Positions 1-64,000 of a stretch of DNA of 64,000 nt are shown here, in pieces. The notes beneath the pieces were generated by a model. The model saw only the letters and a list, made by a program, of their open reading frames with translations, was not told the DNA's origin and searched no databases. Numbering within the stretch: position 1 is the first letter of the stretch; each line of letters begins with the position of its first letter. The stretch is from an uncultured virus (IMG/VR IMGVR_UViG_3300046500_000156) (Duplodnaviria; Heunggongvirae; Uroviricota; Caudoviricetes; Schitoviridae): the IMG/VR virus record IMGVR_UViG_3300046500_000156. One strand, given 5' to 3'. The position numbers and the translations under genes were made by a program.

Positions 1-427
1 GAATGCGTCCCACAAGGGAGAACGTCCCCGCATCATCCCCGATCGGTGCTCCGAGATCATCGAGCCACATGCGCACGCATCCCGCTTCTTCGGCCTCGGC
101 ATAGGCTTTTCTGGGATTGTGATATTCGGCACCGCTGGCAGTTACAGCAACGCCATCCGCCTCTTGCTTGTCGCTCGGAGCGGCGAGAGTGCGACGGTTC
201 CATGTCGAAATAGCCTCGTTTTTCGCACGCTCGACGTATTGATCGGCGTATCGCATTTCTTTGTCGTCCCATCCTGACTGTCTTTCTTCGAGCGTCATCA
301 GGTCGGAAATCTGCACGCACGATTGAGCCATGCCGCAATCACATTCGATCTCGTATTGCGTGCCGGATCCGTGCGGCAGCTTCGGTCGCTCGCCGCAAAA
401 CGGGCACGGCTTCAGTTCATCGGTCAT
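1..427 (-). CDS. Lar-family restriction alleviation-like protein (runs off window edge; not in ORF track)
   Basis: Manual translation MTDELKPCPFCGERP...AISTWNRR matches the Lar pattern (LKPCPFCG...WNRR); ATGA overlap with the upstream HNH stop. Confidence 0.7.
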   Translation of the reverse strand, partial: MTDELKPCPFCGERPKLPHGSGTQYEIECDCGMAQSCVQISDLMTLEERQSGWDDKEMRYADQYVERAKNEAISTWNRRTLAAPSDKQEADGVAVTASGAEYHNPRKAYAEAEEAGCVRMWLDDLGAPIGDDAGTFSLVGRI

Positions 428-777
428 ACCTTCTCCTTGGCTCGGGTGGCTCTTCTTCGTTGGTTCTTCAGGTGGGTGACCAGCTCCAGGTGACCTGGGT
501 TACAGCACAGCCGGTGATTGCACAGATGATCGATCTGCTTCTTGCCGGGGATATAGCCGAAGTAATGGGTATAGACGACCAGATGCACGGCGACCGTCTG
601 TCCCCCGAGGGACATCCTGCCGTAGCCGCCGCCCTTGCCTTCTCCACTGGTTGGTCCCTGCCAGATGTGACAGGGACTTGGCTGTCCCTCGAAGCTGAAG
701 CCCAGATCCTGCACCACCACCCGCTCCATGATCCTGTCGAGGATCGTTGATCTGCGGTCGATGGTGAGGGTTGTCAC
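424..777 (-). CDS. HNH endonuclease
   Basis: CHIWQG...GYGRM...IDHLCNHRLCCNPGHLELVT..N HNH motif. Confidence 0.85.
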   Translation of the reverse strand: MTTLTIDRRSTILDRIMERVVVQDLGFSFEGQPSPCHIWQGPTSGEGKGGGYGRMSLGGQTVAVHLVVYTHYFGYIPGKKQIDHLCNHRLCCNPGHLELVTHLKNQRRRATRAKEKV

Positions 778-956
778 GCTTCCTCCAGAACCCAGTCAGT
801 GGCCTCTTCGGCGCTGTTGAAGAACTTCATGCTCTTGTCCTTGCGACTGAACATCTTCACCTCTTCGCTATCGAGGCTGCGGTAGTGGATGTTGCTTCGC
901 GTCTCTTTCACGATGACGACGACTTCGAGCCAGCCGTTTTTCTTGGCGAGGATCAC
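774..956 (-). CDS. hypothetical protein (60 aa)
   Basis: Overlapping start/stop with both neighbours. Confidence 0.6.
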   Translation of the reverse strand: MILAKKNGWLEVVVIVKETRSNIHYRSLDSEEVKMFSRKDKSMKFFNSAEEATDWVLEEA

Positions 957-1057
957 GACTGTTCTCCCAGATCCTTCACGCCCAGCAGCATCTTGTGCAG
1001 GCAGGTGATGGTGCCTAAGGCAGAGAAGCCGACAATGATGAGTTGCACTGCGTTCAC
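953..1057 (-). CDS. small hydrophobic protein (34 aa)
   Basis: GTGA overlap with upstream stop; VNAVQLIIVGFSALGTITCLHKMLLG. Confidence 0.45.
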   Translation of the reverse strand: MNAVQLIIVGFSALGTITCLHKMLLGVKDLGEQS

Positions 1058-1311
1058 GACTGTTGCTCCGGGATCTTGTAGCTGTTGACCGGATACGGCA
1101 CGGTCTGCAGGTACTTCACGTAGAAGTCGCCCTTTTCCGTGGTGCGCAGGCAATAGGACTTGCCTGCACGCCACTCGCACAGCTCGTGCGTGACGAGCCG
1201 GTGAGCGGCTTCCTGATGCGCTTCGGAGCGCATCACGTCCGGGCCATCGCCCATGTAATAGGCGTGGAGCAGCATCTCCAGCTCGATGATGTTTTGCGGC
1301 GTGGCAATCAC
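1054..1311 (-). CDS. hypothetical protein (85 aa)
   Basis: GTG start after AAGGAG, overlapping the upstream stop. Confidence 0.6.
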   Translation of the reverse strand: MIATPQNIIELEMLLHAYYMGDGPDVMRSEAHQEAAHRLVTHELCEWRAGKSYCLRTTEKGDFYVKYLQTVPYPVNSYKIPEQQS

Positions 1312-1622
1312 GTCCGTTCTCCTTGGTTCCATTGGGATGAGAGTTGATCCAACCAACGAAAGCGATACGACTGCACTCGCTCGTCGGTCATCTCGCCCAA
1401 ACGGATCCCTGCTTCGCAGCACAGCCAGGCGTTGACGGTGGGGTACTCACCGAGCCGGGCGTAGATCATCGCCCGTGCCTGATCAGCCTCCTCCTGCGTC
1501 ACCAATTGACTGTCGGCAGCACGCTGGATGGCGTGACAGCTGTACTTCTCGAACACCTTGTCACCGGTCAGGCCATCCCACAGGAATTGGGTGGCGGCGG
1601 TGAAAGGATTTACAGCGCTCAT
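1308..1622 (-). CDS. hypothetical protein (104 aa)
   Basis: ATG after GGAG; operon continuity. Confidence 0.6.
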   Translation of the reverse strand: MSAVNPFTAATQFLWDGLTGDKVFEKYSCHAIQRAADSQLVTQEEADQARAMIYARLGEYPTVNAWLCCEAGIRLGEMTDERVQSYRFRWLDQLSSQWNQGERT

Positions 1623-1636
1623 GCAGGTCTCCGACC

Positions 1637-1664
1637 AAAGAAAAACGCCCACTTGCTGTGGGCG
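1637..1664 (-). terminator. intrinsic terminator
   Basis: CGCCCAC/GTGGGCG stem followed by TTTTTCTTT on the minus strand. Confidence 0.6.
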
Positions 1665-2117
1665 AGCTGCAAGGTAGTTTTTACCCGGTGCAAACATCGT
1701 ATGGAAAGCATAATAACTAAAGCTGGCCTAAATGTTAACTGGGTGACAGAAACTTTTTCTGAGCGTAAGTTTGGGGAGTTGCAAAACGGGTACAACCGCT
1801 ACATTTTTTGCTTGATTCCTGCACAGCCTTATACAGCAAGGGATTGCGCCGTCTCATCACATTTCGTGACATGACGATTCGTATGAACGTAGAGGTATCT
1901 TGGTGGAACATCCGAGGACTATCAGTGATCCGACAAAGCACGACTGTGCTTTGCAGGAATTACCGATGAATGTAACGAGATAGGGGCAACCCTTGGGAAA
2001 TTACAAACGCTTGCGGTAGACGGAAGCAGGACAGTACGGAGAGATTAGGACGAAACCTGTCCGGTTGCACAGGCCAACGGGCGGTGTTGGCCTGCAGCAA
2101 CATTACGTTTGATTACC

Positions 2118-3311
2118 TCATGAAAGGGCGTACTCCGTGTCGAGGACGTCCTGCCACATGGTGTCGTCGATCTTGTTGACTTCCACCTCCCGACCGAGGA
2201 TCTGGCGCACCAGGAACTGCAGCAGCCGGCTCTTGGCGATCAGTGCCAGTTGCAGGTTGTACTGGACACGCATGTCATTCCCGTAATTGGGCAGGCAGCG
2301 GAAGCAGTCATGCACTGTGAGGAGCTGGAAGGGCTTCTTCGGCAGCGAGTTGAGCAGCTCCCGGATCTCGACTTCGTCGACCAGATCGATGTTGTCGCCG
2401 TACAGGTGATCAAGGATGCGTGCTGACAGGTAGCCCGATTCCTTGAAGCGTGCCCACAGCGTCATCACCATCTCGTCGTCGGCGTCTTCTCCGATGGAGT
2501 CGTCACCTTCGAGCGCCGACCAGACGCGGCTGATGGTCGCAGGGTCGTAGTTGCAGCGGCGGTTCATCTCCCGCACGATCATGCCGTCGATGGAATGAAT
2601 CGTATTTGCGCCGAGGCTTCTGCCCTCCTCCTGCGGGGCGTTGACCTTGCGGAAGGTGTCGATGGGTTCGTTCAGGAAGTGCACACGCTCGACTTCCTCG
2701 CCCATCACCTTCACGTGCACGTGGAAGTTGTCCGGCAGCACCCAGCTGTTGATCAGCGCATTCGGATCCCACATCGAGAGGAACGCTTCGTTGAGCTCCC
2801 AGGCGTAGGGCGCTACCTCCTTCATGGTGTCGTAGAACATGGTGAGCAGACCACCTTCGCCGAAGACTTTCTTCGGGATGGCCTGCGACCCGTACAACGC
2901 GGTCATCACGGCTTCTTTAATGTCGGTGCGCTTGATGCGGCCCTCTTCACCGATCTTGTCCAGCATGGTCTGATAGATACCGGTGTAGGCATCTTCCCGT
3001 GAGCCAGAGGGAAGGACGTTACACAGTAACGCGGCCTTGCGGTCACCAGTCAGTGCGGCGAGGATCTGCAGACCCGATGACGTGGCATCGAGCGAGATGG
3101 GGTAGCCAGTGGCTTCGCCTCGCTGGCTCGCTTCATAGGCCTGCACCCCTGCGAAGTAGAGTGCCGGCGTCTCGGCCTGCGTAAGCAGCTCGTGCAGACG
3201 GTCCTTGTTGTCGTCGAACCAGGAAAGACGCTCATCCCACGTGCTCTTGTCCAGTCCGAAGTTCGAAGCGATGTCGATCTTGAGGTACTGCAGGCCAGTG
3301 AACTTTTGCAT
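2118..3311 (-). CDS. N4-like RNA polymerase II subunit 2 (gp16-like)
   Basis: T7-like motifs LDATSSGLQI, RTDIKEAVMTALYGS, NTIHSIDG, VHDCF; N-terminal FTGLQYLKIDIASNFGLDK. Confidence 0.95.
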   Translation of the reverse strand: MQKFTGLQYLKIDIASNFGLDKSTWDERLSWFDDNKDRLHELLTQAETPALYFAGVQAYEASQRGEATGYPISLDATSSGLQILAALTGDRKAALLCNVLPSGSREDAYTGIYQTMLDKIGEEGRIKRTDIKEAVMTALYGSQAIPKKVFGEGGLLTMFYDTMKEVAPYAWELNEAFLSMWDPNALINSWVLPDNFHVHVKVMGEEVERVHFLNEPIDTFRKVNAPQEEGRSLGANTIHSIDGMIVREMNRRCNYDPATISRVWSALEGDDSIGEDADDEMVMTLWARFKESGYLSARILDHLYGDNIDLVDEVEIRELLNSLPKKPFQLLTVHDCFRCLPNYGNDMRVQYNLQLALIAKSRLLQFLVRQILGREVEVNKIDDTMWQDVLDTEYALS

Positions 3312-3336
3312 GATGTGCTCTCTTTTTGAACGAACC

Positions 3337-3375
3337 AAAAGAAAAAGCCACCGGAGGTGAACTCACGGTGGCTTT
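3337..3375 (-). terminator. intrinsic terminator between the plasmid cassette and RNAP2
   Basis: AAAGCCACCG/CGGTGGCTTT stem with T-tract on the minus strand. Confidence 0.75.
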
Positions 3376-3465
3376 GAATTTGTAGTTGGTGTTGTCTTTT
3401 CTCTGGCTCCTCGAACGGCAGGCAGAGAATAGTCCGACCAGATGAATCTGTTTGTTAACCAGGCC

Positions 3466-3732
3466 TCAGATCTGTTTCATCTGGTCGATCATGTCTTCCA
3501 GCTGTTGGATCTTCTGCTGTATGGCGTCGAACCGTTGATTCACGCTCGCGTCGATCTGCGCACGGTCGCCTGCGTAATGCAGTACGAGTCCCATGCTGCC
3601 TTCGAGCGAGTTGACCTGGTTACCGAGACGCACGAAGTTCTCGCGCATCTCGGACTGCATCTTGTCGAACTTGGCCATGAGCTGATCCAGCCTGACCAGG
3701 ACGATGTTCTTCGGCTCTTCTGGCTCACTCAT
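3466..3732 (-). CDS. coiled-coil hypothetical protein (88 aa)
   Basis: Heptad-rich; ATGA overlap with upstream gene. Confidence 0.65.
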   Translation of the reverse strand: MSEPEEPKNIVLVRLDQLMAKFDKMQSEMRENFVRLGNQVNSLEGSMGLVLHYAGDRAQIDASVNQRFDAIQQKIQQLEDMIDQMKQI

Positions 3733-3962
3733 AGTTGGCCTCGATCTCGTTTGAACTTGTCCAGCAGCGCCTGCAGGCTTTGCCGGTTGAATGCGTCGAT
3801 GTCGCTCACGTCCACAGGCGGCAGCGGCTTGGCTGCATCGATCTTCTGCAGGCGCTTCAGGATCGGTGCGATCCGGCGCTGGTAGTCACGGTGCAGCTCG
3901 TTCAAGATCCAGCGCAGCTCCTGCTCTTCGGTTTCAAATCGTGGGATGTTTTCGATGGCCAT
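3729..3962 (-). CDS. hypothetical protein (77 aa)
   Basis: Coupled to the downstream gene; follows repL-like gene. Confidence 0.6.
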   Translation of the reverse strand: MAIENIPRFETEEQELRWILNELHRDYQRRIAPILKRLQKIDAAKPLPPVDVSDIDAFNRQSLQALLDKFKRDRGQL

Positions 3963-4029
3963 GTTCAGACTCTACTTGAGGTTCACTTCGTAGTCTGAGA
4001 CAGAACCAAGGGGATGTATACGCCGATGA

Positions 4030-4578
4030 TTAGGCGTGAAAGTCTAGCTGCGACTGTTCGGGCGGATCGTCGTTACCGAGCTCGGACCCAGCCACGATGA
4101 CATCTTCCTCCGGATGAATGATCGGCACCTGTTCGAGCTGTGGGCTCGGATCGGCCTGCGTGAACTTGTCCTGCTCGTCGAGATTGACGATGACTTCGGC
4201 CTGGAACGAGGCCCACTTCTCCCCGGCTCGTGTTGTCCAGAAGACAGACGAGTTGACGCGGTAGACGTTGGTCGTGCCAACCTTGAGCACCTCCACCCAC
4301 TTCTTCTCACGCAGCAGTGCGATGGCACGCTGCAAGGTGGGCCGGGTGAGATCGGCCAGCTTCATCAGGCTGTCCTGGCTCATGACCAGTGCATTGTGGC
4401 GGTCCATGGCCTTGACCAGTACCCACAGCAAGTAGTGCGCTTTCGAGGACTCCCGGCTCAGATCATTGAGCTTGTCGATTTGCTTACGATTGACTTGCAC
4501 GAAGTCGCGGTTGATCGCCCCATGCTTCAGGCGAGCCACCTCCCGGCGCAACTTTTCGTTCTCTTCAGCTGGTGTCAT
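4030..4578 (-). CDS. repL: plasmid replication/maintenance protein, RepL-like HTH
   Basis: DFVQV...LLWVLVKAMDRHNALVMSQDSL...TRPTLQRAIALLREKKW..V.KVGTTNVYRVNSSVFW, typical of the RepL family of small-plasmid Rep proteins; start chosen at MTPAEE. Confidence 0.75.
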   Translation of the reverse strand: MTPAEENEKLRREVARLKHGAINRDFVQVNRKQIDKLNDLSRESSKAHYLLWVLVKAMDRHNALVMSQDSLMKLADLTRPTLQRAIALLREKKWVEVLKVGTTNVYRVNSSVFWTTRAGEKWASFQAEVIVNLDEQDKFTQADPSPQLEQVPIIHPEEDVIVAGSELGNDDPPEQSQLDFHA

Positions 4579-4599
4579 GTTGGTTTTTCTCGTGATGTC

Positions 4600-4870
4600 G
4601 CTTGCATCATAGGCGAGAATGTGATGCACGTAAACTCATGGATGAGCCTGCGATACCGTGAAAATGAGGCAGATCCGCCTCATCTAGGATGAGGCATAAG
4701 GAAATCGCTGGGAGGCAATGCCGACAAGGGATTCCGGCGTAAACACAGGGCCTTCCCTTCTATGATCTAGGTTTACACAAGGAATTGAGCATCCCCGTGA
4801 TGGACAACTCACCTGCCCACAGCATGAAGCTGTGGACAGCCGGCAAGCCGGTACGTGAGTTCCCCACACT
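4600..4870. promoter_or_regulatory. putative plasmid replication origin
   Basis: Inverted repeats TGCATCA/TGATGCA (4603-4628), CTCAT/ATGAG (4635-4646), three alternating ATGAGGC copies (4664-4695), branched hairpin with DnaA-box-like sequences (4797-4869); directly upstream of repL. Confidence 0.55.
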
Positions 4871-4934
4871 TGAGCCTGACGCGGCCTGCGGCCTTGCCCA
4901 AATGAGATAGAGAGTCAAATTCAAAACCGGGCGG

Positions 4935-5282
4935 TCAATAGCCCTCCTTCTCGGCCTTTGCAATGATCTTGTCGATCTCCCGCTCGACCACTTCAGCGAC
5001 GAAGGTATAGGCGCTGTTGATGGCGCCCCAATTCTTCATCTCTTTGATCTTGGTTTGCACCCGCAGCGGCATCTCATAGTTCGTCTTTTTCCACTCATCC
5101 TGTCCTGGGCGGGTCCAGGCATACCTCCTTCCTTGCTTGGCTCCTTGGAAGGCGGCTTCCTTGGTTCCTTCCTTGGAGGGAGGCAAGGAGTCTTCCTTTC
5201 CTGGATCCAAGGTGGTGACAGCCGCACCCGCATTGCCTTTGCGGGCAATGACCGTGTTGTCGAGAGACGGGACTTTACTCAT
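4935..5282 (-). CDS. putative centromere-binding protein (type Ib ParA partner, ribbon-helix-helix-like)
   Basis: Overlaps the parA stop; low-complexity N-terminal tail with Arg (ARKGNA); C-terminal strand-helix-helix pattern WKKTNYEMPLRVQTKIKEM...SAYTFVAEVVEREI. Confidence 0.65.
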   Translation of the reverse strand: MSKVPSLDNTVIARKGNAGAAVTTLDPGKEDSLPPSKEGTKEAAFQGAKQGRRYAWTRPGQDEWKKTNYEMPLRVQTKIKEMKNWGAINSAYTFVAEVVEREIDKIIAKAEKEGY

Positions 5283-5913
5283 ACTGCACCCCCTTTCGAG
5301 GTTCGAACTTGGCCACAACGAACTTTGCAAGCTGATCGATCAAGATAGCACCCGTGCCTTTAGTGATTTCATTGATCGTCAGGCCGGCAGACATCGATTG
5401 CCAGTAGCCATTGAGCTTCGGAATAGTCTGCGGAATAACGGGACCGAACTCAGCTAACTTCTTGACGGCAGAGTTGGCGACAGCCAGCCCGTTCGTCTCA
5501 TTGAGCAGGTACATGAACTTCTTGCCTTCCTCTTCGCACAGATCCACCGTGGAGAGGGTGGCCTTGATATCGCCCTTGGAGTGCTTGGTGGGAATGATCA
5601 CCAGATCGGCCAGCTTGATGGCGGCCCGATTGATCGGGGCGGTTTGCGGTGGGGTATCGATCAGGAACCAGGACACCCCTCCTTTCACGAGTTGAGCGTG
5701 GCGCTCTCGAAGCTCGGCGGCATCCTTAATGTTGGTGAAAGCCGGCGTTTCAGCGTTGCGGTCATTCCACCAGTCAGCCAGTGTGCCTTGGGGATCCAGG
5801 TCGGTGATGACGACTGGTCCTTGGCCCATGGCCTCCAATGCCACGGCCAGGTGAGCCGTGTGCATGGTTTTGCCTACTCCGCCCTTGAGACAGGAGAAGA
5901 CGATGGTCTTCAT
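5275..5913 (-). CDS. parA: ParA/ParF-type partition ATPase (type Ib, no N-terminal HTH)
   Basis: Deviant Walker A KGGVGKT, DLDPQG, IDTPP, ADLVIIP; 212 aa; RBS GAGGAG. Confidence 0.93.
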   Translation of the reverse strand: MKTIVFSCLKGGVGKTMHTAHLAVALEAMGQGPVVITDLDPQGTLADWWNDRNAETPAFTNIKDAAELRERHAQLVKGGVSWFLIDTPPQTAPINRAAIKLADLVIIPTKHSKGDIKATLSTVDLCEEEGKKFMYLLNETNGLAVANSAVKKLAEFGPVIPQTIPKLNGYWQSMSAGLTINEITKGTGAILIDQLAKFVVAKFEPRKGVQYE

Positions 5914-5944
5914 GTGAACTCCTCGCAGGTTGGTTCAGTGCGGG

Positions 5945-5972
5945 ACTGTATACCAATCTACGAGGGAAGCAA
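5945..5972 (-). promoter_or_regulatory. sigma70-like promoter for the par-rep cassette
   Basis: TTGCTT-16 nt-TACAGT upstream of the parA RBS, flanked by CCTT/CTTG repeats. Confidence 0.45.
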
Positions 5973-6047
5973 GACTCCTTCAAGGGAAGGAGGAAGGGAA
6001 CCAAGGAGGGAGCTTTCCTTGGTTCCAAGAAATCAAGATTTCTTGAT
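5960..6047. repeat. centromere/operator-like repeat array upstream of parA
   Basis: AAGG/GAGG 4-bp periodic run, then TCCTTGGT-TCCAAGAA-ATCAAGAT-TTCTTGAT in 8-bp register (6016-6047). Confidence 0.65.
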
Positions 6048-6322
6048 TAGTAATGGATGGCTAGACGATCCAGCGCTTCCCGCATGGCGTTGGCAGCCAT
6101 GGCCGCCTGGCCCAGATTGATGGCCAGATCCGTGTTGCGGTTGCGCACCTGCATGGTGCCATCGTCCATCAGCTCCAGTGTCGCACCCTCGAAGAGGGTA
6201 CAGCCGATCTGAGCTTCTGCTTTGTCTTCCTGGCTCATGCGTTGATCGATGCCGGTACGAATCATTTTGCTGGTCTCATTCAGGGCGCTGTAGCGCCAGG
6301 TGGTTTGGGGTTGGTAAGTCAT
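6047..6322 (-). CDS. hypothetical protein (91 aa)
   Basis: ATGA overlap with upstream gene; starts MTYQPQ. Confidence 0.6.
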   Translation of the reverse strand: MTYQPQTTWRYSALNETSKMIRTGIDQRMSQEDKAEAQIGCTLFEGATLELMDDGTMQVRNRNTDLAINLGQAAMAANAMREALDRLAIHY

Positions 6323-6504
6323 TTCTTGATTTCTTGAATTCTTGATTTTTCGATGGCTTCGTCGATCTCTTTTACCAGCTTCTTCAGCGGGATCGTCACA
6401 GCCGGCTCCTCGTGTTGCCAGTAGCGATTGTGCAGGGCAGTGATCTCCCCGAGCAGCTCCTTGCGGATGCGCAGCAGGAGCTCCTTGGATACCAGGACGC
6501 TCAC
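6319..6504 (-). CDS. hypothetical protein (61 aa)
   Basis: GTGA overlap with RNAP1 stop. Confidence 0.6.
   Translation of the reverse strand: MSVLVSKELLLRIRKELLGEITALHNRYWQHEEPAVTIPLKKLVKEIDEAIEKSRIQEIKK
6323..6354. repeat. 8-bp box array
   Basis: TTCTTGAT-TTCTTGAA-TTCTTGAT-TTTTCGAT. Confidence 0.75.
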
Positions 6505-7310
6505 TGCACCACCTCCCCTTCAGCCATCTCCACAACCGCCTTGCACCAGGCCGTGGACTGGTAGTTCACGTGGTAGCCCTGGGCATAGGTTCTACCCCTT
6601 TTGTCATACCTGTGGGTGAGGTGGAACTCGTTGCCTTCCCGAACAAGTAGATCGATGACAGCATGAGAAGTCTTGTCGTACTTTTCGAAAGCACGCTTGC
6701 GGCGTTCGAAGTCGGATCGGGTTTCCCCTTCCTTGGGTTTGTCGAGGTTTCTCCATTCATTGTTGATGAGCTTGGCCGTGTTGAAGTTGATCTTCAGGCG
6801 CATCTTGTTCAGACGGTTGAGGTGGTCCAGTGCCACATCGTCGTCGTGATGATTGTCCCGAAGGATGACGCTGCTGTTGTTCAGCAGATAGCCAGACTGC
6901 TTGTTGTGTCTGATCGGCTTCGGCTCCACCACCATGGGCAGTGGATACTGGAAGCGATCGATCTCCTCCTGCGTCTTGGCATCGATCTCGAAGATCACGA
7001 TGAACTGACGCAGGGGAATGTTGTAGGTGCACAGATCGGCTTCAGCGCAGCGAACCAGCAAGTCTGCTACTTCCTGAGCCGTCTTACAGTGGTGTCTCAG
7101 GCAGCCGACGAGCGTCTGCACGTCGCAACGCTTGTGCAGCGCCATCTGAACCAGGAGATCGATACCGAAGGCTTCGGGGATCTCCTTCTCCTTCAGGTGG
7201 GCGATGATCTCGGGCTCGGCCATGAACTCAGCCCGCATGCGGGGCATGAGCTGGTTCTTCGAAAAGAGGGCTTCGAGCTCTTGCTGGTGGGCGATTCTGG
7301 CTTCAGTCAC
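6501..7310 (-). CDS. N4-like RNA polymerase II subunit 1 (gp15-like)
   Basis: FQYPLPMVVEP, SGYL, YDKRGRTYAQGYHVNYQ motifs; 269 aa. Confidence 0.95.
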   Translation of the reverse strand: MTEARIAHQQELEALFSKNQLMPRMRAEFMAEPEIIAHLKEKEIPEAFGIDLLVQMALHKRCDVQTLVGCLRHHCKTAQEVADLLVRCAEADLCTYNIPLRQFIVIFEIDAKTQEEIDRFQYPLPMVVEPKPIRHNKQSGYLLNNSSVILRDNHHDDDVALDHLNRLNKMRLKINFNTAKLINNEWRNLDKPKEGETRSDFERRKRAFEKYDKTSHAVIDLLVREGNEFHLTHRYDKRGRTYAQGYHVNYQSTAWCKAVVEMAEGEVVQ

Positions 7311-7692
7311 GGTAACGCTCCTCGATGATGCGGATTGCCTGGAAACATTGGGCCGGCGTAAACATGCCGATATGACATTCGTAGACCGGTATGCCCATTT
7401 GCTCGGCCAGCCATTTGTAGGCTTGCCGTCGATTCATCTTTGCCTTCGCCATCCAGAGCGGATCGAAGGCTTCGTGGACTCGCATCTTTAGCTGACGCAA
7501 TGTGGCGTTGGCCAGAATGCCCAGTGGCCTGGTGCCATCGCCATACCCCTTGTTGGGTTCGTGACAGCCGACATAAGCCTCACATGGCAGACAGCGCCAG
7601 AAGTGCTTCTGCCACAGATGCTGCAAGCGAGGATAGATCTCCTTGCCGGTGACCGGCTCAGCAGGTTGGTTGCAGTAGTGGCAGGTGGTCAT
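7303..7692 (-). CDS. DUF3268-like zinc-finger protein
   Basis: CHYC...CLPCEAYVGCH...PLGILAN..LR...HEAFDPLW...AYKWLA...CHIGMF. Confidence 0.85.
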   Translation of the reverse strand: MTTCHYCNQPAEPVTGKEIYPRLQHLWQKHFWRCLPCEAYVGCHEPNKGYGDGTRPLGILANATLRQLKMRVHEAFDPLWMAKAKMNRRQAYKWLAEQMGIPVYECHIGMFTPAQCFQAIRIIEERYRD

Positions 7693-7697
7693 GGTTT

Positions 7698-7737
7698 TCC
7701 TTGGTTCCTTGAATTCTTGAAATCAAGATTTCTTGAT
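7698..7737. repeat. 8-bp box array
   Basis: TCCTTGGT-TCCTTGAA-TTCTTGAA-ATCAAGAT(inverted)-TTCTTGAT in exact register. Confidence 0.8.
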
Positions 7738-7959
7738 TTATGCAGCAATGGCGCCGAGCTCCTCGAACGTGACCGTGCGCTTGACCAGCCGGACAGTGGG
7801 GTGCACACCCGGTCGCTTGTTGCGGGCTTCGAGCCACTTCTCAGCAGCCTGGCGATCCTTGAAGCTGTGGATCATGTGGTTGCCCTGGCTCACGAGGATG
7901 AGCTCTTCCTGGCTCAGCAGCTGGTCTCCGAGGGATTTCTGGATCTTGGTGGACAGCAT
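7738..7959 (-). CDS. hypothetical protein (73 aa)
   Basis: ATG after AAGGA; operon context. Confidence 0.6.
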   Translation of the reverse strand: MLSTKIQKSLGDQLLSQEELILVSQGNHMIHSFKDRQAAEKWLEARNKRPGVHPTVRLVKRTVTFEELGAIAA

Positions 7960-7965
7960 GTTCTT

Positions 7966-7989
7966 TCCTTGAATTCTTGATTTCTTAAT
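7966..7989. repeat. 8-bp box array
   Basis: TCCTTGAA-TTCTTGAT-TTCTTAAT. Confidence 0.7.
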
Positions 7990-8310
7990 TTAGGCAGACT
8001 GTTCCATCGCCTGCTTGATGACAGCCAGCACAGCCTGCCCGCGGTAGTCATTGAACCTGTCGGGCACGACGATGCGGACCATCTTGTCGCCGGCCTGGAT
8101 GGCCTCAACGATTCGGGTCATCTCGGCAATCACCTGTTCATCACTCTGAACAGCCGAATAAAGCCAATCGATGTACTCCTCCTTGGGTAACTCCCGGTAC
8201 AGAACTGAACCGGGCATCACCTCAAAGTAAACTCTGTTGGGCCAACGTCCCTCAGAGTTGGAGATAGTGAAGGGATTGTTAGACAGTTGTGGATGTTGCT
8301 GCATGTTCAC
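7990..8310 (-). CDS. hypothetical protein
   Basis: ORF in early operon. Confidence 0.6.
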   Translation of the reverse strand: MNMQQHPQLSNNPFTISNSEGRWPNRVYFEVMPGSVLYRELPKEEYIDWLYSAVQSDEQVIAEMTRIVEAIQAGDKMVRIVVPDRFNDYRGQAVLAVIKQAMEQSA

Positions 8311-8605
8311 GTACCCATTGAATGCGTTGTTCGTTGAGGTGTTTGCTATTCGTCACCTTCTCCCGCCCGAATTGCTGGACACTTCCGTTATTGAAGGGAA
8401 AGGTGGGATCCAATCCAGCAGCTACGAACTGGTGATCCATTTCTTCCAGGAGAGCGTCTGTACCCGTTTTGCCTGTTGCACTGATCCATTCGACGGCAGA
8501 CCAGCACAGTCCACGTTGGCGACTGAAGATGATTCCTTCCGGAGCACCTGCATCCAGCCAGCCGGCATAGGCCTGGTAGAACTGGGTCAAGAGTTCAGAT
8601 TGCAT
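8279..8605 (-). CDS. hypothetical protein, paralog B
   Basis: QSELLTQFYQAY..WL...FSR..GLC...RIQWVREH. Confidence 0.7.
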   Translation of the reverse strand: MQSELLTQFYQAYAGWLDAGAPEGIIFSRQRGLCWSAVEWISATGKTGTDALLEEMDHQFVAAGLDPTFPFNNGSVQQFGREKVTNSKHLNEQRIQWVREHAATSTTV

Positions 8606-8921
8606 GGTCTTTCACCCATTGGATACGAGCAGGGTTGCGGTGAGCTTCGCCACGATCCACTTCACGGTTGTAGTGCTGTGTCGTTTGATTAAACGGATGC
8701 CAGAAGAGAGTGCAGTAGCCCATGAACTGCTGCGTCAGTTCTTCTTTCAGATCGGGATACTCGATCTGGGCGTTTCGGTTGGCCCATTGACGCAGCGCAC
8801 CACACAATCCGTGGTAGCGGCTGAACTGCATGAGGTCTTCACGAGCACCACCTTCTAACCATTGCAGGTACGCACGGTAGAACTGGGTGAGTAGCTCGCT
8901 CTGTTCTTTTCCTTGGCTCAT
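8595..8921 (-). CDS. hypothetical protein, paralog A
   Basis: QSELLTQFYRAY..WL...FSR..GLC...RIQWVKDH; start at MSQGKE. Confidence 0.7.
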   Translation of the reverse strand: MSQGKEQSELLTQFYRAYLQWLEGGAREDLMQFSRYHGLCGALRQWANRNAQIEYPDLKEELTQQFMGYCTLFWHPFNQTTQHYNREVDRGEAHRNPARIQWVKDHAI

Positions 8922-8934
8922 GTCTTTCCCTGAT

Positions 8935-9240
8935 TCAGGTGGGTACACACATCCGATACGCATCCACTTCGGACTCCGGCACCACCTTGTAGATGGTGTT
9001 CTGGGATTCGTATTCCTGGTTCGAGTGGTCGATATGCACGAGGATGGTGGTGCGGATCTCTTCGCCATACATGAAGACGCGGTGATTGTCCTGACCGTCT
9101 TCAGCCTTGGGCTTGTCGGCCACCATCACCGCTTTGAGCACGAACTTACCTTCCATGCTTCGGCCAGCCATAGGCCAGATCTCAGTGGCCGGCACGAGTC
9201 GAGCATTGGTGACGAACGCCACCTTCTTTCCTTGGCTCAT
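8935..9240 (-). CDS. hypothetical protein (101 aa)
   Basis: ORF in early operon. Confidence 0.65.
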   Translation of the reverse strand: MSQGKKVAFVTNARLVPATEIWPMAGRSMEGKFVLKAVMVADKPKAEDGQDNHRVFMYGEEIRTTILVHIDHSNQEYESQNTIYKVVPESEVDAYRMCVPT

Positions 9241-9242
9241 TT

Positions 9243-9282
9243 TTCTTGGTTCCTTGATTTCAAGAATTCTTGATTTTTCGAT
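9243..9282. repeat. 8-bp box array
   Basis: TTCTTGGT-TCCTTGAT-TTCAAGAA(inverted)-TTCTTGAT-TTTTCGAT. Confidence 0.8.
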
Positions 9283-9297
9283 TCAACACAAACGCGA

Positions 9298-9322
9298 GAA
9301 AGTTCGCCCACGGCGAACTTTC
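9298..9322. repeat. perfect 11-bp hairpin
   Basis: GAAAGTTCGCC-CAC-GGCGAACTTTC. Confidence 0.7.
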
Positions 9323-9339
9323 GAGGCAGGGTAGGGCGC

Positions 9340-9861
9340 TTACACGCCTTCGAACTGATTGACCATCGCCGTCATTTCTTCCTGCTCATCCTCGAAGGCG
9401 ATGTTGTAAGACGGGATGCCGTAGTGCGTGGCCAGACTCACGGCGTTGCCGGTGCCGCCCTGCACATGCCGGCTCGGCGCCCAATAGGCCACGAACCTGA
9501 CCGGGTCATCGAGCTGGGGACCGAGGATGATGGACACGTTCCTCATCATCAGTCGCTGCGCACCCTGCGTGATCGAATCCCAGCGTGGGTGCACGAGCTG
9601 GGCAATCCTCCTGAGCGCGGGCGAATCGGGCGAGACATAGAATCCCTTGCCCTGTCCCTGATTGAATCCGTGCCACGGCAGGTAGATCTCCCGGTGATGC
9701 TGGTCATGGCCCTGTGCCCAGGCCTGATCGGCGCCTTCGGCATGGCCTGACCTGAGTGTCCAGCCCATTTTGTTGAGCTCACAGGCTGCGTTGAACATCC
9801 GGGTGCAGATGTCGTGAGGCGTTTTCCGAGGGCCGATTCCTGCGTATTTCAGTGTGCTCAT
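9340..9861 (-). CDS. SLOG/DprA-like protein
   Basis: YAGIGPRKTP, LRSGHAEGADQA, EIYLPW..FN, GGTGNAV. Confidence 0.8.
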   Translation of the reverse strand: MSTLKYAGIGPRKTPHDICTRMFNAACELNKMGWTLRSGHAEGADQAWAQGHDQHHREIYLPWHGFNQGQGKGFYVSPDSPALRRIAQLVHPRWDSITQGAQRLMMRNVSIILGPQLDDPVRFVAYWAPSRHVQGGTGNAVSLATHYGIPSYNIAFEDEQEEMTAMVNQFEGV

Positions 9862-10021
9862 AGTCTTTGGGCTATCTATGGTCGAAAACCGTCCTCCACC
9901 CCTACTTAGGGTTTTGGAAGTTGGACTATCAATTAGAAATAAATAGGAGGAAAGCGGCATTGTAGCCACTCTCCTCCAAAAGGTGTTTACTGCGTTGTTT
10001 TTGTGATTGTGTGCGTTGCAG

Positions 10022-10426
10022 TTACGCGGCCTTCTCCACCAGACTCAGGTTGATGGCGAACGGGTTCTCGTCAGGCTTGACGCTGACTTCGGTGGTCTCC
10101 TTCACCCTTCTGAGTTGGACTTTGAGGTCGATGAGCACGTCCTCGCCCGGACTCATCGTCTCGGCATACTCCTTCAACTGCTCGACGATGGAGTTGCGTG
10201 CAGCCTGCATCTGGGCAAACTCCTTGTTGGAGCTGCGGGTGTCGAGCGGATCCTGCGTGTCCAGCGGAATGCCCAGCGGCAGGGACAGGAAAATGTCGTC
10301 GCCGTTGACTTCCTTCACGATGCCGACATTCAGCCAGAATTGCGCCTTCGGACGATCCTTCTTGTTGCTGGTCTCGGCTGCGTTGTTATTCTTGTTGCCG
10401 AAGAGGTTCTTGGATTCGATGGGCAT
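10022..10426 (-). CDS. N4 gp2/Drc-like ssDNA-binding RNAPII cofactor
   Basis: KAQFWLNVG...FLSLPLGIPLD...ARN...VQLRRV...NPF; early position. Confidence 0.85.
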   Translation of the reverse strand: MPIESKNLFGNKNNNAAETSNKKDRPKAQFWLNVGIVKEVNGDDIFLSLPLGIPLDTQDPLDTRSSNKEFAQMQAARNSIVEQLKEYAETMSPGEDVLIDLKVQLRRVKETTEVSVKPDENPFAINLSLVEKAA

Positions 10427-10491
10427 GATATTTCCTGAGAGATTTGAGAGAGAGATGCGGAGCGGGATCGCCCCATAAAAACGATGAAACG

Positions 10492-10572
10492 TTACTGACG
10501 GTCTTGCTGAAGCTGTGCTTCGATGTCTTCTACGAGGTCAAAGGGAAGATCATCGAGCAGTTCTTGAGACAT
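10492..10572 (-). CDS. small acidic peptide (26 aa; not in ORF track)
   Basis: MSQELLDDLPFDLVEDIEAQLQQDRQ; RBS AGGTG; first ORF after the hairpin promoter at 10628. Confidence 0.5.
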   Translation of the reverse strand: MSQELLDDLPFDLVEDIEAQLQQDRQ

Positions 10573-10624
10573 GAAAGCACCTGAACAAACGAAAAAGATT
10601 GAGAGAATGGGGAGCTGAGAGACT

Positions 10625-10645
10625 CCCCAACAGCCGCGTAGCGGC
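10625..10645 (-). promoter_or_regulatory. vRNAP hairpin promoter 3
   Basis: Template (+) strand CCCC-AACA-GCCGC-GTA-GCGGC; same geometry as N4 promoters (+1 C, 4 nt, 5-bp stem, GNA triloop). Confidence 0.85.
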
Positions 10646-10652
10646 CAGCAGC

Positions 10653-10922
10653 CTAGGCGAACAGCTTGCGCTTCTTGAAGTACGCAACCATTTCAGCCTC
10701 GGAGCGTGCGTATTGCGCAGCGATGTACTGAAGGGTGACGACGCGGCCAATCTGGGCAAGCTCGTCCTGGATCTGCGTGTGATCCAGTCCTCGTGCCCAT
10801 GAATCTCCGATGAGTTCGTCGGTCGAGTACAGACGGTTGAGTGCCTCGCTACTTTGCTTACCGTAGGCACGAACGTGATGCACATGCTCTTGGCCAAGAC
10901 GGCCGGTGTAATGGAGCGTCAT
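10653..10922 (-). CDS. hypothetical early protein (89 aa)
   Basis: RBS AAGGA before ATG. Confidence 0.65.
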   Translation of the reverse strand: MTLHYTGRLGQEHVHHVRAYGKQSSEALNRLYSTDELIGDSWARGLDHTQIQDELAQIGRVVTLQYIAAQYARSEAEMVAYFKKRKLFA

Positions 10923-10940
10923 ATTCCTTTCCTTGGCTCA

Positions 10941-10972
10941 GAAATGAAAAAGGCCAGCGTAGTAGCTGGCCT
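10941..10972 (-). terminator. intrinsic terminator
   Basis: AGGCCAGC/GCTGGCCT stem plus TTTTTCATTT on the minus strand. Confidence 0.7.
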
Positions 10973-10993
10973 ATGTGTTTGATTCTGTTGCGA

Positions 10994-11218
10994 TTACTTG
11001 TTGCGGATCAACTGAGCATACAGCACATGAAGTTCATCGAGCTCCGAGTCGATGTCCCGGTCGTAATCATGCTGCGTGAGTGATTGATACTGCCCAACTT
11101 CCAGCGCCGGCTTGTCTGCGGTGTACGGTGCAATGCGCTCGGCGCAGATGACTAGTGCGGCACGGATTTGTTCTTGCGTTGCTTTATCGCTGGCGACGAG
11201 CTTGATCGAGAATTCCAT
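10994..11218 (-). CDS. hypothetical early protein (74 aa)
   Basis: AAGGAG RBS; starts MEFSIK. Confidence 0.65.
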   Translation of the reverse strand: MEFSIKLVASDKATQEQIRAALVICAERIAPYTADKPALEVGQYQSLTQHDYDRDIDSELDELHVLYAQLIRNK

Positions 11219-11433
11219 GTTCTTTCTCCTTGGTTCAAACGATTTGATATTGGGTGCAAGCGTAAAAGCGCTTGAGCACGGATTGTAGATGCTGTTCGTC
11301 CATCGCCCGCACACAGAAGGTGCGGCCCGAGGTGAGCGAGCGGACACGAAAGAAGGCCATGGCCTATCCTCTCAATGGACTATCTCAGGGGAAAGCGCCA
11401 GCCCGCTAGGGCTAGGCGCAGCGCACCACCGAC

Positions 11434-11628
11434 TCAGTGCGTGGAGTACCACGGCTGATTGATCGACCACGACAGCCCGAGAAGCATGAGGCCGCCGACT
11501 ACACCAAGGACATCGGACCACGGATTGAACGGATGCAGCACGCCTACTGCCATGAGCACACCCATGAAGATGAAGCAGATGCCCATGACACCGAAAATGA
11601 ACGAGAACAGCACGTCGATTGCACGCAT
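11434..11628 (-). CDS. small two-TM membrane protein (64 aa)
   Basis: GGAGG RBS; two hydrophobic stretches. Confidence 0.65.
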   Translation of the reverse strand: MRAIDVLFSFIFGVMGICFIFMGVLMAVGVLHPFNPWSDVLGVVGGLMLLGLSWSINQPWYSTH

Positions 11629-11690
11629 ACAGCCTCCAGAAATGAAAAAAGACCAATGGATGAACCCAAGATGGCTCATCGATTGGCCCT

Positions 11691-11726
11691 AAAAAGGAAT
11701 GGCCCAGCCTCCGAAGAGACCGAGCC
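11691..11726 (-). terminator. intrinsic terminator with UUCG loop
   Basis: GGCTCGGTCTC-TTCG-GAGGCTGGGCC followed by ATTCCTTTTT. Confidence 0.6.
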
Positions 11727-11735
11727 AACGATTTG

Positions 11736-12074
11736 TTACGCCGGTTGCAGACCGATGTTGTGCGACTTGAGCAGCGCACCGATGCGATCCACAGCCGACT
11801 TGTACTGATCCGTGTACTTCTGATTCTTGTCGAGGAACTCGTCTACACCCTTCTGACGGACGATCTCCTCCATGGCTGCTTCCTGCTGCAAGGTGACGGC
11901 CAGCGATTCCAGACGCACCACATTGCGAGCACGCTGCTCGAGCGATGCCACCTTCACATACTCATCCAACATGCCGATGCCCTGAGTGACCGTACCCAAG
12001 GTCGTGCTGACTGCCACTGCTGCATCCGTGACCGTGCCCAGAACCGTGCCAAACGTCATGCGAGTCGTGCTCAT
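11736..12074 (-). CDS. N4 gp1-like early protein
   Basis: Thr/Val-rich N-terminus (TFGTVLGTVT...GIGML), about 110 aa, first gene after a vRNAP promoter. Confidence 0.7.
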   Translation of the reverse strand: MSTTRMTFGTVLGTVTDAAVAVSTTLGTVTQGIGMLDEYVKVASLEQRARNVVRLESLAVTLQQEAAMEEIVRQKGVDEFLDKNQKYTDQYKSAVDRIGALLKSHNIGLQPA

Positions 12075-12161
12075 GATGAACTCCAATTAGAACCAAGTTT
12101 GAGGAAGAAGGTCCAGCCTAGGATTTAGGCTGAACCCAGAAAAAGAGCGGATTCAAATGCA

Positions 12162-12181
12162 CCCAACAACTGCGTAGCAGT
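12162..12181 (-). promoter_or_regulatory. vRNAP hairpin promoter 2
   Basis: CCC-AACA-ACTGC-GTA-GCAGT on the template strand. Confidence 0.85.
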
Positions 12182-12264
12182 AGGACAGTAATCACTGAGT
12201 TACCACTCGATCAGCACTCACCCTCTATTAGGAGGAGCTGAGTGTGTACTCAGCGTGTATTCAG

Positions 12265-12420
12265 TTAGAACGGAATGTCCGAATCATCGGATGAACCGTA
12301 GTCGATGATGATCTCAACTACCTCATCACACTCACCACACTCAGGACTGTGATCACACATGTAGTCAGACATGTCATCCCAACCCATTCCCATTGCCTCA
12401 ACCTCATGTGCATACAGCAT
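12265..12420 (-). CDS. small acidic Cys/His protein ending DDSDIPF (51 aa)
   Basis: GGAGG RBS; directly downstream of hairpin promoter 1. Confidence 0.7.
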   Translation of the reverse strand: MLYAHEVEAMGMGWDDMSDYMCDHSPECGECDEVVEIIIDYGSSDDSDIPF

Positions 12421-12458
12421 GACCAGCCTCCGATGATTGAATAGCTCAGCACTGAGCA

Positions 12459-12477
12459 CCGCCAGTCGCGTAGCGAC
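12459..12477 (-). promoter_or_regulatory. vRNAP hairpin promoter 1
   Basis: CC-GCCA-GTCGC-GTA-GCGAC on the template strand. Confidence 0.8.
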
Positions 12478-12479
12478 AG

Positions 12480-12750
12480 CGATGCCACAGGCATCAGCGA
12501 CGTGTACGTGTACCAGCCTCAATACATAGGGGTGGCCTGCGAATACAGAGAGAACAGGCATACCGGGGGGGGTAGTGTGCGTGTGTAAAGCCGGAGGGCC
12601 ACACACTGCTACAAGACCTAGCTATGAGAATTCCTGGAAACCGTTGCCTATTTTTTAGGCACTCGCTCGAGCGGGGCGGTCCAAAAAATTGGCCAGAATT
12701 TTTTCTGTATAGGCGAGGTTATTGCTCAGAATTCCCAGATCATCAGGGAG
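12480..12750. other. probable genome terminus / terminal-repeat junction region
   Basis: Divergence point of early (minus) and terminase/late (plus) genes; G8 run at 12565-12572; AAAAAATT-GGCCAG-AATTTTTT palindrome at 12683-12704. Confidence 0.55.
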
Positions 12751-12756
12751 AAAACC

Positions 12757-13050
12757 ATGACAGAAGCGGACTTCGTAGCCAATCTGGGCATACTGTTGCG
12801 CGATCAACCTCGCTTCACGGCGGCTGAGTTGACGGACTGGGCGGTGGCTTACTGGGATGGGGATCGGGTTCAGTTCGTCTTACTGGACGAAGAAGGCCAG
12901 GATCTGGATGAGGGATTCGAGCTCGATGACTTCATCTGGGCGCCCTTGGCGGAGCCGTTTTCCTCCTGGCTCAAGCGTCCTGTGTTCTCCAGGCGCCAGC
13001 AGCTGCAGGACTGGCTGATGGACGCACCGCCGATAGAATCCGGAATCTGA
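12757..13050 (+). CDS. hypothetical protein (97 aa)
   Basis: GGGAG RBS. Confidence 0.65.
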   Translation: MTEADFVANLGILLRDQPRFTAAELTDWAVAYWDGDRVQFVLLDEEGQDLDEGFELDDFIWAPLAEPFSSWLKRPVFSRRQQLQDWLMDAPPIESGI

Positions 13051-13110
13051 CTAAGAAAATCGCTACATCTGATAAGTGTCCAACGATGGGAAGGTTACAC
13101 GGAGGAAGTC

Positions 13111-13269
13111 ATGGAGAGATGGACGTGCACGATCTGCGGGTACATCACTGACGATCTGGAGGAGTTTCATGCCGCGCACTACCGGGAAGACGGTCTCTAT
13201 ATGGAGGAACCGGTGTGTCCGAAGTGCGGGACTGAGGATTCAGTGGTGAGAGTCGGCCAGCCGGAGTAG
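13111..13269 (+). CDS. rubredoxin-like/zinc-ribbon protein (52 aa; not in ORF track)
   Basis: MERWTCTICGY...VCPKCGTE; GGAGG RBS. Confidence 0.7.
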   Translation: MERWTCTICGYITDDLEEFHAAHYREDGLYMEEPVCPKCGTEDSVVRVGQPE

Positions 13270-13632
13270 ACGCAACTACCTGTCTTTCCCCTGGCTCGCC
13301 GTAGAAGGGCGCAGCCCATAAAGACAAAGGAGAGCAACCCCATGGCGAAGGCGCTCTCCCTTGACTCCTGTCTTGATGAACGGTCCAGGCTCCGTATCCC
13401 ATCACCGGCTGGCTACTGACCATGGCACGAATCAGTAGAGGAGTTCGCCGGCTGGAACTGCGGTGGTTATTGTCCCCACGCCCGCTAGGGTATCGACGAA
13501 TCGACTATCGGTGGGGAGCCAGAAAGAAGGAAAGAACTCCCCACAGCCGAACGTTAACATCGGGTAGTCGGTAATACAACGTATTACGGCGGGAATCCAA
13601 CGGGGCGAACCCGTCGATTTGACATTATGGTT

Positions 13633-13815
13633 CTAATGTTGAGTTTTTCGGCGCGTGCCCAGCTGCAGAAAGACCAGCAATAGCAGGGGCAGTAACGCCG
13701 CCAGTGTCAGGGTGGCGTTCTTGGTCTGGGCGTCTACCAGCACCGGCAGCGCCAGTAACAGAAGCAGCAGAAAGAACCGCTGGGGTTTGCTCGTCGCGTT
13801 GTACCAGGTCTGCAT
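13633..13815 (-). CDS. small two-TM membrane protein (60 aa)
   Basis: Two Leu-rich helices with basic termini; GAGGA RBS. Confidence 0.65.
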   Translation of the reverse strand: MQTWYNATSKPQRFFLLLLLLALPVLVDAQTKNATLTLAALLPLLLLVFLQLGTRRKTQH

Positions 13816-14020
13816 GTCTCGTCCTCGGGAGAAAAGCCGTCAGTTTAATACGATGATTCCCCTCGGGTCTGTCCTTGTGCGGCAGCACCATTGGAGGATC
13901 CCTCCCATTCCCATAAGGAAATAGAGTGGGGAAAAAACCATAGACGAATCCTAACATAGACTTTAGACTCCGTTTAGTCCATTTGTGGACTACCGAACAG
14001 ACAAGGGATGACGACGATGG

Positions 14021-14563
14021 GTGATCGAATGGAATCAGCACAGGAAGTGGAAAAAAATTTTGGCGGCGGCAGCTGTCGCGCCGCGGGTACGGCTGGGGGA
14101 TGTCGAGCAAGCTATTCGAGAGGGCAAGGTGACCTACACCGTCCTGCCGAATGGCCGCACGACCGTGTGCTGCATCGAGCTCTTCAATGGCCGCTTCTCG
14201 GTGACGGGCGAGTCGAGCTGCGTGAGCAAGGAAAACTTCAACCAGGCGCTGGGCGAGAAGTTCGCACTGGAGCGCGCGACCGAAGACGTGTGGGCCGTGC
14301 TGGGCGCCGTGCTCGCGTATCGCCTGAACAAGGGCGAGCTCACGTCCACCACCTGGCTGGACCGTCTCAAGGCCGAGGCCAAGAACCGCCGCGCCGAGTT
14401 CGAGCGTCTCCTTACCTTCCTTGGCTCGCCGGCCTACGAGCAGCTGCCCGACCAGGAGCGCCGCGATCTCGTCAAGCAACGCGAGTGCATGGAGGAGCTC
14501 TGCTGGATCCTCGACCGCCGCGTGAAGCGGGCGACGCAGCCGCCAGTCGTTCTGGGCCACTGA
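14021..14563 (+). CDS. N4 gp49/Sf6 gp66-family domain fused to a helical crAss001_48-like domain
   Basis: TTVCCIELFNG.FSVTGESSCVSKENFNQALGEK.A; C-terminal RLKAE...LLTFL....YEQL....R.DL..Q...M......L..R. Confidence 0.75.
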   Translation: MIEWNQHRKWKKILAAAAVAPRVRLGDVEQAIREGKVTYTVLPNGRTTVCCIELFNGRFSVTGESSCVSKENFNQALGEKFALERATEDVWAVLGAVLAYRLNKGELTSTTWLDRLKAEAKNRRAEFERLLTFLGSPAYEQLPDQERRDLVKQRECMEELCWILDRRVKRATQPPVVLGH

Positions 14564-14579
14564 ACCAAAAGGCAAAACC

Positions 14580-14602
14580 GGGGGCTTCGGCCCCCTCTCT
14601 TT
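14580..14602 (+). terminator. intrinsic terminator
   Basis: GGGGGC-TTCG-GCCCCC plus TCTCTTT. Confidence 0.65.
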
Positions 14603-14619
14603 CACTGGGGGCTGTGCAT

Positions 14620-14742
14620 ATGCACTTCATCCAAGCCGTGATCGACATCGCCCAGGGACTCGGGATCGGGTTCCTCGCCTACCTCGGCACTGGCCTGATC
14701 GTGTCGGGCCTGCTGTATCTGCTCAAGAAATTACCATGCTGA
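14620..14742 (+). CDS. small membrane protein (40 aa)
   Basis: Single hydrophobic helix; overlaps next start. Confidence 0.5.
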   Translation: MHFIQAVIDIAQGLGIGFLAYLGTGLIVSGLLYLLKKLPC

Positions 14743-15425
14743 CCAAAGAACTCGTCGAACGGGCGGTGCCGCCCAACCTGAAGAGCGCGATCACCCCGCA
14801 GCTCGTGGACCTCGTCAACAACATCGCCGCTGACCCGCTCGTCGCTGAGCAGGTGCGCACCAACTTCATCAGCTACAGCTCGGTGCTCAAGGACGGCAAG
14901 TTCAAGACCGAGGACTACATCCATGCCTGTGCGTTCGTCGCCTACAAGCTGATGAACGACAGCAACAAGGATGCGTACTTCAAGACCTTCCCGCACCGGA
15001 TGCAGGCACTACTGGCCAAGGGCGCGGACGAGAAGACCATCTCTTCCTACGTCTCGGCCTACGCCAAGAACAAGTTGGTGAACCTTGTTCTGGAACAGAC
15101 CATCGTGCCGAGCTGGGTGATGAACAACCACCTGTATCAGGAGGCCATCACAACCCAAGCCAACCTGATGAGAAGTGCACAGAGTGAAAAAGTCCGGCAG
15201 GAAGCTGCCAACTCACTGCTTACTCACTTGGCTAAACCCAAGGAAGCAGCCGGTGTAATCAACGTAGACATGCGGGAAACCTCCGGCATGACTGAACTCA
15301 AGGACATGTTGAACAAGATGGCCCAGCAGCAACGTGAACTCATTGCCAACGGAACCACGGCACAAGAGATCGCAGGCCAAAGACTGATTGAAGCCATTGA
15401 CGTGGAGGCGAAAGAGATCCCCTGA
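14736..15425 (+). CDS. N4 gp69-like protein (putative terminase small subunit)
   Basis: NFISYSSVL, KTFPHR, SEKVR..AANSLLTHL; directly upstream of terL. Confidence 0.8.
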   Translation: MLTKELVERAVPPNLKSAITPQLVDLVNNIAADPLVAEQVRTNFISYSSVLKDGKFKTEDYIHACAFVAYKLMNDSNKDAYFKTFPHRMQALLAKGADEKTISSYVSAYAKNKLVNLVLEQTIVPSWVMNNHLYQEAITTQANLMRSAQSEKVRQEAANSLLTHLAKPKEAAGVINVDMRETSGMTELKDMLNKMAQQQRELIANGTTAQEIAGQRLIEAIDVEAKEIP

Positions 15426-17014
15426 TGCTAATCCAACAAGAGCTTGACGCATGGCTCGACCAGGTCAATTACTCAGAATTGAACGCTGCGAGTTACATGC
15501 CAAGTGAGTTTGCCCTGTCTTTCATGAACTTCATCAAGCTCGTGAATGGCGAACAGGGCGAATCTCACAAGACACCGCCGGTTCACCTGAAGATGCTGGA
15601 CAAGGTAGTCGATAGCCAGTCCGACTACATCGCCAATCTCTGTTTCCGGGGTGCAGCGAAAACTACTCTGTTCTTCGAGTATTTTTCCCTGTTCCTCGCA
15701 GTGTTTGGCTACTTGCCCAAGTTCGGTAAGGTCGAGGCGATGATCTATGTGTCCGATTCGATGGACAACGGGGTGAAGTCTGCGCGCAAGAATATCGAGT
15801 TCCGCTACAACAACTCGGAGTTCCTGCAGCACTGGATCCCCAAGGCGACCTTCACCGACAACTACCTGGAGTTCGAATCCAAGGACGGCCACCGTCTGGG
15901 CATCAAGATGTTTGGTGCCAAGACCGGTATCCGGGGGACCAAGATCTTTGGTAAGCGCCCGAAGCTGTGTGTGCTCGATGACCTCGTGTCCGATGACGAC
16001 TCGAAGTCCAAGGCCGCGATGATCGCCATCAAGGACACCGTCTATAAGGGCGTGAACCACGCACTGGACCCGACCAAGCGCAAGATCATCTTCAACGGCA
16101 CCCCCTTCAACAAGGAAGACATCCTGATCGAAGCGGTGGAGTCGGGCGGCTGGGATGTGAACGTATGGCCGGTGTGTGAGCGCTTCCCGTGCACCGAGGA
16201 AGAGTTCGTCGGCGCCTGGCCGGATCGTTTCACCTACAAGTTCGTGAAGGACCAGTATGACCTGGCCGTCCTCACGGGGAAGGTGGCGGCATTCATGCAG
16301 GAGCTGATGCTGCGCATCTCCTCGGATGAGGAGCGGCTCGTGCAGGATGAGGAGATCCGCTGGTACAGCCGGCAGAACCTGTTGAACAATCGCAACAGTT
16401 TTAACTTCTACATCACCACCGACTTCGCTACGTCAGAAAAACAGACGGCTGACTTCTCCGTGATCAGCGTTTGGGCATACAATTCCAACGGCGACTGGTT
16501 TTGGGTCGATGGCGTGATGGAACGCCAGAAGATGAACAAGACGGTAGACGATCTGTTCCGTCTCGTTCAGCAGTACAAACCGCAGCAGGTAGGCATCGAG
16601 ATCACGGGACAGCAGCAGGGCTTCATCTCCTGGCTCCAGAACGAACAGCTGAATCGCAACATCTGGTTCAGCTTCGCGTCGAGCGAGAAGAGTGGCACCC
16701 CTGGCATACGCCCAATCACCGACAAGCTCTCCCGCTTCAACTTGGTTGTTCCTTGGTTCAAGGCTGGGAAGTTCTTCTTCCCGGAAGAGATGAAGCAAAG
16801 CGTCATCATGGGACGAGCGATGAACCAGATCAAACTGGTCACATCCTCCGGCATCAAAGGCAAAGACGACTTCGTGGACACCGTGTCCATGCTGGGCTTC
16901 CTCAAACCGTGGAAGCCGTCTGACTCTGCGCCTGCCACCCCCGACGAAGTGCAGATCTTTGAGGACGAGGAACAGCACTCGGAACCGAGCGGCCTGTCCG
17001 CTTATATCGTGTGA
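15425..17014 (+). CDS. terL: terminase large subunit (gp68-like)
   Basis: FRGAAKTT Walker A, LCVLDDL Walker B, TTDFAT nuclease, KDDFVD. Confidence 0.95.
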   Translation: MLIQQELDAWLDQVNYSELNAASYMPSEFALSFMNFIKLVNGEQGESHKTPPVHLKMLDKVVDSQSDYIANLCFRGAAKTTLFFEYFSLFLAVFGYLPKFGKVEAMIYVSDSMDNGVKSARKNIEFRYNNSEFLQHWIPKATFTDNYLEFESKDGHRLGIKMFGAKTGIRGTKIFGKRPKLCVLDDLVSDDDSKSKAAMIAIKDTVYKGVNHALDPTKRKIIFNGTPFNKEDILIEAVESGGWDVNVWPVCERFPCTEEEFVGAWPDRFTYKFVKDQYDLAVLTGKVAAFMQELMLRISSDEERLVQDEEIRWYSRQNLLNNRNSFNFYITTDFATSEKQTADFSVISVWAYNSNGDWFWVDGVMERQKMNKTVDDLFRLVQQYKPQQVGIEITGQQQGFISWLQNEQLNRNIWFSFASSEKSGTPGIRPITDKLSRFNLVVPWFKAGKFFFPEEMKQSVIMGRAMNQIKLVTSSGIKGKDDFVDTVSMLGFLKPWKPSDSAPATPDEVQIFEDEEQHSEPSGLSAYIV

Positions 17015-17021
17015 GGGTGAC

Positions 17022-17726
17022 GTGAACATCTCAGATCTTTTTGCCGATCTCTCCTTCGGCGAGCTGGCTACGCTTGCGCTCGCCTCGGACGGGGACGGTC
17101 TGATCACGGATGCGGGCAAGGAGCGGGTGATCCGCTTCGCCAATGACGGGCTGCTCAAGCTCTACACCCGCTTCGTGCTCAAGCAAAGCGATGTGCTCAT
17201 CGATCTGGTCGAGCACATCACCAACTACCACCTGTCGAAAAAGTTCGCCCAGTCGCAGGCCGGCAACACCACGCAGACCGATCTCTACATCAAGGATCTG
17301 TACGAGGAGCCGTTCTCCGATGACGTGATCCGCATCCTCTCTGTGTTCAGCAGCGAGGGCGGTGAGTTGCGCCTGAATGACGAGAACGACCGCTGCTCGG
17401 TGTTCACCCCGCAGCCCACCGTGCTTCAGGTGCCGGATCCGGTAGACGGCGTGACGCTTTCCATTGGCTACCAGGCCAAGCACCCGGTGCTCACGCTCGC
17501 TGACCTCACGCAGGAGATCGAGCTGCCGGACGTGCTGCACCCGGCACTCAGGGACTGGATTGCTTACCGGACCTTCAACCAGATGAAGACGCAGGAAGCA
17601 CAGGCCGATGCGCAATCACACCTGTCGGCGTATGAGGCGACCTGCAACGAAGTGATCCTCACCGACGCTGTGAGCCAGAGCCAGTCAACGACCAACAACC
17701 GCTTTCAACAAAACGGGTGGGCATAA
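17022..17726 (+). CDS. head-tail adaptor (N4 gp67-like)
   Basis: LSFGEL, N.GL..LYTRF.LK, C-terminal F..NGW; synteny. Confidence 0.8.
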   Translation: MNISDLFADLSFGELATLALASDGDGLITDAGKERVIRFANDGLLKLYTRFVLKQSDVLIDLVEHITNYHLSKKFAQSQAGNTTQTDLYIKDLYEEPFSDDVIRILSVFSSEGGELRLNDENDRCSVFTPQPTVLQVPDPVDGVTLSIGYQAKHPVLTLADLTQEIELPDVLHPALRDWIAYRTFNQMKTQEAQADAQSHLSAYEATCNEVILTDAVSQSQSTTNNRFQQNGWA

Positions 17727-17729
17727 CCT

Positions 17730-20600
17730 ATGGGCATGAGAAACACGCTTGACCGCAAGAAGGTCAATGCGACACCCCCCATCGATAAGGCGCTCGGCAC
17801 GGCCTACGATGTGGTGGCCTCGGTCGCAGAAAAGCTGCCGATCATCACGTACCTGGAACAGAACGTCGATGGCTTTGTCACCGACATCCACAACGCACTG
17901 GACACCTCGGTCGCTGCAGCACAGGCCGCAGACACCAGTGCGGATCTGGCCAAGGACAGCGAGACGGCAGCGAAGCTGAGTCAGGATGCAGCACACGCTT
18001 CGGAGCTGGCTTCCGCCCAGAGTGAGAGCAATGCCTCGGCGTCTGAGTCTTCCTCCTTGGCTCACATGGGAGCGGCAGCTGCATCGGAAGCTGCAGCCCT
18101 GGTCAGTCAGAATGCTTCGCATGATTCGCAAGTGGCATCGGCTGCCAGTGAAACAGCAGCACTCGCCTCCAAGCAGGCCGCAGCGCTGAGCGAGTCGAAT
18201 GCCGGAACCAGTGAGGTGAATGCCGGCCACTCGGCAGATGCTGCCTCGCAAAGTGCGGGGGCAGCAGGCACGGCCAAGGTGGCAGCGGAAGCCGCTCGGG
18301 ATGCAGCCGCGCTTAGCGAATCCAATGCTTCTGCGTCGGCAGCGGCGGCATCGGATTCGAAAGCGGCAGCCTCACAAAGCGCAAGCAATGCGGTATCGAG
18401 CGCTACGCAGGCGGGACAGTCGCTTGATGATCTGCGCAACACAATCGCACCCTTGCTGACCTCGCAGGCGCAATATACCTTCACGGCAGCAGCAGGACAG
18501 ACCGAGTGGACGCCCCCGGCAGGAGTGACTTTTATCCCTGGCTCGGCGCAAGTCTTTGTTAACGGTATTCGCTGGAACCGCACAGAATCTTTTGATGACT
18601 CGACGGGGGCTAAGGTCACCTTCGTCAATGGCTTGACGATTGGTTATTCGGTCACTGTCGTACTGATCAATACAGTGGTCTTTCCTGTGACAGGCGCATC
18701 TGCGACCGACCTTGCAACTGCTGTGGCAGGCAAGGGCGCGGATATGGTCGGATTCGTAGGCGCGAATGGCGTTGCGACGACGGTCAGTGCGCTCGCATTG
18801 AGCGCGCCCGGCAAGGGCTCGAATCTCGTCGCGCACGGCGCGAAAACGATCGCGCAAGTAATTGATCCCGCGAATCAAAGTGATGCAGCAGCATTCGACG
18901 GAACGGAGCAGGCTGTAATCAAGCAGGCAGGCAGCTTTGCTCGCGTAACGCTCACGAAGATCGCGCAATGGGTCATGCAGTCTTATCGCGCACTGACGGT
19001 TGGCGGAAAAATCGCTGTCGGTGAGAACGCGCTGGCTGCATTGGCCGATGCTTACGATGTTGGATCGACAGGCAACGTTATCGCCATAGGTCGCGGCGCG
19101 ATGAGTGGCACGACGCAGGTAAAAAAGGCGATTGCGATTGGCCCAAACTCGCAAGCAGAAAGCCCGATCACGCGTGACAACATTGGCATCGGCGAAGATA
19201 CGCTGCGCTTTGTCACCGCGCTGACGCCCGACTACGACCAAACGAAGCTGCAAGGAACGCGCAACGTTGCGATCGGCGGAAACGCGGGGCGATTCGTTCG
19301 GAGCGGATACAACCACGTCATTATCGGGCGCAACGCGGGCCAAGGCATCCGCGACAATATCCAGTCGACCATTGTAGGTTCGAACGCAGCGGGCGGTTAC
19401 GCGCCGATTGGCCTGTCCGGCGTGATCGAAAATTGGGCGATCAACGACAATTCGGACGGTTTCGTAGCAGTCGGAGCCTATGCGCTGGCGCGCGTGACAA
19501 CGGGCTACAACGTTGCGGTCGGCACGTCAGCGGCATCCTCGCTCGTCGCGGGCCGTGGCAACGTCGCGGTTGGCCACAGCGCGCTGTCTCAGGCGGAAGT
19601 CAACAGCGGATTCAATGGCAACGGCGTAACGAACATAAGTATCGCTGGCACGTATTCGCAAGTCGGCACGACGCTGACGCTGACCATTCCGGCACATGGG
19701 TTATCGACGGGATTCACGGCGGGCTTTCGCTTGCTCGACGGTGCATCTCAGACTTTTCAATCGGACGTTGCGCCAGCTCCCGTCGCCTCGGTCATCGACG
19801 CGAATACGTTCACTGTCACGCACCCGATCAGTCGGACGGCAAGCGGAAACGCGCAGCTTTACTGGTACATCAACACGACGGCAGCAGCAACGTCGCAGAA
19901 CAATACGGTACTCGGCGCACTCGCTGCCAACGCAGCGACGACAATCAACAACAGTTCGATCATCGGATACCGCGCCGGAAACGAACTCACGACCGCCTCA
20001 GCTTCGGTGGCGATCGGGTATCGCGCGCTGACGCAGTTGACCGGGGCGACGAACTGCGTCGCCATTGGATCGGACGCCTTGCGCTTGATGACGGACGGCT
20101 CCAATCCGTCTGGAACTGGAACGAGCCGCATAGGGATCGGAGCGGGTTCGCGTGTTTCAGGCGACAACCAAGTTCAGCTTGGCGATTCATCGTCGACGAC
20201 CTATGTCTATGGCACGGTGCAGAACCGCTCTGATGCGCGCGACAAAGCGGACGTGCGCGATACGGTCCTTGGCCTCGATTTCATCAATGCGTTGCGCCCC
20301 GTCGATTACAAATGGGACATGCGCGACGACTACATCATCGCAAATGACGATGGAACCGTCACGAAGCTTCCGAAGGATGGTAGCAAGACGCGCGCTCGCT
20401 TCCATCATGGCTTGATCGCGCAAGACGTGCAGGCGCTGATTGAAAAAACGGGTATTGATTTTGGCGGTTTTCAAGACCACGCGAAAGCCGGTGGCTGCGA
20501 CGTTCTTTCGATCGGGTACGACGAACTGATTGCACCGCTAATCAAGGCGGTTCACGAGCTTTCAGCGCGCGTCGTGGAACTTGAGGCGAAGAACGCCTGA
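17730..20600 (+). CDS. tail fibre/spike with C-terminal intramolecular chaperone (peptidase S74)
   Basis: LGTAYDVV N-terminus, Ala/Ser coiled coil, N.AIG beta-roll repeats, SDARDK...GLIAQDV...YDELIAPLIKAV. Confidence 0.9.
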   Translation: MGMRNTLDRKKVNATPPIDKALGTAYDVVASVAEKLPIITYLEQNVDGFVTDIHNALDTSVAAAQAADTSADLAKDSETAAKLSQDAAHASELASAQSESNASASESSSLAHMGAAAASEAAALVSQNASHDSQVASAASETAALASKQAAALSESNAGTSEVNAGHSADAASQSAGAAGTAKVAAEAARDAAALSESNASASAAAASDSKAAASQSASNAVSSATQAGQSLDDLRNTIAPLLTSQAQYTFTAAAGQTEWTPPAGVTFIPGSAQVFVNGIRWNRTESFDDSTGAKVTFVNGLTIGYSVTVVLINTVVFPVTGASATDLATAVAGKGADMVGFVGANGVATTVSALALSAPGKGSNLVAHGAKTIAQVIDPANQSDAAAFDGTEQAVIKQAGSFARVTLTKIAQWVMQSYRALTVGGKIAVGENALAALADAYDVGSTGNVIAIGRGAMSGTTQVKKAIAIGPNSQAESPITRDNIGIGEDTLRFVTALTPDYDQTKLQGTRNVAIGGNAGRFVRSGYNHVIIGRNAGQGIRDNIQSTIVGSNAAGGYAPIGLSGVIENWAINDNSDGFVAVGAYALARVTTGYNVAVGTSAASSLVAGRGNVAVGHSALSQAEVNSGFNGNGVTNISIAGTYSQVGTTLTLTIPAHGLSTGFTAGFRLLDGASQTFQSDVAPAPVASVIDANTFTVTHPISRTASGNAQLYWYINTTAAATSQNNTVLGALAANAATTINNSSIIGYRAGNELTTASASVAIGYRALTQLTGATNCVAIGSDALRLMTDGSNPSGTGTSRIGIGAGSRVSGDNQVQLGDSSSTTYVYGTVQNRSDARDKADVRDTVLGLDFINALRPVDYKWDMRDDYIIANDDGTVTKLPKDGSKTRARFHHGLIAQDVQALIEKTGIDFGGFQDHAKAGGCDVLSIGYDELIAPLIKAVHELSARVVELEAKNA

Positions 20601-20659
20601 CCTCGAATAGCTCACGCCTTCATAGAATCGGCATGCCCTTTAACAAAAGGAAATATTGA

Positions 20660-21934
20660 ATGACTCTGCCACTGACAGAACAGGCGGCGGCTACCGTCGC
20701 CATCCCGCCAGCCAGTAAGGCGAATAGCGGGGCCAACTCGGACATCACTTCGCTCACGGGCCTGACGACTGCACTGCCGATTTCCGAAGGTGGTACAGGC
20801 GCAACTTCGGCTGCTGCTGCACGTACCGCTCTGGGTCTAGGCAGTGCTGCGACGAAAGATGTCGGCACCAGCGGCGCAGCGGTGCCGCTGCTCAGCACGG
20901 CGAACACCTGGGGTCTCCAGCAGACACACGCGGTACGCCCTACCTTCAACGGCAACACCCCCTGGGACAATGGCAATCTCGCCAGCCCCATGACACTCGA
21001 CACGGATCAAACCGTGACGGGGGTGAAGACGTTCACGGCAAACCCGTCGGTGGATGGCGCAGCAGCCACATACCGGAACACCAGCTACTCGACGGTAGGT
21101 GTGGCGCGGTGGAAACATGGTGCCAACCAGACTGCGGAAACGGGCAACAATGTCGGGTCAGACTACTCGGTTGATCGCTATACCGATGCGGGCGTGTGGA
21201 TCGACGCGCCCATCAGCGTCAAGCGCTCGACAGGTGTCACCACATTCTCGGTGCGTCCATTGTTCGGCGCAAATACGCCGTGGGATTCGGGCAACCTGAA
21301 CTTCGCTGCGCCGCCTGCGATTGGCGCGACGACGCCGAACAGCGCTAAGTTCACGAGCCTTTCGACGACGGCAGGCGTTGCAGCAGCAGGTACGATTCAG
21401 TCCGGGCCGGGCGGTAGTTCGCCCACAAGCTACGTCACGCCTACCGCGGTCTTTTCGACCTATACCGGCAATACGGGCGGGACTGACAAGTACACGGAGA
21501 TGTGGGCCGACAACACGACCGGCGGCATCTGGATTTCGCAGGGGTCGGGCTTCTCGAAGGGTCTTATTACAGCAACGGCGGCGCAAATTGCCAGCGGCAT
21601 TCCGCAAATTTTAGGTCGTAGTGCCACGGTACTGCACGCGCATTGGTCGGGCAACACGTCTGCGCCTAACAGCGGCACGGCCATCAATTGCACGGCGACA
21701 TGGCTATCAACGGGTCGTTTGCGTATCTGGTTGAGTACTGCGTTCGCTTTTGCCACCCATTCGATCAGCGTTACTGGCAATGCGCTATCCAACGGTACGA
21801 ACTGGCTCGTTGCGACGATGATCGGCAATGCCGGTGACGGAACCTACATTGATATTGGTTTCGTTATTACAGGTAGTGGCGCAGGCGTGATGGCTGAGGG
21901 CCAAATTCAACTGACTGTTTTCAAGGTGAACTAA
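20660..21934 (+). CDS. second tail fibre protein
   Basis: GANSDITSL, GGTGATSAAAARTALGLG, duplicated RP.F..NTPWD.GNL. Confidence 0.85.
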   Translation: MTLPLTEQAAATVAIPPASKANSGANSDITSLTGLTTALPISEGGTGATSAAAARTALGLGSAATKDVGTSGAAVPLLSTANTWGLQQTHAVRPTFNGNTPWDNGNLASPMTLDTDQTVTGVKTFTANPSVDGAAATYRNTSYSTVGVARWKHGANQTAETGNNVGSDYSVDRYTDAGVWIDAPISVKRSTGVTTFSVRPLFGANTPWDSGNLNFAAPPAIGATTPNSAKFTSLSTTAGVAAAGTIQSGPGGSSPTSYVTPTAVFSTYTGNTGGTDKYTEMWADNTTGGIWISQGSGFSKGLITATAAQIASGIPQILGRSATVLHAHWSGNTSAPNSGTAINCTATWLSTGRLRIWLSTAFAFATHSISVTGNALSNGTNWLVATMIGNAGDGTYIDIGFVITGSGAGVMAEGQIQLTVFKVN

Positions 21935-21935
21935 G

Positions 21936-22463
21936 ATGACAACGCGATATCGCATGACAGCAGCAGGGGCTGAAGCCGTCGCCGAAGACGGTACTGCGAC
22001 GCTGCTTACCGCTGGCTCCGACGAGTATGCGACGTTCTTCCAATGGCTCGTTGCAGGTGGCATTCCCGAAAATGCGATCAATGCCGAGACGTTGCCGGCC
22101 ATGAAGGCTCGACTTTCGGATGCCATCGACACCAAGGTGGCCGCCGTTTACGACAACTGGATGCGCTTTGCCGAGGAATACCGCAAGCGAGAGGCTGCGG
22201 CCCAGGCATTTAAGGATGCGGGCTATGCCGGTGATCCGGGTGTCTGGGTCACGGCCTTCGCAACGGCTGCCGGCAAGACCAATCAGCAAGCCGCCGATCT
22301 GATCCTCGCCCAGTCGGTCATGCTCAACGGTGCACTGGCCACGCTCGGCGCACTGCGCATGCGGAAGTACGAAGTCATCGGTGCCGCCGATGCCGCAGCA
22401 GCACAAGCGGCCTACGACGACATCCTGGCGAAGATCGAGCAAACCGCAGCACAGATCCAGTGA
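21936..22463 (+). CDS. tail fibre assembly chaperone-like protein
   Basis: Follows fibre; EY..K...A..F...GY.G motif. Confidence 0.6.
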   Translation: MTTRYRMTAAGAEAVAEDGTATLLTAGSDEYATFFQWLVAGGIPENAINAETLPAMKARLSDAIDTKVAAVYDNWMRFAEEYRKREAAAQAFKDAGYAGDPGVWVTAFATAAGKTNQQAADLILAQSVMLNGALATLGALRMRKYEVIGAADAAAAQAAYDDILAKIEQTAAQIQ

Positions 22464-22470
22464 GGACTTG

Positions 22471-22953
22471 ATGAAGATTGCATTTTTCAAAGGACGCCAC
22501 CCCGGCTGGAAAGGCTGGCTGGGCATCCTCACCCGGTGGTGGACGGTCGGCCCTTACTCACACTGTGAGCTGGTCTTCGGTGAGCCAGACGAGGAAGGAC
22601 TGTCCACTTGCTGGTCTTCCACCTGGCTCGACAAGGGCGTGCGCTGTGCGCAGGTCAAACTCGACCCGGCTGACTGGGACATCATCGACCTCAGTCACCT
22701 TGGGCCGAAAGCTGAAGCCAATGCCTTGGCCTGGTTCGAGTCGCACAAGGGAGCACCCTACGATGTGCTCGCACTCTTCGGGTTTCTGTTCCGTCCGATC
22801 AAGGGCATGGGCAACATGTACTTCTGCGACGAAGCCTGTCTCGAAGCGCTCAGCATCCCGGAAGCGTGGCGGCAGGATCCGAACTCGGCGGCGACGATTG
22901 TGCTCGGTATGTCTTCTCTCCTGGCTCCGGATGTTCAAGCCGTCGCTGCCTGA
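22471..22953 (+). CDS. permuted papain-like (NlpC/P60-related) phage protein
   Basis: GPYSHCELV, G..YD..A..G, YFC.E motifs. Confidence 0.65.
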   Translation: MKIAFFKGRHPGWKGWLGILTRWWTVGPYSHCELVFGEPDEEGLSTCWSSTWLDKGVRCAQVKLDPADWDIIDLSHLGPKAEANALAWFESHKGAPYDVLALFGFLFRPIKGMGNMYFCDEACLEALSIPEAWRQDPNSAATIVLGMSSLLAPDVQAVAA

Positions 22954-22968
22954 ACCAGGAGAAAAGAC

Positions 22969-23295
22969 ATGATCCGATTCAAGCGTGGGCAGACATTTGA
23001 CTTCACCGGCCAGCTCGTCAACAAGGGCGAGCCCTATCCGCTGGCAGGCTGTACGCTCTCGGCGGATATCCGGACCAAGCCGAACTTTGCCTTTGTGCAG
23101 CACATGACCTGCTCGGTCACGGATCTGACGACCTCGCTCGTACAGATCTATGCGCCGGCCACCGACACAGCGAAGTGGCTGGCCATGCCCCATCTGCTCG
23201 ACATCAAGCTGGTCAATGCCGAGGGCAAGACACTCATCTCCAATACCGTGGAGATCGATGTGCTCGACACTGTGACGGAGGTAGACACCGCATGA
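22969..23295 (+). CDS. tail-associated beta-sandwich protein
   Basis: IRFKRGQTF...L.G......IR...DIK pattern; tail cluster. Confidence 0.55.
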   Translation: MIRFKRGQTFDFTGQLVNKGEPYPLAGCTLSADIRTKPNFAFVQHMTCSVTDLTTSLVQIYAPATDTAKWLAMPHLLDIKLVNAEGKTLISNTVEIDVLDTVTEVDTA

Positions 23296-24734
23296 GTGAT
23301 GTGCTCGATCCACAGATCGAGCTTGAGATCGAGTCAATGAATGCGTCTCTCGCCGAGGACGCAATCATTGCCGATCTTGAGTCCGACAATCTGATCCTCC
23401 GGATGTACCAGCCGGGGGGTGTGCCAGAACCGGGTGATCCGTTCTTCGATTCGGATCTGCCCGGTGGCCTCACGCCTGCGCAAAAGGATCTGCTCGTCCG
23501 GGCGATTCAGGATACTGTTATCGCCAAGGCGATGGATGCACTGGATCCGGTGCTACAGGCCGAAGTTGAGGCACGCCAACTCGCTGACAGTATTCTCACG
23601 GCGACGGTTGAAACCGAGTCTGCCACCCGGCAAACCAATGAAGAGTCGGTGGCCATCCAGATCGATACGGTCGGCTCCCGTATTGATACGAACGTGGCGG
23701 CGATCCAGGAAGAACGAGTGGCACGCTCTACCGCCACTGATGCGATTGCGCTGCAGATCGAGCAGGTGGTGGCGACTACCGATGCCAACACCGCAGCGAT
23801 CAATGAGACGAAGATCGCCTACGCCGATGCAGATACCGCCATTGGCCGGCGTGTCGATGTGGTAGTAGCTGATGTCGGGCAGAACACGGCCTCGATTCTG
23901 TCGGAGCAGGAGACCCGAGCCGATGCGGACTCGGCCCTCTCGACTCGGATCGATCAAGTCGAGTCCAGCATGGACACGGCCAATGCCACGATCACGAGCA
24001 TCCAGACGACGCTTACGAATTCGAATGCGGCCAATGCGTCTTCGCTGCTGTCACTGTCGACCACGCTCAATGGCCACACGAGCACCATCAACACGCAGCA
24101 GACATCGATCAACGGGATTCTCGCCAAGTATTCGGTGACGCTCGATGTGAACGGGTATGTGACGGGTTTCAGCCTGATCAACAACGGCTCGTCTGGATCG
24201 ATGCGAGTGCGGGCTGACCGGTTCATCGTGGGCTTCCCCGGCTATTCTGATCAGCAGGCGTTCGTGATTCAGAACGTCAACGGGGTGGCTACCGTCAGCG
24301 TAAATGCCGCGGTCATTGGCGATGCGACGATCACCAACGCCAAGATCGCCTATGCGGCCATCGATAACGCCAAGATCGCGGATGCCTCGATCACGAATGC
24401 CAAGATCGCCGACGCCCAGATCACCACGGCGAAGATTGGCTATGCGCAGATCGACACCGCTCGCATCGGTGCTAATGCCGTGACGACGATGGTGGCGGCG
24501 AGCTACGTCACCATGGGGAGTTTCGTCTACACCTCCTCGGGCGGACAGGTGCTCATCATTGTCAACGCCAACGCCGGCTCGTGTGACCTGACGCTGGATG
24601 GTGGCACGGCGAGCTATTTGAGTAACGGCACTGTCACCTGGACCGGCACGCTGGGCGCCGGCAATCATACGATCGGCGCTTCGACCGGCACCGGCTCTGT
24701 TGTGTCCATTACCGTATTTGAGGCAAAACGATGA
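23292..24734 (+). CDS. tail-tip/host-specificity protein with DUF1983-like domain
   Basis: E...R..AD coiled repeats, YSVTLDVNGYVTG...VRADRF, ITNAKI pentapeptide repeats. Confidence 0.75.
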   Translation: MSDVLDPQIELEIESMNASLAEDAIIADLESDNLILRMYQPGGVPEPGDPFFDSDLPGGLTPAQKDLLVRAIQDTVIAKAMDALDPVLQAEVEARQLADSILTATVETESATRQTNEESVAIQIDTVGSRIDTNVAAIQEERVARSTATDAIALQIEQVVATTDANTAAINETKIAYADADTAIGRRVDVVVADVGQNTASILSEQETRADADSALSTRIDQVESSMDTANATITSIQTTLTNSNAANASSLLSLSTTLNGHTSTINTQQTSINGILAKYSVTLDVNGYVTGFSLINNGSSGSMRVRADRFIVGFPGYSDQQAFVIQNVNGVATVSVNAAVIGDATITNAKIAYAAIDNAKIADASITNAKIADAQITTAKIGYAQIDTARIGANAVTTMVAASYVTMGSFVYTSSGGQVLIIVNANAGSCDLTLDGGTASYLSNGTVTWTGTLGAGNHTIGASTGTGSVVSITVFEAKR

Positions 24735-25129
24735 GTGAAATCACGCAGGAAACCGCACAGGACGTCACGCAAACCAACTTTGTCATGGCTGACGCACAGG
24801 GCCGGATCTACATGTCAGCGAGCATGCCTCGCTACATGGTGGATCTGCAGTTGCTGCCTACAGGCGGTTCCCTGGTTCTTGGCACGGGGAGTTTCGACAC
24901 GGAGTATGTGTCCGATGGGCAGATCCTACCTCGTCCGGCGAACTCGGCCACGCTCGATGGCATGACGCTCAGGAACCTGCCGAGTCCCTGCACGATCACG
25001 CTGGAAGGGCAGACGCACGATTGCACGGACGATCACTGCGAGCTCTCGTTCAGCCATCCCGGCACGTTCACGGTTAAGGTGTCTGCCTGGCCGATGCTGG
25101 ATGCTGTCTTCGAGGTGACCCAGGCATGA
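24731..25129 (+). CDS. tail-associated hypothetical protein
   Basis: Coupled ORF in tail cluster. Confidence 0.6.
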   Translation: MSEITQETAQDVTQTNFVMADAQGRIYMSASMPRYMVDLQLLPTGGSLVLGTGSFDTEYVSDGQILPRPANSATLDGMTLRNLPSPCTITLEGQTHDCTDDHCELSFSHPGTFTVKVSAWPMLDAVFEVTQA

Positions 25130-25326
25130 AGATCCATACTGAAGTCGATCCCTTGCCGCTCAGGGCTGCGGCCTACATGGAGATCGGTGACCAGCTCGAT
25201 GCGCTGATGAAGGGCTTCGCTGCCCTCATGGACAAAGGCATTGAGCTGCCTGCTGAAACCCTGCTGTGGGTCGAACACTGTCAGGCCGTCAAAGACCGCT
25301 ACAAGAAGGGAGGCAGCAATGGCTAA
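25126..25326 (+). CDS. small tail assembly chaperone-like protein
   Basis: R..AY..IGDQLDAL...W......VK.RY.K. Confidence 0.6.
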   Translation: MKIHTEVDPLPLRAAAYMEIGDQLDALMKGFAALMDKGIELPAETLLWVEHCQAVKDRYKKGGSNG

Positions 25327-25483
25327 CTCAGCAATTCCGATTCCGGTGTGGCATACGCCCACCTATGCGGCGTTTCTCGCCGCCAACCCGCACCTACACA
25401 ATCACTCCAGCCGTACCGTGCTGGATCCGGAGTTGCCGGTGGCCTACCCGGTGGAGGAAGTTAGCAACACTCCTGCAGACTGA
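25319..25483 (+). CDS. hypothetical protein (54 aa)
   Basis: GGAGG RBS. Confidence 0.5.
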   Translation: MANSAIPIPVWHTPTYAAFLAANPHLHNHSSRTVLDPELPVAYPVEEVSNTPAD

Positions 25484-25561
25484 GATGGTGCGGTAGGGCA
25501 CAGTCACGTATCATTCGTCCTACATTCCGTGACCCAGTAATTCTCCTTCGGGGGCGTTACC

Positions 25562-25601
25562 AAGGGGGAGTCAGAGATCCGTTCTCTGGCTCCCCCTTTT
25601 T
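25562..25601 (+). terminator. strong intrinsic terminator ahead of the lysis cassette
   Basis: AAGGGGGAGTCAGAGA/TCTCTGGCTCCCCCTT plus T-tract. Confidence 0.75.
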
Positions 25602-25622
25602 CGTTTACAGCGCTCAAAAACA

Positions 25623-25961
25623 ATGCCGAACGGTTCCTCCCCTGAAGTCCAGCTTGCCGTGCTCGGTGAGCAATTCAAGTTCATCCAGCAAGAGCTGGCG
25701 GAAGCCAAGTCGGCGCGCAAGACCCAGTACGAAAAGATGGAGGAACAGAGCAAGACACTCGCCGTGATGGATGCCCGCATGCAGAAGGTGGAGGCCTCGT
25801 TGCAGGAACAGGCGCCCACCATCCAGGAGTTCATCACCATCAAGCAGCGGGTGGTCGGCGCAGGCTTTGCCGGCCACTGGGCCTGGAAAGCAGGGGGCGC
25901 ACTCATCTGTGTGCTGTGTTACTTCAGAACGGAGATTTTCCGATGGCTCTCAAAAAGCTGA
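25623..25961 (+). CDS. lysis-cassette membrane protein (coiled coil plus C-terminal TM)
   Basis: Architecture and position before holin/endolysin. Confidence 0.6.
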   Translation: MPNGSSPEVQLAVLGEQFKFIQQELAEAKSARKTQYEKMEEQSKTLAVMDARMQKVEASLQEQAPTIQEFITIKQRVVGAGFAGHWAWKAGGALICVLCYFRTEIFRWLSKS

Positions 25962-26206
25962 GCTTGATACCCGAATGGAAACGTGTCTGGAAGATGTACT
26001 CGACGCATGCGCTGAGTATTGCGGGTGCGATTCCAGTGGCCTGGGCTTCGATCCCTGCCGAATGGCAGCAGAGCTGCAAGTGGATGCTCCTCTACCTGGC
26101 TCCGGCTGTAGCGCTGTCTGGAATCATCGGTCGGGTCGTGAGGCAGCAAGGTGTCTCTGGTGCCGCCACTCCAGGTGAGGACTCCTCACCGCAAGAACAA
26201 CAATAG
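25943..26206 (+). CDS. holin
   Basis: LIPEWKRVWKMYS, two TM helices, GRVVRQ tail. Confidence 0.7.
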   Translation: MALKKLSLIPEWKRVWKMYSTHALSIAGAIPVAWASIPAEWQQSCKWMLLYLAPAVALSGIIGRVVRQQGVSGAATPGEDSSPQEQQ

Positions 26207-26219
26207 GAGGAAATGAATT

Positions 26220-26651
26220 GTGTCTGTTACTGACCCAACATATACTGATGGTGATTTGGATGCGGTCACCCGAACTCTCTGGGGCGAGTCCCGTGGAGAG
26301 CCAAGGGAAGGCAAGATCGCGGTCGCTTGGGTAATCAAAAACCGAGTTCTTTCCCCAAAGACATGGTGGGGGAAGGATTACGCAAGCGTCTGCCGGGCGA
26401 AGTTTCAGTTCAGTTGCTGGAACGCCAACGACCCGAACTTCGCCTTTCTTTCGGGTGTGAAGCAGATTCCCAAGTCCGAGTACCAGGAGTGTGAGGGTGC
26501 GGCTCTCCTGGTACTCGCCCACTTCCAGCCGGATAACACGCTGGGTGCGACGCACTACTACGCCAAGAGCATTCTTGCTCCGGCATGGACCCGTAAGGCC
26601 ACTCGCACGGTACAGATCGGAAGCCACATCTTTTACAAGGACGTGCCATGA
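26220..26651 (+). CDS. endolysin, SleB-like cell wall hydrolase (Hydrolase_2)
   Basis: TLWGESRGEP..G.IAVAWVIKNR, QFSCWN, GATHYY, IGSHIFY. Confidence 0.9.
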   Translation: MSVTDPTYTDGDLDAVTRTLWGESRGEPREGKIAVAWVIKNRVLSPKTWWGKDYASVCRAKFQFSCWNANDPNFAFLSGVKQIPKSEYQECEGAALLVLAHFQPDNTLGATHYYAKSILAPAWTRKATRTVQIGSHIFYKDVP

Positions 26652-27184
26652 GCGTTTTGCTCAGGTGCCTGCTCTACGGAGTACTGCCAGCGGCGGTACT
26701 CCTGGCAGCAGGTGAATGGTGCTACTCATCTGGATTGAGTCACGGCAAGGCCGAGATCCAATCCAAATGGGATGCAGAAAAAGCAGCGCAGACCCAGGCC
26801 ACCGACAAGGTGGCCGCTGCCATTGCGCAAAAGGAAAAGACGCATGCCCAGGATACTCAACGTGCAGCCGATGCACTCGAGGCGGCCTCACAGGCTCATG
26901 CGGCTGAGCTTGCTGCTGTGCGCGCTGATGCTGCTCGCAGCGTGCAGCGCAGTGACGCCCGAGCCGCAATTTATCAACGTGAGGCCCAAAGCGGAGCCGC
27001 TGCCTGCAGCGCTCTTGCAAGCCACACAACCGAACTCGACCGATCTCTTGAAGCGGGCCGGGGACTGGTTGGAGAGCTCAGGGCAACTCTTGAACTGCGT
27101 GACCGACAGCTCGTGCAAGTCGGTGAGCAACTGATGGCGGATCGCCGTCTCTTCAACACAGACGCTACGGATCCCGCCCAATGA
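26648..27184 (+). CDS. i-spanin (Rz-like)
   Basis: N-terminal TM plus Ala-rich coiled coil after endolysin. Confidence 0.8.
26898..27134 (+). CDS. o-spanin (Rz1-like lipoprotein) embedded in the +1 frame
   Basis: [16 protein letters not shown] lipobox; Pro-rich. Confidence 0.8.
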
Positions 27185-29451
27185 CACAACTGCAAACCCA
27201 ATCCCCGGATCAGATCCTGCCATCGACCGCGGTCGAACAGAAGCTGACGAAGTGGGCCAACGAGCCATCGATCCAGGTACTCAAGGGTGACCTGGAAGCG
27301 GCCAAGCCTTCTCATGACGCCCAGATCAGCAAGATCAATCACTGGGTCGAACTGATGGAGGTGAGGGGCAAGGCTGCGCCTCCGAAGATCAAGGGCCGCT
27401 CGTCGGTCCAGCCCAAACTCATTCGCCGGCAAGCCGAGTGGCGGTACGCTGCACTCTCTGAGCCTTTCCTTGGCTCGAACAAGCTCTTCAAGGTCGCCCC
27501 CGTCTCGTGGGAAGACACCAAGTCCGCCCAGCAAAACGAGCTGGTGCTGAACTGGCAATTCCGGACCAAGATGAACCGGGTGAAGTTCATCGACGACTTT
27601 GTGCGCTGCACAGTCGATGAAGGCACCTCCGTCATTCGCCTGGGCTGGAAGCGTGTCACCACCAAGGTCAAGCAGCAGGTGCCGGTGTTTCAGCACTACG
27701 CCATCGAGACACAGGAACAGTTCCAGGCCTTGCAGCAAGCCCTGCAGCTGAGCCAGGAAGATCCGAAGACCTACGCTGAAACGGTGCCGCCAGAGCTGCA
27801 GTCGGCAGTCTCCCACTACCGGGAGACGCAGGAACCGACCTATGCGGTGAAGTCGGGGATGCAGACGATTGAGACCGAGAAGCTGCTCGAGAATCGTCCG
27901 ACAGCTGAAGTTCTCGATGTCCGCAACTTCTATCTGGATCCGAGCTGCAACGGTGACACCTCCAAGGCGCTCTTTGCCATCGTCTCGTTCGAGACCAACA
28001 AGGCGGAGCTGCTCAAGGAACCGCAGCGCTACAAGAATCTGGACCAGGTGAACTGGGAAGGTGCGGCTGCCGTTCAGGAACCGGATCACAGTACCCAGAC
28101 ACCACAGGACTTCCAGTTCAAGGATGCCCTGCGCAAGAAGGTCGTGGCCTACGAATACTGGGGCTTCTACGACATCAATGGGGATGGGACGCTCGTACCC
28201 ATTGTCGCCACGTGGATCGCCAACACGATGATCCGCATGGAGAAGAACCCGTTCCCGGACCAGAAGATTCCGTTCGTGGTGGTGCCGTATCTGCCGATCA
28301 AACGGGCAGCGTATGGTGAGCCTGATGCCGAGATGCTGGAGGAAAACCAGAAGATTCTCGGTGCCGTCACCCGTTCGATGATCGACCTGTTGGGGCGCTC
28401 GGCCAATGCCCAGCAAGGCTTTGCCAAGGGCATGCTCGATGTGGTGAACCGTCGCCGCTTCGATAACGGCCAGGACTACGAGTTCAATCCCAACCTGCCG
28501 GTGCAGCAGGGGCTGATCGAACACAAGATGCCGGAGCTGCCCCAGTCTGCGCTCACCATGGTTCAGCTGATGAACCAGGACGCAGAAGCCCTGACCGGTG
28601 TGAAATCTTTCGCCGGGGGTGTGTCGGGTCAGGCCTATGGCGATGTCGCAGCCGGCATCCGATCGGCACTCGATGCGGCCTCCAAGCGGGAAATGGCGAT
28701 TCTTCGGCGTCTGGCCAAAGGTATGTCCGAGATCGGTGACAAGGTCATCTCGATGAACGGCGCCTTCCTGTCGGACCAGGAAGTGATTCGGGTGACCAAT
28801 GAAGAGTTCGTCACGGTCAACCGGGATGACCTGATCGGCAACTACGATCTGGAAGTGGACATTTCCACCGCGGAAGTCGACAACCAGCAGTCGCAGGATC
28901 TGGCCTTCATGCTGCAGACCCTTGGACCCAAGGGTGATCCGGGCATGGTCTACATGATCCTGGCTCACATTGCCCGCCTCAAACGAATGCCCGATCTGGC
29001 GCATCGGCTGGAGAACTACAAGCCGCAGCCCGATCCGTTCCAGCAGCAGATGCAGGCGCTTGAGCTCAAGGCCAAGCAGTCCGAGATCGACAAGAACGAG
29101 GCCCAGGCCGATCTCTACCGTGCACAGGCCAATGCTGCCGGCACGCAGGCAGACCTGAACAACCTCAACTATGTCGAGCAGGAAACCGGCACCAAGCACG
29201 CACGTGAGATGGAAAAGCAGGCAGGTCAGGCTGAAGGCAACCAGGGACTGGAAGTGACCAAGGCGCTGCTCAAGCCCCGTAAGCAAGCCAACGGTGGTGA
29301 GAGCAAGCCCGATATTCCTGCTGCTGTGGGGTTTAACGCACTGTCGAAAGCCCAGTCCGGTGCTGGACAGCAAGGTGTGTCAGCCCCTACAATTCCGCAA
29401 GGTAACTTGGAGGGAGCGCCAAGCGCTCAACCTCTGCCGGTACCGGCTTAA
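27181..29451 (+). CDS. portal protein (N4 gp59-like)
   Basis: [25 protein letters not shown]; 756 aa. Confidence 0.95.
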
Positions 29452-29486
29452 ACGGGATTTCCCCAAACCTAACTTTATAGTCAAGG

Positions 29487-29852
29487 ATGACTCAAACCAT
29501 GCAAGAAATCACCAAGCTCCAACACTGCGAAGCGCAACTGGAGTCGGCCAAACAAAAGGTCGCCTTCCGGGATGCGATCATCAAACTCATGGACAACCGT
29601 GAGTTTCGTAAGGTTGTGCGAGAAGGGTTCATGGTGACCGCTGCGGCGGACTATGCGCGTGAGTCGGGCAACCCGGCAATCAATGAGCGGCAACGTGCCG
29701 ACGCACTGGCACTGGCCCAGGCGCCGGGTCACTTCAAGCGGTGGCTCAATGCCCAGCTGATGATGGGCGATAACGCGCAAAGCGAGATCGTCGAGATCGA
29801 GGAAGTCATGGAAACGATTCGCTCGGGCACCTACGACGAGGAGGCTGAATAA
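29487..29852 (+). CDS. conserved N4-like protein between portal and gp57
   Basis: L..N.EFRKVV.EGF motif; synteny. Confidence 0.7.
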   Translation: MTQTMQEITKLQHCEAQLESAKQKVAFRDAIIKLMDNREFRKVVREGFMVTAAADYARESGNPAINERQRADALALAQAPGHFKRWLNAQLMMGDNAQSEIVEIEEVMETIRSGTYDEEAE

Positions 29853-29854
29853 AC

Positions 29855-31120
29855 ATGCCGGATATCACAGCGGAGAAACAGAATCCGCTGGCGATGTCGG
29901 ATGAAGACTTCCTGAACCAGGTGCCCCCTGGTTCCGAGACTCAAGCAGAGTCGGTTCAGGAAGTCTCCACTGACACCTCCAGCGAAGTCAACAAAGACGC
30001 GGCTCAAGTCGACACGAGTTCAACTGAAGTTGAAACCGAGTCAACTGTTGCATCAACGCAAGTTGCCTCTAGTAAAGAGGGTGCGATTGATGTTAACGTT
30101 CAGCCCAACGTAGCAACCACGGAAGTCAAGCAGGACAGCGAGCAGGAAGCAGCGACTGCAAGCGATCCGAACGCCAAGCCGGCAGGTGAGGCCAAGGACG
30201 CCCAGGGCAAGGATCAGGCGGGCACGTCTGAAACCAAGCCAGCTGATCAGAGCGCTGCTGTTGACTACGAAGCGTTCTACAAGCAGGTGATGGCGCCCTT
30301 CAAGGCAAACGGCAAGATGATCGAGCTTCGGGATGTCAACGAAGCGATCCAGCTGATGCAGATGGGGGCGAACTACACCCGCAAGATGCAAGACATCACA
30401 GCACATCGCAAGACGTTGCTGATGCTGGAAAACGCTCAGCTGCTGGACCCGGACAAGCTCTCGTTTCTGATCGACATCAATAACGGTGACCCTGCGGCAA
30501 TCCAGAAGCTGATGAAGGACAAGGGGGTGGACCCTCTGTCCATCGATACCAGCGAAGATTCAAACTACCTTGGTGGAAATCACAAGGTCAGTGATGAAGA
30601 AGCGAATTTCCGCACCACCCTGGACGAGTTGAACTCGCACCAGGACGGCAAAGCGACGCTTCAGACCATCAACTCGACGTGGGATCAGGCCAGTAAGGAA
30701 GTGCTTTGGAAGCAGCCTCAGATCATGCAGGTGATGCACCAGCAACGCGAGAACGGCATCTACGACCGTATCGCAGCTGAAGTGAATCGCCAGCGGACGC
30801 TCGGGATGCTTTCTGCCGAAACTCCGTTCATCCAAGCCTATAAGGAAGTGGGTGACCGGTTGCAAGCGGCGGGCGCTTTCAACGACCTGGTCAAACCTGT
30901 CGCACCGAACGTTCCCTCCACTGGCTCCGCAGTCGCAGCGACCGCTGTGAAAGAGCCTGTTGCAACGCGGGTCGTCACTCCCAAACCGGCTGTCTCGAAC
31001 GGGGATCAGGCAAGTGCTGCTGCGGCAACGCGAAGCACTCCCCGTGAAGTCAAGAAGCTCATCAATCCGCTCGCCATGAGCGATGAGGAGTTCTTGAAGC
31101 AGATGGAAAACCGTGTTTGA
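29855..31120 (+). CDS. N4 gp57-like protein (probable scaffold)
   Basis: NPLAMSDE(D/E)FL at both termini; PFKANGK, LMQMGANYTRKMQ. Confidence 0.85.
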   Translation: MPDITAEKQNPLAMSDEDFLNQVPPGSETQAESVQEVSTDTSSEVNKDAAQVDTSSTEVETESTVASTQVASSKEGAIDVNVQPNVATTEVKQDSEQEAATASDPNAKPAGEAKDAQGKDQAGTSETKPADQSAAVDYEAFYKQVMAPFKANGKMIELRDVNEAIQLMQMGANYTRKMQDITAHRKTLLMLENAQLLDPDKLSFLIDINNGDPAAIQKLMKDKGVDPLSIDTSEDSNYLGGNHKVSDEEANFRTTLDELNSHQDGKATLQTINSTWDQASKEVLWKQPQIMQVMHQQRENGIYDRIAAEVNRQRTLGMLSAETPFIQAYKEVGDRLQAAGAFNDLVKPVAPNVPSTGSAVAATAVKEPVATRVVTPKPAVSNGDQASAAAATRSTPREVKKLINPLAMSDEEFLKQMENRV

Positions 31121-31136
31121 TAAGGGAACCTGACCC

Positions 31137-32369
31137 ATGCCTTTGAATTACAACTCGCCCGTAGACGGGCAAAAGTCGAGCATCGATTCGGCTTCCTCGG
31201 ATCAGATGCAAACGTTCTTCTGGCTGAAGAAGGCGATCATCACCGCGCGCAAAGAGCAGTACTTCATGCCGCTTGCCTCGGTGACGAACATGCCGAAGAA
31301 CTTCGGCAAGAAGATCAAGATGTACGAGTACGTGCCGCTGCTCGATGATCGAAACATCAACGATCAGGGTATCGACGCCACCGGCGCCACGATTGCCAAC
31401 GGCAATCTGTACGGCTCCTCGAAGGACATCGGCACGATCACCAACAAGCTGCCGACGCTCACCGAAAACGGTGGCCGTGTGAACCGGGTGGGTTTCACCC
31501 GTCTGGAACGTGAAGGCTCGATCCACAAGTTCGGCTTCTTCACCGAGTTCACGCAAGAGTCGCTCGACTTCGATTCGGACGCGGAGCTCATGAGCCACCT
31601 GTCCACGGAGCTCATGAACGGCGCCGTGCAGATGACCGAAGCGGTCCTGCAAAAGGATCTGCTCGCCGCTCCGGGTGTCGTGCTCTTCGCAGGCGCAGCC
31701 ACGGCTGATGCGGAAGTTACCGGTGAAATCACGCCGGCTGCTGGTGCGGTGCCGGAGATCCCGGCCTCGGTGGTGTCGTATAAGAACCTGATGCGTCTGG
31801 ATCAGATTCTCACCGACAACCGCACGCCGACCTCGACGACCATCATCACGGGTTCCCGTCTGGTGGACACGAAGGTGATCGGTGCTACCCGCATCATGTA
31901 CGTGGGTTCGGAGCTGGTGCCGGCGCTCATGGAAATGAAGGATCTCTTCGGCAACAAGGCCTTCATCGAAATCCAGCACTACGCCGATGCAGGCACGGTC
32001 CTGAACGGCGAAGTCGGCACCATCGGCAAGTTCCGCCTGATCCAGGTGCCGGAAATGCTGCACTGGGCAGGCGCTGGTGCGGCAGTGGTCGACAACCCCG
32101 GCTATCGCAGCTCGATGAAGGGCGGTGTCGATCACTACGACATCTACCCGATGCTCTGTATCGGTGACGATTCGTTCAGTACCATCGGCTTCCAGACGGA
32201 CGGCAAGACGGTCAAGTTCAACGTGCTCACCAAGATGCCCGGTGCAGCCACGGCGGACAAGACCGATCCGTACGGTGAAGTCGGCTTCAGCTCGATCAAG
32301 TGGTACTACGGTATCTTGATCAAGCGCCCGGAGCGTATCGCACTGGTCAAGACGGTCGCCCCGGTCTAA
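31137..32369 (+). CDS. major capsid protein (N4 gp56-like)
   Basis: [44 protein letters not shown]. Confidence 0.97.
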
Positions 32370-32381
32370 AGCGGGTTAGCT

Positions 32382-32430
32382 GAACCAGAGGAAAGGAGAT
32401 TGTCCCCGGCAGTCTCCTTTCCCTTGGCTC
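32382..32430 (+). repeat. long hairpin after the capsid gene
   Basis: GAACCAGAGGAAAGGAGATTG / CAGTCTCCTTTCCCTTGGCTC, built from two inverted copies of the genome-wide motif. Confidence 0.65.
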
Positions 32431-32455
32431 CAACGAAAGAGTACAAGGAATCATC

Positions 32456-33073
32456 ATGAGCGAACTCCTGCAAGATCCGGCTGAAAATCAGCCCACCGAA
32501 CTCCAGCTGCTGAAAGAACGCGCCAAGTTGATGGGCATCGTCTTCAGCAACAACATCTCCGTGGACACCTTGAAGGCGAAGATCGCCGAGAAGATGGGTG
32601 AGTCCGACGACCCCGCACCGATCCCGGCCACCGAAGTCCAGAAGGCCAATCCCCTGGCGGGCCAAGACAAGCCGGTCAAGCGCAAGTCGCTGCGTCAGCA
32701 TCTGCACGACGAGAACATGCGTCTCGTGCGTGTGCGTATCCAGTGTCTGGATCCGAAGAAGGCCAACCTGCCGGGCGAACTGCTCACGGTGGCCAACGAG
32801 CACCTGGGCAATGTGCGCAAGTTCGTGCCCTACGGTGAAGCGACCGAAGGCGGCTATCACCTGCCGTACATCCTCTACAAGACGCTCGATGCACGCAAGT
32901 TCCTGAACATCCGCACGGTCAAGGACAAGAAGACCGGTGTCACCCGTCCGGTGACGAGCTGGAACAAGGAATTCGCCATCGACGTGCTGCCCCCGCTCAC
33001 CGAAGCCGAGCTCAAGCAGCTGGCCACGGCCCAGATGGCAGCAGGCTCCATCGAATCGACCGTCGAAGAGTAA
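32456..33073 (+). CDS. N4 gp55-like protein
   Basis: LKERAKLMGI.FSNNI; VLPPLT..EL..LA. Confidence 0.85.
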   Translation: MSELLQDPAENQPTELQLLKERAKLMGIVFSNNISVDTLKAKIAEKMGESDDPAPIPATEVQKANPLAGQDKPVKRKSLRQHLHDENMRLVRVRIQCLDPKKANLPGELLTVANEHLGNVRKFVPYGEATEGGYHLPYILYKTLDARKFLNIRTVKDKKTGVTRPVTSWNKEFAIDVLPPLTEAELKQLATAQMAAGSIESTVEE

Positions 33074-33108
33074 GTAGCCAGATCGCCACTCATCGCCACT
33101 CGTATCGA

Positions 33109-33142
33109 GGCCCGCTCAATCACTGGGCGGGCCTTTTGTTTT
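33109..33142 (+). terminator. intrinsic terminator
   Basis: AGGCCCGCTCA/TGGGCGGGCCT plus TTTGTTTT. Confidence 0.75.
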
Positions 33143-33159
33143 GAACCAGGAAAAAGACC

Positions 33160-34020
33160 ATGCCCGCACCGTATGGCATCGATACCGATGCAAACCTGAT
33201 CTACAGTCTGCTGCTCGCTGCCACGCCCATTGCCGTGGATCCACTCGATCTCACCGACAATGTGTTCAATGTCCCCTCGGACACGAACTCGGCGGCATAT
33301 CAGGAAATCCAGAAGCTCACCAATGCGGATTACACCGAAGGTGCCATTGACGGTAAGGGCACCTTCGATGTGATGATGCAGGGTGTCAAAGCGCAGCTGA
33401 TGGAGGAATACTCGAAGGGCCGCATTACTGCAGCGGAGTACACCAAGGCGTATGTGGCCCTGGTTCAGAGCACGCAACAGAATGCCACCCAGTATCTGCT
33501 CGGTCGGGACCAGGCGTACTGGCAAGGTGTGCAGGCCCAGATCGCCGCAGTCACTGCTCGCGTGGAACTGGCGACGGCCAAGTATCAGGCGGTGGCTGCT
33601 CGCATTGCAGCAGAGACCGGCAAGGCCAACCTTGCGCTCACGAAAGCCAAGCTCGGCACGGAAGACGCCCAGTTCGGCCAGCTCAAGTACCAGATCGACA
33701 ATCTGCTGCCGGCCCAGCTCGCCCAGCTGCAACAGCAGCTCAAGCTCCTCACCGAGCAGACCGAGGCACAGCGTGCGCAGACGATGGACACGCGCACCGA
33801 TGGGGCACAGGTCACGGGTTCGGTGGGCAAGCAAAAGGCGCTCTACGATCAGCAGATCACGAGCTACAAGCGCGATGCCGAGACCAAGGTGGCGAAGCTC
33901 TTCTCCGATGCCTGGACGGTGCAGAAGTCGGTCGATGAGGGTCTCACCGCACCGGATGCGTTCACCAACACCACGGTGAACACGGTTCTGCAGAACCTCA
34001 AGACCAACAGCGGACTGTAA
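33160..34020 (+). CDS. N4 gp54-like tail/structural protein
   Basis: G.GTFDVMM, EY.KGRIT..EY, GKQK.LY.QQI.SYKRD. Confidence 0.85.
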   Translation: MPAPYGIDTDANLIYSLLLAATPIAVDPLDLTDNVFNVPSDTNSAAYQEIQKLTNADYTEGAIDGKGTFDVMMQGVKAQLMEEYSKGRITAAEYTKAYVALVQSTQQNATQYLLGRDQAYWQGVQAQIAAVTARVELATAKYQAVAARIAAETGKANLALTKAKLGTEDAQFGQLKYQIDNLLPAQLAQLQQQLKLLTEQTEAQRAQTMDTRTDGAQVTGSVGKQKALYDQQITSYKRDAETKVAKLFSDAWTVQKSVDEGLTAPDAFTNTTVNTVLQNLKTNSGL

Positions 34021-34024
34021 AGCC

Positions 34025-36577
34025 ATGGGACTGTTCGGTGGCAGCTCGACCACGTTTGTCTCCTCGTCCATCTACAACATGGCCGGAGATGTCAACAAGC
34101 GGCCCAACTTCCTGAGTTCCACCATTGCCGCTGCGGCCATGGGAGACACCGGTGAATCGATGGGCGACTCAATCCGGGAGGCTTACAAGAACGGTCCCGG
34201 CTCAACGCTGCGCTCCTTTGCCCGCTGGGCCGCGGGCAGTTCGGGCTATGACGACACCATTGGTCTGGTGTCTGGCTCCCTCGTGACCGGCGACTCGCTG
34301 GATAACAATGCGCTTGCCGAGCAGATCCGTATGTCGGTAGGTGCGCCGGCAGGCTACACGGCGGCCATCCAGTCCAGTGAGATCGGCTACGGGGATATTT
34401 CCTGGTGGGCTGAGCGGCGCATTCTCGCCACCCACCCGACGCTCGTGCACACGAACTGGCACTGTGATTACGTCGATGGCCAGGCGGTGATCACCTACGC
34501 TGACGGAACCAAGGAGACCTTCACACCGACCGGTTTCAGTCCGGATACCCGGTTCCTCTTTGCCGCCTACACCCTGAATGCGGGGGAAGTCGCCGGCGCT
34601 GTGGTGCAGGGTGCACAGGTCAATCTCAATGCCACCGCGGCATTTCCCGACTCGACCGGCTGGACACTCGTCTCCAACACGATGACGCCGGTCACGCTCA
34701 CGCTCTCCAGCACCACGGTGCAGGGCATGAACACGAACACCGTGTTCCAGAAGACCACCTACAACGGGATCGATCCGGTCAATCCGGCTCGCACGCACTC
34801 CACCCGTCAGACCATGACGATGGTGCAGACGATGACGGTCTCGGGCGGCAATCCGGTCACCACCCGCTGGTATCGGATCGACACGCAGGACATCACCAAC
34901 GCAAGCCAGGGCGGGCTGCAGGTCTTCATTTATCCCCTTGGCTCAGGCAACGCCGTGCTGGATGCGATGTTCAATCCGCCGGCCAACATGGGGACGTTCT
35001 TCCCGTATATCCCGGTTCGCATCGACAACAAGATGGTGTCGGACACGTACCAGCCCGAGGTGTACTCGATGGCCAAGCGTGCCTACAAGCGAGCCACGGG
35101 AAAGCGCTTTGACGATCTCATCGACAAGATCAATGACAACGAGTCGATTGGTGACATCGACTATGCCTACGTGGTGTTTGGGGTGTCGGCGAACGTGGCC
35201 GAGGTGTCGGCCAAGAAATACATCTGGGCGTTCTTCCAGTCGATCATGGATTCGGCTTCCTTCAGCCGCCATGCCTATACCCAGTTCAAGACGAAGTGGG
35301 CAGAAGCACAGGCGAGCCAGCAAGACTATGCCGACTGGGTGGCCGGGGGTGGCACCGGGGGTGCGGCGCCAGTGGTCATACCTTTTCCGCCCCTGCCGAT
35401 CCAGTCCATCGAGATCAAGACATCGAACACCAGCAGTCTGAACTTCGACATGCTGATCTCGTGGAACGGGGTCGAGTCGAGCTTTGGCACGGGGCTGGTG
35501 GATCCGGCCCACAAGGTGGGGGATATCTGGTGGAAGATCAACGGGGCTGATACGTTCTCCCAGACGATCTCCACGACCCAGGATCCGACTGTGCTGCCCT
35601 TTGTCACCAGCCACCAGGTGCCCAATGTCACGCTCTACTGGCAGGTGGATGAGAACAACTGGAAGGCGCTCACGCTCTATGGACTGAAGCATCAGAACTT
35701 CATCTACAACGGCAAGTCGGTGGATATCTCCATCACCGATGCGATCAACGACACGGAAGAGTCGGGATTCATCATTCCGCTCAATGCCGAGATCTACAAG
35801 TCGATGTCGCTCACCGATGCCACGCAGATGGCAACCGCCTGTGTCTACCTGGTCTTCAACTGTTACCAGGTGGTCAAGCAGAAGTGGTATCAGACCGGGC
35901 TCTTTCAGATCGTCATGATCATCATCATCATCGTGATCACGGTGCTCAGCTGGGGTACGGCTACCGGGCCTGCTACTGCGGCGTATGGTGCGATCGGGGC
36001 CGCAATTGGTCTGACAGGCACAGCGGCGATCATTGCCGGCTTTGTCATCTCGATGATCGCAGCGATGATCCTGATGAAGCTGATTGGCATTGCCGCGAAA
36101 GCTGCATTCGGTGACAAGGTGGGCGCCATCGTCTCGGCGGTGGCCTCAATCGTCATGATCGTCTATGGCGCAGGGGTGGCCAATGGCGGCGGGTTTGCCG
36201 AAGGTGTATCACAACTTACCTCACCTCAGAACCTGCTGGCGATCACCAATGCAGTGGGTGACGGCATTGTCCAGTATCAGCAAGCTGAAATTTCAGACAT
36301 TGCGCAACAGACGCAGGACATGCTGGGTCAGTACAATACGCAGATGAAAGCGGTGGCGGACAAGTACGCCGACACCTTTGGGAGCGGTGTCACCCTGATC
36401 GACCCGCTCGCCGTGACCGAGGCTTCGACCTCCTCGCATGCGATGGTCATCGAACCTCCTTCAGCCTTCCTGAACAGAACACTGATGACGGGCTCCGACA
36501 TTGCGGAGCTGAACTCCACGCTGATCTCCGAGTTCACGTCATTGACTCTGGACATCAACCAAAACCTTGCTACGTAA
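34025..36577 (+). CDS. N4 gp53-like structural protein
   Basis: MGLFG...VSS..YNMAG; KWYQTG.F followed by hydrophobic segments. Confidence 0.85.
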   Translation: MGLFGGSSTTFVSSSIYNMAGDVNKRPNFLSSTIAAAAMGDTGESMGDSIREAYKNGPGSTLRSFARWAAGSSGYDDTIGLVSGSLVTGDSLDNNALAEQIRMSVGAPAGYTAAIQSSEIGYGDISWWAERRILATHPTLVHTNWHCDYVDGQAVITYADGTKETFTPTGFSPDTRFLFAAYTLNAGEVAGAVVQGAQVNLNATAAFPDSTGWTLVSNTMTPVTLTLSSTTVQGMNTNTVFQKTTYNGIDPVNPARTHSTRQTMTMVQTMTVSGGNPVTTRWYRIDTQDITNASQGGLQVFIYPLGSGNAVLDAMFNPPANMGTFFPYIPVRIDNKMVSDTYQPEVYSMAKRAYKRATGKRFDDLIDKINDNESIGDIDYAYVVFGVSANVAEVSAKKYIWAFFQSIMDSASFSRHAYTQFKTKWAEAQASQQDYADWVAGGGTGGAAPVVIPFPPLPIQSIEIKTSNTSSLNFDMLISWNGVESSFGTGLVDPAHKVGDIWWKINGADTFSQTISTTQDPTVLPFVTSHQVPNVTLYWQVDENNWKALTLYGLKHQNFIYNGKSVDISITDAINDTEESGFIIPLNAEIYKSMSLTDATQMATACVYLVFNCYQVVKQKWYQTGLFQIVMIIIIIVITVLSWGTATGPATAAYGAIGAAIGLTGTAAIIAGFVISMIAAMILMKLIGIAAKAAFGDKVGAIVSAVASIVMIVYGAGVANGGGFAEGVSQLTSPQNLLAITNAVGDGIVQYQQAEISDIAQQTQDMLGQYNTQMKAVADKYADTFGSGVTLIDPLAVTEASTSSHAMVIEPPSAFLNRTLMTGSDIAELNSTLISEFTSLTLDINQNLAT

Positions 36578-36589
36578 GGAACCAGAGAA

Positions 36590-37090
36590 ATGAGTGGATT
36601 CAATTTCTATGGTGGTGGCAACACCATCACGCCGGCCAGCCAGTTTGGTGTCAATGGCAGCGCATTCGACTTCGGTCAAAGTGCGACGCCTGACTACAGC
36701 TCGCTTGCCGGATACACCGCTGGCATGCCGGATACCTCGCTTGCTACGCCCTCGGCCACGGCGGGAATGGGCGGCTTTGCTTCTTCCATTGGCTCCGGCA
36801 ATACTTCGGGTGCATTCGGCATTTCGGGACTGGGTGCCAACCTGCCAACGCTGCAGCTGGGGCTGGGCGGACTCTCGACACTGGCCAACCTGGTCTCGGG
36901 GATCAAAGCCTTTGGCCTGGCGCAGGATCAGTTCAACTTCCAGAAGAATCTGGCGAACAAGAATCTGACCAACTCGGTGGCAAGTTACAACACGGCGCTG
37001 ACCGACCGGGCAACGGCTCGGGCAGTGACTGAAGGGCAAACCGCAGCACAGCGAGATGCCTATATCAATGCCAACAAGCTGTCGGCATAA
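36590..37090 (+). CDS. N4 gp52-like ejection protein
   Basis: Gly-rich; NL.N...SYNTAL.DR..AR. Confidence 0.85.
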   Translation: MSGFNFYGGGNTITPASQFGVNGSAFDFGQSATPDYSSLAGYTAGMPDTSLATPSATAGMGGFASSIGSGNTSGAFGISGLGANLPTLQLGLGGLSTLANLVSGIKAFGLAQDQFNFQKNLANKNLTNSVASYNTALTDRATARAVTEGQTAAQRDAYINANKLSA

Positions 37091-37102
37091 GGAGACACGA
37101 CT

Positions 37103-39373
37103 ATGGCTGTTTTGACCTGGCGCAATGTGGATGCGCCACGAGGCGGGGAAACCGGCATTGCCGGACTCGCCACGGCAGCTGGCCTGCTTTCCAAGGGCAC
37201 CGATGGATTGTCCGATGCCCTTGGAAAGTTTGGTCAGGCAAATACCGATCTCGCCAACAATGCCGCGGTGCAGGCAGCTTCCCGTTACCAGACGGCAAGT
37301 GGCCTGTCCGGTGCCTTGGGTGATGGCTCGCTCATCGGTGGTTTGGCCAGTCTCGGTGTCGATCCGACCCGAGTCGATGCCAAGACGCTCGCCGATATCC
37401 AGAAGGGTGTCGGTGACCGGGTCACCAATGACCTGCACTCGGCGCAAACGCAGGAAGCGTTTCTCAAGGGTCAGTACGATTTGGCCCGTACCGGTAAGAC
37501 GCAATACGACCTGAACGTGTCGCAGCGGGATCAGTCGGCCATGACGAAAGCCATGCCGCTCCTGAACGAGATCGCCTTGCGTCGTTCACAGAATGACGAG
37601 GCCGGTGCTCGTGCACTGGAGAATGATCCACAGAACCGGGCATTGCTCTGGGCGGTGGATCCGGCCAAGTATGGCGAGATCAGCCGGGGTGCGCTCGATG
37701 CCTATGGCAAGACGCTCGGCAATCTGGAGAAGGGCACCACGTTCCAGAACTCGCAGGTGGATCGTCAGCGCTCCGAGCAGGCCGATGCCCTGGTGAACCA
37801 GATCACACAGGCAGGCGGCGACAACCAGGCCGGCAACGACATCCTCGAACGCTCGGGTGCGGATCCGACCGTCAAGGCACTGGTGCAGCAACGTCTGTTC
37901 GCCCAGAAGAATGGCTGGAACATCGTGCCGTCGCCAGTCGGTGCACCCAATGGCAATGGTGTTGTGGGCACGGGCGGCAGTGTTTCCTCTGGCTCAGGGG
38001 GTGGTAGCTCGTCTGCTGCCGCGAGCGAGTTCATCTCAAAGTACGGCGATGCTGCGCAGAAGGCAGCTGATGCACTGGGCACGGATGCCAACACCGTGCT
38101 CGGCATGTGGGGCAATGAGACGGGCTGGGGCCAGCACATGGCTGCACCGAATAACTTCGGCAACATCAAGCAGACCGATGGTGGTGGAGTTGCAGCCCGA
38201 GACAACATGCTCGGGACGGTGAGCAAGTACCGCCAGTACGACTCGCCCGATGCCTTCGCCAATGACTTTGTGGCGAATATCAAGAAGAACTGGAGCGGCT
38301 CGCTCGGTGCAGGTGCTGACACCGGCAAGTTTGCGGCCGGTCTTCGTCCGGGCCAGAAGGGTGGCTATGCAGAAGATCCGGCCTACGCAAGCAAGCTGAT
38401 TTCCGCTTCGAACATGGTGAGCCGTCTTCGTGGCGGAGCGCCGGCCCCTGCGGATTCCCTGGCTCCGGGTGAAGAGAATGTCTCGGCCACGCCGGCCAGT
38501 AATGCCATTGCCAAGGCCACGGCGGCGGACTTCCCTGCACTCGATACGCTGCGCCAGGATACTGCCGAAGCCCGGTCGCTCAACGACTCGCTGATTGCCG
38601 GCTCGCAACAGCGTGATGGGCAGAACATCGCCAACACCGGGATCAAGGCAGCCACGTATCTGGCCGCACAGAATGACGGCTCGTCGGCCAAGGAAGTCGC
38701 CGCCAAGCTGACAAGCGATGGCGGTGTGCTCAAGGGCGAAGATCCGAACAAGGTGGTCAACTGGATCACCGACATTCAGCAGCGTTCGGTGCAGCGCAAT
38801 GCAGAGAACAAGGCCGTGGCCAAGCTCTCCGCAGCAGCAGCAGGCGTCGTGCTGGCAAGCGGGGATGGCGTGATCAAGGGCGGTGGCATCGGTAGCAGCC
38901 TGCTTTCCAGTCTCAAACCCAACACGCTCAATAGCGGCTCCTACTATGACCCGGCAGCAGCGGACAATCTGGTGGGCTCGTTCAATGCAGGCAGCATCAC
39001 GAAGGCCTCTGCTGTCACCGCCGAGAACAAGCAGGTGCAGGACAGCCTGACCTCGGCCCAGAAGGCGCTCGATGCGGTGACGGACAGGATCACCACGGCA
39101 CAACAGTCTGCTGAGAATGCAGGCCGGGAAATCCCCGATGACGTGAAGCAGCGTCTGGCCGGTGAGTACCAGCGAGCCAAGGCACGGCGAGACAAGGCAC
39201 AGGAAAAGCTCAACGGCCCGAATGCGCAGCAGACCAATGTGACAGCAGCTGCTGCCAAGCGCAATGCCGATGATGCAGCGGAAGCAGCTCGGCAGGTGCG
39301 CATGCGAGATGCCATGAATGCCGCAGCCGATCCGCTGAAGAATCCGTTGCTTCTCGGCGCCAACGCTTTCTAA
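37103..39373 (+). CDS. N4 gp51-like ejection protein with GH73/FlgJ-like muralytic domain
   Basis: LTWRNVDAP N-terminus; ETGWG...NNFGNIK...YRQYDS...GYAEDPAYASKL. Confidence 0.85.
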   Translation: MAVLTWRNVDAPRGGETGIAGLATAAGLLSKGTDGLSDALGKFGQANTDLANNAAVQAASRYQTASGLSGALGDGSLIGGLASLGVDPTRVDAKTLADIQKGVGDRVTNDLHSAQTQEAFLKGQYDLARTGKTQYDLNVSQRDQSAMTKAMPLLNEIALRRSQNDEAGARALENDPQNRALLWAVDPAKYGEISRGALDAYGKTLGNLEKGTTFQNSQVDRQRSEQADALVNQITQAGGDNQAGNDILERSGADPTVKALVQQRLFAQKNGWNIVPSPVGAPNGNGVVGTGGSVSSGSGGGSSSAAASEFISKYGDAAQKAADALGTDANTVLGMWGNETGWGQHMAAPNNFGNIKQTDGGGVAARDNMLGTVSKYRQYDSPDAFANDFVANIKKNWSGSLGAGADTGKFAAGLRPGQKGGYAEDPAYASKLISASNMVSRLRGGAPAPADSLAPGEENVSATPASNAIAKATAADFPALDTLRQDTAEARSLNDSLIAGSQQRDGQNIANTGIKAATYLAAQNDGSSAKEVAAKLTSDGGVLKGEDPNKVVNWITDIQQRSVQRNAENKAVAKLSAAAAGVVLASGDGVIKGGGIGSSLLSSLKPNTLNSGSYYDPAAADNLVGSFNAGSITKASAVTAENKQVQDSLTSAQKALDAVTDRITTAQQSAENAGREIPDDVKQRLAGEYQRAKARRDKAQEKLNGPNAQQTNVTAAAAKRNADDAAEAARQVRMRDAMNAAADPLKNPLLLGANAF

Positions 39374-39397
39374 CCCCATCTACGAGATCAAGGGTCC

Positions 39398-39429
39398 AGG
39401 CCTCACCTCAAAAAGGTGGGGCTTTTATT
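39398..39429 (+). terminator. intrinsic terminator
   Basis: AGGCCTCACCT/AGGTGGGGCTT plus TTATT. Confidence 0.55.
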
Positions 39430-39479
39430 CGTTAACTGGTAAAGTTCTACCTCAAACTTATATCTAAAGGAATCACTCT

Positions 39480-42400
39480 ATGCCGTCTGCGCAAGAGATG
39501 TTCGACCAGTACCTGGGCTCAGCAGGTACGGGTACGGTTCCGGGTTCAGGGCCGGTTACCGGGGCGGTGGATAACCCGTTCCTTTCTGACTCACCAGCGC
39601 CAACCAAACAGGATGCAGTAGCCGTAACAGCCGATACGAAGAAAGCCAGTGTGGCCCAAACGGCTGATGCAAAGAAGGCACAAGTCGCAGCACAGACCGG
39701 TGTGCCTTCCTTGGATCAGCTGTACAGCGCCACACTGGCACGCAACTCGGGTGTGGGTAATCAGACCTTGCCTAGCCAGGAGCTGGCAGACCTGAATAGC
39801 CTCACGCCCTACGACCTGGCCAAGAAGTATGGCTTCAGTCGTGCACAGGACATGATCAACGGTCAGCTTCAGGCACAGGGCGCCACGCAGACCGACATCA
39901 ACACGCAACGCTCCTTGCCACAGGCGGCAGGTGACTTCGCTACGGGTGTAGGCCTGGGTGTCGCCAACTCGGTGGGTGGTGTGGGTGCATTGGCTGCGGG
40001 CCTGGTCAGCAAGCGTGCAGGTACGGCAGTGGCATCCGGCATCAAGGCACTCAACGATGTGGTGCAGCAGAACCTGCAATCCGATGGGATGAACGCCCAT
40101 CGGCAAGTCAATGCTGCCCGGAACGAACTGGGGTATCGGGACAGTGAAGCGGAATACGATCGAACCAAGGGAACGGACGGTGAGTTTATGGCCGGTCTGC
40201 GCCGTATCGGCAAAGATGCGGCCACCGCTGTCGGAAACGCTGTCATGGATCCTACAGTCGCCTCCGATGGTGTGGCACAAGGTATCGGTTCGCTCCTCAC
40301 CGCTGGGCCGATTGGTCGTGGTATCTCGCTTGGCGCCAACGCTCTAGTCGGTGGCGTGGCTCGCCGTGCACTGGTCGAAGGCGCCATTGCAGCGGATGCA
40401 GGTGCAGGCGGTGCTTCGGCGCTTCTGGGCCGGGCCGCTACTTCTCCCCTTGGCTCCAAGGTACTGGACTTCGCCAAGCATGAAGGCGCCACGATGGCCG
40501 GCATCGGTGCCACGGAAGCTGGTGGTGCTTACCAGCAGAACGCAGCGGACGTGATGGACATGAAGTTCGAGGATCTGCAGAAGACCTCGCCCATGTTCAA
40601 TCAGCTCGTCGAAGATGGCATGAAGAAGATGGGACCGAATCCGACGCCGGAACAGGTCACTGCCCTTCAGGAAGAGGCTCGCCGCACGGTAGCCAATCGC
40701 TCCGGCCTCCTCGCCGCGGCCATTCAGGCGCCGATTGCCACCGCTACCGGTGCACTGGTTTCCAAGTTCGAATCGGCGCCGCTGAAGATTCCGACGCTGC
40801 GTCAGCTCGGCCAGAACATTCTCAAGGAAGGCACCGAAGAGACGATCCAGTCGGGTACGGGTCAGGCTGCACAGAACATCGCCACCAAGCAAACGGCTAA
40901 CGACAAGCAGGATCTGCTGCAGGGGGTCGGTGAGCAGGCGGGTCTGGGTGGCCTATACGGCATGGCCTCGGCAGGCGTGGTGTCTGGTCCTGGCTCCATC
41001 CTGAGCTCGGGCACCCGTGCGGCACTGGGCATCAGCAACAAGGCGGTGGAACTGGCCGGCAAGCGGGGCGACCGGATCATGGCCGAGAATGAGGCGAAGT
41101 CGCCGGTCTCGGATCAGTCCATTGCCACAGCAGCCGCTGAAGCGGTACAGAACGCACCGGCAGCGGCACAGGCCGCAACGGATGCGATTGACAAGTCCGA
41201 TCTCACCCCGAGCCAGAAGGAAGAAGCGCACTCCTACGTCGAACAGGCCAAGGGGGTGGTGCACTTCGATCCGGCAGAAGTTCAGGGCATGCCGGAGGTG
41301 ATCCAGCGTGCTGCTGAAGGACAGACTTCCCGTCTGCAGTTCTTCCAGAACCTCGCCAACGAAGCCAAGAACCCGAAGAACTCGGCACAGGAGCAAGCAC
41401 TGGCACTGGCTACGCTTCAGGCCTCCATCGACGGTGTGTTGGGTGAGAAGGGCATCAACATCGCCAGCGCTGAATTCAATGCGCTGCCCGATACGCACGA
41501 TGCCAAGCTCTTCACGGGTGATGTCGCAGAACTGTGGACCAAGTTCCAGCAGTCACCGGCAGGCAAGACGGCCAGCAACGAAGAGCGTGCGGCGAAGACG
41601 GCTGAGCGCGTAGCGAAAGAGAACCTCACGCCGGAACACTTCGACACACCGGAAGGTCAGCAGGCAGTCCAGGCCAACATTGCTGCGGCACAGTTGAGCC
41701 CGCAACACTCGAACCGGGCGAACAATGAGCTGATCCTGAACATGGCGGCAGCGGGCAAGATCACGCTCGACAACCGTCAGAGTGCAGCGCTGCGCATTGC
41801 CAACGCCATTCTCGGTGAACAGGAAAAGCACCAGGCTCAGTTGAAGCAAGTCGGTGCAAAGTCGGCCTCAGACCTGGTCAGCCATCAGGTGACGGTCAAC
41901 GAAGGTTCGCCAGAAGGTGCGGAGTCGGCCAAGGAGCACATGGACGCCATTCGTTCGGCGTATGGTCGAGGTGACTTCAAAGGTGCCAAGGCTGCTTTGC
42001 TCGGATTTCAGAACTTTGTCCAGAGCCAGCAGAACAAGATCCGTGCGGTGAACACCCAGATTGCGACGCACGGCGGGAATGCGAATCCGAACAACGCGCT
42101 CCACTACGATGCTGCTTTGCAGGACAAGTCGGGGTTCCGCAAGAGCGACAAGCCCTTTGGCGTGTCGGTTCAAGGCAAGCGTGCGGCCAACTCCATCGGC
42201 TTCGTTCAACAGGTAGCGGCTGAAACTCAAGCGCTCACCGGGATTCACAACGCACTGGCTACGGCTTTTCCGGAGCTGGGTGTTAAGCATGTGGAGTCAG
42301 TTTCTCTGGATCCGTTGCTCTCCGATGCGCATCCGTCGAAGGTGGCAAAGGAGTTCGCTGACGGTACTCGGGGCAAGAAGCAGGACAAGCCCTCTGCAAC

Positions 42401-45400
42401 CGAGCCGGTTAAGGAAAAGGAATCTGCCGCACAGTCTAGTAAACCGAGCGCCCCGGATGAAGCCCCGAAACAACCGGTTACGTCTGCGCAACAGTCGGCA
42501 CCGAAGGATGCAGTAAAAGAGACGACCAAGCCAGCAGAACCGGTAAACGATACGTCGAGCCAGAAGGAAGAACCGGCTCAGCCGCATGACGTGGCGCAGG
42601 AACGTGAAGCCCTGATCAACCGCAAGATCGCCGGTCCCCTCACGGTGCAGGAAGAAGCACGCCTGCGTGAGATCGATCAGGAGATTCATGCGGGCGTGAA
42701 CAAGGGTCTCGAGCGAGATCTGTCGACTGTCGGTGAGTCCGATGGCAAGGGCGTGTCTGCGCTCTACCCGAATCTCATCGTGCCGGTCGGTGGCAACTTC
42801 TTTACCCGTGCCTTCCGTCTGCCGAGTGAAGCTCGCTCGAAGCTGGCCGGTGTGGAGAAGCCCCTTGAACAGGTGCGGGATGCGCTGAACACGGAACCGA
42901 ACTTCCGTGCGGCATCGGGCAAGAGCACGCGTGGTTTCGATGACAAGACTCGGGCGGCGTACCGCTATCACCTGAGCTTTGCGCCGAAGATGGTGGCCGC
43001 ATTCAATGAGCATCTGCAGGCCATGCTCAAGAAGAGCACCAATGCACAGGACATCGTCTCGGGTGCCAAGGATCCGAACCGCTATCGCAATGGCAAGCTG
43101 CTCAACATCGCCGAGGAAACGGAAGACGGTCTGCGTCTGAACCAGTCGCTGGCTGAAGCTGCAGCACTGGCCGGTCTGCAATGGGTGCTCGGTGCGCAGA
43201 ACAATGCCTCGCACTATGACACGATGGACATCGCCAGCATCTTCGGTGTACGTCCGGACCAGGTGACCGAAGAGATGGAGAACCATCTCAAGTCGGGGTC
43301 GGCCCGCATCGAAGGCTATTCCTCCCTGGCTCAGAAGATCCAGACCTACTGGGGACTGGCCTCCGATCCGAACATGGATGTGGCCTACACCCACGGCATT
43401 CTGGATGCCATGGCTGCCGAAATTCTCGACACCATGACCGATCCGGAAACGGGTCTGAAGCTCAAAGACGGCACACCCTTCGTGCGTGAAGTCACCAAGA
43501 CGGTGGACGTGCGCACAGGTGAAATCGTCGACACGCGGGAAGTCGCCAAGGATGGTGAGATCCCGAAGGCTTTCACGGGCAAGAACTACAAGTCCATTCC
43601 CGTGCTGCAGACGCCGGCACTGGAAAAGTTCGGCGCCTTGCAGAAGCTGCCCGATGCGATCGAGCGGGTGATTGCCACGAAGCCTGAGCTGAGCCACTAC
43701 CTCGATGGCGAGCTGCCGACGCCGCCCAAGGAGCAGATGCGCAATCCCGGCGTGAAGCTCACGGATGAGCAAAAGCAGATGATCGCCAACGAGACCGACA
43801 CCGTCCACAAGCTGGATATGGATTCGGTGGCGCTCTTCCGTGCGATTGATCGTGACTGGATGGCGAAGATTTTCGGCCCCGGTGACATCGATCCGAAGAA
43901 GCTCAACAAGAACGATCTGAACTCCCAGGAAGGTCAGAAGCTCTCGATCACGGGTGCTTTCGATGCGTTCCTCGATCTCACGGCGCAAGTCGAAGATCAT
44001 GCTGCAGCCAACGGCAAGGAGCCAGGGGAGGTGGAGATCCGCTACGGCTACAACGTCTCGAAGGTGGGACGCTTGCAGATGCTCGGCGCCTTCAATCCGC
44101 AGGCTTCCAAGTTGATGCGCCATGCGGTGCTGCCCACCGAATCGACGCTCGAGCTGACGAGCACCAAGGGGCAGCAAGCCTGGTGGCTGGGTGTGGCACA
44201 GGGGCTGGGCGTGAAGGTGCACAACATGACGCCGGAGATGGCCCGCACCGAGGCCGAGAAAGCACTGGCCGGCAAGTACGCCGTGCCGCTTTCGATCATG
44301 AAATCGTTCCTTCAGAGCGGCAAGCTGGAGCCAGAAGACCTGGAAAACCTGCATGCTTCCCTTGGCTCAGGGGCATCGTTTGCTGCGCTCTACGCTGTGC
44401 TGCAACAGGCCAAGTACGAGCTGGCGCAACAGAACGGCGATGATCTGTCGAAGTTCAAGACCAAGCTCTATCTGGAAGCCGATGGCAAGACCAATGGTCC
44501 GATCATGGCCATGGCCATGTTTGGCCGCGGCAAGATGACGGCCAATGAAGTCATCAACCTGTCCCGTGGCGGTGTGCTCTTTGGCGACAGCCAGACGAAC
44601 ACGGCAGGTCTGCAGTTCATCAAGGATCCGGTCGATCTGTACAAGGCCACGGCCAACAACCTGAACCAGACCCTGAGCGAATTGCTGCAGGAAGGTTCGG
44701 GCATGGATGCCGATGTGCGTGAGCAGCTTGCACACCTGCTGAAAGTGATGAATGTGCTGCTGGGCGATAACGTCATCAAGTTCGATGGCAGCACGGGTGT
44801 GGAGATGGGCCGGGACATCGCCAAGAATCCGCTGACCGTGACCATGTATTCGTCAGGTCCGAACGGCATCGCCAACAAGATTGCCGGCATGCTCACGGAT
44901 GCCGTCTATGCGCAGATGTCCAAGGCGCTGCAAAACAACTGGAAGATCGGCGAGCTCTTCGGTCCTGAGCAGAAGGAAAAGAACGAGATTCTCAACACCT
45001 CGCTCAAGGCCTTGATGGACCGGGTCGTGGACAAGGGTGAGACTGACGAACTGATCCTCGCTGAGAATAAAGAGCGGGACACGAAGAACCAGAAGATGAC
45101 GGAGTTCACTTTTGGTCCGATGGATCGTCAGACGATCCAGAAGAACATTCGTATGCTCTTCGTCGATCCGATGCGCGCTTCCATCGGTGCGGTGGTGGGG
45201 CAGGACGTGTTCGATGCCATGCAGATGGTGCAGCAGGCCACGCAAGTTCAATCGATCTTTCAGGAATACGCCTACAACCAGGCCGTGGACGCAGCCCTGA
45301 AAGCACGACAGGATGACCCGAAGGCAACCGATTACCGCAAGGGCGACTACCTCTCGCAGAAGCAACTGGACGAGATCCAGAAGTCAGTCCGCAATCTCTC

Positions 45401-48400
45401 GCCGTATATCGAGGCACCGGGCCAGACCTTCTACATGTCGGGCAAGCAGCGGGTCACGCCCCAGGTGGAGTCGTTTGGCTCGGCACTGTCCGACCGCTAC
45501 CGTGCACCGGCTGTGCTCAATGGTCCGGGCAATATCGGGGTGGCCGGCCCCGCCTCGATCAATATCGGCATGGGTGATGGCCGCATGATCCAGTCGTTCT
45601 CAACGATGCCGGGTGTGGTGGGCAATCACCTGAACATCTTCGACGGGATTCACTTCGCCCTGTCCGACATCGAGCAGGGGTCGAAGCAGGCCAACGAGGC
45701 GGCATGGACGGCGATGACGGGCAATCCGTTGAAGGCCGTGAGCCGTGCGTACCAGACGTTCCTCGCCCATATTCCGGCGACCGAAGTCACCTTCGGCTCG
45801 GATCTGCACAAGGCACTGGTCGCAGCACTCTATGGCCCGTTCGCGGCCACCGACAAGGGACTGAAGCGCAATCCCCCGGCGAAAGTCATCGCAGCCCTGC
45901 AGACGCTGGGTGAGGATCTTTCCTCTGGCTCCGATGCGGTGGACGCTCGTCACCGTGCATTGATGCGGGTCAACGTCACCATCGACCAGATGGCCGGCGC
46001 CAGCTCGCCGCACCGTATCGGCGGTAAGGAGAGCATCGATGCAGCGGCGTCTCCTGACGAGATCGCAGCCCGCATCACCGAGCTCACCGCTGAAGAGCAG
46101 GCGAAGATCGATGCGCAAAACGAGAAGGCACCGCGAACCAGTGAAGCCCTGAACACGGGTCTGGCCGCAGCTGGCGAGCCGCACCGCACGGGTGTGAAGA
46201 TCTGGCGCTTCGATGGGGTGAGGAACCTGATCGGCAATGTGCTCGAGCGTCTGCCGCGTGAACAGGCGGTGATGCTCGAGCACATTGCACGCTCGATGCA
46301 GGCAGATGGCTACACGCTGATCCACGGCAACCGGGAGCAGCTCACCGCCTACAACGAGTCGCTGGGTGCGATGAAGGTCGATGCAGCGAACCTGGCCAAT
46401 CCGAACGTGCAGGGTTTCACGATGCCGGGCCGCCAGCAGGTCTGGATCGTCAATCCGTCTTCGGAGACGCTCACGCACGAGCTGATCCACGCTGCCACGA
46501 TGAAGGCGGTGCTCGCCTACTACAACGGCGAGAACCTGGGCAAGAATCACACGCACGTGGAAGAAGCGATCCAGAACCTGGAAACGCTGATGCAGCAGTT
46601 CCTGGGTCTGAATGACGACATCGACTCGCTGCCCCGTGAGATGCAGGTGGCGTATCACAACGCCTTCACCGCCATCAACACGGCGCTGAACAATCCCGAT
46701 CTCGATCCGGCCACCCGTTCGGCTGCGGCACTGAACGAGTACATGGCCTGGGGTCTGGCCAACCAGCAGCTCGCAGCGCTCCAGAAGAAGGTCGATGCGC
46801 ATCCGCTGGTGAAGATGGCCCAGTCGGTGATCGACTGGCTGCGTCAGATCGTCTTCGGCAAGCAGCTGGTCAAGACGCCGGGTGAGGACATGTTCAGTCA
46901 CCTGCAGTTCAACACGCAGGTGGTCCTCACGGCTCAGCCGACCATGGGTCAGATGATGCGCGACACCGTCCTATACCAGAACGCCCAGTACGGCAATGAT
47001 CAGCGTCTGGCTGAGCTCGGTGACATGTTCGACCGCACCATCACCAACTGGGTGGCCGATGCCAAGGGCAACGTGCCGGAGATGCTGCGCCGTCAGTACG
47101 AGGCCAAGCATCTGGCACAGCAGCAAGGCACACGCCTGTCCAACGCATTCGCCACGGTCTTCCCGATGACGTTGCAGGAGAAGACCACGTTCCATCAGAT
47201 CGTGGCCGGCCTCGTTACTGAAGCGCACTTCGATCCGAATGTGCTGGCTCGCATGCACCAGCTCTGGTCGCTCGTGAACAAGCATCTCGATGCCACGATG
47301 ATGGAGGATCCCAACGAGCTCGATCCGAACCAGCGTCGCCATGACGCTCAGGAAAAGGTCGATGCGATCCGCGGTGACATCTTCGAAGAGTACGACTCGA
47401 AGGGCCGTTCGACGCTGCTGCCCACGTTCATGGCGCTGGCGATGACCAACGACCACTTCCGCAGCGTGCTGGCGAAGATCGCCACCGAGAAGCAGGCTCG
47501 CTCGGATGCGGAGTCCCGTGTGGATCAGGCGCTGGAGAACTTCGCCACCGACACCCTCGATGCACTGGGCCGGCGTCTGTCGGGTGAGCGCAAGAGCCCG
47601 GATGTGCTCGCAGCGATGGATGCGCTCTCGGCACGCTTCGTGGATCTGGCACAGGAGCGCCAGACGGCCATGGACCTGTACCTGAAGAATAGCGGCGGGG
47701 TCATCGACTCGGCCAATGACTATATGGTGCAGGGCATGGGCGATCTCGCTCGCTTCCTGGTTCAGAAGGCGGACAAGATCGACACGCAGACCAGCAACAA
47801 GCTGGTGCGTCTGGGTACGAATTCGACACGCCTGTTTGCGGCGATCATCAACGAGGAGCAGGCCGGTATCGTGGCAGAGGGGATGCTCACCTATGCCAAC
47901 AAGATCCAGGCGTTCAAGCCTTTCACCGATCTGATCCACGACATGATCGGTCGTGTCGCCTCGAATGCCGAGGTCTACGACATGATCAAGGCCGTGCGCT
48001 CGATGGTCCAGAAGATGCGTCAGCAGTTCCGCGAGGAAGTGCCCAAGATCATCGCCAAGCAGTTCAGCAGGAATCTCACGGAAGCTGAGTGGGATCTGCT
48101 GCATAAGGGCATGGGCAAGACCGATCTCGCTTCCCTGGCTCAAGGGATGTCGCAGAACGAAGTGTTGTCGATGCTCAAGGATCGCAAGGCACGCGAAACC
48201 AAGATCAAGGAACTGGAAGACCAGATCCAGTCACTGGACAAGCCCTACTTCGACTTCCGCAAGAAGAAGATGCAGGAGCTCGCCAAGTACATGGTGACGG
48301 GTCAGACTTCGTCGGATCTGTTGCGCAATGCCCATGCGATTGCCCGCATGGCCGGCACGCCCAACTGGCTGGTCAGCAAGGCCAGCAAGGATCTGGTCAA

Positions 48401-50360
48401 GCCCATCGACATGCTCACCTCGCTCTATGCGCTGGAGCAGCTCGATGATGTCGAGCACATGAAGCTCTCGATGCTGGCGAACCAGGAAGAGAAGGGTATG
48501 AAGTTTGCCCTGTCCTACCTGCAAGGTCAGCGTGCAGATGAGATGACCAAGGCTCAGTCCAATGACCGCGCACTGCTGAATCACTTCAAGGGTTACATTC
48601 CCCAAGTGCAGCAGGCCGGTACGTCACTGATCGTCGCCGATGACTCGGAGTACGCGGAACTCACCAAGCGTTCGTATGTGCGCATCGGTGACTACGAAGG
48701 CAGCCGCGCTGAGCCAGGAAAGACCAAGAAGGGTTACTACTTCCTGCCGGTCTCTGGTCGCAATGCGTTCCAGCAGGGCATCTTGCAGAATGTTCGTCAG
48801 ACTGCGGGTGGTGTAGATGTGGCGTCGGGTTACTCGCAGATGGCGTCTGCTGGCCGGATCACGAGTCCCAAGGAAGTGAGCCGCATCCAGTCGCTGGTCT
48901 CCGCAGGTCTGGAAGGGGACAAGGAACACTTGCTGCCGATCTTCAACGATCAAGGCGAAGTGGTCGCCTACGAACGGTCGCTGAATCCGGAGATGGTGAA
49001 CAGCAAGTTGCAGTTCAACACCCGTCTGCATGAGATGCTCGGCGTGTGGCGTGGCCGTCAGGTGGAAGAGGAACTGGCTTCCCACTACAACACGCAACTG
49101 ATTGACCGTCTGGCCGATATGTATGACGCAGACATGGCCAAGGATGCAGCTAACAAAGACCGCTACATCGATGTGTTCGACAAGCGTGAGCTGGCAAAGG
49201 ATCCGGTGCTGGCGGATGCGGTGAAGCTGATCACACCGGCCATGAAGCAACAGATCCAGCAGAAGTTCGGCAAGCAGTTTTTCGTGCGCCGGGATATGCT
49301 CAACGATGCACTGGGCTACCGCTCGGCCTCGGTGGGCGATGCGTGGACAGGCAACTCCCGCTGGTCTGACGATACGCAGAAGCAGGTTCAGCGTATCGCC
49401 ATGTCGGTGTTCGGGAACAAGGCCTACCAGTATGCGGTGACGGCGGAAAAGAAGTGGCAGAACTTCGTATCCGATGCCAAGACGATGATCGTCGTCAAGT
49501 CGGTGGTGGTGCCGATCTCCAACCTGGTGTCCAACGCTTACCAGCTCGCCTCCCGTGGTGTGCCGATCAAGGACATCATCACCGGCATGCCCAGAAAAAC
49601 GGCTGAGGTGAAGGCCTACGTTGCCTCCGAGCTGCGCCGTATCGAAGCTGATGCGGAGCTGCGTGCCGCCGAAGGTCAGGGCAAGGTGGATGTGGCGCGT
49701 AAGCTCAAGGCCGAGATCCAGTCGATCCGGGATTCGCACAAGCGTCTCTCGATCTGGCCGCTGATCGAAGCGGGTGAGTTCTCCGCCATCTCCGATGGTC
49801 AGGCCACCGCCGAGGAAGTGGAGCTCACCTCGGGCCGCTTGAGCGAGTACTTCGAGCGCAAGGTGAACCAGCTGCCGGCAGGTATTCGCACCGCAGGCCG
49901 CTATGCGATGATCACCAAGGACACGGCGCTCTTCAAGGGCATGCAGACGGCGGTGGAGTACGGGGACTTCCTCGCCAAGGCGATTCTGTATGACGATCTG
50001 ACCAAGCGTAAGAAGCAGAGCCGCGAATACGCACTGGCTCGAGTGACCGAAGAGTACGTGAACTACGATCGTCTGCCGGGCCGCTTCCGGGGTTATGTCG
50101 AGTCGATGGGTCTGATGTGGTTCTACAACTTCAAGATCCGTTCGGCCAAGGTGGCCTTGAGCATGATCCGGAATAACCCGGTGCATGCGCTGCTGGCGGG
50201 ACTGGCGCCGACCCCTCCGCTCCTTGGCTCGATTGGCACGCCGATCACGGATAACATCTTCACGCAGGCGGCGAGTGGGAAACTCCACTACAGCTTCGGC
50301 TTCGGGCAACTGTTCCACGCCCCGATGATGCTGCCACTGGAGAACATCCTGAGCCGGTAA
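39480..50360 (+). CDS. virion-encapsidated RNA polymerase (N4 gp50-like)
   Basis: 3626 aa, no Cys seen; SKVGRLQM, YLEADGKTNG (motif A), RDIAKNPLTVTMY (B), NIFDG (C). Confidence 0.97.
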   Translation: MPSAQEMFDQYLGSAGTGTVPGSGPVTGAVDNPFLSDSPAPTKQDAVAVTADTKKASVAQTADAKKAQVAAQTGVPSLDQLYSATLARNSGVGNQTLPSQELADLNSLTPYDLAKKYGFSRAQDMINGQLQAQGATQTDINTQRSLPQAAGDFATGVGLGVANSVGGVGALAAGLVSKRAGTAVASGIKALNDVVQQNLQSDGMNAHRQVNAARNELGYRDSEAEYDRTKGTDGEFMAGLRRIGKDAATAVGNAVMDPTVASDGVAQGIGSLLTAGPIGRGISLGANALVGGVARRALVEGAIAADAGAGGASALLGRAATSPLGSKVLDFAKHEGATMAGIGATEAGGAYQQNAADVMDMKFEDLQKTSPMFNQLVEDGMKKMGPNPTPEQVTALQEEARRTVANRSGLLAAAIQAPIATATGALVSKFESAPLKIPTLRQLGQNILKEGTEETIQSGTGQAAQNIATKQTANDKQDLLQGVGEQAGLGGLYGMASAGVVSGPGSILSSGTRAALGISNKAVELAGKRGDRIMAENEAKSPVSDQSIATAAAEAVQNAPAAAQAATDAIDKSDLTPSQKEEAHSYVEQAKGVVHFDPAEVQGMPEVIQRAAEGQTSRLQFFQNLANEAKNPKNSAQEQALALATLQASIDGVLGEKGINIASAEFNALPDTHDAKLFTGDVAELWTKFQQSPAGKTASNEERAAKTAERVAKENLTPEHFDTPEGQQAVQANIAAAQLSPQHSNRANNELILNMAAAGKITLDNRQSAALRIANAILGEQEKHQAQLKQVGAKSASDLVSHQVTVNEGSPEGAESAKEHMDAIRSAYGRGDFKGAKAALLGFQNFVQSQQNKIRAVNTQIATHGGNANPNNALHYDAALQDKSGFRKSDKPFGVSVQGKRAANSIGFVQQVAAETQALTGIHNALATAFPELGVKHVESVSLDPLLSDAHPSKVAKEFADGTRGKKQDKPSATEPVKEKESAAQSSKPSAPDEAPKQPVTSAQQSAPKDAVKETTKPAEPVNDTSSQKEEPAQPHDVAQEREALINRKIAGPLTVQEEARLREIDQEIHAGVNKGLERDLSTVGESDGKGVSALYPNLIVPVGGNFFTRAFRLPSEARSKLAGVEKPLEQVRDALNTEPNFRAASGKSTRGFDDKTRAAYRYHLSFAPKMVAAFNEHLQAMLKKSTNAQDIVSGAKDPNRYRNGKLLNIAEETEDGLRLNQSLAEAAALAGLQWVLGAQNNASHYDTMDIASIFGVRPDQVTEEMENHLKSGSARIEGYSSLAQKIQTYWGLASDPNMDVAYTHGILDAMAAEILDTMTDPETGLKLKDGTPFVREVTKTVDVRTGEIVDTREVAKDGEIPKAFTGKNYKSIPVLQTPALEKFGALQKLPDAIERVIATKPELSHYLDGELPTPPKEQMRNPGVKLTDEQKQMIANETDTVHKLDMDSVALFRAIDRDWMAKIFGPGDIDPKKLNKNDLNSQEGQKLSITGAFDAFLDLTAQVEDHAAANGKEPGEVEIRYGYNVSKVGRLQMLGAFNPQASKLMRHAVLPTESTLELTSTKGQQAWWLGVAQGLGVKVHNMTPEMARTEAEKALAGKYAVPLSIMKSFLQSGKLEPEDLENLHASLGSGASFAALYAVLQQAKYELAQQNGDDLSKFKTKLYLEADGKTNGPIMAMAMFGRGKMTANEVINLSRGGVLFGDSQTNTAGLQFIKDPVDLYKATANNLNQTLSELLQEGSGMDADVREQLAHLLKVMNVLLGDNVIKFDGSTGVEMGRDIAKNPLTVTMYSSGPNGIANKIAGMLTDAVYAQMSKALQNNWKIGELFGPEQKEKNEILNTSLKALMDRVVDKGETDELILAENKERDTKNQKMTEFTFGPMDRQTIQKNIRMLFVDPMRASIGAVVGQDVFDAMQMVQQATQVQSIFQEYAYNQAVDAALKARQDDPKATDYRKGDYLSQKQLDEIQKSVRNLSPYIEAPGQTFYMSGKQRVTPQVESFGSALSDRYRAPAVLNGPGNIGVAGPASINIGMGDGRMIQSFSTMPGVVGNHLNIFDGIHFALSDIEQGSKQANEAAWTAMTGNPLKAVSRAYQTFLAHIPATEVTFGSDLHKALVAALYGPFAATDKGLKRNPPAKVIAALQTLGEDLSSGSDAVDARHRALMRVNVTIDQMAGASSPHRIGGKESIDAAASPDEIAARITELTAEEQAKIDAQNEKAPRTSEALNTGLAAAGEPHRTGVKIWRFDGVRNLIGNVLERLPREQAVMLEHIARSMQADGYTLIHGNREQLTAYNESLGAMKVDAANLANPNVQGFTMPGRQQVWIVNPSSETLTHELIHAATMKAVLAYYNGENLGKNHTHVEEAIQNLETLMQQFLGLNDDIDSLPREMQVAYHNAFTAINTALNNPDLDPATRSAAALNEYMAWGLANQQLAALQKKVDAHPLVKMAQSVIDWLRQIVFGKQLVKTPGEDMFSHLQFNTQVVLTAQPTMGQMMRDTVLYQNAQYGNDQRLAELGDMFDRTITNWVADAKGNVPEMLRRQYEAKHLAQQQGTRLSNAFATVFPMTLQEKTTFHQIVAGLVTEAHFDPNVLARMHQLWSLVNKHLDATMMEDPNELDPNQRRHDAQEKVDAIRGDIFEEYDSKGRSTLLPTFMALAMTNDHFRSVLAKIATEKQARSDAESRVDQALENFATDTLDALGRRLSGERKSPDVLAAMDALSARFVDLAQERQTAMDLYLKNSGGVIDSANDYMVQGMGDLARFLVQKADKIDTQTSNKLVRLGTNSTRLFAAIINEEQAGIVAEGMLTYANKIQAFKPFTDLIHDMIGRVASNAEVYDMIKAVRSMVQKMRQQFREEVPKIIAKQFSRNLTEAEWDLLHKGMGKTDLASLAQGMSQNEVLSMLKDRKARETKIKELEDQIQSLDKPYFDFRKKKMQELAKYMVTGQTSSDLLRNAHAIARMAGTPNWLVSKASKDLVKPIDMLTSLYALEQLDDVEHMKLSMLANQEEKGMKFALSYLQGQRADEMTKAQSNDRALLNHFKGYIPQVQQAGTSLIVADDSEYAELTKRSYVRIGDYEGSRAEPGKTKKGYYFLPVSGRNAFQQGILQNVRQTAGGVDVASGYSQMASAGRITSPKEVSRIQSLVSAGLEGDKEHLLPIFNDQGEVVAYERSLNPEMVNSKLQFNTRLHEMLGVWRGRQVEEELASHYNTQLIDRLADMYDADMAKDAANKDRYIDVFDKRELAKDPVLADAVKLITPAMKQQIQQKFGKQFFVRRDMLNDALGYRSASVGDAWTGNSRWSDDTQKQVQRIAMSVFGNKAYQYAVTAEKKWQNFVSDAKTMIVVKSVVVPISNLVSNAYQLASRGVPIKDIITGMPRKTAEVKAYVASELRRIEADAELRAAEGQGKVDVARKLKAEIQSIRDSHKRLSIWPLIEAGEFSAISDGQATAEEVELTSGRLSEYFERKVNQLPAGIRTAGRYAMITKDTALFKGMQTAVEYGDFLAKAILYDDLTKRKKQSREYALARVTEEYVNYDRLPGRFRGYVESMGLMWFYNFKIRSAKVALSMIRNNPVHALLAGLAPTPPLLGSIGTPITDNIFTQAASGKLHYSFGFGQLFHAPMMLPLENILSR

Positions 50361-50398
50361 AAAGAAAAACCCCCAAGTCTCTCAGGCTTGGGGGTTTT
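50361..50398. terminator. bidirectional terminator between convergent late and middle operons
   Basis: AAAACCCCCAAG/CTTGGGGGTTTT. Confidence 0.85.
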
Positions 50399-50435
50399 GT
50401 ACTACTGCATCTCTCACTTTCTCAGGGTGAGGACT

Positions 50436-50615
50436 TCATCTTACCGTAGGTGGGCCAGGGGGAGGATCATCCTCGTCTTTCCCCTGGCTCAGTACGGCGT
50501 AGACTACCCCCACTGCCACAATGCCCATGGCGATGTAGGGGGCTGCTGCGATGATGGCAACTGTGAGACCAACCACAGCCGCCACCACGAGGATGACGAC
50601 TGCCAGCGGATTCAT
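50436..50615 (-). CDS. small two-TM membrane protein (59 aa; not in ORF track)
   Basis: MNPLAVVILVVAAVVGLTVAIIAAAPYIAMGIVAVGVVYAVL...; TGATG coupling. Confidence 0.6.
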   Translation of the reverse strand: MNPLAVVILVVAAVVGLTVAIIAAAPYIAMGIVAVGVVYAVLSQGKDEDDPPPGPPTVR

Positions 50616-51130
50616 CAGCTGTTCGACACGCGCTTCAGATTGCCGAAGAGGCTACGGCCTGCGGGCTTCGCTTCTGCCGACTGGTCTTGCTCAGCTTGCG
50701 GTTCCGTCGAGCTCGGCTCGGCTGCTGCTTCGCTGCCAGGGCCAGCAGTCTCGGTACTCGTCGAGTCCGAAGTCTCGATCATCCCCTCGACGGGCGGCTC
50801 TTCTGCCGGCGTCTCTGCCTTTCCCTGGCTGACCGGCACTTCCGCTTCCGGCGTGAACGTCGGGAGTTCGACTGCCTTCGGTGCCGGCGTTTCCTTCTTC
50901 ACTTCGACGGTCTTGGTGACCGGCTTGGCAATCGGGGCTGCCGGCGCTTCTGCCTTGACCGGTGCTGCGGCCTTAGCCGGCACGATGTCGATGGTGGCCA
51001 TGAAGCCCGCTTCACCACGGGTAGCCTTCAGGTCAATCTCGACATCCATGCCTTCCTTGATGCTCATCTGGTTGAGGATGAGGTCTTTGATGGCCTGCTT
51101 GATTTCTGCTTCGACGATGATGATCTGCAT
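50615..51130 (-). CDS. conserved N4-like protein with Pro/Glu/Ala-rich tail
   Basis: MQIIIVEAEIKQAI...IDL.ATRG..G..ATIDI; ends RSLFGNL. Confidence 0.75.
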   Translation of the reverse strand: MQIIIVEAEIKQAIKDLILNQMSIKEGMDVEIDLKATRGEAGFMATIDIVPAKAAAPVKAEAPAAPIAKPVTKTVEVKKETPAPKAVELPTFTPEAEVPVSQGKAETPAEEPPVEGMIETSDSTSTETAGPGSEAAAEPSSTEPQAEQDQSAEAKPAGRSLFGNLKRVSNS

Positions 51131-51132
51131 CT

Positions 51133-51690
51133 TTACACCTTTGCGAAAAGTCGCATGAGATTTTGAAACATGGGTGTCTGCACACCCGCGTGAATGGCTG
51201 CTATGGCGTCTGCGCAATGTTCTGCTTTCGCGGCGCTGATCTTGCCGTTGTGCACGGGGAAGTTCGCTGCCGGATACTCCGTTACTGCCTGGGCGATCAT
51301 CTGTTTCTTGGTGGCGTCTTTCTTGCCCGTGAAGATCTCCTTCACGTCCAAGGCGCTCACCTGGATGATCTCGTGGCCTTCTGCTCGAAGGGCACCGAGC
51401 ACCCCACAGACGATCCCGTAGGACTTCATGCCGTAGGCCGATTGGGATCCAACCGGCACTTCGACGAAGATCACCTTGGACCGGCGTGCAGCGGGGAACA
51501 CCCCTTTGCACAGCGTCGTGGCCAGGTGGACATCACTGGAGTTCTGGCGAACCTGCTTCCCTTCGAGATCCTCCCCCTGAACCAGGGAGAGGATCGGTGT
51601 ATCAAGCACGCCAGAATCCAGATCCAGGTCAGCTTCTGCGATCCCCCAATTTCTCATTGAGGGATCCATGCCGCAGACACGGATCTTCAT
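51133..51690 (-). CDS. RuvC-like Holliday junction resolvase
   Basis: VCGMDPS.RNWG, FVEVP.GSQ, ATKKQMI, EH.ADA. Confidence 0.88.
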   Translation of the reverse strand: MKIRVCGMDPSMRNWGIAEADLDLDSGVLDTPILSLVQGEDLEGKQVRQNSSDVHLATTLCKGVFPAARRSKVIFVEVPVGSQSAYGMKSYGIVCGVLGALRAEGHEIIQVSALDVKEIFTGKKDATKKQMIAQAVTEYPAANFPVHNGKISAAKAEHCADAIAAIHAGVQTPMFQNLMRLFAKV

Positions 51691-51694
51691 GGCG

Positions 51695-52474
51695 TTACTT
51701 CTTGCCGAACAGCGACTTGCGCGGAGCAGCGTCACCGCCTGCAGCCGGAGCCGGCGCTGCTGCACGGTTCGATTGCGGGGCACCTGCTGCGCCTGCCTGA
51801 CCGTCCTTGATCTTGCGGCGGTCCTGCGTCTTGCCCTTGTTCAGGTCGAGCCACGCATCCCAGAAGGTGGCCACGTCCGAACCGGCCTTGGCTTCGACGA
51901 TGGTCAACTTCAGTTCCGGGTGGAACACCTTGTCGGTGGCGTTCTCTTCGCGCTCTTCCGCGGTCGGAACGTACACGCCTGCGTCATTCTTGGCGTTCTT
52001 GTTGACCTTGCGGCGGATCACGCCGAGTGCCACGTGCTGGCCGATGGCGTCGATGAGCATCGGCACCGACTTGTTGACCTGCCTGCCGTCTTCCCAGACC
52101 TGGACGATCTTGTCCTCGGCATCCTGCTCCGAGAGCGGCTTGCCGGTCGCGATCTGGCAGATGTCATCGACGATGGTGAAACCCGGCAGGGGCGACTTCT
52201 TGCCCGTGGGCTTGCCGTCCTTGTCCTTGGCGAGGAAGAAGTTCTCGCCCTTGGCGTTCGTGATCCAGAACGTTTCGCGGTATTCCTTGCCACCTTCCGT
52301 GCCGATGAAGGTGATCGAACGTGCTTGCGAACCCGGCGTTGCCGACTGGCCGGCGTACATGGCCTTGATTTCGAAGTCGTAGATGTCGCTGTCACGCGGG
52401 CCGAAGCCACCACCCAGACGGTCGGTGGATTCTTCGAGGCCTTCGCTGCTGAGGTTGCCGAACAGAGTGCTCAT
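51695..52474 (-). CDS. N4SSB-like ssDNA-binding protein / late activator (gp45-like)
   Basis: DRLGGG, LPGF, C-terminal KSLFG; synteny. Confidence 0.88.
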   Translation of the reverse strand: MSTLFGNLSSEGLEESTDRLGGGFGPRDSDIYDFEIKAMYAGQSATPGSQARSITFIGTEGGKEYRETFWITNAKGENFFLAKDKDGKPTGKKSPLPGFTIVDDICQIATGKPLSEQDAEDKIVQVWEDGRQVNKSVPMLIDAIGQHVALGVIRRKVNKNAKNDAGVYVPTAEEREENATDKVFHPELKLTIVEAKAGSDVATFWDAWLDLNKGKTQDRRKIKDGQAGAAGAPQSNRAAAPAPAAGGDAAPRKSLFGKK

Positions 52475-52520
52475 AATGTTTTCTTTTGGTTCCGTTGATT
52501 GATGTTTTGAGTTCGTTGGT

Positions 52521-53291
52521 TTAGAGGTCGTAGAACTCGTTCAGGTGATCCAGCAGCTTCTGTGCATCGTTGTCGATGTACGTCTCTGCCTTGTCGAACA
52601 TGCCCATCGGGCTGCGCACCCGATAGCCTGTCGTCTGCTTCGTGGTACGGGTCTGGTACACGTGCTTGAAGCCCAGTTCCCGCTCTTCCTCGGTGATGTC
52701 GAGGAGCTTGCTGCCATACTTCTCCAGTTCCTTGATCGGAACTTTCTTGGCAACGACGACAGTCGAGAAGTAAGCCTCGATGCCGTTGTTCTTGAGAGAG
52801 CCCTTGACCGGTACTTTGGTCTTGATCTCCATGTTCTTTTCATCGAGCTCATCCAGCAGGTGGGCAATGATGACTACGGGCTTGCCGAAGCTCGTCACCT
52901 TCTGCTGCATCAGCACCTTGAAGAACTGGGCATATTGGCCCCAGGCCTGCATGGTGTTGGCCGAGTTCAGGATGTACTGCGACTCGAACATGTCCATGAG
53001 AAACGTCGAGCTGTCGATGATGATGCCTTCGGGCTCGTAGTCGAGCTGGCCCGCGATGGCCGCATCGAATGCCTCGTGCACCTGGTACGGATCGGTGATC
53101 CGGTACGCATCGAACTTGTTGCGAAAGGGCAGACGCTTGCCTGCTTCGCAGTTCAGGTACATCCACCTTTCCTGGTTCCGGATGTTGCGCAGCGATGCGC
53201 TCTTGCCTTCGCCAGAGAAGCCGGCAACCAGTACCAGCTGGTCGTTGACTTCGCCGATGCTCTGCACATCGTCTTCTTGCACTTCGCTCAT
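52521..53291 (-). CDS. AAA/Sak4-like ATPase (gp44-like)
   Basis: GFSGEGKS, YLNCEAGK.LPF, IIIDS, RSPMGMF. Confidence 0.88.
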   Translation of the reverse strand: MSEVQEDDVQSIGEVNDQLVLVAGFSGEGKSASLRNIRNQERWMYLNCEAGKRLPFRNKFDAYRITDPYQVHEAFDAAIAGQLDYEPEGIIIDSSTFLMDMFESQYILNSANTMQAWGQYAQFFKVLMQQKVTSFGKPVVIIAHLLDELDEKNMEIKTKVPVKGSLKNNGIEAYFSTVVVAKKVPIKELEKYGSKLLDITEEERELGFKHVYQTRTTKQTTGYRVRSPMGMFDKAETYIDNDAQKLLDHLNEFYDL

Positions 53292-53352
53292 GTGTTTCTC
53301 CCTGTGCTACCCCTCTCCTTGAGCCAAGGAAAGGGATCAGCGTCTGTCGATG

Positions 53353-55545
53353 TCAGGCTGCTTTCTTGCCGAACTGTTTGCTCACCGAGACCAGGATCGT
53401 GGAACGGATCTCGTCTTCGGTCAGGCCATTGGAGAGCTTCGCGTTGAAGGCGAACACCGCCTGCTGGACCTGCAGCAGATCCAGTCCTGAATCCACCAGT
53501 GCCATGGCGTACTTGAGCAGGTTGTTGTTGCGGTTGCCCGTGGCGATGCGTTGCGCAAACCAGCGTTCGAGGTTGTCCATCGAGCCGATCTTCTTCATCT
53601 CCGCCTGGTGCTGGTCATTCTTGGAGGTCTTCGGGATGAACGGCAGGGCATCGAGAATCTCGCCATCGAGGTTGTAGTGGTACTGACCGCCTGCAAAGCT
53701 CTCCCACTTCTTGCTTCTCTGGTTCGCTGCTTCATCGGTCGGGAACGGGAGCCACTCCATGATGTTGTTCATGAACTCCTTGTACTCGTCCGAGGAAAGC
53801 TCCAGCCGGTAGTTGATCGGCAGGATCAGACGGAAGCGATCGCCATGGCCATCTTTCTGATGGCGCTTGGTGGTGTAGGTCATGAACTTGTATTCCTTCA
53901 TCAAGTCATGCACCACATCCAGCGTCACGCCGTGATCGATGTCCAGCACCAGCAGGTTGAAGCCGGGAATGACGTTCTCCTCGGCTCGGTGGCCCTTACC
54001 CTCGTTACCGCCCTTGAAGAAGTGATTGCACCAGTGCAGCGCTGAGCCATCAGCCTGCGTGCCATTGGTCAGCAGATGCAGCTGATCGAAAGGCACCTTC
54101 TCCGAGAGGTAGTTGTAGGCCCAGTGCTCGCCGTAGGACAGCGTCATCTCGTCGAGCTTGGTCTCCTGCAAAGTCTCACCTTTATAGAGTTCGATGCCAT
54201 CGGCAAAGCTCTTCTTGATGATGATGTGATTCTTGTAGCCATAGGCAATGGCCAGCGTCATCATCTCGGTGCGAGCAGCAGCCCCCGTCTTGTAGTAGGG
54301 CAGGTTCTCGTTCAGATCCGCGTGCGTGACTTCCTTGCCGCAAGTGGCGATGTACTTCGCCAGCTTCACGTAATTCTTCTCACGATTGAGGATCTTCTCG
54401 AAGGCCTTGCCGCACTCTTCGACCAGGAGGATGGCGCTCATGAGGTGATCCATTTCCACCTCATTGGATTCGTCGACAAACGCCAGGGCGCCAGCCAGCT
54501 TCAGTGCCTTCCAGTAGCGGTGGGAGAGCTCGGCCTTACGGATCTCTTCGTGCTCGGGCATGAGCTCCGCTGCCGCTTCGCAGGCGATGCGGTACTGGAT
54601 CAGCTTCACGCCCACGGGCTCTTCCACGAGCATCTTCCAGCCGTACATGGCCGGGTCTGCGAGCTTGTGAAAGTGCGCCGACCACTTCTTGATGTTGCTG
54701 TCGTTGGTCGGGTTGGTGAGCTTCTTGTAGATCTCTTCCGCCGTCATCGAGTGACTCGACTTGCGCTCAGGACTGCCCCAGCCGAACAGACACCGGCGTG
54801 CGTAACCGGTCTCCAGGAACGAGTAGAACTGGTCTTCCGTCTGGCTCCCGTCAAGGAGCTTGGCCGGTGTGCCGAACAGGAGCATGTTGGTCGGCGTCTT
54901 GCCGCTCACATCCTCGCCACGGGTGTTTTCCGCGGTGTTCTTGGTGAGCTTCTGCTTCACCAGCCCCTGGTCGTAGAGCTCCAGAAATAGCGTGAGCACG
55001 TCCGTGGAGTTGATCAGGTTCGAGCCGATCTCGTCGATCTGCAGGTTGATGGCCCCGCACTGGGCGAGGATCATCTTGTTGCGCAGCTGCTTGATGGCAG
55101 GCGGTGTGCCGCTATCGAACGTGAAGACGTAGGTGCCACAGCGCTTGTACTCGCCCATGACGCCTTCGAATTCTTCATTCGGATCGGACGCGTTACGTGC
55201 AGCACGAGCTGCCGCCTCCTCCCACAAGTGCTTCTCGGCGATCACCGGGAAGGTGTCTTCGGTGAAGCGCTTCTGGAAACCAGCCATGAACTCGCCTTCG
55301 ATGATGTTCACGGAGAGGCCTTTGCCGAAGCCGGAGGTGGCCAGAGCCAGGGCATAGACGTTCACCGGAACTTCACCACGGTCTTTCGTGACAACGGTTG
55401 CACGCATGCTCGCAGCCATCTTCCCGAGGAAGTAGGCAACTTCGGTGCGGAAGAATCCGCGGTCCTGGTTCTGGGACTTGGCGCACAGAACGTCGGTCAT
55501 CTCTTCGATGACCGGATGGTGGGTGACTCCGGTGAGGTCGATCAT
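53353..55545 (-). CDS. DNA primase (N4 gp43/dns-like)
   Basis: SGFGKG, DEIGSNL, LVLDID, YTTKRH, GNRNN PriCT-like C-terminus. Confidence 0.9.
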   Translation of the reverse strand: MIDLTGVTHHPVIEEMTDVLCAKSQNQDRGFFRTEVAYFLGKMAASMRATVVTKDRGEVPVNVYALALATSGFGKGLSVNIIEGEFMAGFQKRFTEDTFPVIAEKHLWEEAAARAARNASDPNEEFEGVMGEYKRCGTYVFTFDSGTPPAIKQLRNKMILAQCGAINLQIDEIGSNLINSTDVLTLFLELYDQGLVKQKLTKNTAENTRGEDVSGKTPTNMLLFGTPAKLLDGSQTEDQFYSFLETGYARRCLFGWGSPERKSSHSMTAEEIYKKLTNPTNDSNIKKWSAHFHKLADPAMYGWKMLVEEPVGVKLIQYRIACEAAAELMPEHEEIRKAELSHRYWKALKLAGALAFVDESNEVEMDHLMSAILLVEECGKAFEKILNREKNYVKLAKYIATCGKEVTHADLNENLPYYKTGAAARTEMMTLAIAYGYKNHIIIKKSFADGIELYKGETLQETKLDEMTLSYGEHWAYNYLSEKVPFDQLHLLTNGTQADGSALHWCNHFFKGGNEGKGHRAEENVIPGFNLLVLDIDHGVTLDVVHDLMKEYKFMTYTTKRHQKDGHGDRFRLILPINYRLELSSDEYKEFMNNIMEWLPFPTDEAANQRSKKWESFAGGQYHYNLDGEILDALPFIPKTSKNDQHQAEMKKIGSMDNLERWFAQRIATGNRNNNLLKYAMALVDSGLDLLQVQQAVFAFNAKLSNGLTEDEIRSTILVSVSKQFGKKAA

Positions 55546-56522
55546 GTTGGCTGTTGATAGAGATCTTTCTGTGTACAGATGTCGAATGCCTCGCAGTAGC
55601 CACAGCGTTTGACTTCGCCGGGTACGGTGATGACGATTCCCTTGCCTCCTTTCTCGACCTTCCAGAACCCGTTTGCCTCAGCAAGCGTGTCGAAATTCTT
55701 GGTCGAGCGCCCCGAGGTCTTGGTGGGGTCTGCGTAATACTTGAACTTGGGGGCCGAGCGCCAGAGTTCTTCATCGGTACAGTTGGGCACCTGCGCTTCC
55801 GGCACGCCCCAGTACTTCTGCACCTGCGTGAGCTTCCAGATCACCCAGGCTTCGGTCTCTTCGAGACTCAGAAGTGGGATCTCCTTGTAGGCCACACGGG
55901 ACTGCGGGTACTTCGGATTGGCCCGAGCATCCGCTGCACTCCAGTCCGTGAAGATGAAGTTGATGCGGATGGTGTCCTCGGTGATCTTCTGCGGATTGAG
56001 CCAGCGATACAGGCTGCCCTGCAGACGATAGTCATCGTCCTTGCCGCCATAGATCCAGGAATAGACGGTGGTGGACTTGTTGTCCATCACCTTGCCTTCC
56101 ATCACCATGTCGTACTTGCCGCCGATGGTGTAGACCCGGCCATTGACCTTAACCTGACGCTTGGCACGCTGCTCGATGTAGATCGGGATCGTCCCTTCCT
56201 CTGGCTCAGCAGGGTTGATGCGCACGTGCTCGATGATGTCGTCCGAGTAGCCGAGCATCTTGAGCGCTTTCTTGTGGCCGGTGGTCCACGCCTTTTCGAT
56301 GGAGTCGTGGAGCGCCTTGCCGAGCGCCGAGGCGATGTAGTCCTGCACGTCCGGCATGGGACGTTGGGCTTCGGGAATGCGGTGCGGGAGCACGAGATGA
56401 CGCAGAGGGCGCATCAGCTTGGTGGCGCTGATGTAGTTCTCATCCGTCTGATAATCGTACTCATCGTGGAGCAGCCACACTGCCAGCGGCAGTGAGATGT
56501 CCGAGTTATTGGAAACTCTCAT
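55542..56522 (-). CDS. PD-(D/E)XK exonuclease (gp42-like)
   Basis: ISATKL, G.ALH, GKYD...DNKST, Q...Y.WL, C.YC....IC. Confidence 0.85.
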   Translation of the reverse strand: MRVSNNSDISLPLAVWLLHDEYDYQTDENYISATKLMRPLRHLVLPHRIPEAQRPMPDVQDYIASALGKALHDSIEKAWTTGHKKALKMLGYSDDIIEHVRINPAEPEEGTIPIYIEQRAKRQVKVNGRVYTIGGKYDMVMEGKVMDNKSTTVYSWIYGGKDDDYRLQGSLYRWLNPQKITEDTIRINFIFTDWSAADARANPKYPQSRVAYKEIPLLSLEETEAWVIWKLTQVQKYWGVPEAQVPNCTDEELWRSAPKFKYYADPTKTSGRSTKNFDTLAEANGFWKVEKGGKGIVITVPGEVKRCGYCEAFDICTQKDLYQQPT

Positions 56523-56573
56523 GAGGAGTGCTCAAAAAGGAATGTGGAAAGGCAGCCGAACCAGGGAAAGGAA

Positions 56574-57113
56574 TCAGGGGACGATGCGGTATTTCACAAT
56601 GTCATCGTCGCAGTTGCGGATCGCCCATGCACGGTAGATTGCCTTCGAACGGCCAATTTTTTGGCCGTTGCGGAGAACGACTTCAACGAAGGTTTCATTC
56701 GGCACTGGCAATGTGTCGCCGCCTTCCCAATCGATCCACGAGCCTTTCATGGCATTGATAGCGAGCTTCATCTGATCTTCCTGGAGCTTCAGCTGTTCTG
56801 TCAGAACTGCACTTTCCTGACCCAGTCGCTCGAACTGGTAGTGACGCAGCGAACGGTTGGCGTAGTGCACGCGCTTTTCAGCATCGTAGATCGCCTGGTC
56901 AGTCTGGCTGCGGCCAGGCTTGCCATTGCCCTGACGAGCAGCAGCCGTGCGCCACAGTGCCTTGAACTCGCAGCCTTCATCGAAGTCCATGCCGAGCGCA
57001 CGGATAATGTCCTCGCACTCCGCCTGATACGGAGCCTGTTCCTTGCGCTGCGGATTGTCGACACGGCACAGGTAGTAGTTCACCTTACCGCCCGTGAGCT
57101 TGGCGTCGCTCAT
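56574..57113 (-). CDS. conserved phage protein (DUF3310-like N-terminal domain plus W.GG..PV C-terminal domain)
   Basis: GGKVNYY...ECEDII.ALGM.F.EG..FKA.WR; WIDWEGG..PV...DIVKYRI. Confidence 0.6.
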   Translation of the reverse strand: MSDAKLTGGKVNYYLCRVDNPQRKEQAPYQAECEDIIRALGMDFDEGCEFKALWRTAAARQGNGKPGRSQTDQAIYDAEKRVHYANRSLRHYQFERLGQESAVLTEQLKLQEDQMKLAINAMKGSWIDWEGGDTLPVPNETFVEVVLRNGQKIGRSKAIYRAWAIRNCDDDIVKYRIVP

Positions 57114-57115
57114 GA

Positions 57116-57466
57116 TCAGAGCCCGCCCTTGATGACCGACATCACCTTCTTGGCTGCGCTCTCGTCCACCTTCGGAGGCGCGAGGAACTCGTCCTCGGTC
57201 ATGAAGCCGAGCGTGACGATGTTGTTGATCACCACATCGACGATGTCGATGGTCTGGAACTCTTCGCCGAGCTTCTTGAGCAGCTGCATCTGTACGGCCT
57301 GCTGCGCCTTGCCGATCATGGCCGAAGGAAGCTGGTCCTTGTCGCCCGTGATGGTGGCGTTCAGCGGAACCGAAGACGGCTGTGCGTTCTCGACACCCTT
57401 CACATGGAAGACGATGGTGGCCGAGACGAGGAAGAAGAAACGTTTCTTGGATGCGGGAGCTTTCAT
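57116..57466 (-). CDS. conserved N4-like hypothetical protein
   Basis: VVI.NI..LG.MT..EF motif; position after polymerase. Confidence 0.7.
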   Translation of the reverse strand: MKAPASKKRFFFLVSATIVFHVKGVENAQPSSVPLNATITGDKDQLPSAMIGKAQQAVQMQLLKKLGEEFQTIDIVDVVINNIVTLGFMTEDEFLAPPKVDESAAKKVMSVIKGGL

Positions 57467-57598
57467 GTGGGCCTCAATTGATGAAGAAGGGGAGCCGGTT
57501 TCCCTTGGCTCCCCTCAAACTTATTTCTAATGGACGGATGATAAAGGACGATTTCAGCGGTGTCTAGCGGTTAACTGCAACCCCAAACAAACCTCTAA

Positions 57599-60220
57599 TT
57601 ACGCAGCGAGTTTCTCCATGGCGGCATCGAGCACGGCGAGGATCTCCGGCTCTCTGGCCCCATTGGGAATGGTGATTTCGTTGGCCCAGGTCGGGAAGAA
57701 AATACCGACCTCGCCGCCGAGCTTCACCTGGTCATGCCAGATGTCCGGGTGGTCCTGCCACTGCACGGCCTTCACCAGGTGTTCGTTCATGAATTCGAGA
57801 CACTTCATGTCCTCATCCACCAGGTAATACTGGGCATCGTGGATGTGGGCGCAGGGCCGAATCCGTGTACGCATGTACGGGGCGGCCCGCACCTTTTCCA
57901 TGAACTCGACACCGGCTCGGGTGTTGAGCAGACACCAGCTCTGCCCGAGCGCATTGCCGGCAGTACGGCCTTCAGCTTCCGCTTCCCGTGGCGTCTTGCT
58001 CGTGCCACGGATCACCTGAGCCAGACGGGGAGTGCGAACCCTCAGACCAAAAGCCACGGTCACGTAACCATCCTTGGATGCTTTGTCGAGCTTGTCCTGC
58101 ACCCAGTCGATGCTCACCTTGTAGAGCGACTTGTACGCCGCCTCGATGGACATGGCCAGCGTGAGCGAAAAGCCGCAGTTCTTCATCAAGGTGGCATACG
58201 TCCCTTGATAGGTGAGGGCGAAGGTTGGTGCCTTGGACTTGCCGCGTAGCACGGAATACTTCCCGTCGATGGAGTTGATGCTGTCCACCGAATTGGGATC
58301 GATGTCTGGCATCTGCTCACCGAAGTACGAGTAAGCCCGCAGACAGTGTCCGTCATAGCCATCGGTGTAGACCTTGAGCTTGTTCGGATCCTTGGTCGTG
58401 AGCGCACTGATGCGATCCTCGAGCGAGGCGAAGTCCAGTCCCGCATAGATCTTGCCGGGTGGTGCTTCGACGCACTTCTTGATCATCTTGCCGTACTCGC
58501 CCTTGCGGCCCTTGTGGCCACCAGCTGGCAGGTTCTGCAGGTTCGGCTCATTGGATGACAGCCGTCCGGAGACGGTGCCGCCCAGGTTGAAGCCACCGAA
58601 CATGTAATACCAGCCGTCAGGACCGAGCTGAGCGTTCTCCATCGCCGGGATGAAGGTGCCCAGAATCTTCTCGACCAGCTTGAAGTCGAGCATGGCCTTC
58701 AGGAACTCCAGCATGTGTGGATCCTGGGTGTGGTTCTGCAACGCCTCGAAGGTCTTGGCGTTGGTCTTCGGCTGCCGGGTGGCGGACAGGTCGATGACTG
58801 GCAGACCGTGCACCTCGAAGAGCAGGTCTTGTAGCTGGGGCGCCGAGCGAGGATTGAACTCGCGCTCATCCTGCGGGCAGTCTGCGACCGTGACGCGCTT
58901 CTTTTTCAGGGTGGCGTTCTTCTTCTCCGCCCATTTCTCAGCCCGTCGATACGAATACTGCTGCGCAATCTTCGACTGGCTGATGATGGTCAGCGACCGG
59001 TCATAGTCGGTCTGCATTTCTGCTTTGACCTTCTTGACCGTCTGCATGTTGATGGGCAGGCCCGTCAACTGCATCTGGATGATGTCCACCGTTCCCGGTT
59101 TGAAAAGGGTCTGGTAGATGTTGAGCTGGTCATCCTTGACCATGGTCGGGTAGTGCTTGTTGTAGACGAACCAGGTAGACAGGCAGTCCACCAGGTTGTA
59201 TTCCAGCAACTGCGGCAGGGGGATCTTGGTGATGTCCTCGATCTCCGATTGCGCGTAGTTGCCGGCGAATGCCTGTGACTGGTCCTTCAGACCGAGACTG
59301 TTACCGGCACAGGAATTCGTCGCCAGATACGTGATCAGCAGCGTGCAGTCCCAGTTCCGGAGCATCACTTCGATGCCGTTGAGCAGGCCTTCGGTGTCGA
59401 CGATGTGCTTCATGTACAGCTGATAGATCAGGATGTACACGTCAAAAGCGATGCGGTGATAGGCCGCTTTCTGCTTGAGCCGGTTGAAGAACTTGCGCAG
59501 CAGCATGCGGCGGTGCTCGTTTCTCACCTGTCTGCCGAACGGGGCTTCGGTCGCTCCCTCGATGGGCACATAGTCCACCGGGAAGGCAATCCCTTCTCCC
59601 TGGTTCCAGGCGAAGCTGATGGTGCCGATGCCAGCGTTATAGTGCTTCAGGCCAAACGTCTCGATGTCAATCGACAGCGACACGTTCATGTCGATGAGCT
59701 TGTCCAGCCACGCCTCGATCTCCACATCCGTCTGAGGATAATCAGCGAATTTGATGATGCCGTGGCCGGGTGCCTTATAGGCGCCGGTTGCGTGCTCCAC
59801 CATGGCGTCGATGCCTTGCTTGATCTTCGCCCGGATACCGGTCGGATCGGCAAAGAGCGCTCTGAACGAAGGAATGTAGAGCACCTTCTGGTCGCCGAAC
59901 TTGGAGTCCATCACGTAGCCGAGATTGGCATCGCTCTTGTTGGCGCCGGTGAGCGTCTTGAAGTAGCCGGAGTCAGTCACAAGGATGTACTGCACCTTGT
60001 TGTCATCCAGCGTGCCTTGCAGCTGCTCCTTGATGTAGCGCTGCATCTCGGCAGCCGAAGTCTTCTTGCCGGTGAAGTGCAGGTCGAGCACCATCACGTC
60101 ATCCTGATGCACTTTCCCGCCCTCGGGAAAGTACGCACGGGCAATCTCATCCTTCATGATCTGACCGACCAGAAGACACACCGGATACTCCGGCTGCTGT
60201 GACCAAACGTGATGCCGCAT
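57599..60220 (-). CDS. DNA polymerase, family A, with 3'-5' exonuclease
   Basis: IDIET, GTVSGRLSSNEPNLQNLP, LDFASLEDR, R..SK..TFALTY.G, IHDA; start at MRHHVW. Confidence 0.96.
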   Translation of the reverse strand: MRHHVWSQQPEYPVCLLVGQIMKDEIARAYFPEGGKVHQDDVMVLDLHFTGKKTSAAEMQRYIKEQLQGTLDDNKVQYILVTDSGYFKTLTGANKSDANLGYVMDSKFGDQKVLYIPSFRALFADPTGIRAKIKQGIDAMVEHATGAYKAPGHGIIKFADYPQTDVEIEAWLDKLIDMNVSLSIDIETFGLKHYNAGIGTISFAWNQGEGIAFPVDYVPIEGATEAPFGRQVRNEHRRMLLRKFFNRLKQKAAYHRIAFDVYILIYQLYMKHIVDTEGLLNGIEVMLRNWDCTLLITYLATNSCAGNSLGLKDQSQAFAGNYAQSEIEDITKIPLPQLLEYNLVDCLSTWFVYNKHYPTMVKDDQLNIYQTLFKPGTVDIIQMQLTGLPINMQTVKKVKAEMQTDYDRSLTIISQSKIAQQYSYRRAEKWAEKKNATLKKKRVTVADCPQDEREFNPRSAPQLQDLLFEVHGLPVIDLSATRQPKTNAKTFEALQNHTQDPHMLEFLKAMLDFKLVEKILGTFIPAMENAQLGPDGWYYMFGGFNLGGTVSGRLSSNEPNLQNLPAGGHKGRKGEYGKMIKKCVEAPPGKIYAGLDFASLEDRISALTTKDPNKLKVYTDGYDGHCLRAYSYFGEQMPDIDPNSVDSINSIDGKYSVLRGKSKAPTFALTYQGTYATLMKNCGFSLTLAMSIEAAYKSLYKVSIDWVQDKLDKASKDGYVTVAFGLRVRTPRLAQVIRGTSKTPREAEAEGRTAGNALGQSWCLLNTRAGVEFMEKVRAAPYMRTRIRPCAHIHDAQYYLVDEDMKCLEFMNEHLVKAVQWQDHPDIWHDQVKLGGEVGIFFPTWANEITIPNGAREPEILAVLDAAMEKLAA

Positions 60221-60234
60221 CTCGTGAAGCTCCT

Positions 60235-60768
60235 TCAGTAAATCAGTCGGGTTGTTGCGTACAGCTGGATCTTCGGCAGGATCTTCTCGAACTGCCGTCT
60301 GTCCCTCGGGGTGAGATGACATGTCGCCTCCTCGAAAGGCATCGTGCGTTCCAGATTGGAGCCAGTGACAGCAACCAGGCACTCCGGCATCCGGTTGCGA
60401 AAGTCCTGCCGGTCATTCCAGCCATGCAGACACTTGAAGAGCGTCTGCTGGATCTGGTCTTTATCCAGGCGGAGTTCTCGCGTTTCCTTGAGCCACTTGT
60501 CCATCTGATCGTTCAGTGCGAACGCCAGATTGGATGCGCACTTGGTGGGAACCTTGACAGTGCGGCCATGCGCAAACACCTCACCGCCATACCGGAAGGC
60601 CAGCCAGCCCCGTTGTTCCGGGGGCAGGATCTCTTCGTGCATTTCCACGATGCGATCCAGTGCCTGCTGCATCCTTCGGCTCTCTGGCTCAAAAACTCGG
60701 TCCATGAACTGGGTGAGCCACTTGTACGTCTGGTTCCCTGCGGTGACAGGTAAGGGCTTGGTGGCCAT
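60235..60768 (-). CDS. conserved N4-like protein between helicase and polymerase
   Basis: F.Y.G..F, QD.R..MPECL; synteny. Confidence 0.75.
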   Translation of the reverse strand: MATKPLPVTAGNQTYKWLTQFMDRVFEPESRRMQQALDRIVEMHEEILPPEQRGWLAFRYGGEVFAHGRTVKVPTKCASNLAFALNDQMDKWLKETRELRLDKDQIQQTLFKCLHGWNDRQDFRNRMPECLVAVTGSNLERTMPFEEATCHLTPRDRRQFEKILPKIQLYATTRLIY

Positions 60769-60778
60769 GATCTTTCCT

Positions 60779-62077
60779 TTATCGGGTCATGCCTCCGAAC
60801 TTCTCGGCCAGGTCGCCATAGCAGACGACCCTTCGGCGAGCACGGCTGAAGGCGACATAGAGCAGGCGGGCAGCCTGGTCCGGATTGCGGCAGGTGGACA
60901 GGTCATCGAGATCGATGAACACCGTGTCGTAGGTGGAGCCTTGCGCCTTGTGGACGGTGGCCGCATCCCGCTGACGCAGATCCGGGTGGGTCTTTTTCAG
61001 GTCGTAATACATGAACCAGTTCTTCTGGCTCTTGTAGTACTTCAGCAGCCGGTCGAAGTGATCCCGGTCCACTGGCACTTCCACGTCGCGGTAGACCTCG
61101 TTGTAACGGTTGGCCAGCGTCGTGTGGATGATCTCGAGCTCCACGCCACCTTCGAGCTGGATCATCTCGGTGTCACCCTGGTAGATGATTTCGAGTTCCT
61201 CTTCCACGTGGATGGTCATGTTGCCCAGCATCACCGCGGAGTTGTTGATGAGGAATTCACCCACCGTGTAGTCGTTGCCCAAGCCCCGCATCTCACGGAT
61301 GTGGGCGTTGTAGTCCTTCACCCGGTTATTGGTGTAGGCGAGGATGCGCTTGTCGTGCGTCTGCTCGGCAAAGGCCTTGGCCACTTCCGCTTCCATCGCC
61401 GGGCCATCGAGCCAGTCGATGATGCCGGGGACAGCCCGGATGGGCTTGAAGACACCGGTTTTCACCGTCTCACGCAGCTGGGCGTTGGTCGCCTGCAGCT
61501 CGGGGATGGTGGTGCGCATCTGCTCTTCGAGCTCGAAGAAGGGCAGACTGGCGACATACACGGGGCTCACCGCTTCCATGATCGGGGAGAGCTGGCAGTG
61601 ATCGCCCACGTAGACGATCTTGCAGCCGTTGGTGCCTTCCAGGATCTTGTTGCGCAGGGGCGTATCGATCATCGAGGCTTCGTCGATGAAGAGAATCTTG
61701 TTGTGGTGCACCTTCCATTGTTTCCCTGGCTCAAGACGGGTCTGGCCGGTCCTGAAATCTTCCTTGATGATCAGGTTCAGGAACGAATGGATGGTTTGCG
61801 TGGGCCGTTTGGTGGCTTCCGCCAGCACTTCAGCGGCCTTGTTGGTGGTGGCCGTCATCACCACTTCGGTGAAGCGGGATTTCTCGCCAAGCATCTGGCA
61901 CATCTGCTCGTATTGGGGCATCACCTGATCGATCAGGTAGCTCATCAGGTACGTCTTGCCCACGCCTCCGGGGCCGGAGATGCAGAGTTCTTTGTCAGGA
62001 CCGAACAGGAATTGCATGAAGCCTTCCGCTGCGGCCTGCTGTCCGCTATTGAGCGGAATGGTTTTCAGTTGTTCCAT
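60779..62077 (-). CDS. SF1 Dda/RecD-like DNA helicase
   Basis: GPGGVGKT, ATTNKAA, IDEASM, VGD..QL, TVHKAQGST, YVAFSRAR. Confidence 0.95.
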   Translation of the reverse strand: MEQLKTIPLNSGQQAAAEGFMQFLFGPDKELCISGPGGVGKTYLMSYLIDQVMPQYEQMCQMLGEKSRFTEVVMTATTNKAAEVLAEATKRPTQTIHSFLNLIIKEDFRTGQTRLEPGKQWKVHHNKILFIDEASMIDTPLRNKILEGTNGCKIVYVGDHCQLSPIMEAVSPVYVASLPFFELEEQMRTTIPELQATNAQLRETVKTGVFKPIRAVPGIIDWLDGPAMEAEVAKAFAEQTHDKRILAYTNNRVKDYNAHIREMRGLGNDYTVGEFLINNSAVMLGNMTIHVEEELEIIYQGDTEMIQLEGGVELEIIHTTLANRYNEVYRDVEVPVDRDHFDRLLKYYKSQKNWFMYYDLKKTHPDLRQRDAATVHKAQGSTYDTVFIDLDDLSTCRNPDQAARLLYVAFSRARRRVVCYGDLAEKFGGMTR

Positions 62078-62149
62078 GTAGGTGTACTAAAGACGAGTGT
62101 GACCAATCCCTCCGGGGTGAGCCAGAGGGAAAGGATAGGGAGGGGTGTT

Positions 62150-62671
62150 TTAGACGGTTACGGCTTCGTCGTCAAAGACGGGGATGCGGGCCGGAACGAA
62201 CTGACCCAGATCGGCCTTGAAGTAGTTCGGGCCTTTCATGATCTTGCCGTTGGCATCGACGATGGGCTGGCCGTTGCTGTCGAACTTGGACCAGTTCGAT
62301 GCGTTGACCTCGTCGAGTGCTTCAACCACCGGGAAACCAGCATGCTGGCCCACGCCAGAGCTGGTGACGATCTGGTCACAGATGGAGTCGAGAAACTCCT
62401 GACGATCCTTGGGCTCGACCGTAATCGAGTTGGGATTCGTTTTCAGAAACTGAGCCAATGCCTTGAGGGCAACTCTCGCTTCATGCAGACGCCAGTCAGC
62501 TCCTGCCGTGACCGCGGTAAGCGCGTCAAGCATCTCTGCGACTTCTTCGAAGTGGACACCGAGCTGAGTATGGAACTGCTTGTTGGTTGGGGTAGGCCGT
62601 GCTGCCTCGAACCACGCAAGAGTTGCGCTCAAGGTATTAGGCTGCTTTCTTTGGCTTTGTTGGTTTGACAT
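62150..62671 (-). CDS. MazG-like NTP pyrophosphohydrolase
   Basis: HFEEVAE, LDSICDQIVT, EV..SNWSKF, GKIMKGPNY. Confidence 0.85.
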   Translation of the reverse strand: MSNQQSQRKQPNTLSATLAWFEAARPTPTNKQFHTQLGVHFEEVAEMLDALTAVTAGADWRLHEARVALKALAQFLKTNPNSITVEPKDRQEFLDSICDQIVTSSGVGQHAGFPVVEALDEVNASNWSKFDSNGQPIVDANGKIMKGPNYFKADLGQFVPARIPVFDDEAVTV

Positions 62672-62981
62672 CGGGTTTCCCACTCTTGGATAAATACTCC
62701 TCCACAAGCAGGTTTCTCACAAAGTCCTTGATGGAAATATGAGGGCCAAGCTGCTGAGTTAGCCATTCCTGCTGCTTTGGAGACAGTGACATGAAAACAT
62801 CTTCCATGAAGGTGCGCCGAGTGTCAGAGGGACTGACGCCAAGTGCCTTCAGGCGGATGGTGACGGTGGTGGGATGACAGCCCAGTACTTTGGCAATGGA
62901 GGACAAGGACAACCCAACTGAATTCAGTCGGATAATGTCCTCGTCTGTTGCCTTCCGGTTGGGCCGGTAAACGTTCGACAT
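62637..62981 (-). CDS. HTH DNA-binding protein conserved in N4-like phages
   Basis: IIRLNSVGLSLSSIAKVLGCHPTTV. Confidence 0.75.
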   Translation of the reverse strand: MSNVYRPNRKATDEDIIRLNSVGLSLSSIAKVLGCHPTTVTIRLKALGVSPSDTRRTFMEDVFMSLSPKQQEWLTQQLGPHISIKDFVRNLLVEEYLSKSGKPDVKPTKPKKAA

Positions 62982-63080
62982 AACTGCAACTCTCCTCAAA
63001 ATAACCTCTAGTTTGACATGACTAGAACTATCTTGGAAGAGAGGCCGGTTTACTGTGTCTTTTCCCACCAAACTCAGACT

Positions 63081-64000
63081 TTAGATCTGGAGCTTTTTCT
63101 TCAGTCGATAGACCTGGTCCTTGGACAGTCCGGTTTTGGAAGCAACTTCTGAATTAGCTTTGCCGGCTTTCAGGAGTTTCTTGGCTTTCTCCCACTGTCC
63201 ATCCGCAGCTTGGACAGCCGCCACCGGAGTGGACTTGACCGGGGCTTGAGCCTTCGGCTCGTTTACTGGCGCGGCTTCGCAGTTAAATGTCTTCTCGACA
63301 TCCTGGGCATCCTCGGCAGAAATGCCCAATACTGCCCAGCCTTTTCGAGTCGACTTACGGAAAGCCACCAGAGCTTGTGCTGCCTTTTGCTCTGCGGGGA
63401 ATGACATCGCCCCTTGGAATGCGGACAGCAGTTGCTGAGCCTTGTCCTTTTGGCTCAACTTAGTCTCGGATTTCGCCGTCTGGGTTTTGTCCACTTCGCC
63501 CGGCGAGGTTTCTTTGGGGTCAGTTGACATAATTGTTTTGATCGAACTTTCGTCCGGCTGCACCAGATCCGTGGCTTTCACGTCAGGAGCGACCGGGGCT
63601 TTCGCTTCCAGCGCTTCCTGCATGTCGAGCGTCTCGGCCTTGTCCAGTACTACGACTGCCGGCACTGTCCTGGACTTGCCCGGTTCCACGTCCGTGTAGG
63701 TGACATTCGTACCCTGATCGCCACCGACTTCCACATACTGGGTGATGCCGATGTGCTCGCCTCGCAGCACCTGAGCCAGGAGAAGCGCACCTTCCGGGTC
63801 CGAGCTGATTGAGCCGCCGTTGTTGACGATGGCTTTGAGCTTGGGCGGAAGATTGGCCACGATGTGGTAACCGCTCACCCGCATCTTGGTGTGGTCGTAT
63901 TCCGGCACCGCGAACACGTCCTCCGGACGGACCTTGGCGATGACCGTCACGTCGCCTGAGAAGTTGGCCATATACGAGAGCGCGCCTACGTGCAGGCCGT
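63081..64000 (-). CDS. rIIB-like protein (5' end outside window)
   Basis: GLHV...Y..NF.G....KV.PEDV.AVP.Y...K.RV..Y. Confidence 0.85.
   Translation of the reverse strand, partial: GLHVGALSYMANFSGDVTVIAKVRPEDVFAVPEYDHTKMRVSGYHIVANLPPKLKAIVNNGGSISSDPEGALLLAQVLRGEHIGITQYVEVGGDQGTNVTYTDVEPGKSRTVPAVVVLDKAETLDMQEALEAKAPVAPDVKATDLVQPDESSIKTIMSTDPKETSPGEVDKTQTAKSETKLSQKDKAQQLLSAFQGAMSFPAEQKAAQALVAFRKSTRKGWAVLGISAEDAQDVEKTFNCEAAPVNEPKAQAPVKSTPVAAVQAADGQWEKAKKLLKAGKANSEVASKTGLSKDQVYRLKKKLQI

Follow-up and report, generated by a model that had tools for sequence, protein, structure and literature searches.

N4-like phages have long been regarded as purely lytic. In an N4-type infection, vRNAP is delivered together with the DNA, and transcription follows a cascade: the injected vRNAP is required for early genes, the early RNAPII for middle genes, and a middle protein for late genes. 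Maintenance of a prophage outside the chromosome is known from Cluster A mycobacteriophages, in which parABS replaces the integration cassette; the immunity repressor of these phages is known, and they are not known to carry a plasmid initiator of their own with iterons. Type Ib partition systems, such as TP228 ParF-ParG-parH and pB171 par2, pair a small ParA that lacks a DNA-binding domain at its N terminus with a small partner whose N-terminal tail is flexible; repeats lie upstream of parA, where they could act as operator and centromere at once, and a second cluster lies downstream. We know of no small plasmid of the RepL/HTH_36 type whose origin has been mapped so far.

Phage-plasmids are defined in PMC7969092 and PMC12977533, and the ten curated types in the available text of the latter are sipho- or myoviruses, with the AB type measuring 101-122 kb. 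For N4-like phages, the available text of PMC10654107 describes 40 integrated proviral regions and an integrase, transposase or DGR in 54 genomes; the terms plasmid, partition and ParB do not occur in its main text. We also observed an integrated N4-like provirus in one Mesorhizobium isolate. Integrated N4-like proviruses are already published, and their lysogeny proceeds through integration, unlike the plasmid-type reading developed here; our literature search found no report of a plasmid-type N4-like provirus.

A partition and replication block between the RNAPII subunit genes

The window, which is the whole 64,000-nt stretch of DNA analyzed, originates from a soil metagenome and is an N4-like (Schitoviridae) phage genome, with a giant vRNAP, a two-subunit RNAPII and head, portal and replication genes. 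ORF reading placed vRNAP (3626 aa) at 39480-50360, and its first 1000 aa matched ORFs of 3550-3768 aa in all five N4-like elements searched. DNA polymerase, primase, helicase, portal, major head protein and terminase are also encoded. About 13 kb of the genome lies outside the window, and the longest contig carrying the window's rep is 76,984 bp. Phage structural genes and plasmid replication and partition genes are present on one sequence, which is the gene content of a phage-plasmid. P1, N15, SSU5 and the AB group likewise join a tailed phage genome to a plasmid replicon and a partition system, but on the backbone of another virus family, and the window differs from them in that no C1/CI-type immunity was found and in having its own full replication set and the vRNAP cascade.

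All genes of the block and its flanks, and the features described below, are on the minus strand. The block is bounded upstream by RNAP1 (6501-7310), the N4 gp15-like small subunit of RNAPII (phrog_2166, 7.8e-101), and downstream by RNAP2 (2118-3311/3338), the N4 gp16-like large subunit (phrog_2051, 1.3e-164; PF00940, 4.2e-19), the start of which was assigned to ATG 3311 by alignment with relatives. The first-pass annotation had described parA, a small partner, a non-coding spacer, rep and two small ORFs between the subunit genes, and gene calls and profiles agreed with this description. It had also counted the small ORFs at 3466-3962 as members of the cassette. These are orf88 (3466-3732), a coiled-coil-like small protein with weak coiled-coil Pfam matches only and homologues of 31-39% identity in the relatives L002, L005 and L009, and orf77 (3729-3962), an ORF at the left cassette edge for which Pfam, PHROGs and NCBIfam searches gave no family and which is 75% identical to its counterpart in L009. 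Other strains keep these ORFs while ~3964-6012 differs, indicating that they are backbone-like; orf88 is absent from some strains (joints 3459/3468 to 3729). Two further small ORFs lie between parA and RNAP1, the backbone gene orf91 at the right cassette edge (6047-6322; homologues of 44-49% identity in L002 and L009) and orf61 (6319-6504), which overlaps the RNAP1 stop, and profile searches gave no family for either. The swappable unit is about 3964-6012.

parA (5275-5913) encodes a small partition ATPase of 212 aa that is type Ib-like, lacking an N-terminal DNA-binding domain and containing a deviant Walker A motif (KGGVGKT) at residues 10-16. It scored above cut-off with AAA_31 (46 bits; cut-off 27) and CbiA (36 bits) and matched phrog_164 (1.2e-32), and its 113 bits against NCBIfam NF041546 are below the 180 required of an equivalog. 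ParA is 61-72% identical to the proteins of five IMG/VR loci, 41% to a Xanthomonas plasmid ParA, 31-34% to ParA of Cluster A mycobacteriophages and 28% to those of SSU5 and the P1-like D6. Its identity does not track the backbone: in L002, ParA is 72% identical and RNAP1 60%, and ParA of the non-N4 locus L001 is 69% identical.

The next gene (4935-5282) overlaps the end of parA by 8 nt and encodes a 115-aa parB-like partner with a conserved N-terminal peptide, a low-complexity linker and a C-terminal two-helix domain. Homologues follow parA in all six related loci, and the N-terminal peptide is conserved in 7/7 sequences. The AF2 monomer contained helices at 61-84 and 91-112 and no strand, and residues 1-55, the disordered half, had pLDDT <60. 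Like a type Ib partner, it is encoded by a small gene straight after parA and has a flexible N-terminal tail. Searches of Pfam, PHROGs and NCBIfam gave no family for it, and Foldseek gave no PDB match at E<=0.001. RHH-type families made up six of the ten rows in the Atlas structure search, with TM scores of 0.38-0.49, all under the bar, and an RHH fold is only a lead.

Motif searches revealed an inverted CCAAGG/CCTTGG repeat (8-nt arms, 5999-6024) and a TTCTTGG copy, which together (5999-6031) constitute a candidate operator or centromere 94-118 nt upstream of parA; L002, L005 and L009 have an inverted pair at -94 to -129 relative to parA. Three direct CCAAGGA heptamers inside parB (5142-5176) form a candidate second centromere or operator cluster. 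The same three relatives carry 3-4 copies at this place in parB, and L001 has a CCAAGAA variant within parB and, reversed, upstream of parA. The window as a whole is enriched in the heptamer CCAAGGAA (16 found, 1.77 expected); the copies within parB may simply encode a repetitive peptide. The small ParA, the flexible-tailed partner and the repeats upstream of parA as possible operator and centromere are features of type Ib, whereas the position of the second repeat cluster within the partner's own coding sequence and a partner without a family match are not.

rep (4030-4578, or from GTG 4629) is predicted from plasmid homologues, family profiles and AF2 to encode a winged-helix initiator of the RepL/HTH_36 class. 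A tblastn search matched 242 plasmid records, the best at 54% identity on a 6-kb Burkholderia plasmid. On plasmids of 2,569 and 2,605 bp, a rep homologue is one of just two genes, beside mobV, and the only non-mobilization gene. Database names for its relatives include RepL and plasmid replication protein. The initial label "repL-like" held at the level of the family, with PF05732 (RepL) detected in 24 and PF13730 (HTH_36) in 32 of the 39 aligned members (E<=0.001; the relatives used share 50-77% identity), but not for the window protein itself, which had no RepL match in Pfam at E<=0.1, reached 14.7 bits against HTH_36 (cut-off 25) and passed no Pfam cut-off. AF2 predicted a winged-helix core at 48-125 (pLDDT 85-92), with a tail beyond it that is disordered. 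In a structure search, the predicted fold matched generic winged-helix regulators (best E 3e-3), and the protein may be a regulator rather than an initiator. The HTH_36 genes of the relatives are remote homologues (hhalign 94.8%, E 5.3e-8). A consensus scan predicted a sigma70-like promoter for rep, TTTACG-17-TATGAT (4606-4634; 9/12 matches), and because it falls downstream of GTG 4629, ATG 4578 is favored as the start.

The 356-bp spacer ahead of rep (4579-4934) is non-coding and a candidate origin and rep control region. A perfect 19-bp palindrome (4677-4695) and a third half-site (4661-4670) were found by motif search 83-117 nt ahead of the rep ATG and are candidate Rep-binding sites (4661-4695), a stretch that holds three of the six GCCTCAT/ATGAGGC half-sites in the 64-kb window. 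Arrays of nnCTCA..TGAGnn occur 85-170 nt upstream of rep on Burkholderia, Collimonas, Shigella and Salmonella plasmids and in phage FLC5; the geometry is shared across the window and five other replicons, and the outer bases differ. The spacer also contains a perfect hairpin with a 7-bp stem (4813-4839), ~255 nt upstream of rep, as in three related plasmids. The predicted RNA fold of the spacer had a z score of -2.81, with none of 100 shuffles equally stable, and no Rfam match was obtained. DnaA boxes were not enriched (97 found, 106 expected), and the spacer contained no strongly AT-rich (unwinding) stretch. Repeated candidate initiator sites beside rep are an origin-type architecture, from which origin activity is predicted. 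The same upstream order of hairpin, nnCTCA..TGAGnn palindromes and rep is found in small RepL/HTH_36-type plasmids of Proteobacteria (Burkholderia sp. PAMC 28687 plasmid 5 and 2.5-2.6 kb plasmids of Salmonella and Shigella), whose rep proteins are 37-54% identical to that of the window. Those plasmids have mob genes and no par operon, whereas the window's replicon is joined to parAB within a ~77-kb genome.

An intrinsic terminator-like hairpin with a T run (3344-3375) lies 33 nt before the RNAP2 start. The terminator scan called 3360-3348, and direct reading gave a full stem of 3375-3366 with 3353-3344, both placing a hairpin ahead of RNAP2 where a terminator (3337-3375) had been proposed. Counterparts are present in L009 (10904-10925) and L005 (12212-12236), and the scan called none in the par-bearing L002 and none on the sense strand before RNAP2 in the non-par genomes L010, L021 and L013. 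A terminator before RNAP2 was found in 3/4 par-bearing versus 0/3 non-par genomes examined, a small sample in which the distribution fits the proposed insulation of RNAP2 from the cassette. The sigma70-like parA promoter that the first-pass annotation had placed at 5945-5972 (TTGCTT..TACAGT) was not called by the consensus scan, which gave two matches (4634-4606 before rep and one on the other strand) versus 1.3 expected; this region is partly conserved among relatives.

Distribution of the module in soil strains, relatives and plasmids

Positions 3958-6307 were covered, with 0-1 mismatches, by contigs of four other rhizosphere metagenome runs. Both cassette junctions were bridged by records of the run X3 (3442-4457, 4439-6066 and 6037-7274) and by a record of X5 (3934-6307). 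Co-occurring strains diverge exactly at about 3963/4001 on the left and 6013 on the right, and loose contig ends showed that several alternative cassette alleles co-occur within the same soils.

In each of the nearest relatives, L009, L005 and L002 (RNAP2 81, 73 and 65% identical), parA-parB lies between RNAP1 and RNAP2 and is followed by an HTH_36 gene and then by 5, 4 and 6 iterons, respectively. A survey for counterparts had been suggested at the outset, and with these three and the window, 4/4 genomes of the nearest group contain the par-rep-ori module in the same order and place, with 60-80% protein identity. In other phage contigs, parAB pairs are followed by a Rep_3 initiator (L001; PF01051, 4.6e-34) or by HTH_36 (L003 and L004), and a Polaromonas plasmid carries the same trio followed by three iterons and two perfect DnaA boxes. 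RNAP1 directly adjoins RNAP2, without the module, in L010, L011, L012, L014 and L015, and none of 170 matching GenBank records covered the insert. The gap between the two RNAP genes also takes other inserts, of 2.4 kb with unrelated ORFs in L013 and of 1-2.3 kb in L022, L026, L028 and L029. On the RNAP2 tree, the module required two changes, and 46% of bootstrap trees had one; the tree is compatible with one origin of the module as well as with more than one.

We found one N4-like element with the same trio that is filed as a circular plasmid of a bacterial isolate. This distant relative, pRBH2-3 (NZ_CP110465.1; 75,126 bp) of A. baumannii, carries the parA-small-HTH trio along with genes for RNAP2, an N4-type capsid protein and a protein of 3646 aa. 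Among 72,556 plasmid records searched with RNAP2, it was the only match. Its identity to a sewage Schitoviridae record in GenBank, Acinetobacter phage vB_IME_Ab2712 (OK149216.1, UNVERIFIED), is 98.6-99.6%, and it could reflect a carrier culture; our literature search found no paper on the plasmid. In pRBH2-3 and vB_IME_Ab2712, as in the window, parA, a small partner gene and an HTH_36 winged-helix gene, and then repeated sites, form part of a complete N4-like genome. The relationship is distant (RNAP2 34-35%, ParA 34%; HTH protein 37% to L002). In pRBH2-3 the module lies elsewhere in the genome, in contrast to its place between the RNAP genes in the window, and a serine recombinase is encoded by the element, as is a DeoR-type regulator; neither was found in the window.

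Probable plasmid maintenance and alternative explanations

Gene content, contig bridging and the relatives agree on a plasmid-type replicon and partition operon inside a complete N4-like genome, as first proposed. We consider it probable that ~3964-6012 is a self-contained unit for plasmid maintenance, by which the circularized genome of the phage is retained as a low-copy plasmid, as prophage or in a long-lived carrier. This reading is based on the gene content and on cis sites arranged as in small plasmids; in addition, relatives retain the module, and one distant N4-like element has been deposited as a plasmid. The host-dependent replicon would consist of the winged-helix RepL/HTH_36-class initiator, the upstream palindromic sites and the hairpin, with the initiator binding the palindromic sites, regulating its own promoter and recruiting the host replisome. 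The partition operon would comprise the small Walker-type ParA and a 115-aa adaptor, whose N-terminal peptide would stimulate ParA and whose C-terminal domain would bind both sets of heptamer repeats, the one ahead of parA and the one within parB. Linear virion DNA would circularize via terminal repeats, after which the unit would copy the genome with host machinery and segregate the copies at division, and the phage would persist as a low-copy plasmid in a prophage or long-lived carrier state. We infer these steps of binding, replication and circularization, a silencing of the lytic programme and a host in the Burkholderiales.

Profile searches recognized no integrase, recombinase, resolvase, CI-type repressor or antirepressor among the ORFs of the 64-kb window, in agreement with the absence of integrase and CI reported initially. 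Silence might come from missing vRNAP in daughter cells, but this idea leaves the arrest of the lytic programme after infection without an explanation, because vRNAP enters with the DNA.

A role confined to the lytic cycle appears rather unlikely. The RepL-like initiator would then fire a second host-dependent origin early, and ParA and its partner would position or separate genomes, with no plasmid state. The lytic replicon repL of P1 is a precedent for such an initiator, and the P2-like Burkholderia phage FLC5 also has a rep homologue. The cassette lies on the same strand in an early/middle transcription unit and would be read through during infection, and no lysogeny regulator was found among the window ORFs. 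This phage, however, owns a DNA polymerase, primase and helicase, and most N4-like genomes examined do without the module, as in the five with adjacent RNAP1 and RNAP2 and in all 170 matched GenBank records, none of which covers the insert. Iteron arrays with a partition operon are a hallmark of low-copy plasmids, and pRBH2-3 was deposited as the plasmid of an isolate.

That a small plasmid replicon and par recombined into a permissive RNAP gap as a selfish passenger, with no role in the phage life cycle, is improbable in our judgment. Conservation of the module in the same order and place in all four nearest-group genomes, at 60-80% protein identity, argues against it, as do the intact reading frames and retained cis sites and the expectation that a packaging-limited phage would shed 2 kb of useless DNA. 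On its side are the other inserts accepted by the gap (L013, L022, L026, L028 and L029), the exact switching of co-occurring strains at about 3963/4001 and 6013, the independence of ParA similarity from the backbone and a rep allele unlike that of the relatives.

Highly improbable is a competition device, in which par and rep, instead of maintaining their own genome, would exert incompatibility on resident plasmids or phage-plasmids or exclude superinfecting kin. Several cassette alleles coexist in the same soils, and iteron and half-site sequences vary between relatives as expected from diversifying incompatibility groups, but such diversification presupposes plasmid maintenance and would add to that reading rather than replace it. 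Least probable of all, and very unlikely, is an assembly chimera in which the assembler joined a plasmid fragment to phage DNA, a concern raised by the metagenomic source and by contigs from some runs that stop at the cassette edges (X2 at 3958 and 6042, X4 at 3959-6042), because both edges are crossed by single contigs from other runs (X5 3934-6307; X3 3442-4457 and 4439-6066) and a homologous module occupies the same site in three independent IMG/VR genomes.

Plasmid maintenance could be extended to an N4-like lineage with repressor-free plasmid lysogeny, silence by default and a swappable par-rep-ori cassette for host adaptation, a proposal that we regard as doubtful. Because of the cascade from vRNAP through RNAPII to the middle protein, a genome that slips past or outlives the first round would be silent by default. 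A sigma70-driven par-rep cassette alone would then maintain the genome, the terminator would shield RNAP2, and co-occurring strains would swap whole par-rep-ori alleles acquired from local plasmids. If this were true, cassette swapping would determine host range and incompatibility. For the plasmid maintenance that we favor, a soil N4-like phage with a complete replication and partition unit suggests persistence in dividing bacteria as a plasmid.

A discrete cassette between the RNA polymerase genes

The window contains most of one N4-like (Schitoviridae) genome. It encodes a 3626-aa giant virion RNA polymerase (vRNAP, 39480-50360), an exonuclease and a Sak4-like annealase, as well as the portal, major head protein, terminase and tail spikes, and the phage's own DNA polymerase, primase and Dda-like helicase, listed in the first-pass annotation, were all confirmed. 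The genes for the small and large RNAPII subunits, RNAP1 (6501-7310; phrog_2166, 7.8e-101) and RNAP2 (2118-3311; phrog_2051, 1.3e-164), enclose orf61 (6319-6504), orf91 (6047-6322), parA (5275-5913), the gene of a 115-aa partner (parB, 4935-5282), rep (4030-4578), orf77 (3729-3962) and orf88 (3466-3732), all on the minus strand like the subunit genes themselves. A hairpin with a T run on the same strand (3344-3375) bears out the terminator that had been placed before RNAP2. A repeat-rich spacer of 133 bp separates orf91 from parA, and another spacer, of 356 bp, separates the partner gene from rep.

RNAP1 and RNAP2 are adjacent in most N4-like genomes, with a gap of 56-214 nt in five of the compared loci (L010, L011, L012, L014 and L015). 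A GenBank search returned 170 records that matched the flanks only; in Achromobacter phage Axy11, for example, 2,265 nt stand against 4,937 nt in the query. The closest virus record (G001), a fragment of 21.6 kb, does not include the cassette region. Unrelated DNA of 1-2.4 kb fills the gap in five other loci (L022, L026, L028, L029 and L013), and the gap looks like a general insertion hot spot. In L014, the RNAP2 match is split by ~1 kb (4624-5610) between residues 344 and 346, which may represent an intron, an intein or a homing-endonuclease insertion.

The source DNA comes from rhizosphere metagenomes. Part of the window occurs in 18 runs, which belong to 18 studies, each dated 2023, and may be one campaign; no RNA dataset was found among the runs matching the stretch. 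Logan contigs from four runs besides the likely source covered 3958-6307 with 0-1 mismatches, and the RNAP2 flank differed by 2-4% in these four runs. One record from contig set X5 (3934-6307) spans both cassette edges, reaching on the left only 30 letters past the branch point at 3963 and 67 past that at 4001, and both edges are also crossed by records of another set, X3 (3442-4457, 4439-6066 and 6037-7274). Because contigs of other runs bridge both edges, the cassette is genuine, and the assembly chimera considered in the first pass is very unlikely.

Contigs of co-occurring strains left the window sequence at 3963, 4001, 6013, 6328, 6354 and 6511. These strains depart exactly at the borders of ~3964-6012, indicating that this interval, which carries parA, parB and rep, is a discrete exchangeable unit. 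A further departing contig, at 5915, runs into sequence resembling the parA upstream region of two N4-like relatives, L002 and L009. The genes orf77, orf88 and orf91 belong to the backbone, outside the cassette; two of them, orf77 and orf88, had been counted as cassette members, an assignment overturned by the strain branch points. Contig depths, which in sets X2 and X4 were smaller over the cassette than over the sequence on either side, were set aside as evidence, since such depths cannot rank parts. Contigs of X2, X3 and X5 skip orf88 (joint 3459/3468 to 3729), and in X3 and X4 a DUF3268 zinc-finger gene (7303-7692) is replaced by 13-23 other letters (stretch 7289-7696). Both reflect gene-content microdiversity among co-occurring strains.

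The partition operon and its relatives

ParA (212 aa) is a Walker-type ATPase with the motif KGGVGKT and without an N-terminal DNA-binding domain. It scored above the AAA_31 and CbiA cut-offs and matched phrog_164, which confirmed its initial assignment; it scored below the NCBIfam equivalog cut-off and is 41% identical to a Xanthomonas plasmid ParA. For the partner, family searches assigned no family. Seven homologues share a peptide at the N-terminus (MSK.PSLD..V..KG), which a low-complexity linker connects to a conserved domain at the C-terminus; AF2 modeled this domain as two helices with pLDDT >90. Searches against the PDB gave nothing by sequence (best E 0.57) or by Foldseek, and an Atlas structure search returned mostly RHH families at low TM. 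The partner gene beside parA was confirmed; the RHH fold proposed for its product stays a lead.

Heptamers of CCAAGGA/TCCTTGG lie in two clusters at the operon. One, 94-118 nt upstream of parA (5999-6024), is a pair of inverted copies whose arms are 8 nt long; the other consists of three direct copies inside parB (5142-5176), with the caveat that these also code for a repetitive peptide. The same arrangement was found in L002, L005 and L009, the nearest N4-like relatives, and the variant CCAAGAA occupies both cluster positions in L001, a non-N4 phage contig.

A further caveat on the heptamer clusters is that CCAAGGAA is frequent across the window, with 16 copies where 1.77 are expected, a count reached in 0 of 100 shuffles. 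Twelve of the 16 copies are on the minus strand, and at least one (7697-7704) is just upstream of a gene start (ORF start 7692); the sequence may act as an extended ribosome-binding motif or be linked to promoters. A palindrome, CAAGAAATC..GATTTCTTG, is found at both 6026-6045 and 7720-7739 and recurs at 6323-6353 as 8-bp-period repeats (TTCTTGAT). Another strain, whose contig departs at 7986, carries the motif there too, and a phage promoter or operator in the early region is a possible role for it.

Five IMG/VR contigs were recovered by a ParA search (61-72% identity) and seven more by an RNAP1 search. A survey of the gap between the subunit genes, as the first pass had proposed, separated the loci with adjacent subunits from the three genomes nearest the window, which carry parA-parB between RNAP1 and RNAP2: L009 (78.5 kb, RNAP2 81% identical to the window's), L005 (74.7 kb, 73%) and L002 (77.2 kb, 65%). 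In all three, parA-parB is directly followed by the gene of an HTH_36 protein of ~200 aa and then by iterons of 15-30 nt (five in L009, four in L005 and six in L002), the sequences of which differ between genomes. The HTH_36 protein showed no BLAST similarity to the window's rep, and profile comparison identified it as a remote homologue over the winged-helix domain (94.8%, E 5.3e-8).

Three non-N4 phage contigs, L001, L003 and L004 (54, 36 and 40 kb), also carry related parA-parB genes, at 62-69% identity to the window's for parA and 43-48% for parB. Downstream of the pair comes a genuine Rep_3 initiator gene in L001 and the gene of an HTH_36 protein in L003 and L004. These are candidate phage-plasmids of other types that have one partition family in common. 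A 104-kb Polaromonas plasmid bears the same parA-partner-HTH_36 trio, then three iterons and two perfect DnaA boxes. A single partition family combined with three interchangeable initiator types is the modular layout known from plasmid maintenance regions. Identity in ParA does not track the phage backbone, and the RNAP2 tree, which is poorly resolved, is compatible with one or two gains of par.

Through the relatives' HTH_36 protein we reached pRBH2-3, a circular element of 75,126 bp from an Acinetobacter baumannii clinical isolate; among 72,556 plasmid records, no other matched RNAP2. It encodes an N4-gp56-type capsid protein, a 3646-aa protein, RNAP2 (34-35% identical), a DNA polymerase and a primase, and in addition ParA, a 102-aa protein, an HTH protein and a serine recombinase. 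The filing of pRBH2-3 as a plasmid may reflect a carrier culture; the element is 98.6-99.6% identical, over 80-95% of two stretches tested, to Acinetobacter phage vB_IME_Ab2712, a GenBank record (Schitoviridae, hospital sewage) marked UNVERIFIED. In these records, pRBH2-3 looks as a phage-plasmid does in databases. A literature search on plasmids pRBH2-3 and pA29BJ2 found no relevant publication.

The putative replication gene and its candidate origin

The rep protein alone fell below every Pfam cut-off, with weak winged-helix matches only, and its PHROGs matches were to a DnaD-like loader (1.5e-4) and a replication initiation protein (1.7e-3). By tblastn, rep matched 242 plasmid records, the best of which was a 6,086-bp Burkholderia plasmid (54% identity), and a Collimonas plasmid has a gene named RepL that shares 46% identity with rep. 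Among 39 aligned family members, 24 matched RepL and 32 matched HTH_36; thus, the name repL-like, given in the first pass, suits the relatives and is not reached by rep itself. Forty relatives from a large protein collection were mostly on contigs of 1-30 kb, and they derived from Burkholderia, Caballeronia, Paraburkholderia and Achromobacter. A search for related viral loci with rep returned no viral contig. ORF44 of FLC5 (L042), a P2-like temperate Burkholderia phage, is a rep homologue (33% identical) with its own upstream TTCTCA/TGAGAA palindromes, and therefore the replicon type is also present in another phage family.

In the AF2 model, a helix at the N-terminus of rep precedes a winged-helix core predicted with confidence (48-125), and the tail is disordered. 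The structural check suggested at the outset for 4030-4578 thus upheld a winged-helix core, and Foldseek matched this only to generic winged-helix proteins; the best hit of a PDB sequence search was TubR at E 0.62. The tail ends in an invariant motif, PPEQ..D.H. In the family alignment, the end following the disordered linker is nearly invariant (LG.DDPPEQ.QLDFH; window 4030-4080), and its QLDF resembles beta-clamp-binding pentapeptides. A protein of the host replisome may dock on this motif.

It could be argued that rep is a plain transcription regulator. We rated this lower because there are plasmids with just two genes on which a rep homologue is the only gene that could serve replication. 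A plasmid of 2,569 bp from Salmonella and one of 2,605 bp from Shigella each carry mobV and one other gene, to which rep is 37-40% identical.

Shortly upstream of a sigma70-like promoter (4634-4606), the spacer holds a 19-bp perfect palindrome (4677-4695) and, after it, a third half-site; three of the six GCCTCAT/ATGAGGC half-sites of the window fall in these 35 bp. Palindromes of the form nnCTCA..TGAGnn, whose outer bases vary between replicons, were found 85-170 nt upstream of rep in the Burkholderia, Collimonas, Shigella and Salmonella plasmids and in FLC5, and a perfect hairpin lies ~230-350 nt upstream of rep in the window and in three of those plasmids. The spacer thus bears the signature of the RepL/HTH_36-type small plasmid family, and rep therefore came together with its own cis sites. 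The marks of a classical origin were not found: DnaA boxes were not enriched (97 found, 106.5 expected), the spacer contained no strongly AT-rich unwinding stretch (lowest GC 0.40 in 40-nt windows), and Rfam gave 0 matches at E<=1 over 3200-6700. The spacer is somewhat structured as RNA (fold z = -2.81).

Proposed persistence as a plasmid

Integrated N4-like proviruses and integrase-bearing genomes have been reported (PMC10654107). Contig2 of Mesorhizobium yinganensis CN2-181 (727 kb; G005:C12, L033-L037) contains a full N4-like prophage that extends from before 440 kb to ~515.5 kb, with a gene order permuted relative to the virion ends and with its own ends not at those of the virion but between RNAP2 and the rII/helicase side. 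Its right border carries the gene of a tyrosine integrase (PF00589, 1.8e-18; 514405-515496), which, like that of a Trans_reg_C protein, lies next to a host fabI-like gene. Our literature search found no description of an N4-like phage-plasmid, a result on which the supplementary lists of PMC7969092, PMC12977533 and PMC10654107 may bear. In the main text of two phage-plasmid surveys the term "N4-like" is absent, and the Acinetobacter AB type described there is a siphovirus type of 101-122 kb (PMC7969092, PMC12977533).

In the mechanism that we propose, virion DNA would circularise through terminal repeats. The window is unbroken from the early genes into the terminase gene, and thus the assembly reads through this junction, which does not decide the topology. 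Rep would bind 4661-4695 and bring in the host replisome, ParA and its partner would segregate the genome copies, and the terminator at 3344-3375 would keep host-RNAP transcripts of the cassette out of RNAP2. Among the ~70 ORFs of the window, which leaves ~13 kb of the genome outside, no CI-like repressor, integrase or resolvase was found, in agreement with the first-pass annotation. Silence of the phage genes for want of vRNAP is an attractive explanation, but it leaves the step right after infection unexplained.

Phage therapy and biocontrol favour N4-like phages because these are regarded as strictly lytic. An N4-like lineage able to persist as a plasmid would, if true, change how such phages are screened, and it would escape a screen based on integrase and CI. 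The finding is open to test, since the cassette is a clonable 2-kb fragment and an isolate with a related element is in a public collection. If true, the phage-plasmids would gain a family of podoviruses that brings its own machinery for replication and transcription, and with it a natural experiment on whether a repressor can be replaced by a transcription cascade dependent on an injected polymerase.

Follow-up and report, generated by a model that had tools for sequence, protein, structure and literature searches.

Arrays of CAAG/CTTG boxes in the early region of an N4-like phage are probable sites of a ParA partner protein

The window analyzed here, a 64-kb stretch of DNA, belongs to an N4-like phage and carries five arrays of short CAAG/CTTG boxes, which to judge from their sequence and distribution are probably sites of the 115-aa partner protein of a small ParA. 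As a whole we hold it to be rather likely that the arrays are sites of this partner and form a putative centromere and operator as well as a gate of early expression. The parts of this explanation differ in strength: by analogy with known systems, the chances that the arrays serve in partition are about even, whereas a repression or gating of early transcription by them is suggested only tentatively. If the explanation is true, one protein would both segregate the phage like a plasmid and have a part in its early gene expression.

The genes for the two subunits of the phage RNA polymerase RNAPII, RNAP1 (N4 gp15-like, 6501..7310, minus strand; phrog_2166, E 7.8e-101) and RNAP2 (N4 gp16-like, 2118..3338, minus strand; Pfam RNA_pol; phrog_2051, E 1.3e-164), flank an inserted trio of genes on the same strand. 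The first of these, parA (5275..5913), encodes a small Walker-type partition ATPase of 212 aa that matches Pfam AAA_31/CbiA/MipZ and phrog_164 (E 1.2e-32), and that could be aligned to NF041546 over positions 2-200 of 203 with a score under the cut-off of that model. The gene of the partner (P0001, 4935..5282), which is the candidate reader of the boxes, follows directly and overlaps with parA. The third gene codes for a Rep-like winged-helix protein (4030..4578) and has its own sigma-70-like promoter and a palindrome upstream.

Structure and position of the arrays

The repeated unit is a 4-bp CAAG/CTTG box, and AT-rich spacers of 4 bp place these boxes on 8-bp centers. Between neighboring exact boxes within an array the spacing is 8 throughout in all five arrays, direct and inverted units share one register, and the boxes of arrays A to E add up to about 20. 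All five of the 8-bp-periodic arrays that had originally been predicted were found at their coordinates, which are given here for the minus strand; box positions are plus-strand starts of an exact CTTG, or of CAAG where a box is marked as inverted. Array A (9243..9282) consists of four exact boxes (9245, 9253, 9261 inverted, 9269) and one degenerate unit, and it contains the palindrome CAAGAATTCTTG. Two exact boxes (7968, 7976) and a degenerate unit form array B (7966..7989), while array C (7698..7737) has five exact boxes (7700, 7708, 7716, 7724 inverted, 7732) and contains CAAGAAATCTTG. Array D (6323..6354) has three exact direct boxes (6325, 6333, 6341) and again one degenerate unit, which in A, B and D alike lies at the distal end. 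Array E together with the operator extends over 5970..6047, with four contiguous boxes in 6018-6045 (6018, 6026 inverted, 6034 inverted, 6042) and further in-register boxes at 6002 and 5970. A palindrome with 11-bp arms covers the boxes at 6018 and 6002, and the box at 5970 overlaps the putative -35 element of the parA promoter, a promoter assignment that we consider likely. The start-proximal unit of arrays A to D also reads as a Shine-Dalgarno, AAGGA/AAGAA-like word, to which the original interpretation gave no weight.

Four of the arrays adjoin the starts of early genes, as had been claimed. Array A lies just downstream of a terminator-like hairpin (9312-9293) and stops 4 nt short of the ATG at 9240, which starts a 101-aa early gene (8935..9240, minus strand) with homologs in the relatives L001-L003. 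A stop codon at 7990-7992 is followed, after a gap of 30 bp that array B occupies, by the ATG (7959) of a 73-aa early gene (7738..7959, minus strand), which likewise has homologs in L001-L003. The gap between the stop codon at 7738-7740 and the ATG at 7692 is taken up by array C, behind which lies the DUF3268 zinc-finger gene (7303..7692, minus strand; Pfam E 4.7e-31) that precedes RNAP1. Array D adjoins the ATG at 6322 of a 91-aa gene just upstream of parA (6047..6322, minus strand; homologs in L001 and L002), and falls within the 3'-terminal part of a possible ORF of 61 codons (6319-6504), whose last codons it overlaps. The preceding gene's stop codon is where array E begins, ahead of parA (ATG 5913), in agreement with the predicted position of one array upstream of the parA promoter. 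RNAP1 runs from 7310 to 6501 on the minus strand, and the three arrays said to be upstream of it in transcription order are A, B and C.

The word TYCTTGRW was observed 61 times in the window with 14.9 expected, and the two-unit word, when up to 3 mismatches were allowed, 19 times with 1.3 expected, 16 of these 19 being within the five arrays. At least three exact boxes in register occur in four arrays of the window, compared to 0.02 per shuffle, and the sequence CAAGAWWTCTTG is present in three exact copies, one each in arrays A, C and E, with an expectation of 0.02. When box pairs at a spacing of 8 are counted, 13 out of 20 fall within 5900-9300, and the remaining 7 are close to the simulated background of 5.6. 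Within the 64 kb the arrays are confined to the five places described, about 13 kb of the genome lying outside the window; they are absent from the late genes and from the replication (middle) genes, which take up 13 kb at 50600-64000. Also in the whole contigs of L001-L004, three-box arrays are confined to the early/par region.

It is unlikely, in our view, that the arrays act as RNA, namely as A-rich unstructured leaders in which tandem Shine-Dalgarno-like words tune or raise the translation of four early genes. In such a case they would have originated by slippage of an 8-mer bearing a Shine-Dalgarno word, and they would resemble the parA operator only as a side effect of the shared CCAAGGA ribosome-site context. 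The four remote arrays and those of L001-L003 all end 2-14 nt before a start codon, and this placement of arrays A to D can be explained without a DNA-binding protein. It also fits that arrays A to D as RNA are unstructured (fold z 0.36, 0.88, -1.0 and 1.06; the array E region has -5.3), that other early genes, near 10930 and 11227, have single CCAAGGA(A/G)A words as ribosome sites, and that the unit number shifts in slippage-like steps. However, inverted CTTG units hold the 8-bp register in arrays A and C, which is unnecessary for a Shine-Dalgarno repeat, and the same words recur in array E, where they precede the likely promoter and lie about 60-130 nt upstream of parA. Array D is composed of CAAGAA units only, and its distance of 2 nt to the ATG makes a poor geometry for a ribosome site. 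The AAGGA or GGAG of late and middle genes has neither a C before it nor an array. Furthermore, the site upstream of parA in a distant cassette, which belongs to a different phage, is the very 12-bp palindrome found in arrays A, C and E.

Co-occurrence with the partition cassette

Comparison with other genomes supports the view that the arrays track the par cassette, as far as sequences tell, and not the N4 backbone. Seven loci encode the partner family (the window, L001-L004, L019 and L020), and they represent at least two phage backbones. In all seven, CAAG/CTTG boxes crowd the region upstream of parA, where 36 of 38 neighbor spacings are multiples of 4 versus 232 of 702 in the remainder of these loci (binomial p 1.6e-15). 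A relaxed array scan, for which simulations gave a background of 0-0.05, detected arrays in each of the five partner-encoding loci first scanned (six in the early region of the window, three each in L001, L002 and L003, one in L004) and none in any of seven par-less N4-like loci (L005, L006, L008, L009, L011, L012, L013; L010 was omitted as it duplicates L009). The co-occurrence sample, with four N4-like carriers including the window and three others, consists of related genomes and is partly confounded by descent. The arrays thus go together with the cassette across relatives, and the observation that was named as evidence against the original prediction, arrays equally present in relatives lacking par-rep, was looked for in these seven par-less loci and was not made. 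Likewise, the relaxed scan gave 0 for L018, an N4-like plasmid from Acinetobacter whose par cassette is unrelated. RNAP1 and RNAP2 are kept in all seven par-less loci, and the RNAP1 of the array-less Erwinia phage Ea9-2 stands at 65% to that of the window versus 60-65% for two array-bearing relatives.

L004 and L020 are phages of about 43-46 kb with DNA polymerase I, exonuclease and integrase that are not N4-like, L020 resembling L004. In the 42.6 kb of L020, CAAGAAATCTTG is found in two copies only, both of which are upstream of parA. The boxes of L019 and L020, which were fetched later, are spaced by 8 and 12, and a period-8 array outside the partner gene was not found in these two loci. As boxes stand at 8 and 12 bp in the non-N4 carriers, the family does not keep strictly to a period of 8 bp.

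These comparisons also make it quite improbable that the arrays are promoters of the phage RNA polymerases, be it AT-rich middle promoters of RNAPII or virion RNA polymerase hairpins made from the palindromes of arrays A, C and E. According to a study on N4, its middle promoters are AT-rich and melted before RNAPII loads (PMC4496689), and the arrays are likewise AT-rich, making up five of the nine AT-rich islands (75% A+T or more within 28 bp) in a window of 57% G+C. The arrays are also placed at gene starts, a restart of transcription at array A would be sensible after the terminator-like hairpin before it, and arrays A, C and E are able to form hairpins of 5-8 bp. However, the middle and late genes are free of arrays, the par-less N4-like loci lack them despite having both polymerase subunits, and the same boxes occur on a non-N4 phage without such polymerases in the part seen. 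In the promoters of the N4 virion polymerase, inverted repeats enclose a GC-rich heptamer centered at -11, and G is required at -10 and -8, whereas the array palindromes are AT-rich with an AAAT or AATT center, and arrays B and D lack any inverted repeat.

That the boxes are instead sites of another factor, such as the 91-aa protein (its gene follows an array in the window and L001 and is conserved in L001 and L002, and a 95-aa gene upstream of parA in L004 has by eye a strand-helix-helix sequence pattern), the Rep-like winged-helix protein or a host nucleoid protein favoring AT-rich phased DNA, is very improbable, as tblastn found no homolog of the 91-aa protein in L003, L004, L019 and L020, all with boxes, and none of the Rep-like protein in L001-L004, the DUF3268 protein is missing from array-bearing variants and relatives, and only ParA and the partner are common to all seven loci.

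The ParA partner

Residues 1-50 of the partner are disordered and show S/T-K-E repeats, and residues from about 64 to 113 are modeled as strand-helix-helix. The second of two models has an extended segment (64-72) and two helices (73-84 and 91-113), with a pLDDT of about 90-96 over the helices and block means of 89-96 from residue 71 and of 72 for residues 61-70. In an exhaustive structure search with this model, ParD antitoxins come out on top (Z 5.2, rmsd 2.1-2.7, 48-49 residues aligned), and the omega repressor (1irq and 2bnw, both Z 3.9), NikR, TraM, the ribbon-helix-helix domain of PutA and the centromere-binding ParB of pCXC100 (Z 3.3) are listed as well, but for a 48-residue domain a Z of 3-5 can reflect merely a common arrangement. 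The structural neighbors in the ESM Atlas are mostly RHH_1/CopG/ParD clusters. The first model, from a shallower alignment, is a plain helical hairpin, and ribbon-helix-helix neighbors are absent. Foldseek returned no significant match for either model, and the sequence matched nothing in Pfam and among PDB sequences, nor the Pfam ParG or RHH families at E up to 10. The proposal of a ribbon-helix-helix protein therefore stands in part: the ribbon-helix-helix-like C-terminal domain of the second model and the disordered tail speak for it, whereas the first model, Foldseek and Pfam offer no such fold. The candidate recognition strand is nearly invariant among 13 close homologs, in line with the invariant box.

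Comparison with known partition systems

The type Ib system ParF-ParG of TP228 with parH/OF has a similar organization: after the gene of a small Walker ParA comes that of a small protein whose N-terminal tail is flexible and whose C-terminal domain is of the ribbon-helix-helix type, which for the partner is taken from the model. The operator/centromere of ParG comprises 20 ACTC boxes in both orientations with AT-rich 4-bp spacers and one dimer per box, and the array extends to the par promoter (PMC3130281); the box and spacer lengths, the direct and inverted units, the number of about 20 and the reach to the promoter are thus alike. On the other hand, the partner is without sequence similarity to ParG, the box is CAAG and not ACTC, five arrays over 3.3 kb replace one block of about 160 bp, and four of them abut early-gene start codons of a phage, the replicon being N4-like.

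The omega protein of pSM19035 is a ribbon-helix-helix protein that acts both as partition adaptor and as repressor, and the parS repeat arrays of this plasmid lie at several separate promoter regions doubling as centromeres. The delta-omega system shares with the present one that the omega repressor is among the structural neighbors of the partner model (1irq, 2bnw). Omega reads 7-bp heptads, going by the title of PDB entry 2bnw, compared to 4-bp boxes with an 8-bp period here. A further difference is that a recognizable host promoter is present at the arrays only for parA.

Also in the phage N15, the centromere sites lie among phage genes, and they influence late gene expression. N15 lives as a low-copy plasmid with SopAB and four separate centromere sites, IR1-4 (PMC7205306), and its likeness to the window lies in having several such sites, putative here, instead of one. 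It differs in its type Ia system with a large helix-turn-helix ParB, in single palindromes as sites versus tetramer arrays, and in being a lambdoid and not an N4-like phage.

Proposed function and array plasticity

In the preferred explanation, the partner would bind centromeres, with an N-terminal tail that is flexible and a C-terminal domain resembling a ribbon-helix-helix. If it behaves like ParG, one dimer may bind to each CAAG/CTTG tetramer, and neighboring dimers on 8-bp centers may coat the array cooperatively. Array E with the in-register boxes up to the -35 element would be the operator of the par operon and the primary centromere, as its position and its conservation in 7 loci suggest. 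Arrays A to D would then be satellite copies that arose in N4-like carriers within the few intergenic gaps of the early operon and that enlarge or multiply the partition complex. As these arrays cross the path of early transcription toward RNAP1, the partition protein would restrain or gate early genes depending on its level, possibly by a roadblock or local occlusion, while the start-proximal unit may double as ribosome-binding site.

A sigma-70-type promoter was not detected at arrays A to D, and repression in the classical way, by an operator over a promoter, is therefore not evident at these four. An array upstream of RNAP1 is present only in the window and in L002, and the extra arrays of L001 and L003 sit between RNAP1 and parA; control of RNAP1 is therefore not conserved in the clade. 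The original interpretation, in which the protein both partitions the putative prophage and represses or roadblocks the transcript leading to RNAP1, is supported in part. The link to the cassette, the same boxes on a non-N4 backbone, the ParG-like layout and the ribbon-helix-helix-like model of the partner favor the arrays as sites of this protein, and an effect on the transcript leading to RNAP1 would not be a conserved trait.

The sites may have spread through duplicated 8-bp units in which a Shine-Dalgarno word of the AAGGA type was already present. Array plasticity goes in whole units: in array B, a strain variant (run X4) has a 16-nt insertion after 7974 that amounts to exactly two extra units, and strain variants without the DUF3268 gene (runs X3 and X4), with joints from 7289/7304 to 7696, retain array C, which now abuts the start codon of RNAP1.

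The partition insert of the early region

In this N4-like (Schitoviridae) phage, the early genes lie on the minus strand between about 12600 and 1, and they include those for both subunits of the phage middle RNA polymerase, RNAP1 (6501-7310, minus strand; phrog_2166, E 7.8e-101) and RNAP2 (2118-3338, minus strand; phrog_2051, E 1.3e-164). The remaining genes of the window are those for terminase, major head protein, tail proteins, DNA polymerase and primase and the rIIB-like genes, and the virion RNA polymerase is encoded by an ORF of 3626 codons. The cultured relatives Erwinia phage Ea9-2 and Achromobacter phage Axy10 have one or two small genes between RNAP1 and RNAP2; in the window, a larger insert stands at this place. 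It comprises a possible 61-codon ORF, a 91-aa gene, ParA (212 aa; 5275-5913, minus strand), the 115-aa protein that is encoded directly after ParA and called partner here (4935-5282, minus strand), a winged-helix Rep-like gene (4030-4578, minus strand) and two small genes. ParA is a small Walker-type protein without an N-terminal DNA-binding domain, and its length falls within the ~200-230 aa of type Ib partition systems. It matches the Pfam families AAA_31, CbiA and MipZ as well as the ParA-like phrog_164 (E 1.2e-32), and it aligns with positions 2-200 of the 203 positions of NF041546 at a score of 113, which is below the cut-off of 180.

Two palindromes, at 4664-4683 (with a third half-site) and at 4813-4839, and a sigma-70-like promoter (4634-4606) lie in the non-coding stretch between the partner and Rep-like genes (4600-4934), which may serve the Rep-like protein as operator or origin. 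A terminator-like hairpin with a T-run is found just ahead of RNAP2 (3348-3360), likewise in the cassette-bearing N4-like relatives L001 and L003, so that read-through from the par-rep insert into RNAP2 may not occur. The N4-like locus L011 also has an insert between RNAP1 and RNAP2 (1683-4128; 2.4 kb), in which no ParA homologue was found, and insertions may occur preferentially at this junction.

Five arrays of 8-bp period

The original prediction described five 8-bp-periodic arrays, and all of them are present as described. They are array A (9243-9282) with four exact boxes and one degenerate unit, array B (7966-7989) with two exact boxes and one degenerate unit, array C (7698-7737) with five exact boxes, array D (6323-6354) with three exact boxes and one degenerate unit, and array E (6016-6047) with four exact boxes and further in-register boxes at 6002 and 5970. 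On the gene-sense (minus) strand the unit reads (T/C)CAAG(A/G)A(A/T), or its inverted form. As inverted units carry CTTG at the same four positions, all boxes share a single 8-bp register in either orientation. Four arrays of at least three in-register boxes occur in the window versus 0.02 per shuffle, and the two-unit word is matched 19 times versus 1.3 expected, with 16 of these matches within the arrays. Of 20 box pairs at a spacing of 8, 13 lie in 5900-9300, and the other seven correspond to the simulated background of 5.6. The clustering is not attributable to chance. Only nine AT-rich islands exist in the window, and five of them are arrays A-E. The placement was also described correctly: start codons follow arrays A, B, C and D at distances of 4, 8, 7 and 2 nt, and in the direction of transcription the first three of these arrays come before RNAP1. 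The genes behind A-D are conserved in relatives or belong to a Pfam family. The nearest record, a 21.6-kb fragment that does not overlap this region (G001), contains no array.

The region upstream of parA

Type Ib systems carry a repeat centromere/operator, and CAAG/CTTG boxes are indeed found upstream of parA in all seven loci that encode the partner. Spacings between neighbouring boxes are multiples of 4 in 36 of 38 cases there, versus 232 of 702 elsewhere in the same loci (p 1.6e-15). An alignment of five of these upstream regions reveals a conserved pair, CCAAGGAA followed after a spacer by CCTTGG, and in addition a conserved CTTGC(A/T)T word, which we infer to be the -35 element of the parA promoter. 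The putative promoter is a weak TTGCTT - 16 nt - TACAGT in the window and TTGCAT - 16 nt - TACCGT in the N4-like relatives L001-L003. A sigma-70 scan found no promoter-like site at the arrays. Arrays A, C and E each contain one copy of the 12-bp palindrome CAAGA(A/T)(A/T)TCTTG, and the window has no others (three copies versus 0.02 expected). The only two copies of its form CAAGAAATCTTG in the 42.6-kb contig L020 are both located upstream of parA. A word that marks parA in the distant cassette of another phage thus stands in the window at parA itself and also at the starts of two early genes, at distances of 1.7 and 3.2 kb.

The arrays could alternatively be translation signals, that is ribosome sites in the leaders of the early genes, which we consider unlikely. 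The unit beside each ATG reads as a ribosome site (AAGGA or AAGAA), for other early genes a single CCAAGGA word fulfils this role, and arrays A-D are unstructured as RNA. However, ribosome sites explain neither the in-register inverted units nor the same words ahead of the parA promoter nor the palindrome shared with another phage, and the late genes possess no such arrays.

Co-occurrence of arrays and cassette

Close homologues of the partner number only 13 among 5.8 billion clusters, and none of these carries a name; tblastn found none in GenBank phages or PLSDB, and relatives of partner or ParA were not found in metagenome contigs or in contigs representing one genome per prokaryote species. 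The partner is encoded on four IMG/VR contigs (L001-L004). L001-L003 (75-79 kb) are N4-like and keep the order RNAP1, small genes, ParA, partner, RNAP2. L004 (45.6 kb) has a different backbone with DNA polymerase I, an exonuclease, a T7-lysozyme-like protein and an integrase, and in it ParA, partner and a replication initiator stand together. A search of 1.84 billion representatives with a profile of the partner's last 64 residues retrieved 16 proteins, which led to two further viral loci, L019 (54 kb; partner 43% and ParA 69% identical to the window) and the L004-like L020 (partner 39%, ParA 61%). The cassette of ParA, partner and replication initiator is also seen on 43-54-kb non-N4 phage contigs (L004 7694-10911; L019; L020), and in L004 it adjoins the integrase and a 95-aa gene with a strand-helix-helix-looking sequence pattern.

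A relaxed scan, which required at least four boxes at 8-bp steps with one miss allowed and at least two exact, detected six arrays in the early region of the window, namely A-E and a repeat inside the partner gene, three each in L001, L002 and L003, and one in L004, compared with 0-0.05 in simulated sequences. The original prediction held that equal presence of arrays in relatives lacking the cassette would speak against partition sites. In the seven par-less N4-like loci (L005, L006, L008, L009, L011, L012 and L013, with L010 omitted as a duplicate of L009) the scan found none. In RNAP1, the par-less Ea9-2 is 65% identical to the window and the array-bearing L001 and L003 are 60% and 65% identical; as the par-less phage is just as close, the confounding effect of common descent is weakened but still present. 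Across the whole contigs L001-L004, three-box arrays are confined to the early/par region. Arrays remote from parA are fewer in the N4-like relatives than in the window (two in L001, one each in L003 and L002). Those of L001 and L003 all lie between RNAP1 and parA, and that of L002 lies directly ahead of the small gene preceding RNAP1; all of them abut start codons. In the non-N4 carriers no arrays were found away from parA.

That the arrays represent phage RNA polymerase promoters appears very unlikely to us. They are AT-rich islands, and a terminator-like hairpin precedes array A, but they occur neither among the replication genes (50600-64000) nor among the late genes, and the seven par-less loci without arrays all possess RNAP1 and RNAP2. 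The arrays also fit poorly to the GC-rich hairpin promoters of the N4 virion polymerase, in which short inverted repeats flank a GC-rich heptamer (centre at -11) and positions -10 and -8 are G and +1 is C (PMC4496689). An early promoter of this type was rejected, as arrays B and D lack inverted repeats and the palindromes in A, C and E are AT-rich and centred on AAAT/AATT. A middle promoter of the N4 RNAPII type, expected as an AT-rich site ahead of the middle (replication) genes wherever RNAPII is used, was likewise rejected on the absence of arrays from replication genes and par-less loci, which is an indirect test, as no consensus is known for this clade. When a repeated phage promoter motif was sought in the early region, only single-copy conserved words were found. 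Binding of the arrays by a different protein is unlikely, because ParA and the partner are the only proteins common to all seven loci.

An unrelated partition cassette is seen in pRBH2-3 (L018; NZ_CP110465.1), a closed 75-kb circular "plasmid" of Acinetobacter baumannii that is an N4-like phage, with an N4-gp56 capsid protein and a polymerase-size gene of 3646 codons. It encodes its own ParA, a 102-aa protein and an HTH protein (9346-10997), and the GenBank phage vB_IME_Ab2712 (74.6 kb) has a ParA that is 34% identical to that of pRBH2-3. Neither periodic arrays (lags 7-12) nor CAAG arrays were detected in its first 45 kb, and the relaxed scan gave 0; this absence speaks neither for nor against the partition-site reading.

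Variation among strains

Contigs from four other rhizosphere metagenome runs span the array region, and many of the contig pieces show zero differences across the arrays. In run X4, array B contains a 16-nt insertion at 7974, present at full contig depth, that corresponds to exactly two units. In a first variant, found in contigs of two runs (X3 and X4), the segment 7290-7695 with the DUF3268 zinc-finger gene is swapped for 23 letters, which on the gene strand supply an ATG and six codons in frame with RNAP1 codon 8. In a second variant, 7304 is joined to 7696 by 13 letters, also in frame (the reading frames were worked out by hand). Both variants place array C directly on the RNAP1 start. The insertion by units and the variant joints argue that the arrays vary in steps of whole units and remain attached to the start of a gene, irrespective of which gene follows.

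The partner protein

Sequence searches assigned the partner to no family. The Pfam ParG/RHH models gave no match at E up to 10 (13 members) or at E up to 1 (14 wider members), which places the partner outside the ParG sequence family as these models define it, and a profile of the partner matched none of the PDB sequences. A first AF2 model, based on 13 close sequences, predicted disorder for residues 1-51 followed by two long helices, and Foldseek and an exhaustive structure search retrieved only generic helical hairpins with it. A second AF2 model was built from 14 more-diverse sequences (mean identity 38%) and has an extended segment (64-72), a helix (73-84), a loop and a second helix (91-113), thus a strand-helix-helix arrangement. 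Its pLDDT is ~90-96 over the helices, with block means of 89-96 from residue 71 and of 72 for residues 61-70. The tail (1-50) is disordered in both models. Its coding sequence (5128-5211) contains CCAAGGAA-like words with periods of 12 and 28 (S/T-K-E repeats), and the same coding by repeated words is seen in L001-L003 and L019; the words may reflect either repetition of the protein or additional binding sites within the gene.

In an exhaustive search of 48,161 chains, the second model matched Vibrio ParD2 (rmsd 2.7, 48 aligned) and Mesorhizobium ParD (rmsd 2.1, 49 aligned) best, both with Z 5.2, followed by PrpA (RHH domain in its title), TacA, CopA, NikR, TraM, the omega repressor (Z 3.9) and the ribbon-helix-helix domain of PutA; the centromere-binding ParB of pCXC100 is found lower in the list (Z 3.3). 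Z values of 5.2-3.3 are low for a 48-residue domain and can mean merely a common arrangement. Four titles in the list name the ribbon-helix-helix explicitly, and the remaining neighbours have this fold as well. Foldseek with the second model returned nothing at E 0.001 or better and one ParD chain at E 9.2; structural neighbours in the ESM Atlas are mostly RHH_1/CopG/ParD clusters. As the two models differ, the fold call depends on the alignment. We think that the first model is the less reliable one, and that a ribbon-helix-helix fold of the C-terminal domain is likely but not settled. Across the family, the would-be recognition strand (K-x-N-Y/F-E) hardly varies, which would be in keeping with the unchanging CAAG box.

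Putative function of the arrays

Direct observations are the arrays themselves, their register and placement, their association with the par cassette on different backbones and their variation by whole units; the feature is real and well delimited. The arrays are most likely partition-protein sites of the ParG type, unusually dispersed onto early gene starts of a phage. Omega of pSM19035 is a known case of a protein with dispersed sites that also act as operators. The phage-plasmid N15 has several separate centromere sites, IR1-4 (PMC7205306). TP228 has degenerate ACTC tetramers, eight in the operator OF and twelve in the centromere parH, direct and inverted with regular 4-bp AT-rich spacers; each box takes one dimer of ParG, and efficient centromere activity requires eight repeats or more. 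ParG itself combines flexible N-terminal tails with a ribbon-helix-helix core (PMC3130281). Compared with this description, the window has the same box/spacer architecture and about 20 boxes in total, whereas these are divided among five arrays over 3.3 kb.

In the proposed partition complex, a partner dimer would occupy each box and coat the arrays cooperatively. Array E, together with the box on the -35 element, would serve in parA autoregulation and as centromere, the satellite arrays would enlarge the complex, and as they are spread across the early operon, the partner might hinder transcription towards RNAP1. If this holds true, it would show how a borrowed plasmid partition module gets wired into a phage gene programme, with copies of the operator set into the scarce intergenic spaces of the early operon and one of them on the gene for the middle RNA polymerase, and it would offer a lytic-type phage a route to plasmid-type persistence and perhaps immunity. 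It would also add a second natural case to that of TP228, in which a small partition protein reads arrays of tetramer boxes; here the box differs and the protein family is undescribed.

N4-like phages are usually regarded as strictly lytic. The portion of the mSystems 2023 survey considered here mentions lysogeny of the integrase type only (PMC10654107), and among the papers retrieved by full-text search, neither the titles nor the beginnings of the abstracts described an N4-like/Schitoviridae phage-plasmid. A more far-reaching proposal, which taken as a whole and with the centromere role included we regard as tentative and rather doubtful, is that the partition protein acts as lifestyle switch of this N4-like lineage. 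Expressed within the early operon, from a position between the genes of both RNAPII subunits, it would coat the arrays on the RNAP1 operon start and on two upstream gene starts and stall the early-to-middle transcription relay, possibly also the transcription-driven entry of superinfecting genomes, and the same arrays would be the centromere. A supposedly strictly lytic phage family could in that case persist as a segregating plasmid with no classical repressor. The virion-polymerase promoters of N4 are described as confined to the DNA end that enters first, and early transcription as helping genome entry (PMC4496689); as the arrays lie in the first ~6.5 kb, an action on incoming genomes may be speculated.

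Other features of the early region

DnaA boxes occur in the window at background level only, and an Rfam search of 3300-12900 at E up to 1 gave no match. The divergent late/early junction (12606-12757), the expected place of N4-type genome ends, is read through in the window and in contigs of other runs, and an AT-rich island (12683-12711) lies inside it. The 10-bp word CCTAAGT(A/T)GG is found once per genome, after a terminator-like hairpin and upstream of a DprA-like gene (window 9901-9910; L001 4481-4490; L002 4699-4708; L003 4100-4109), and may be a phage-specific promoter element.
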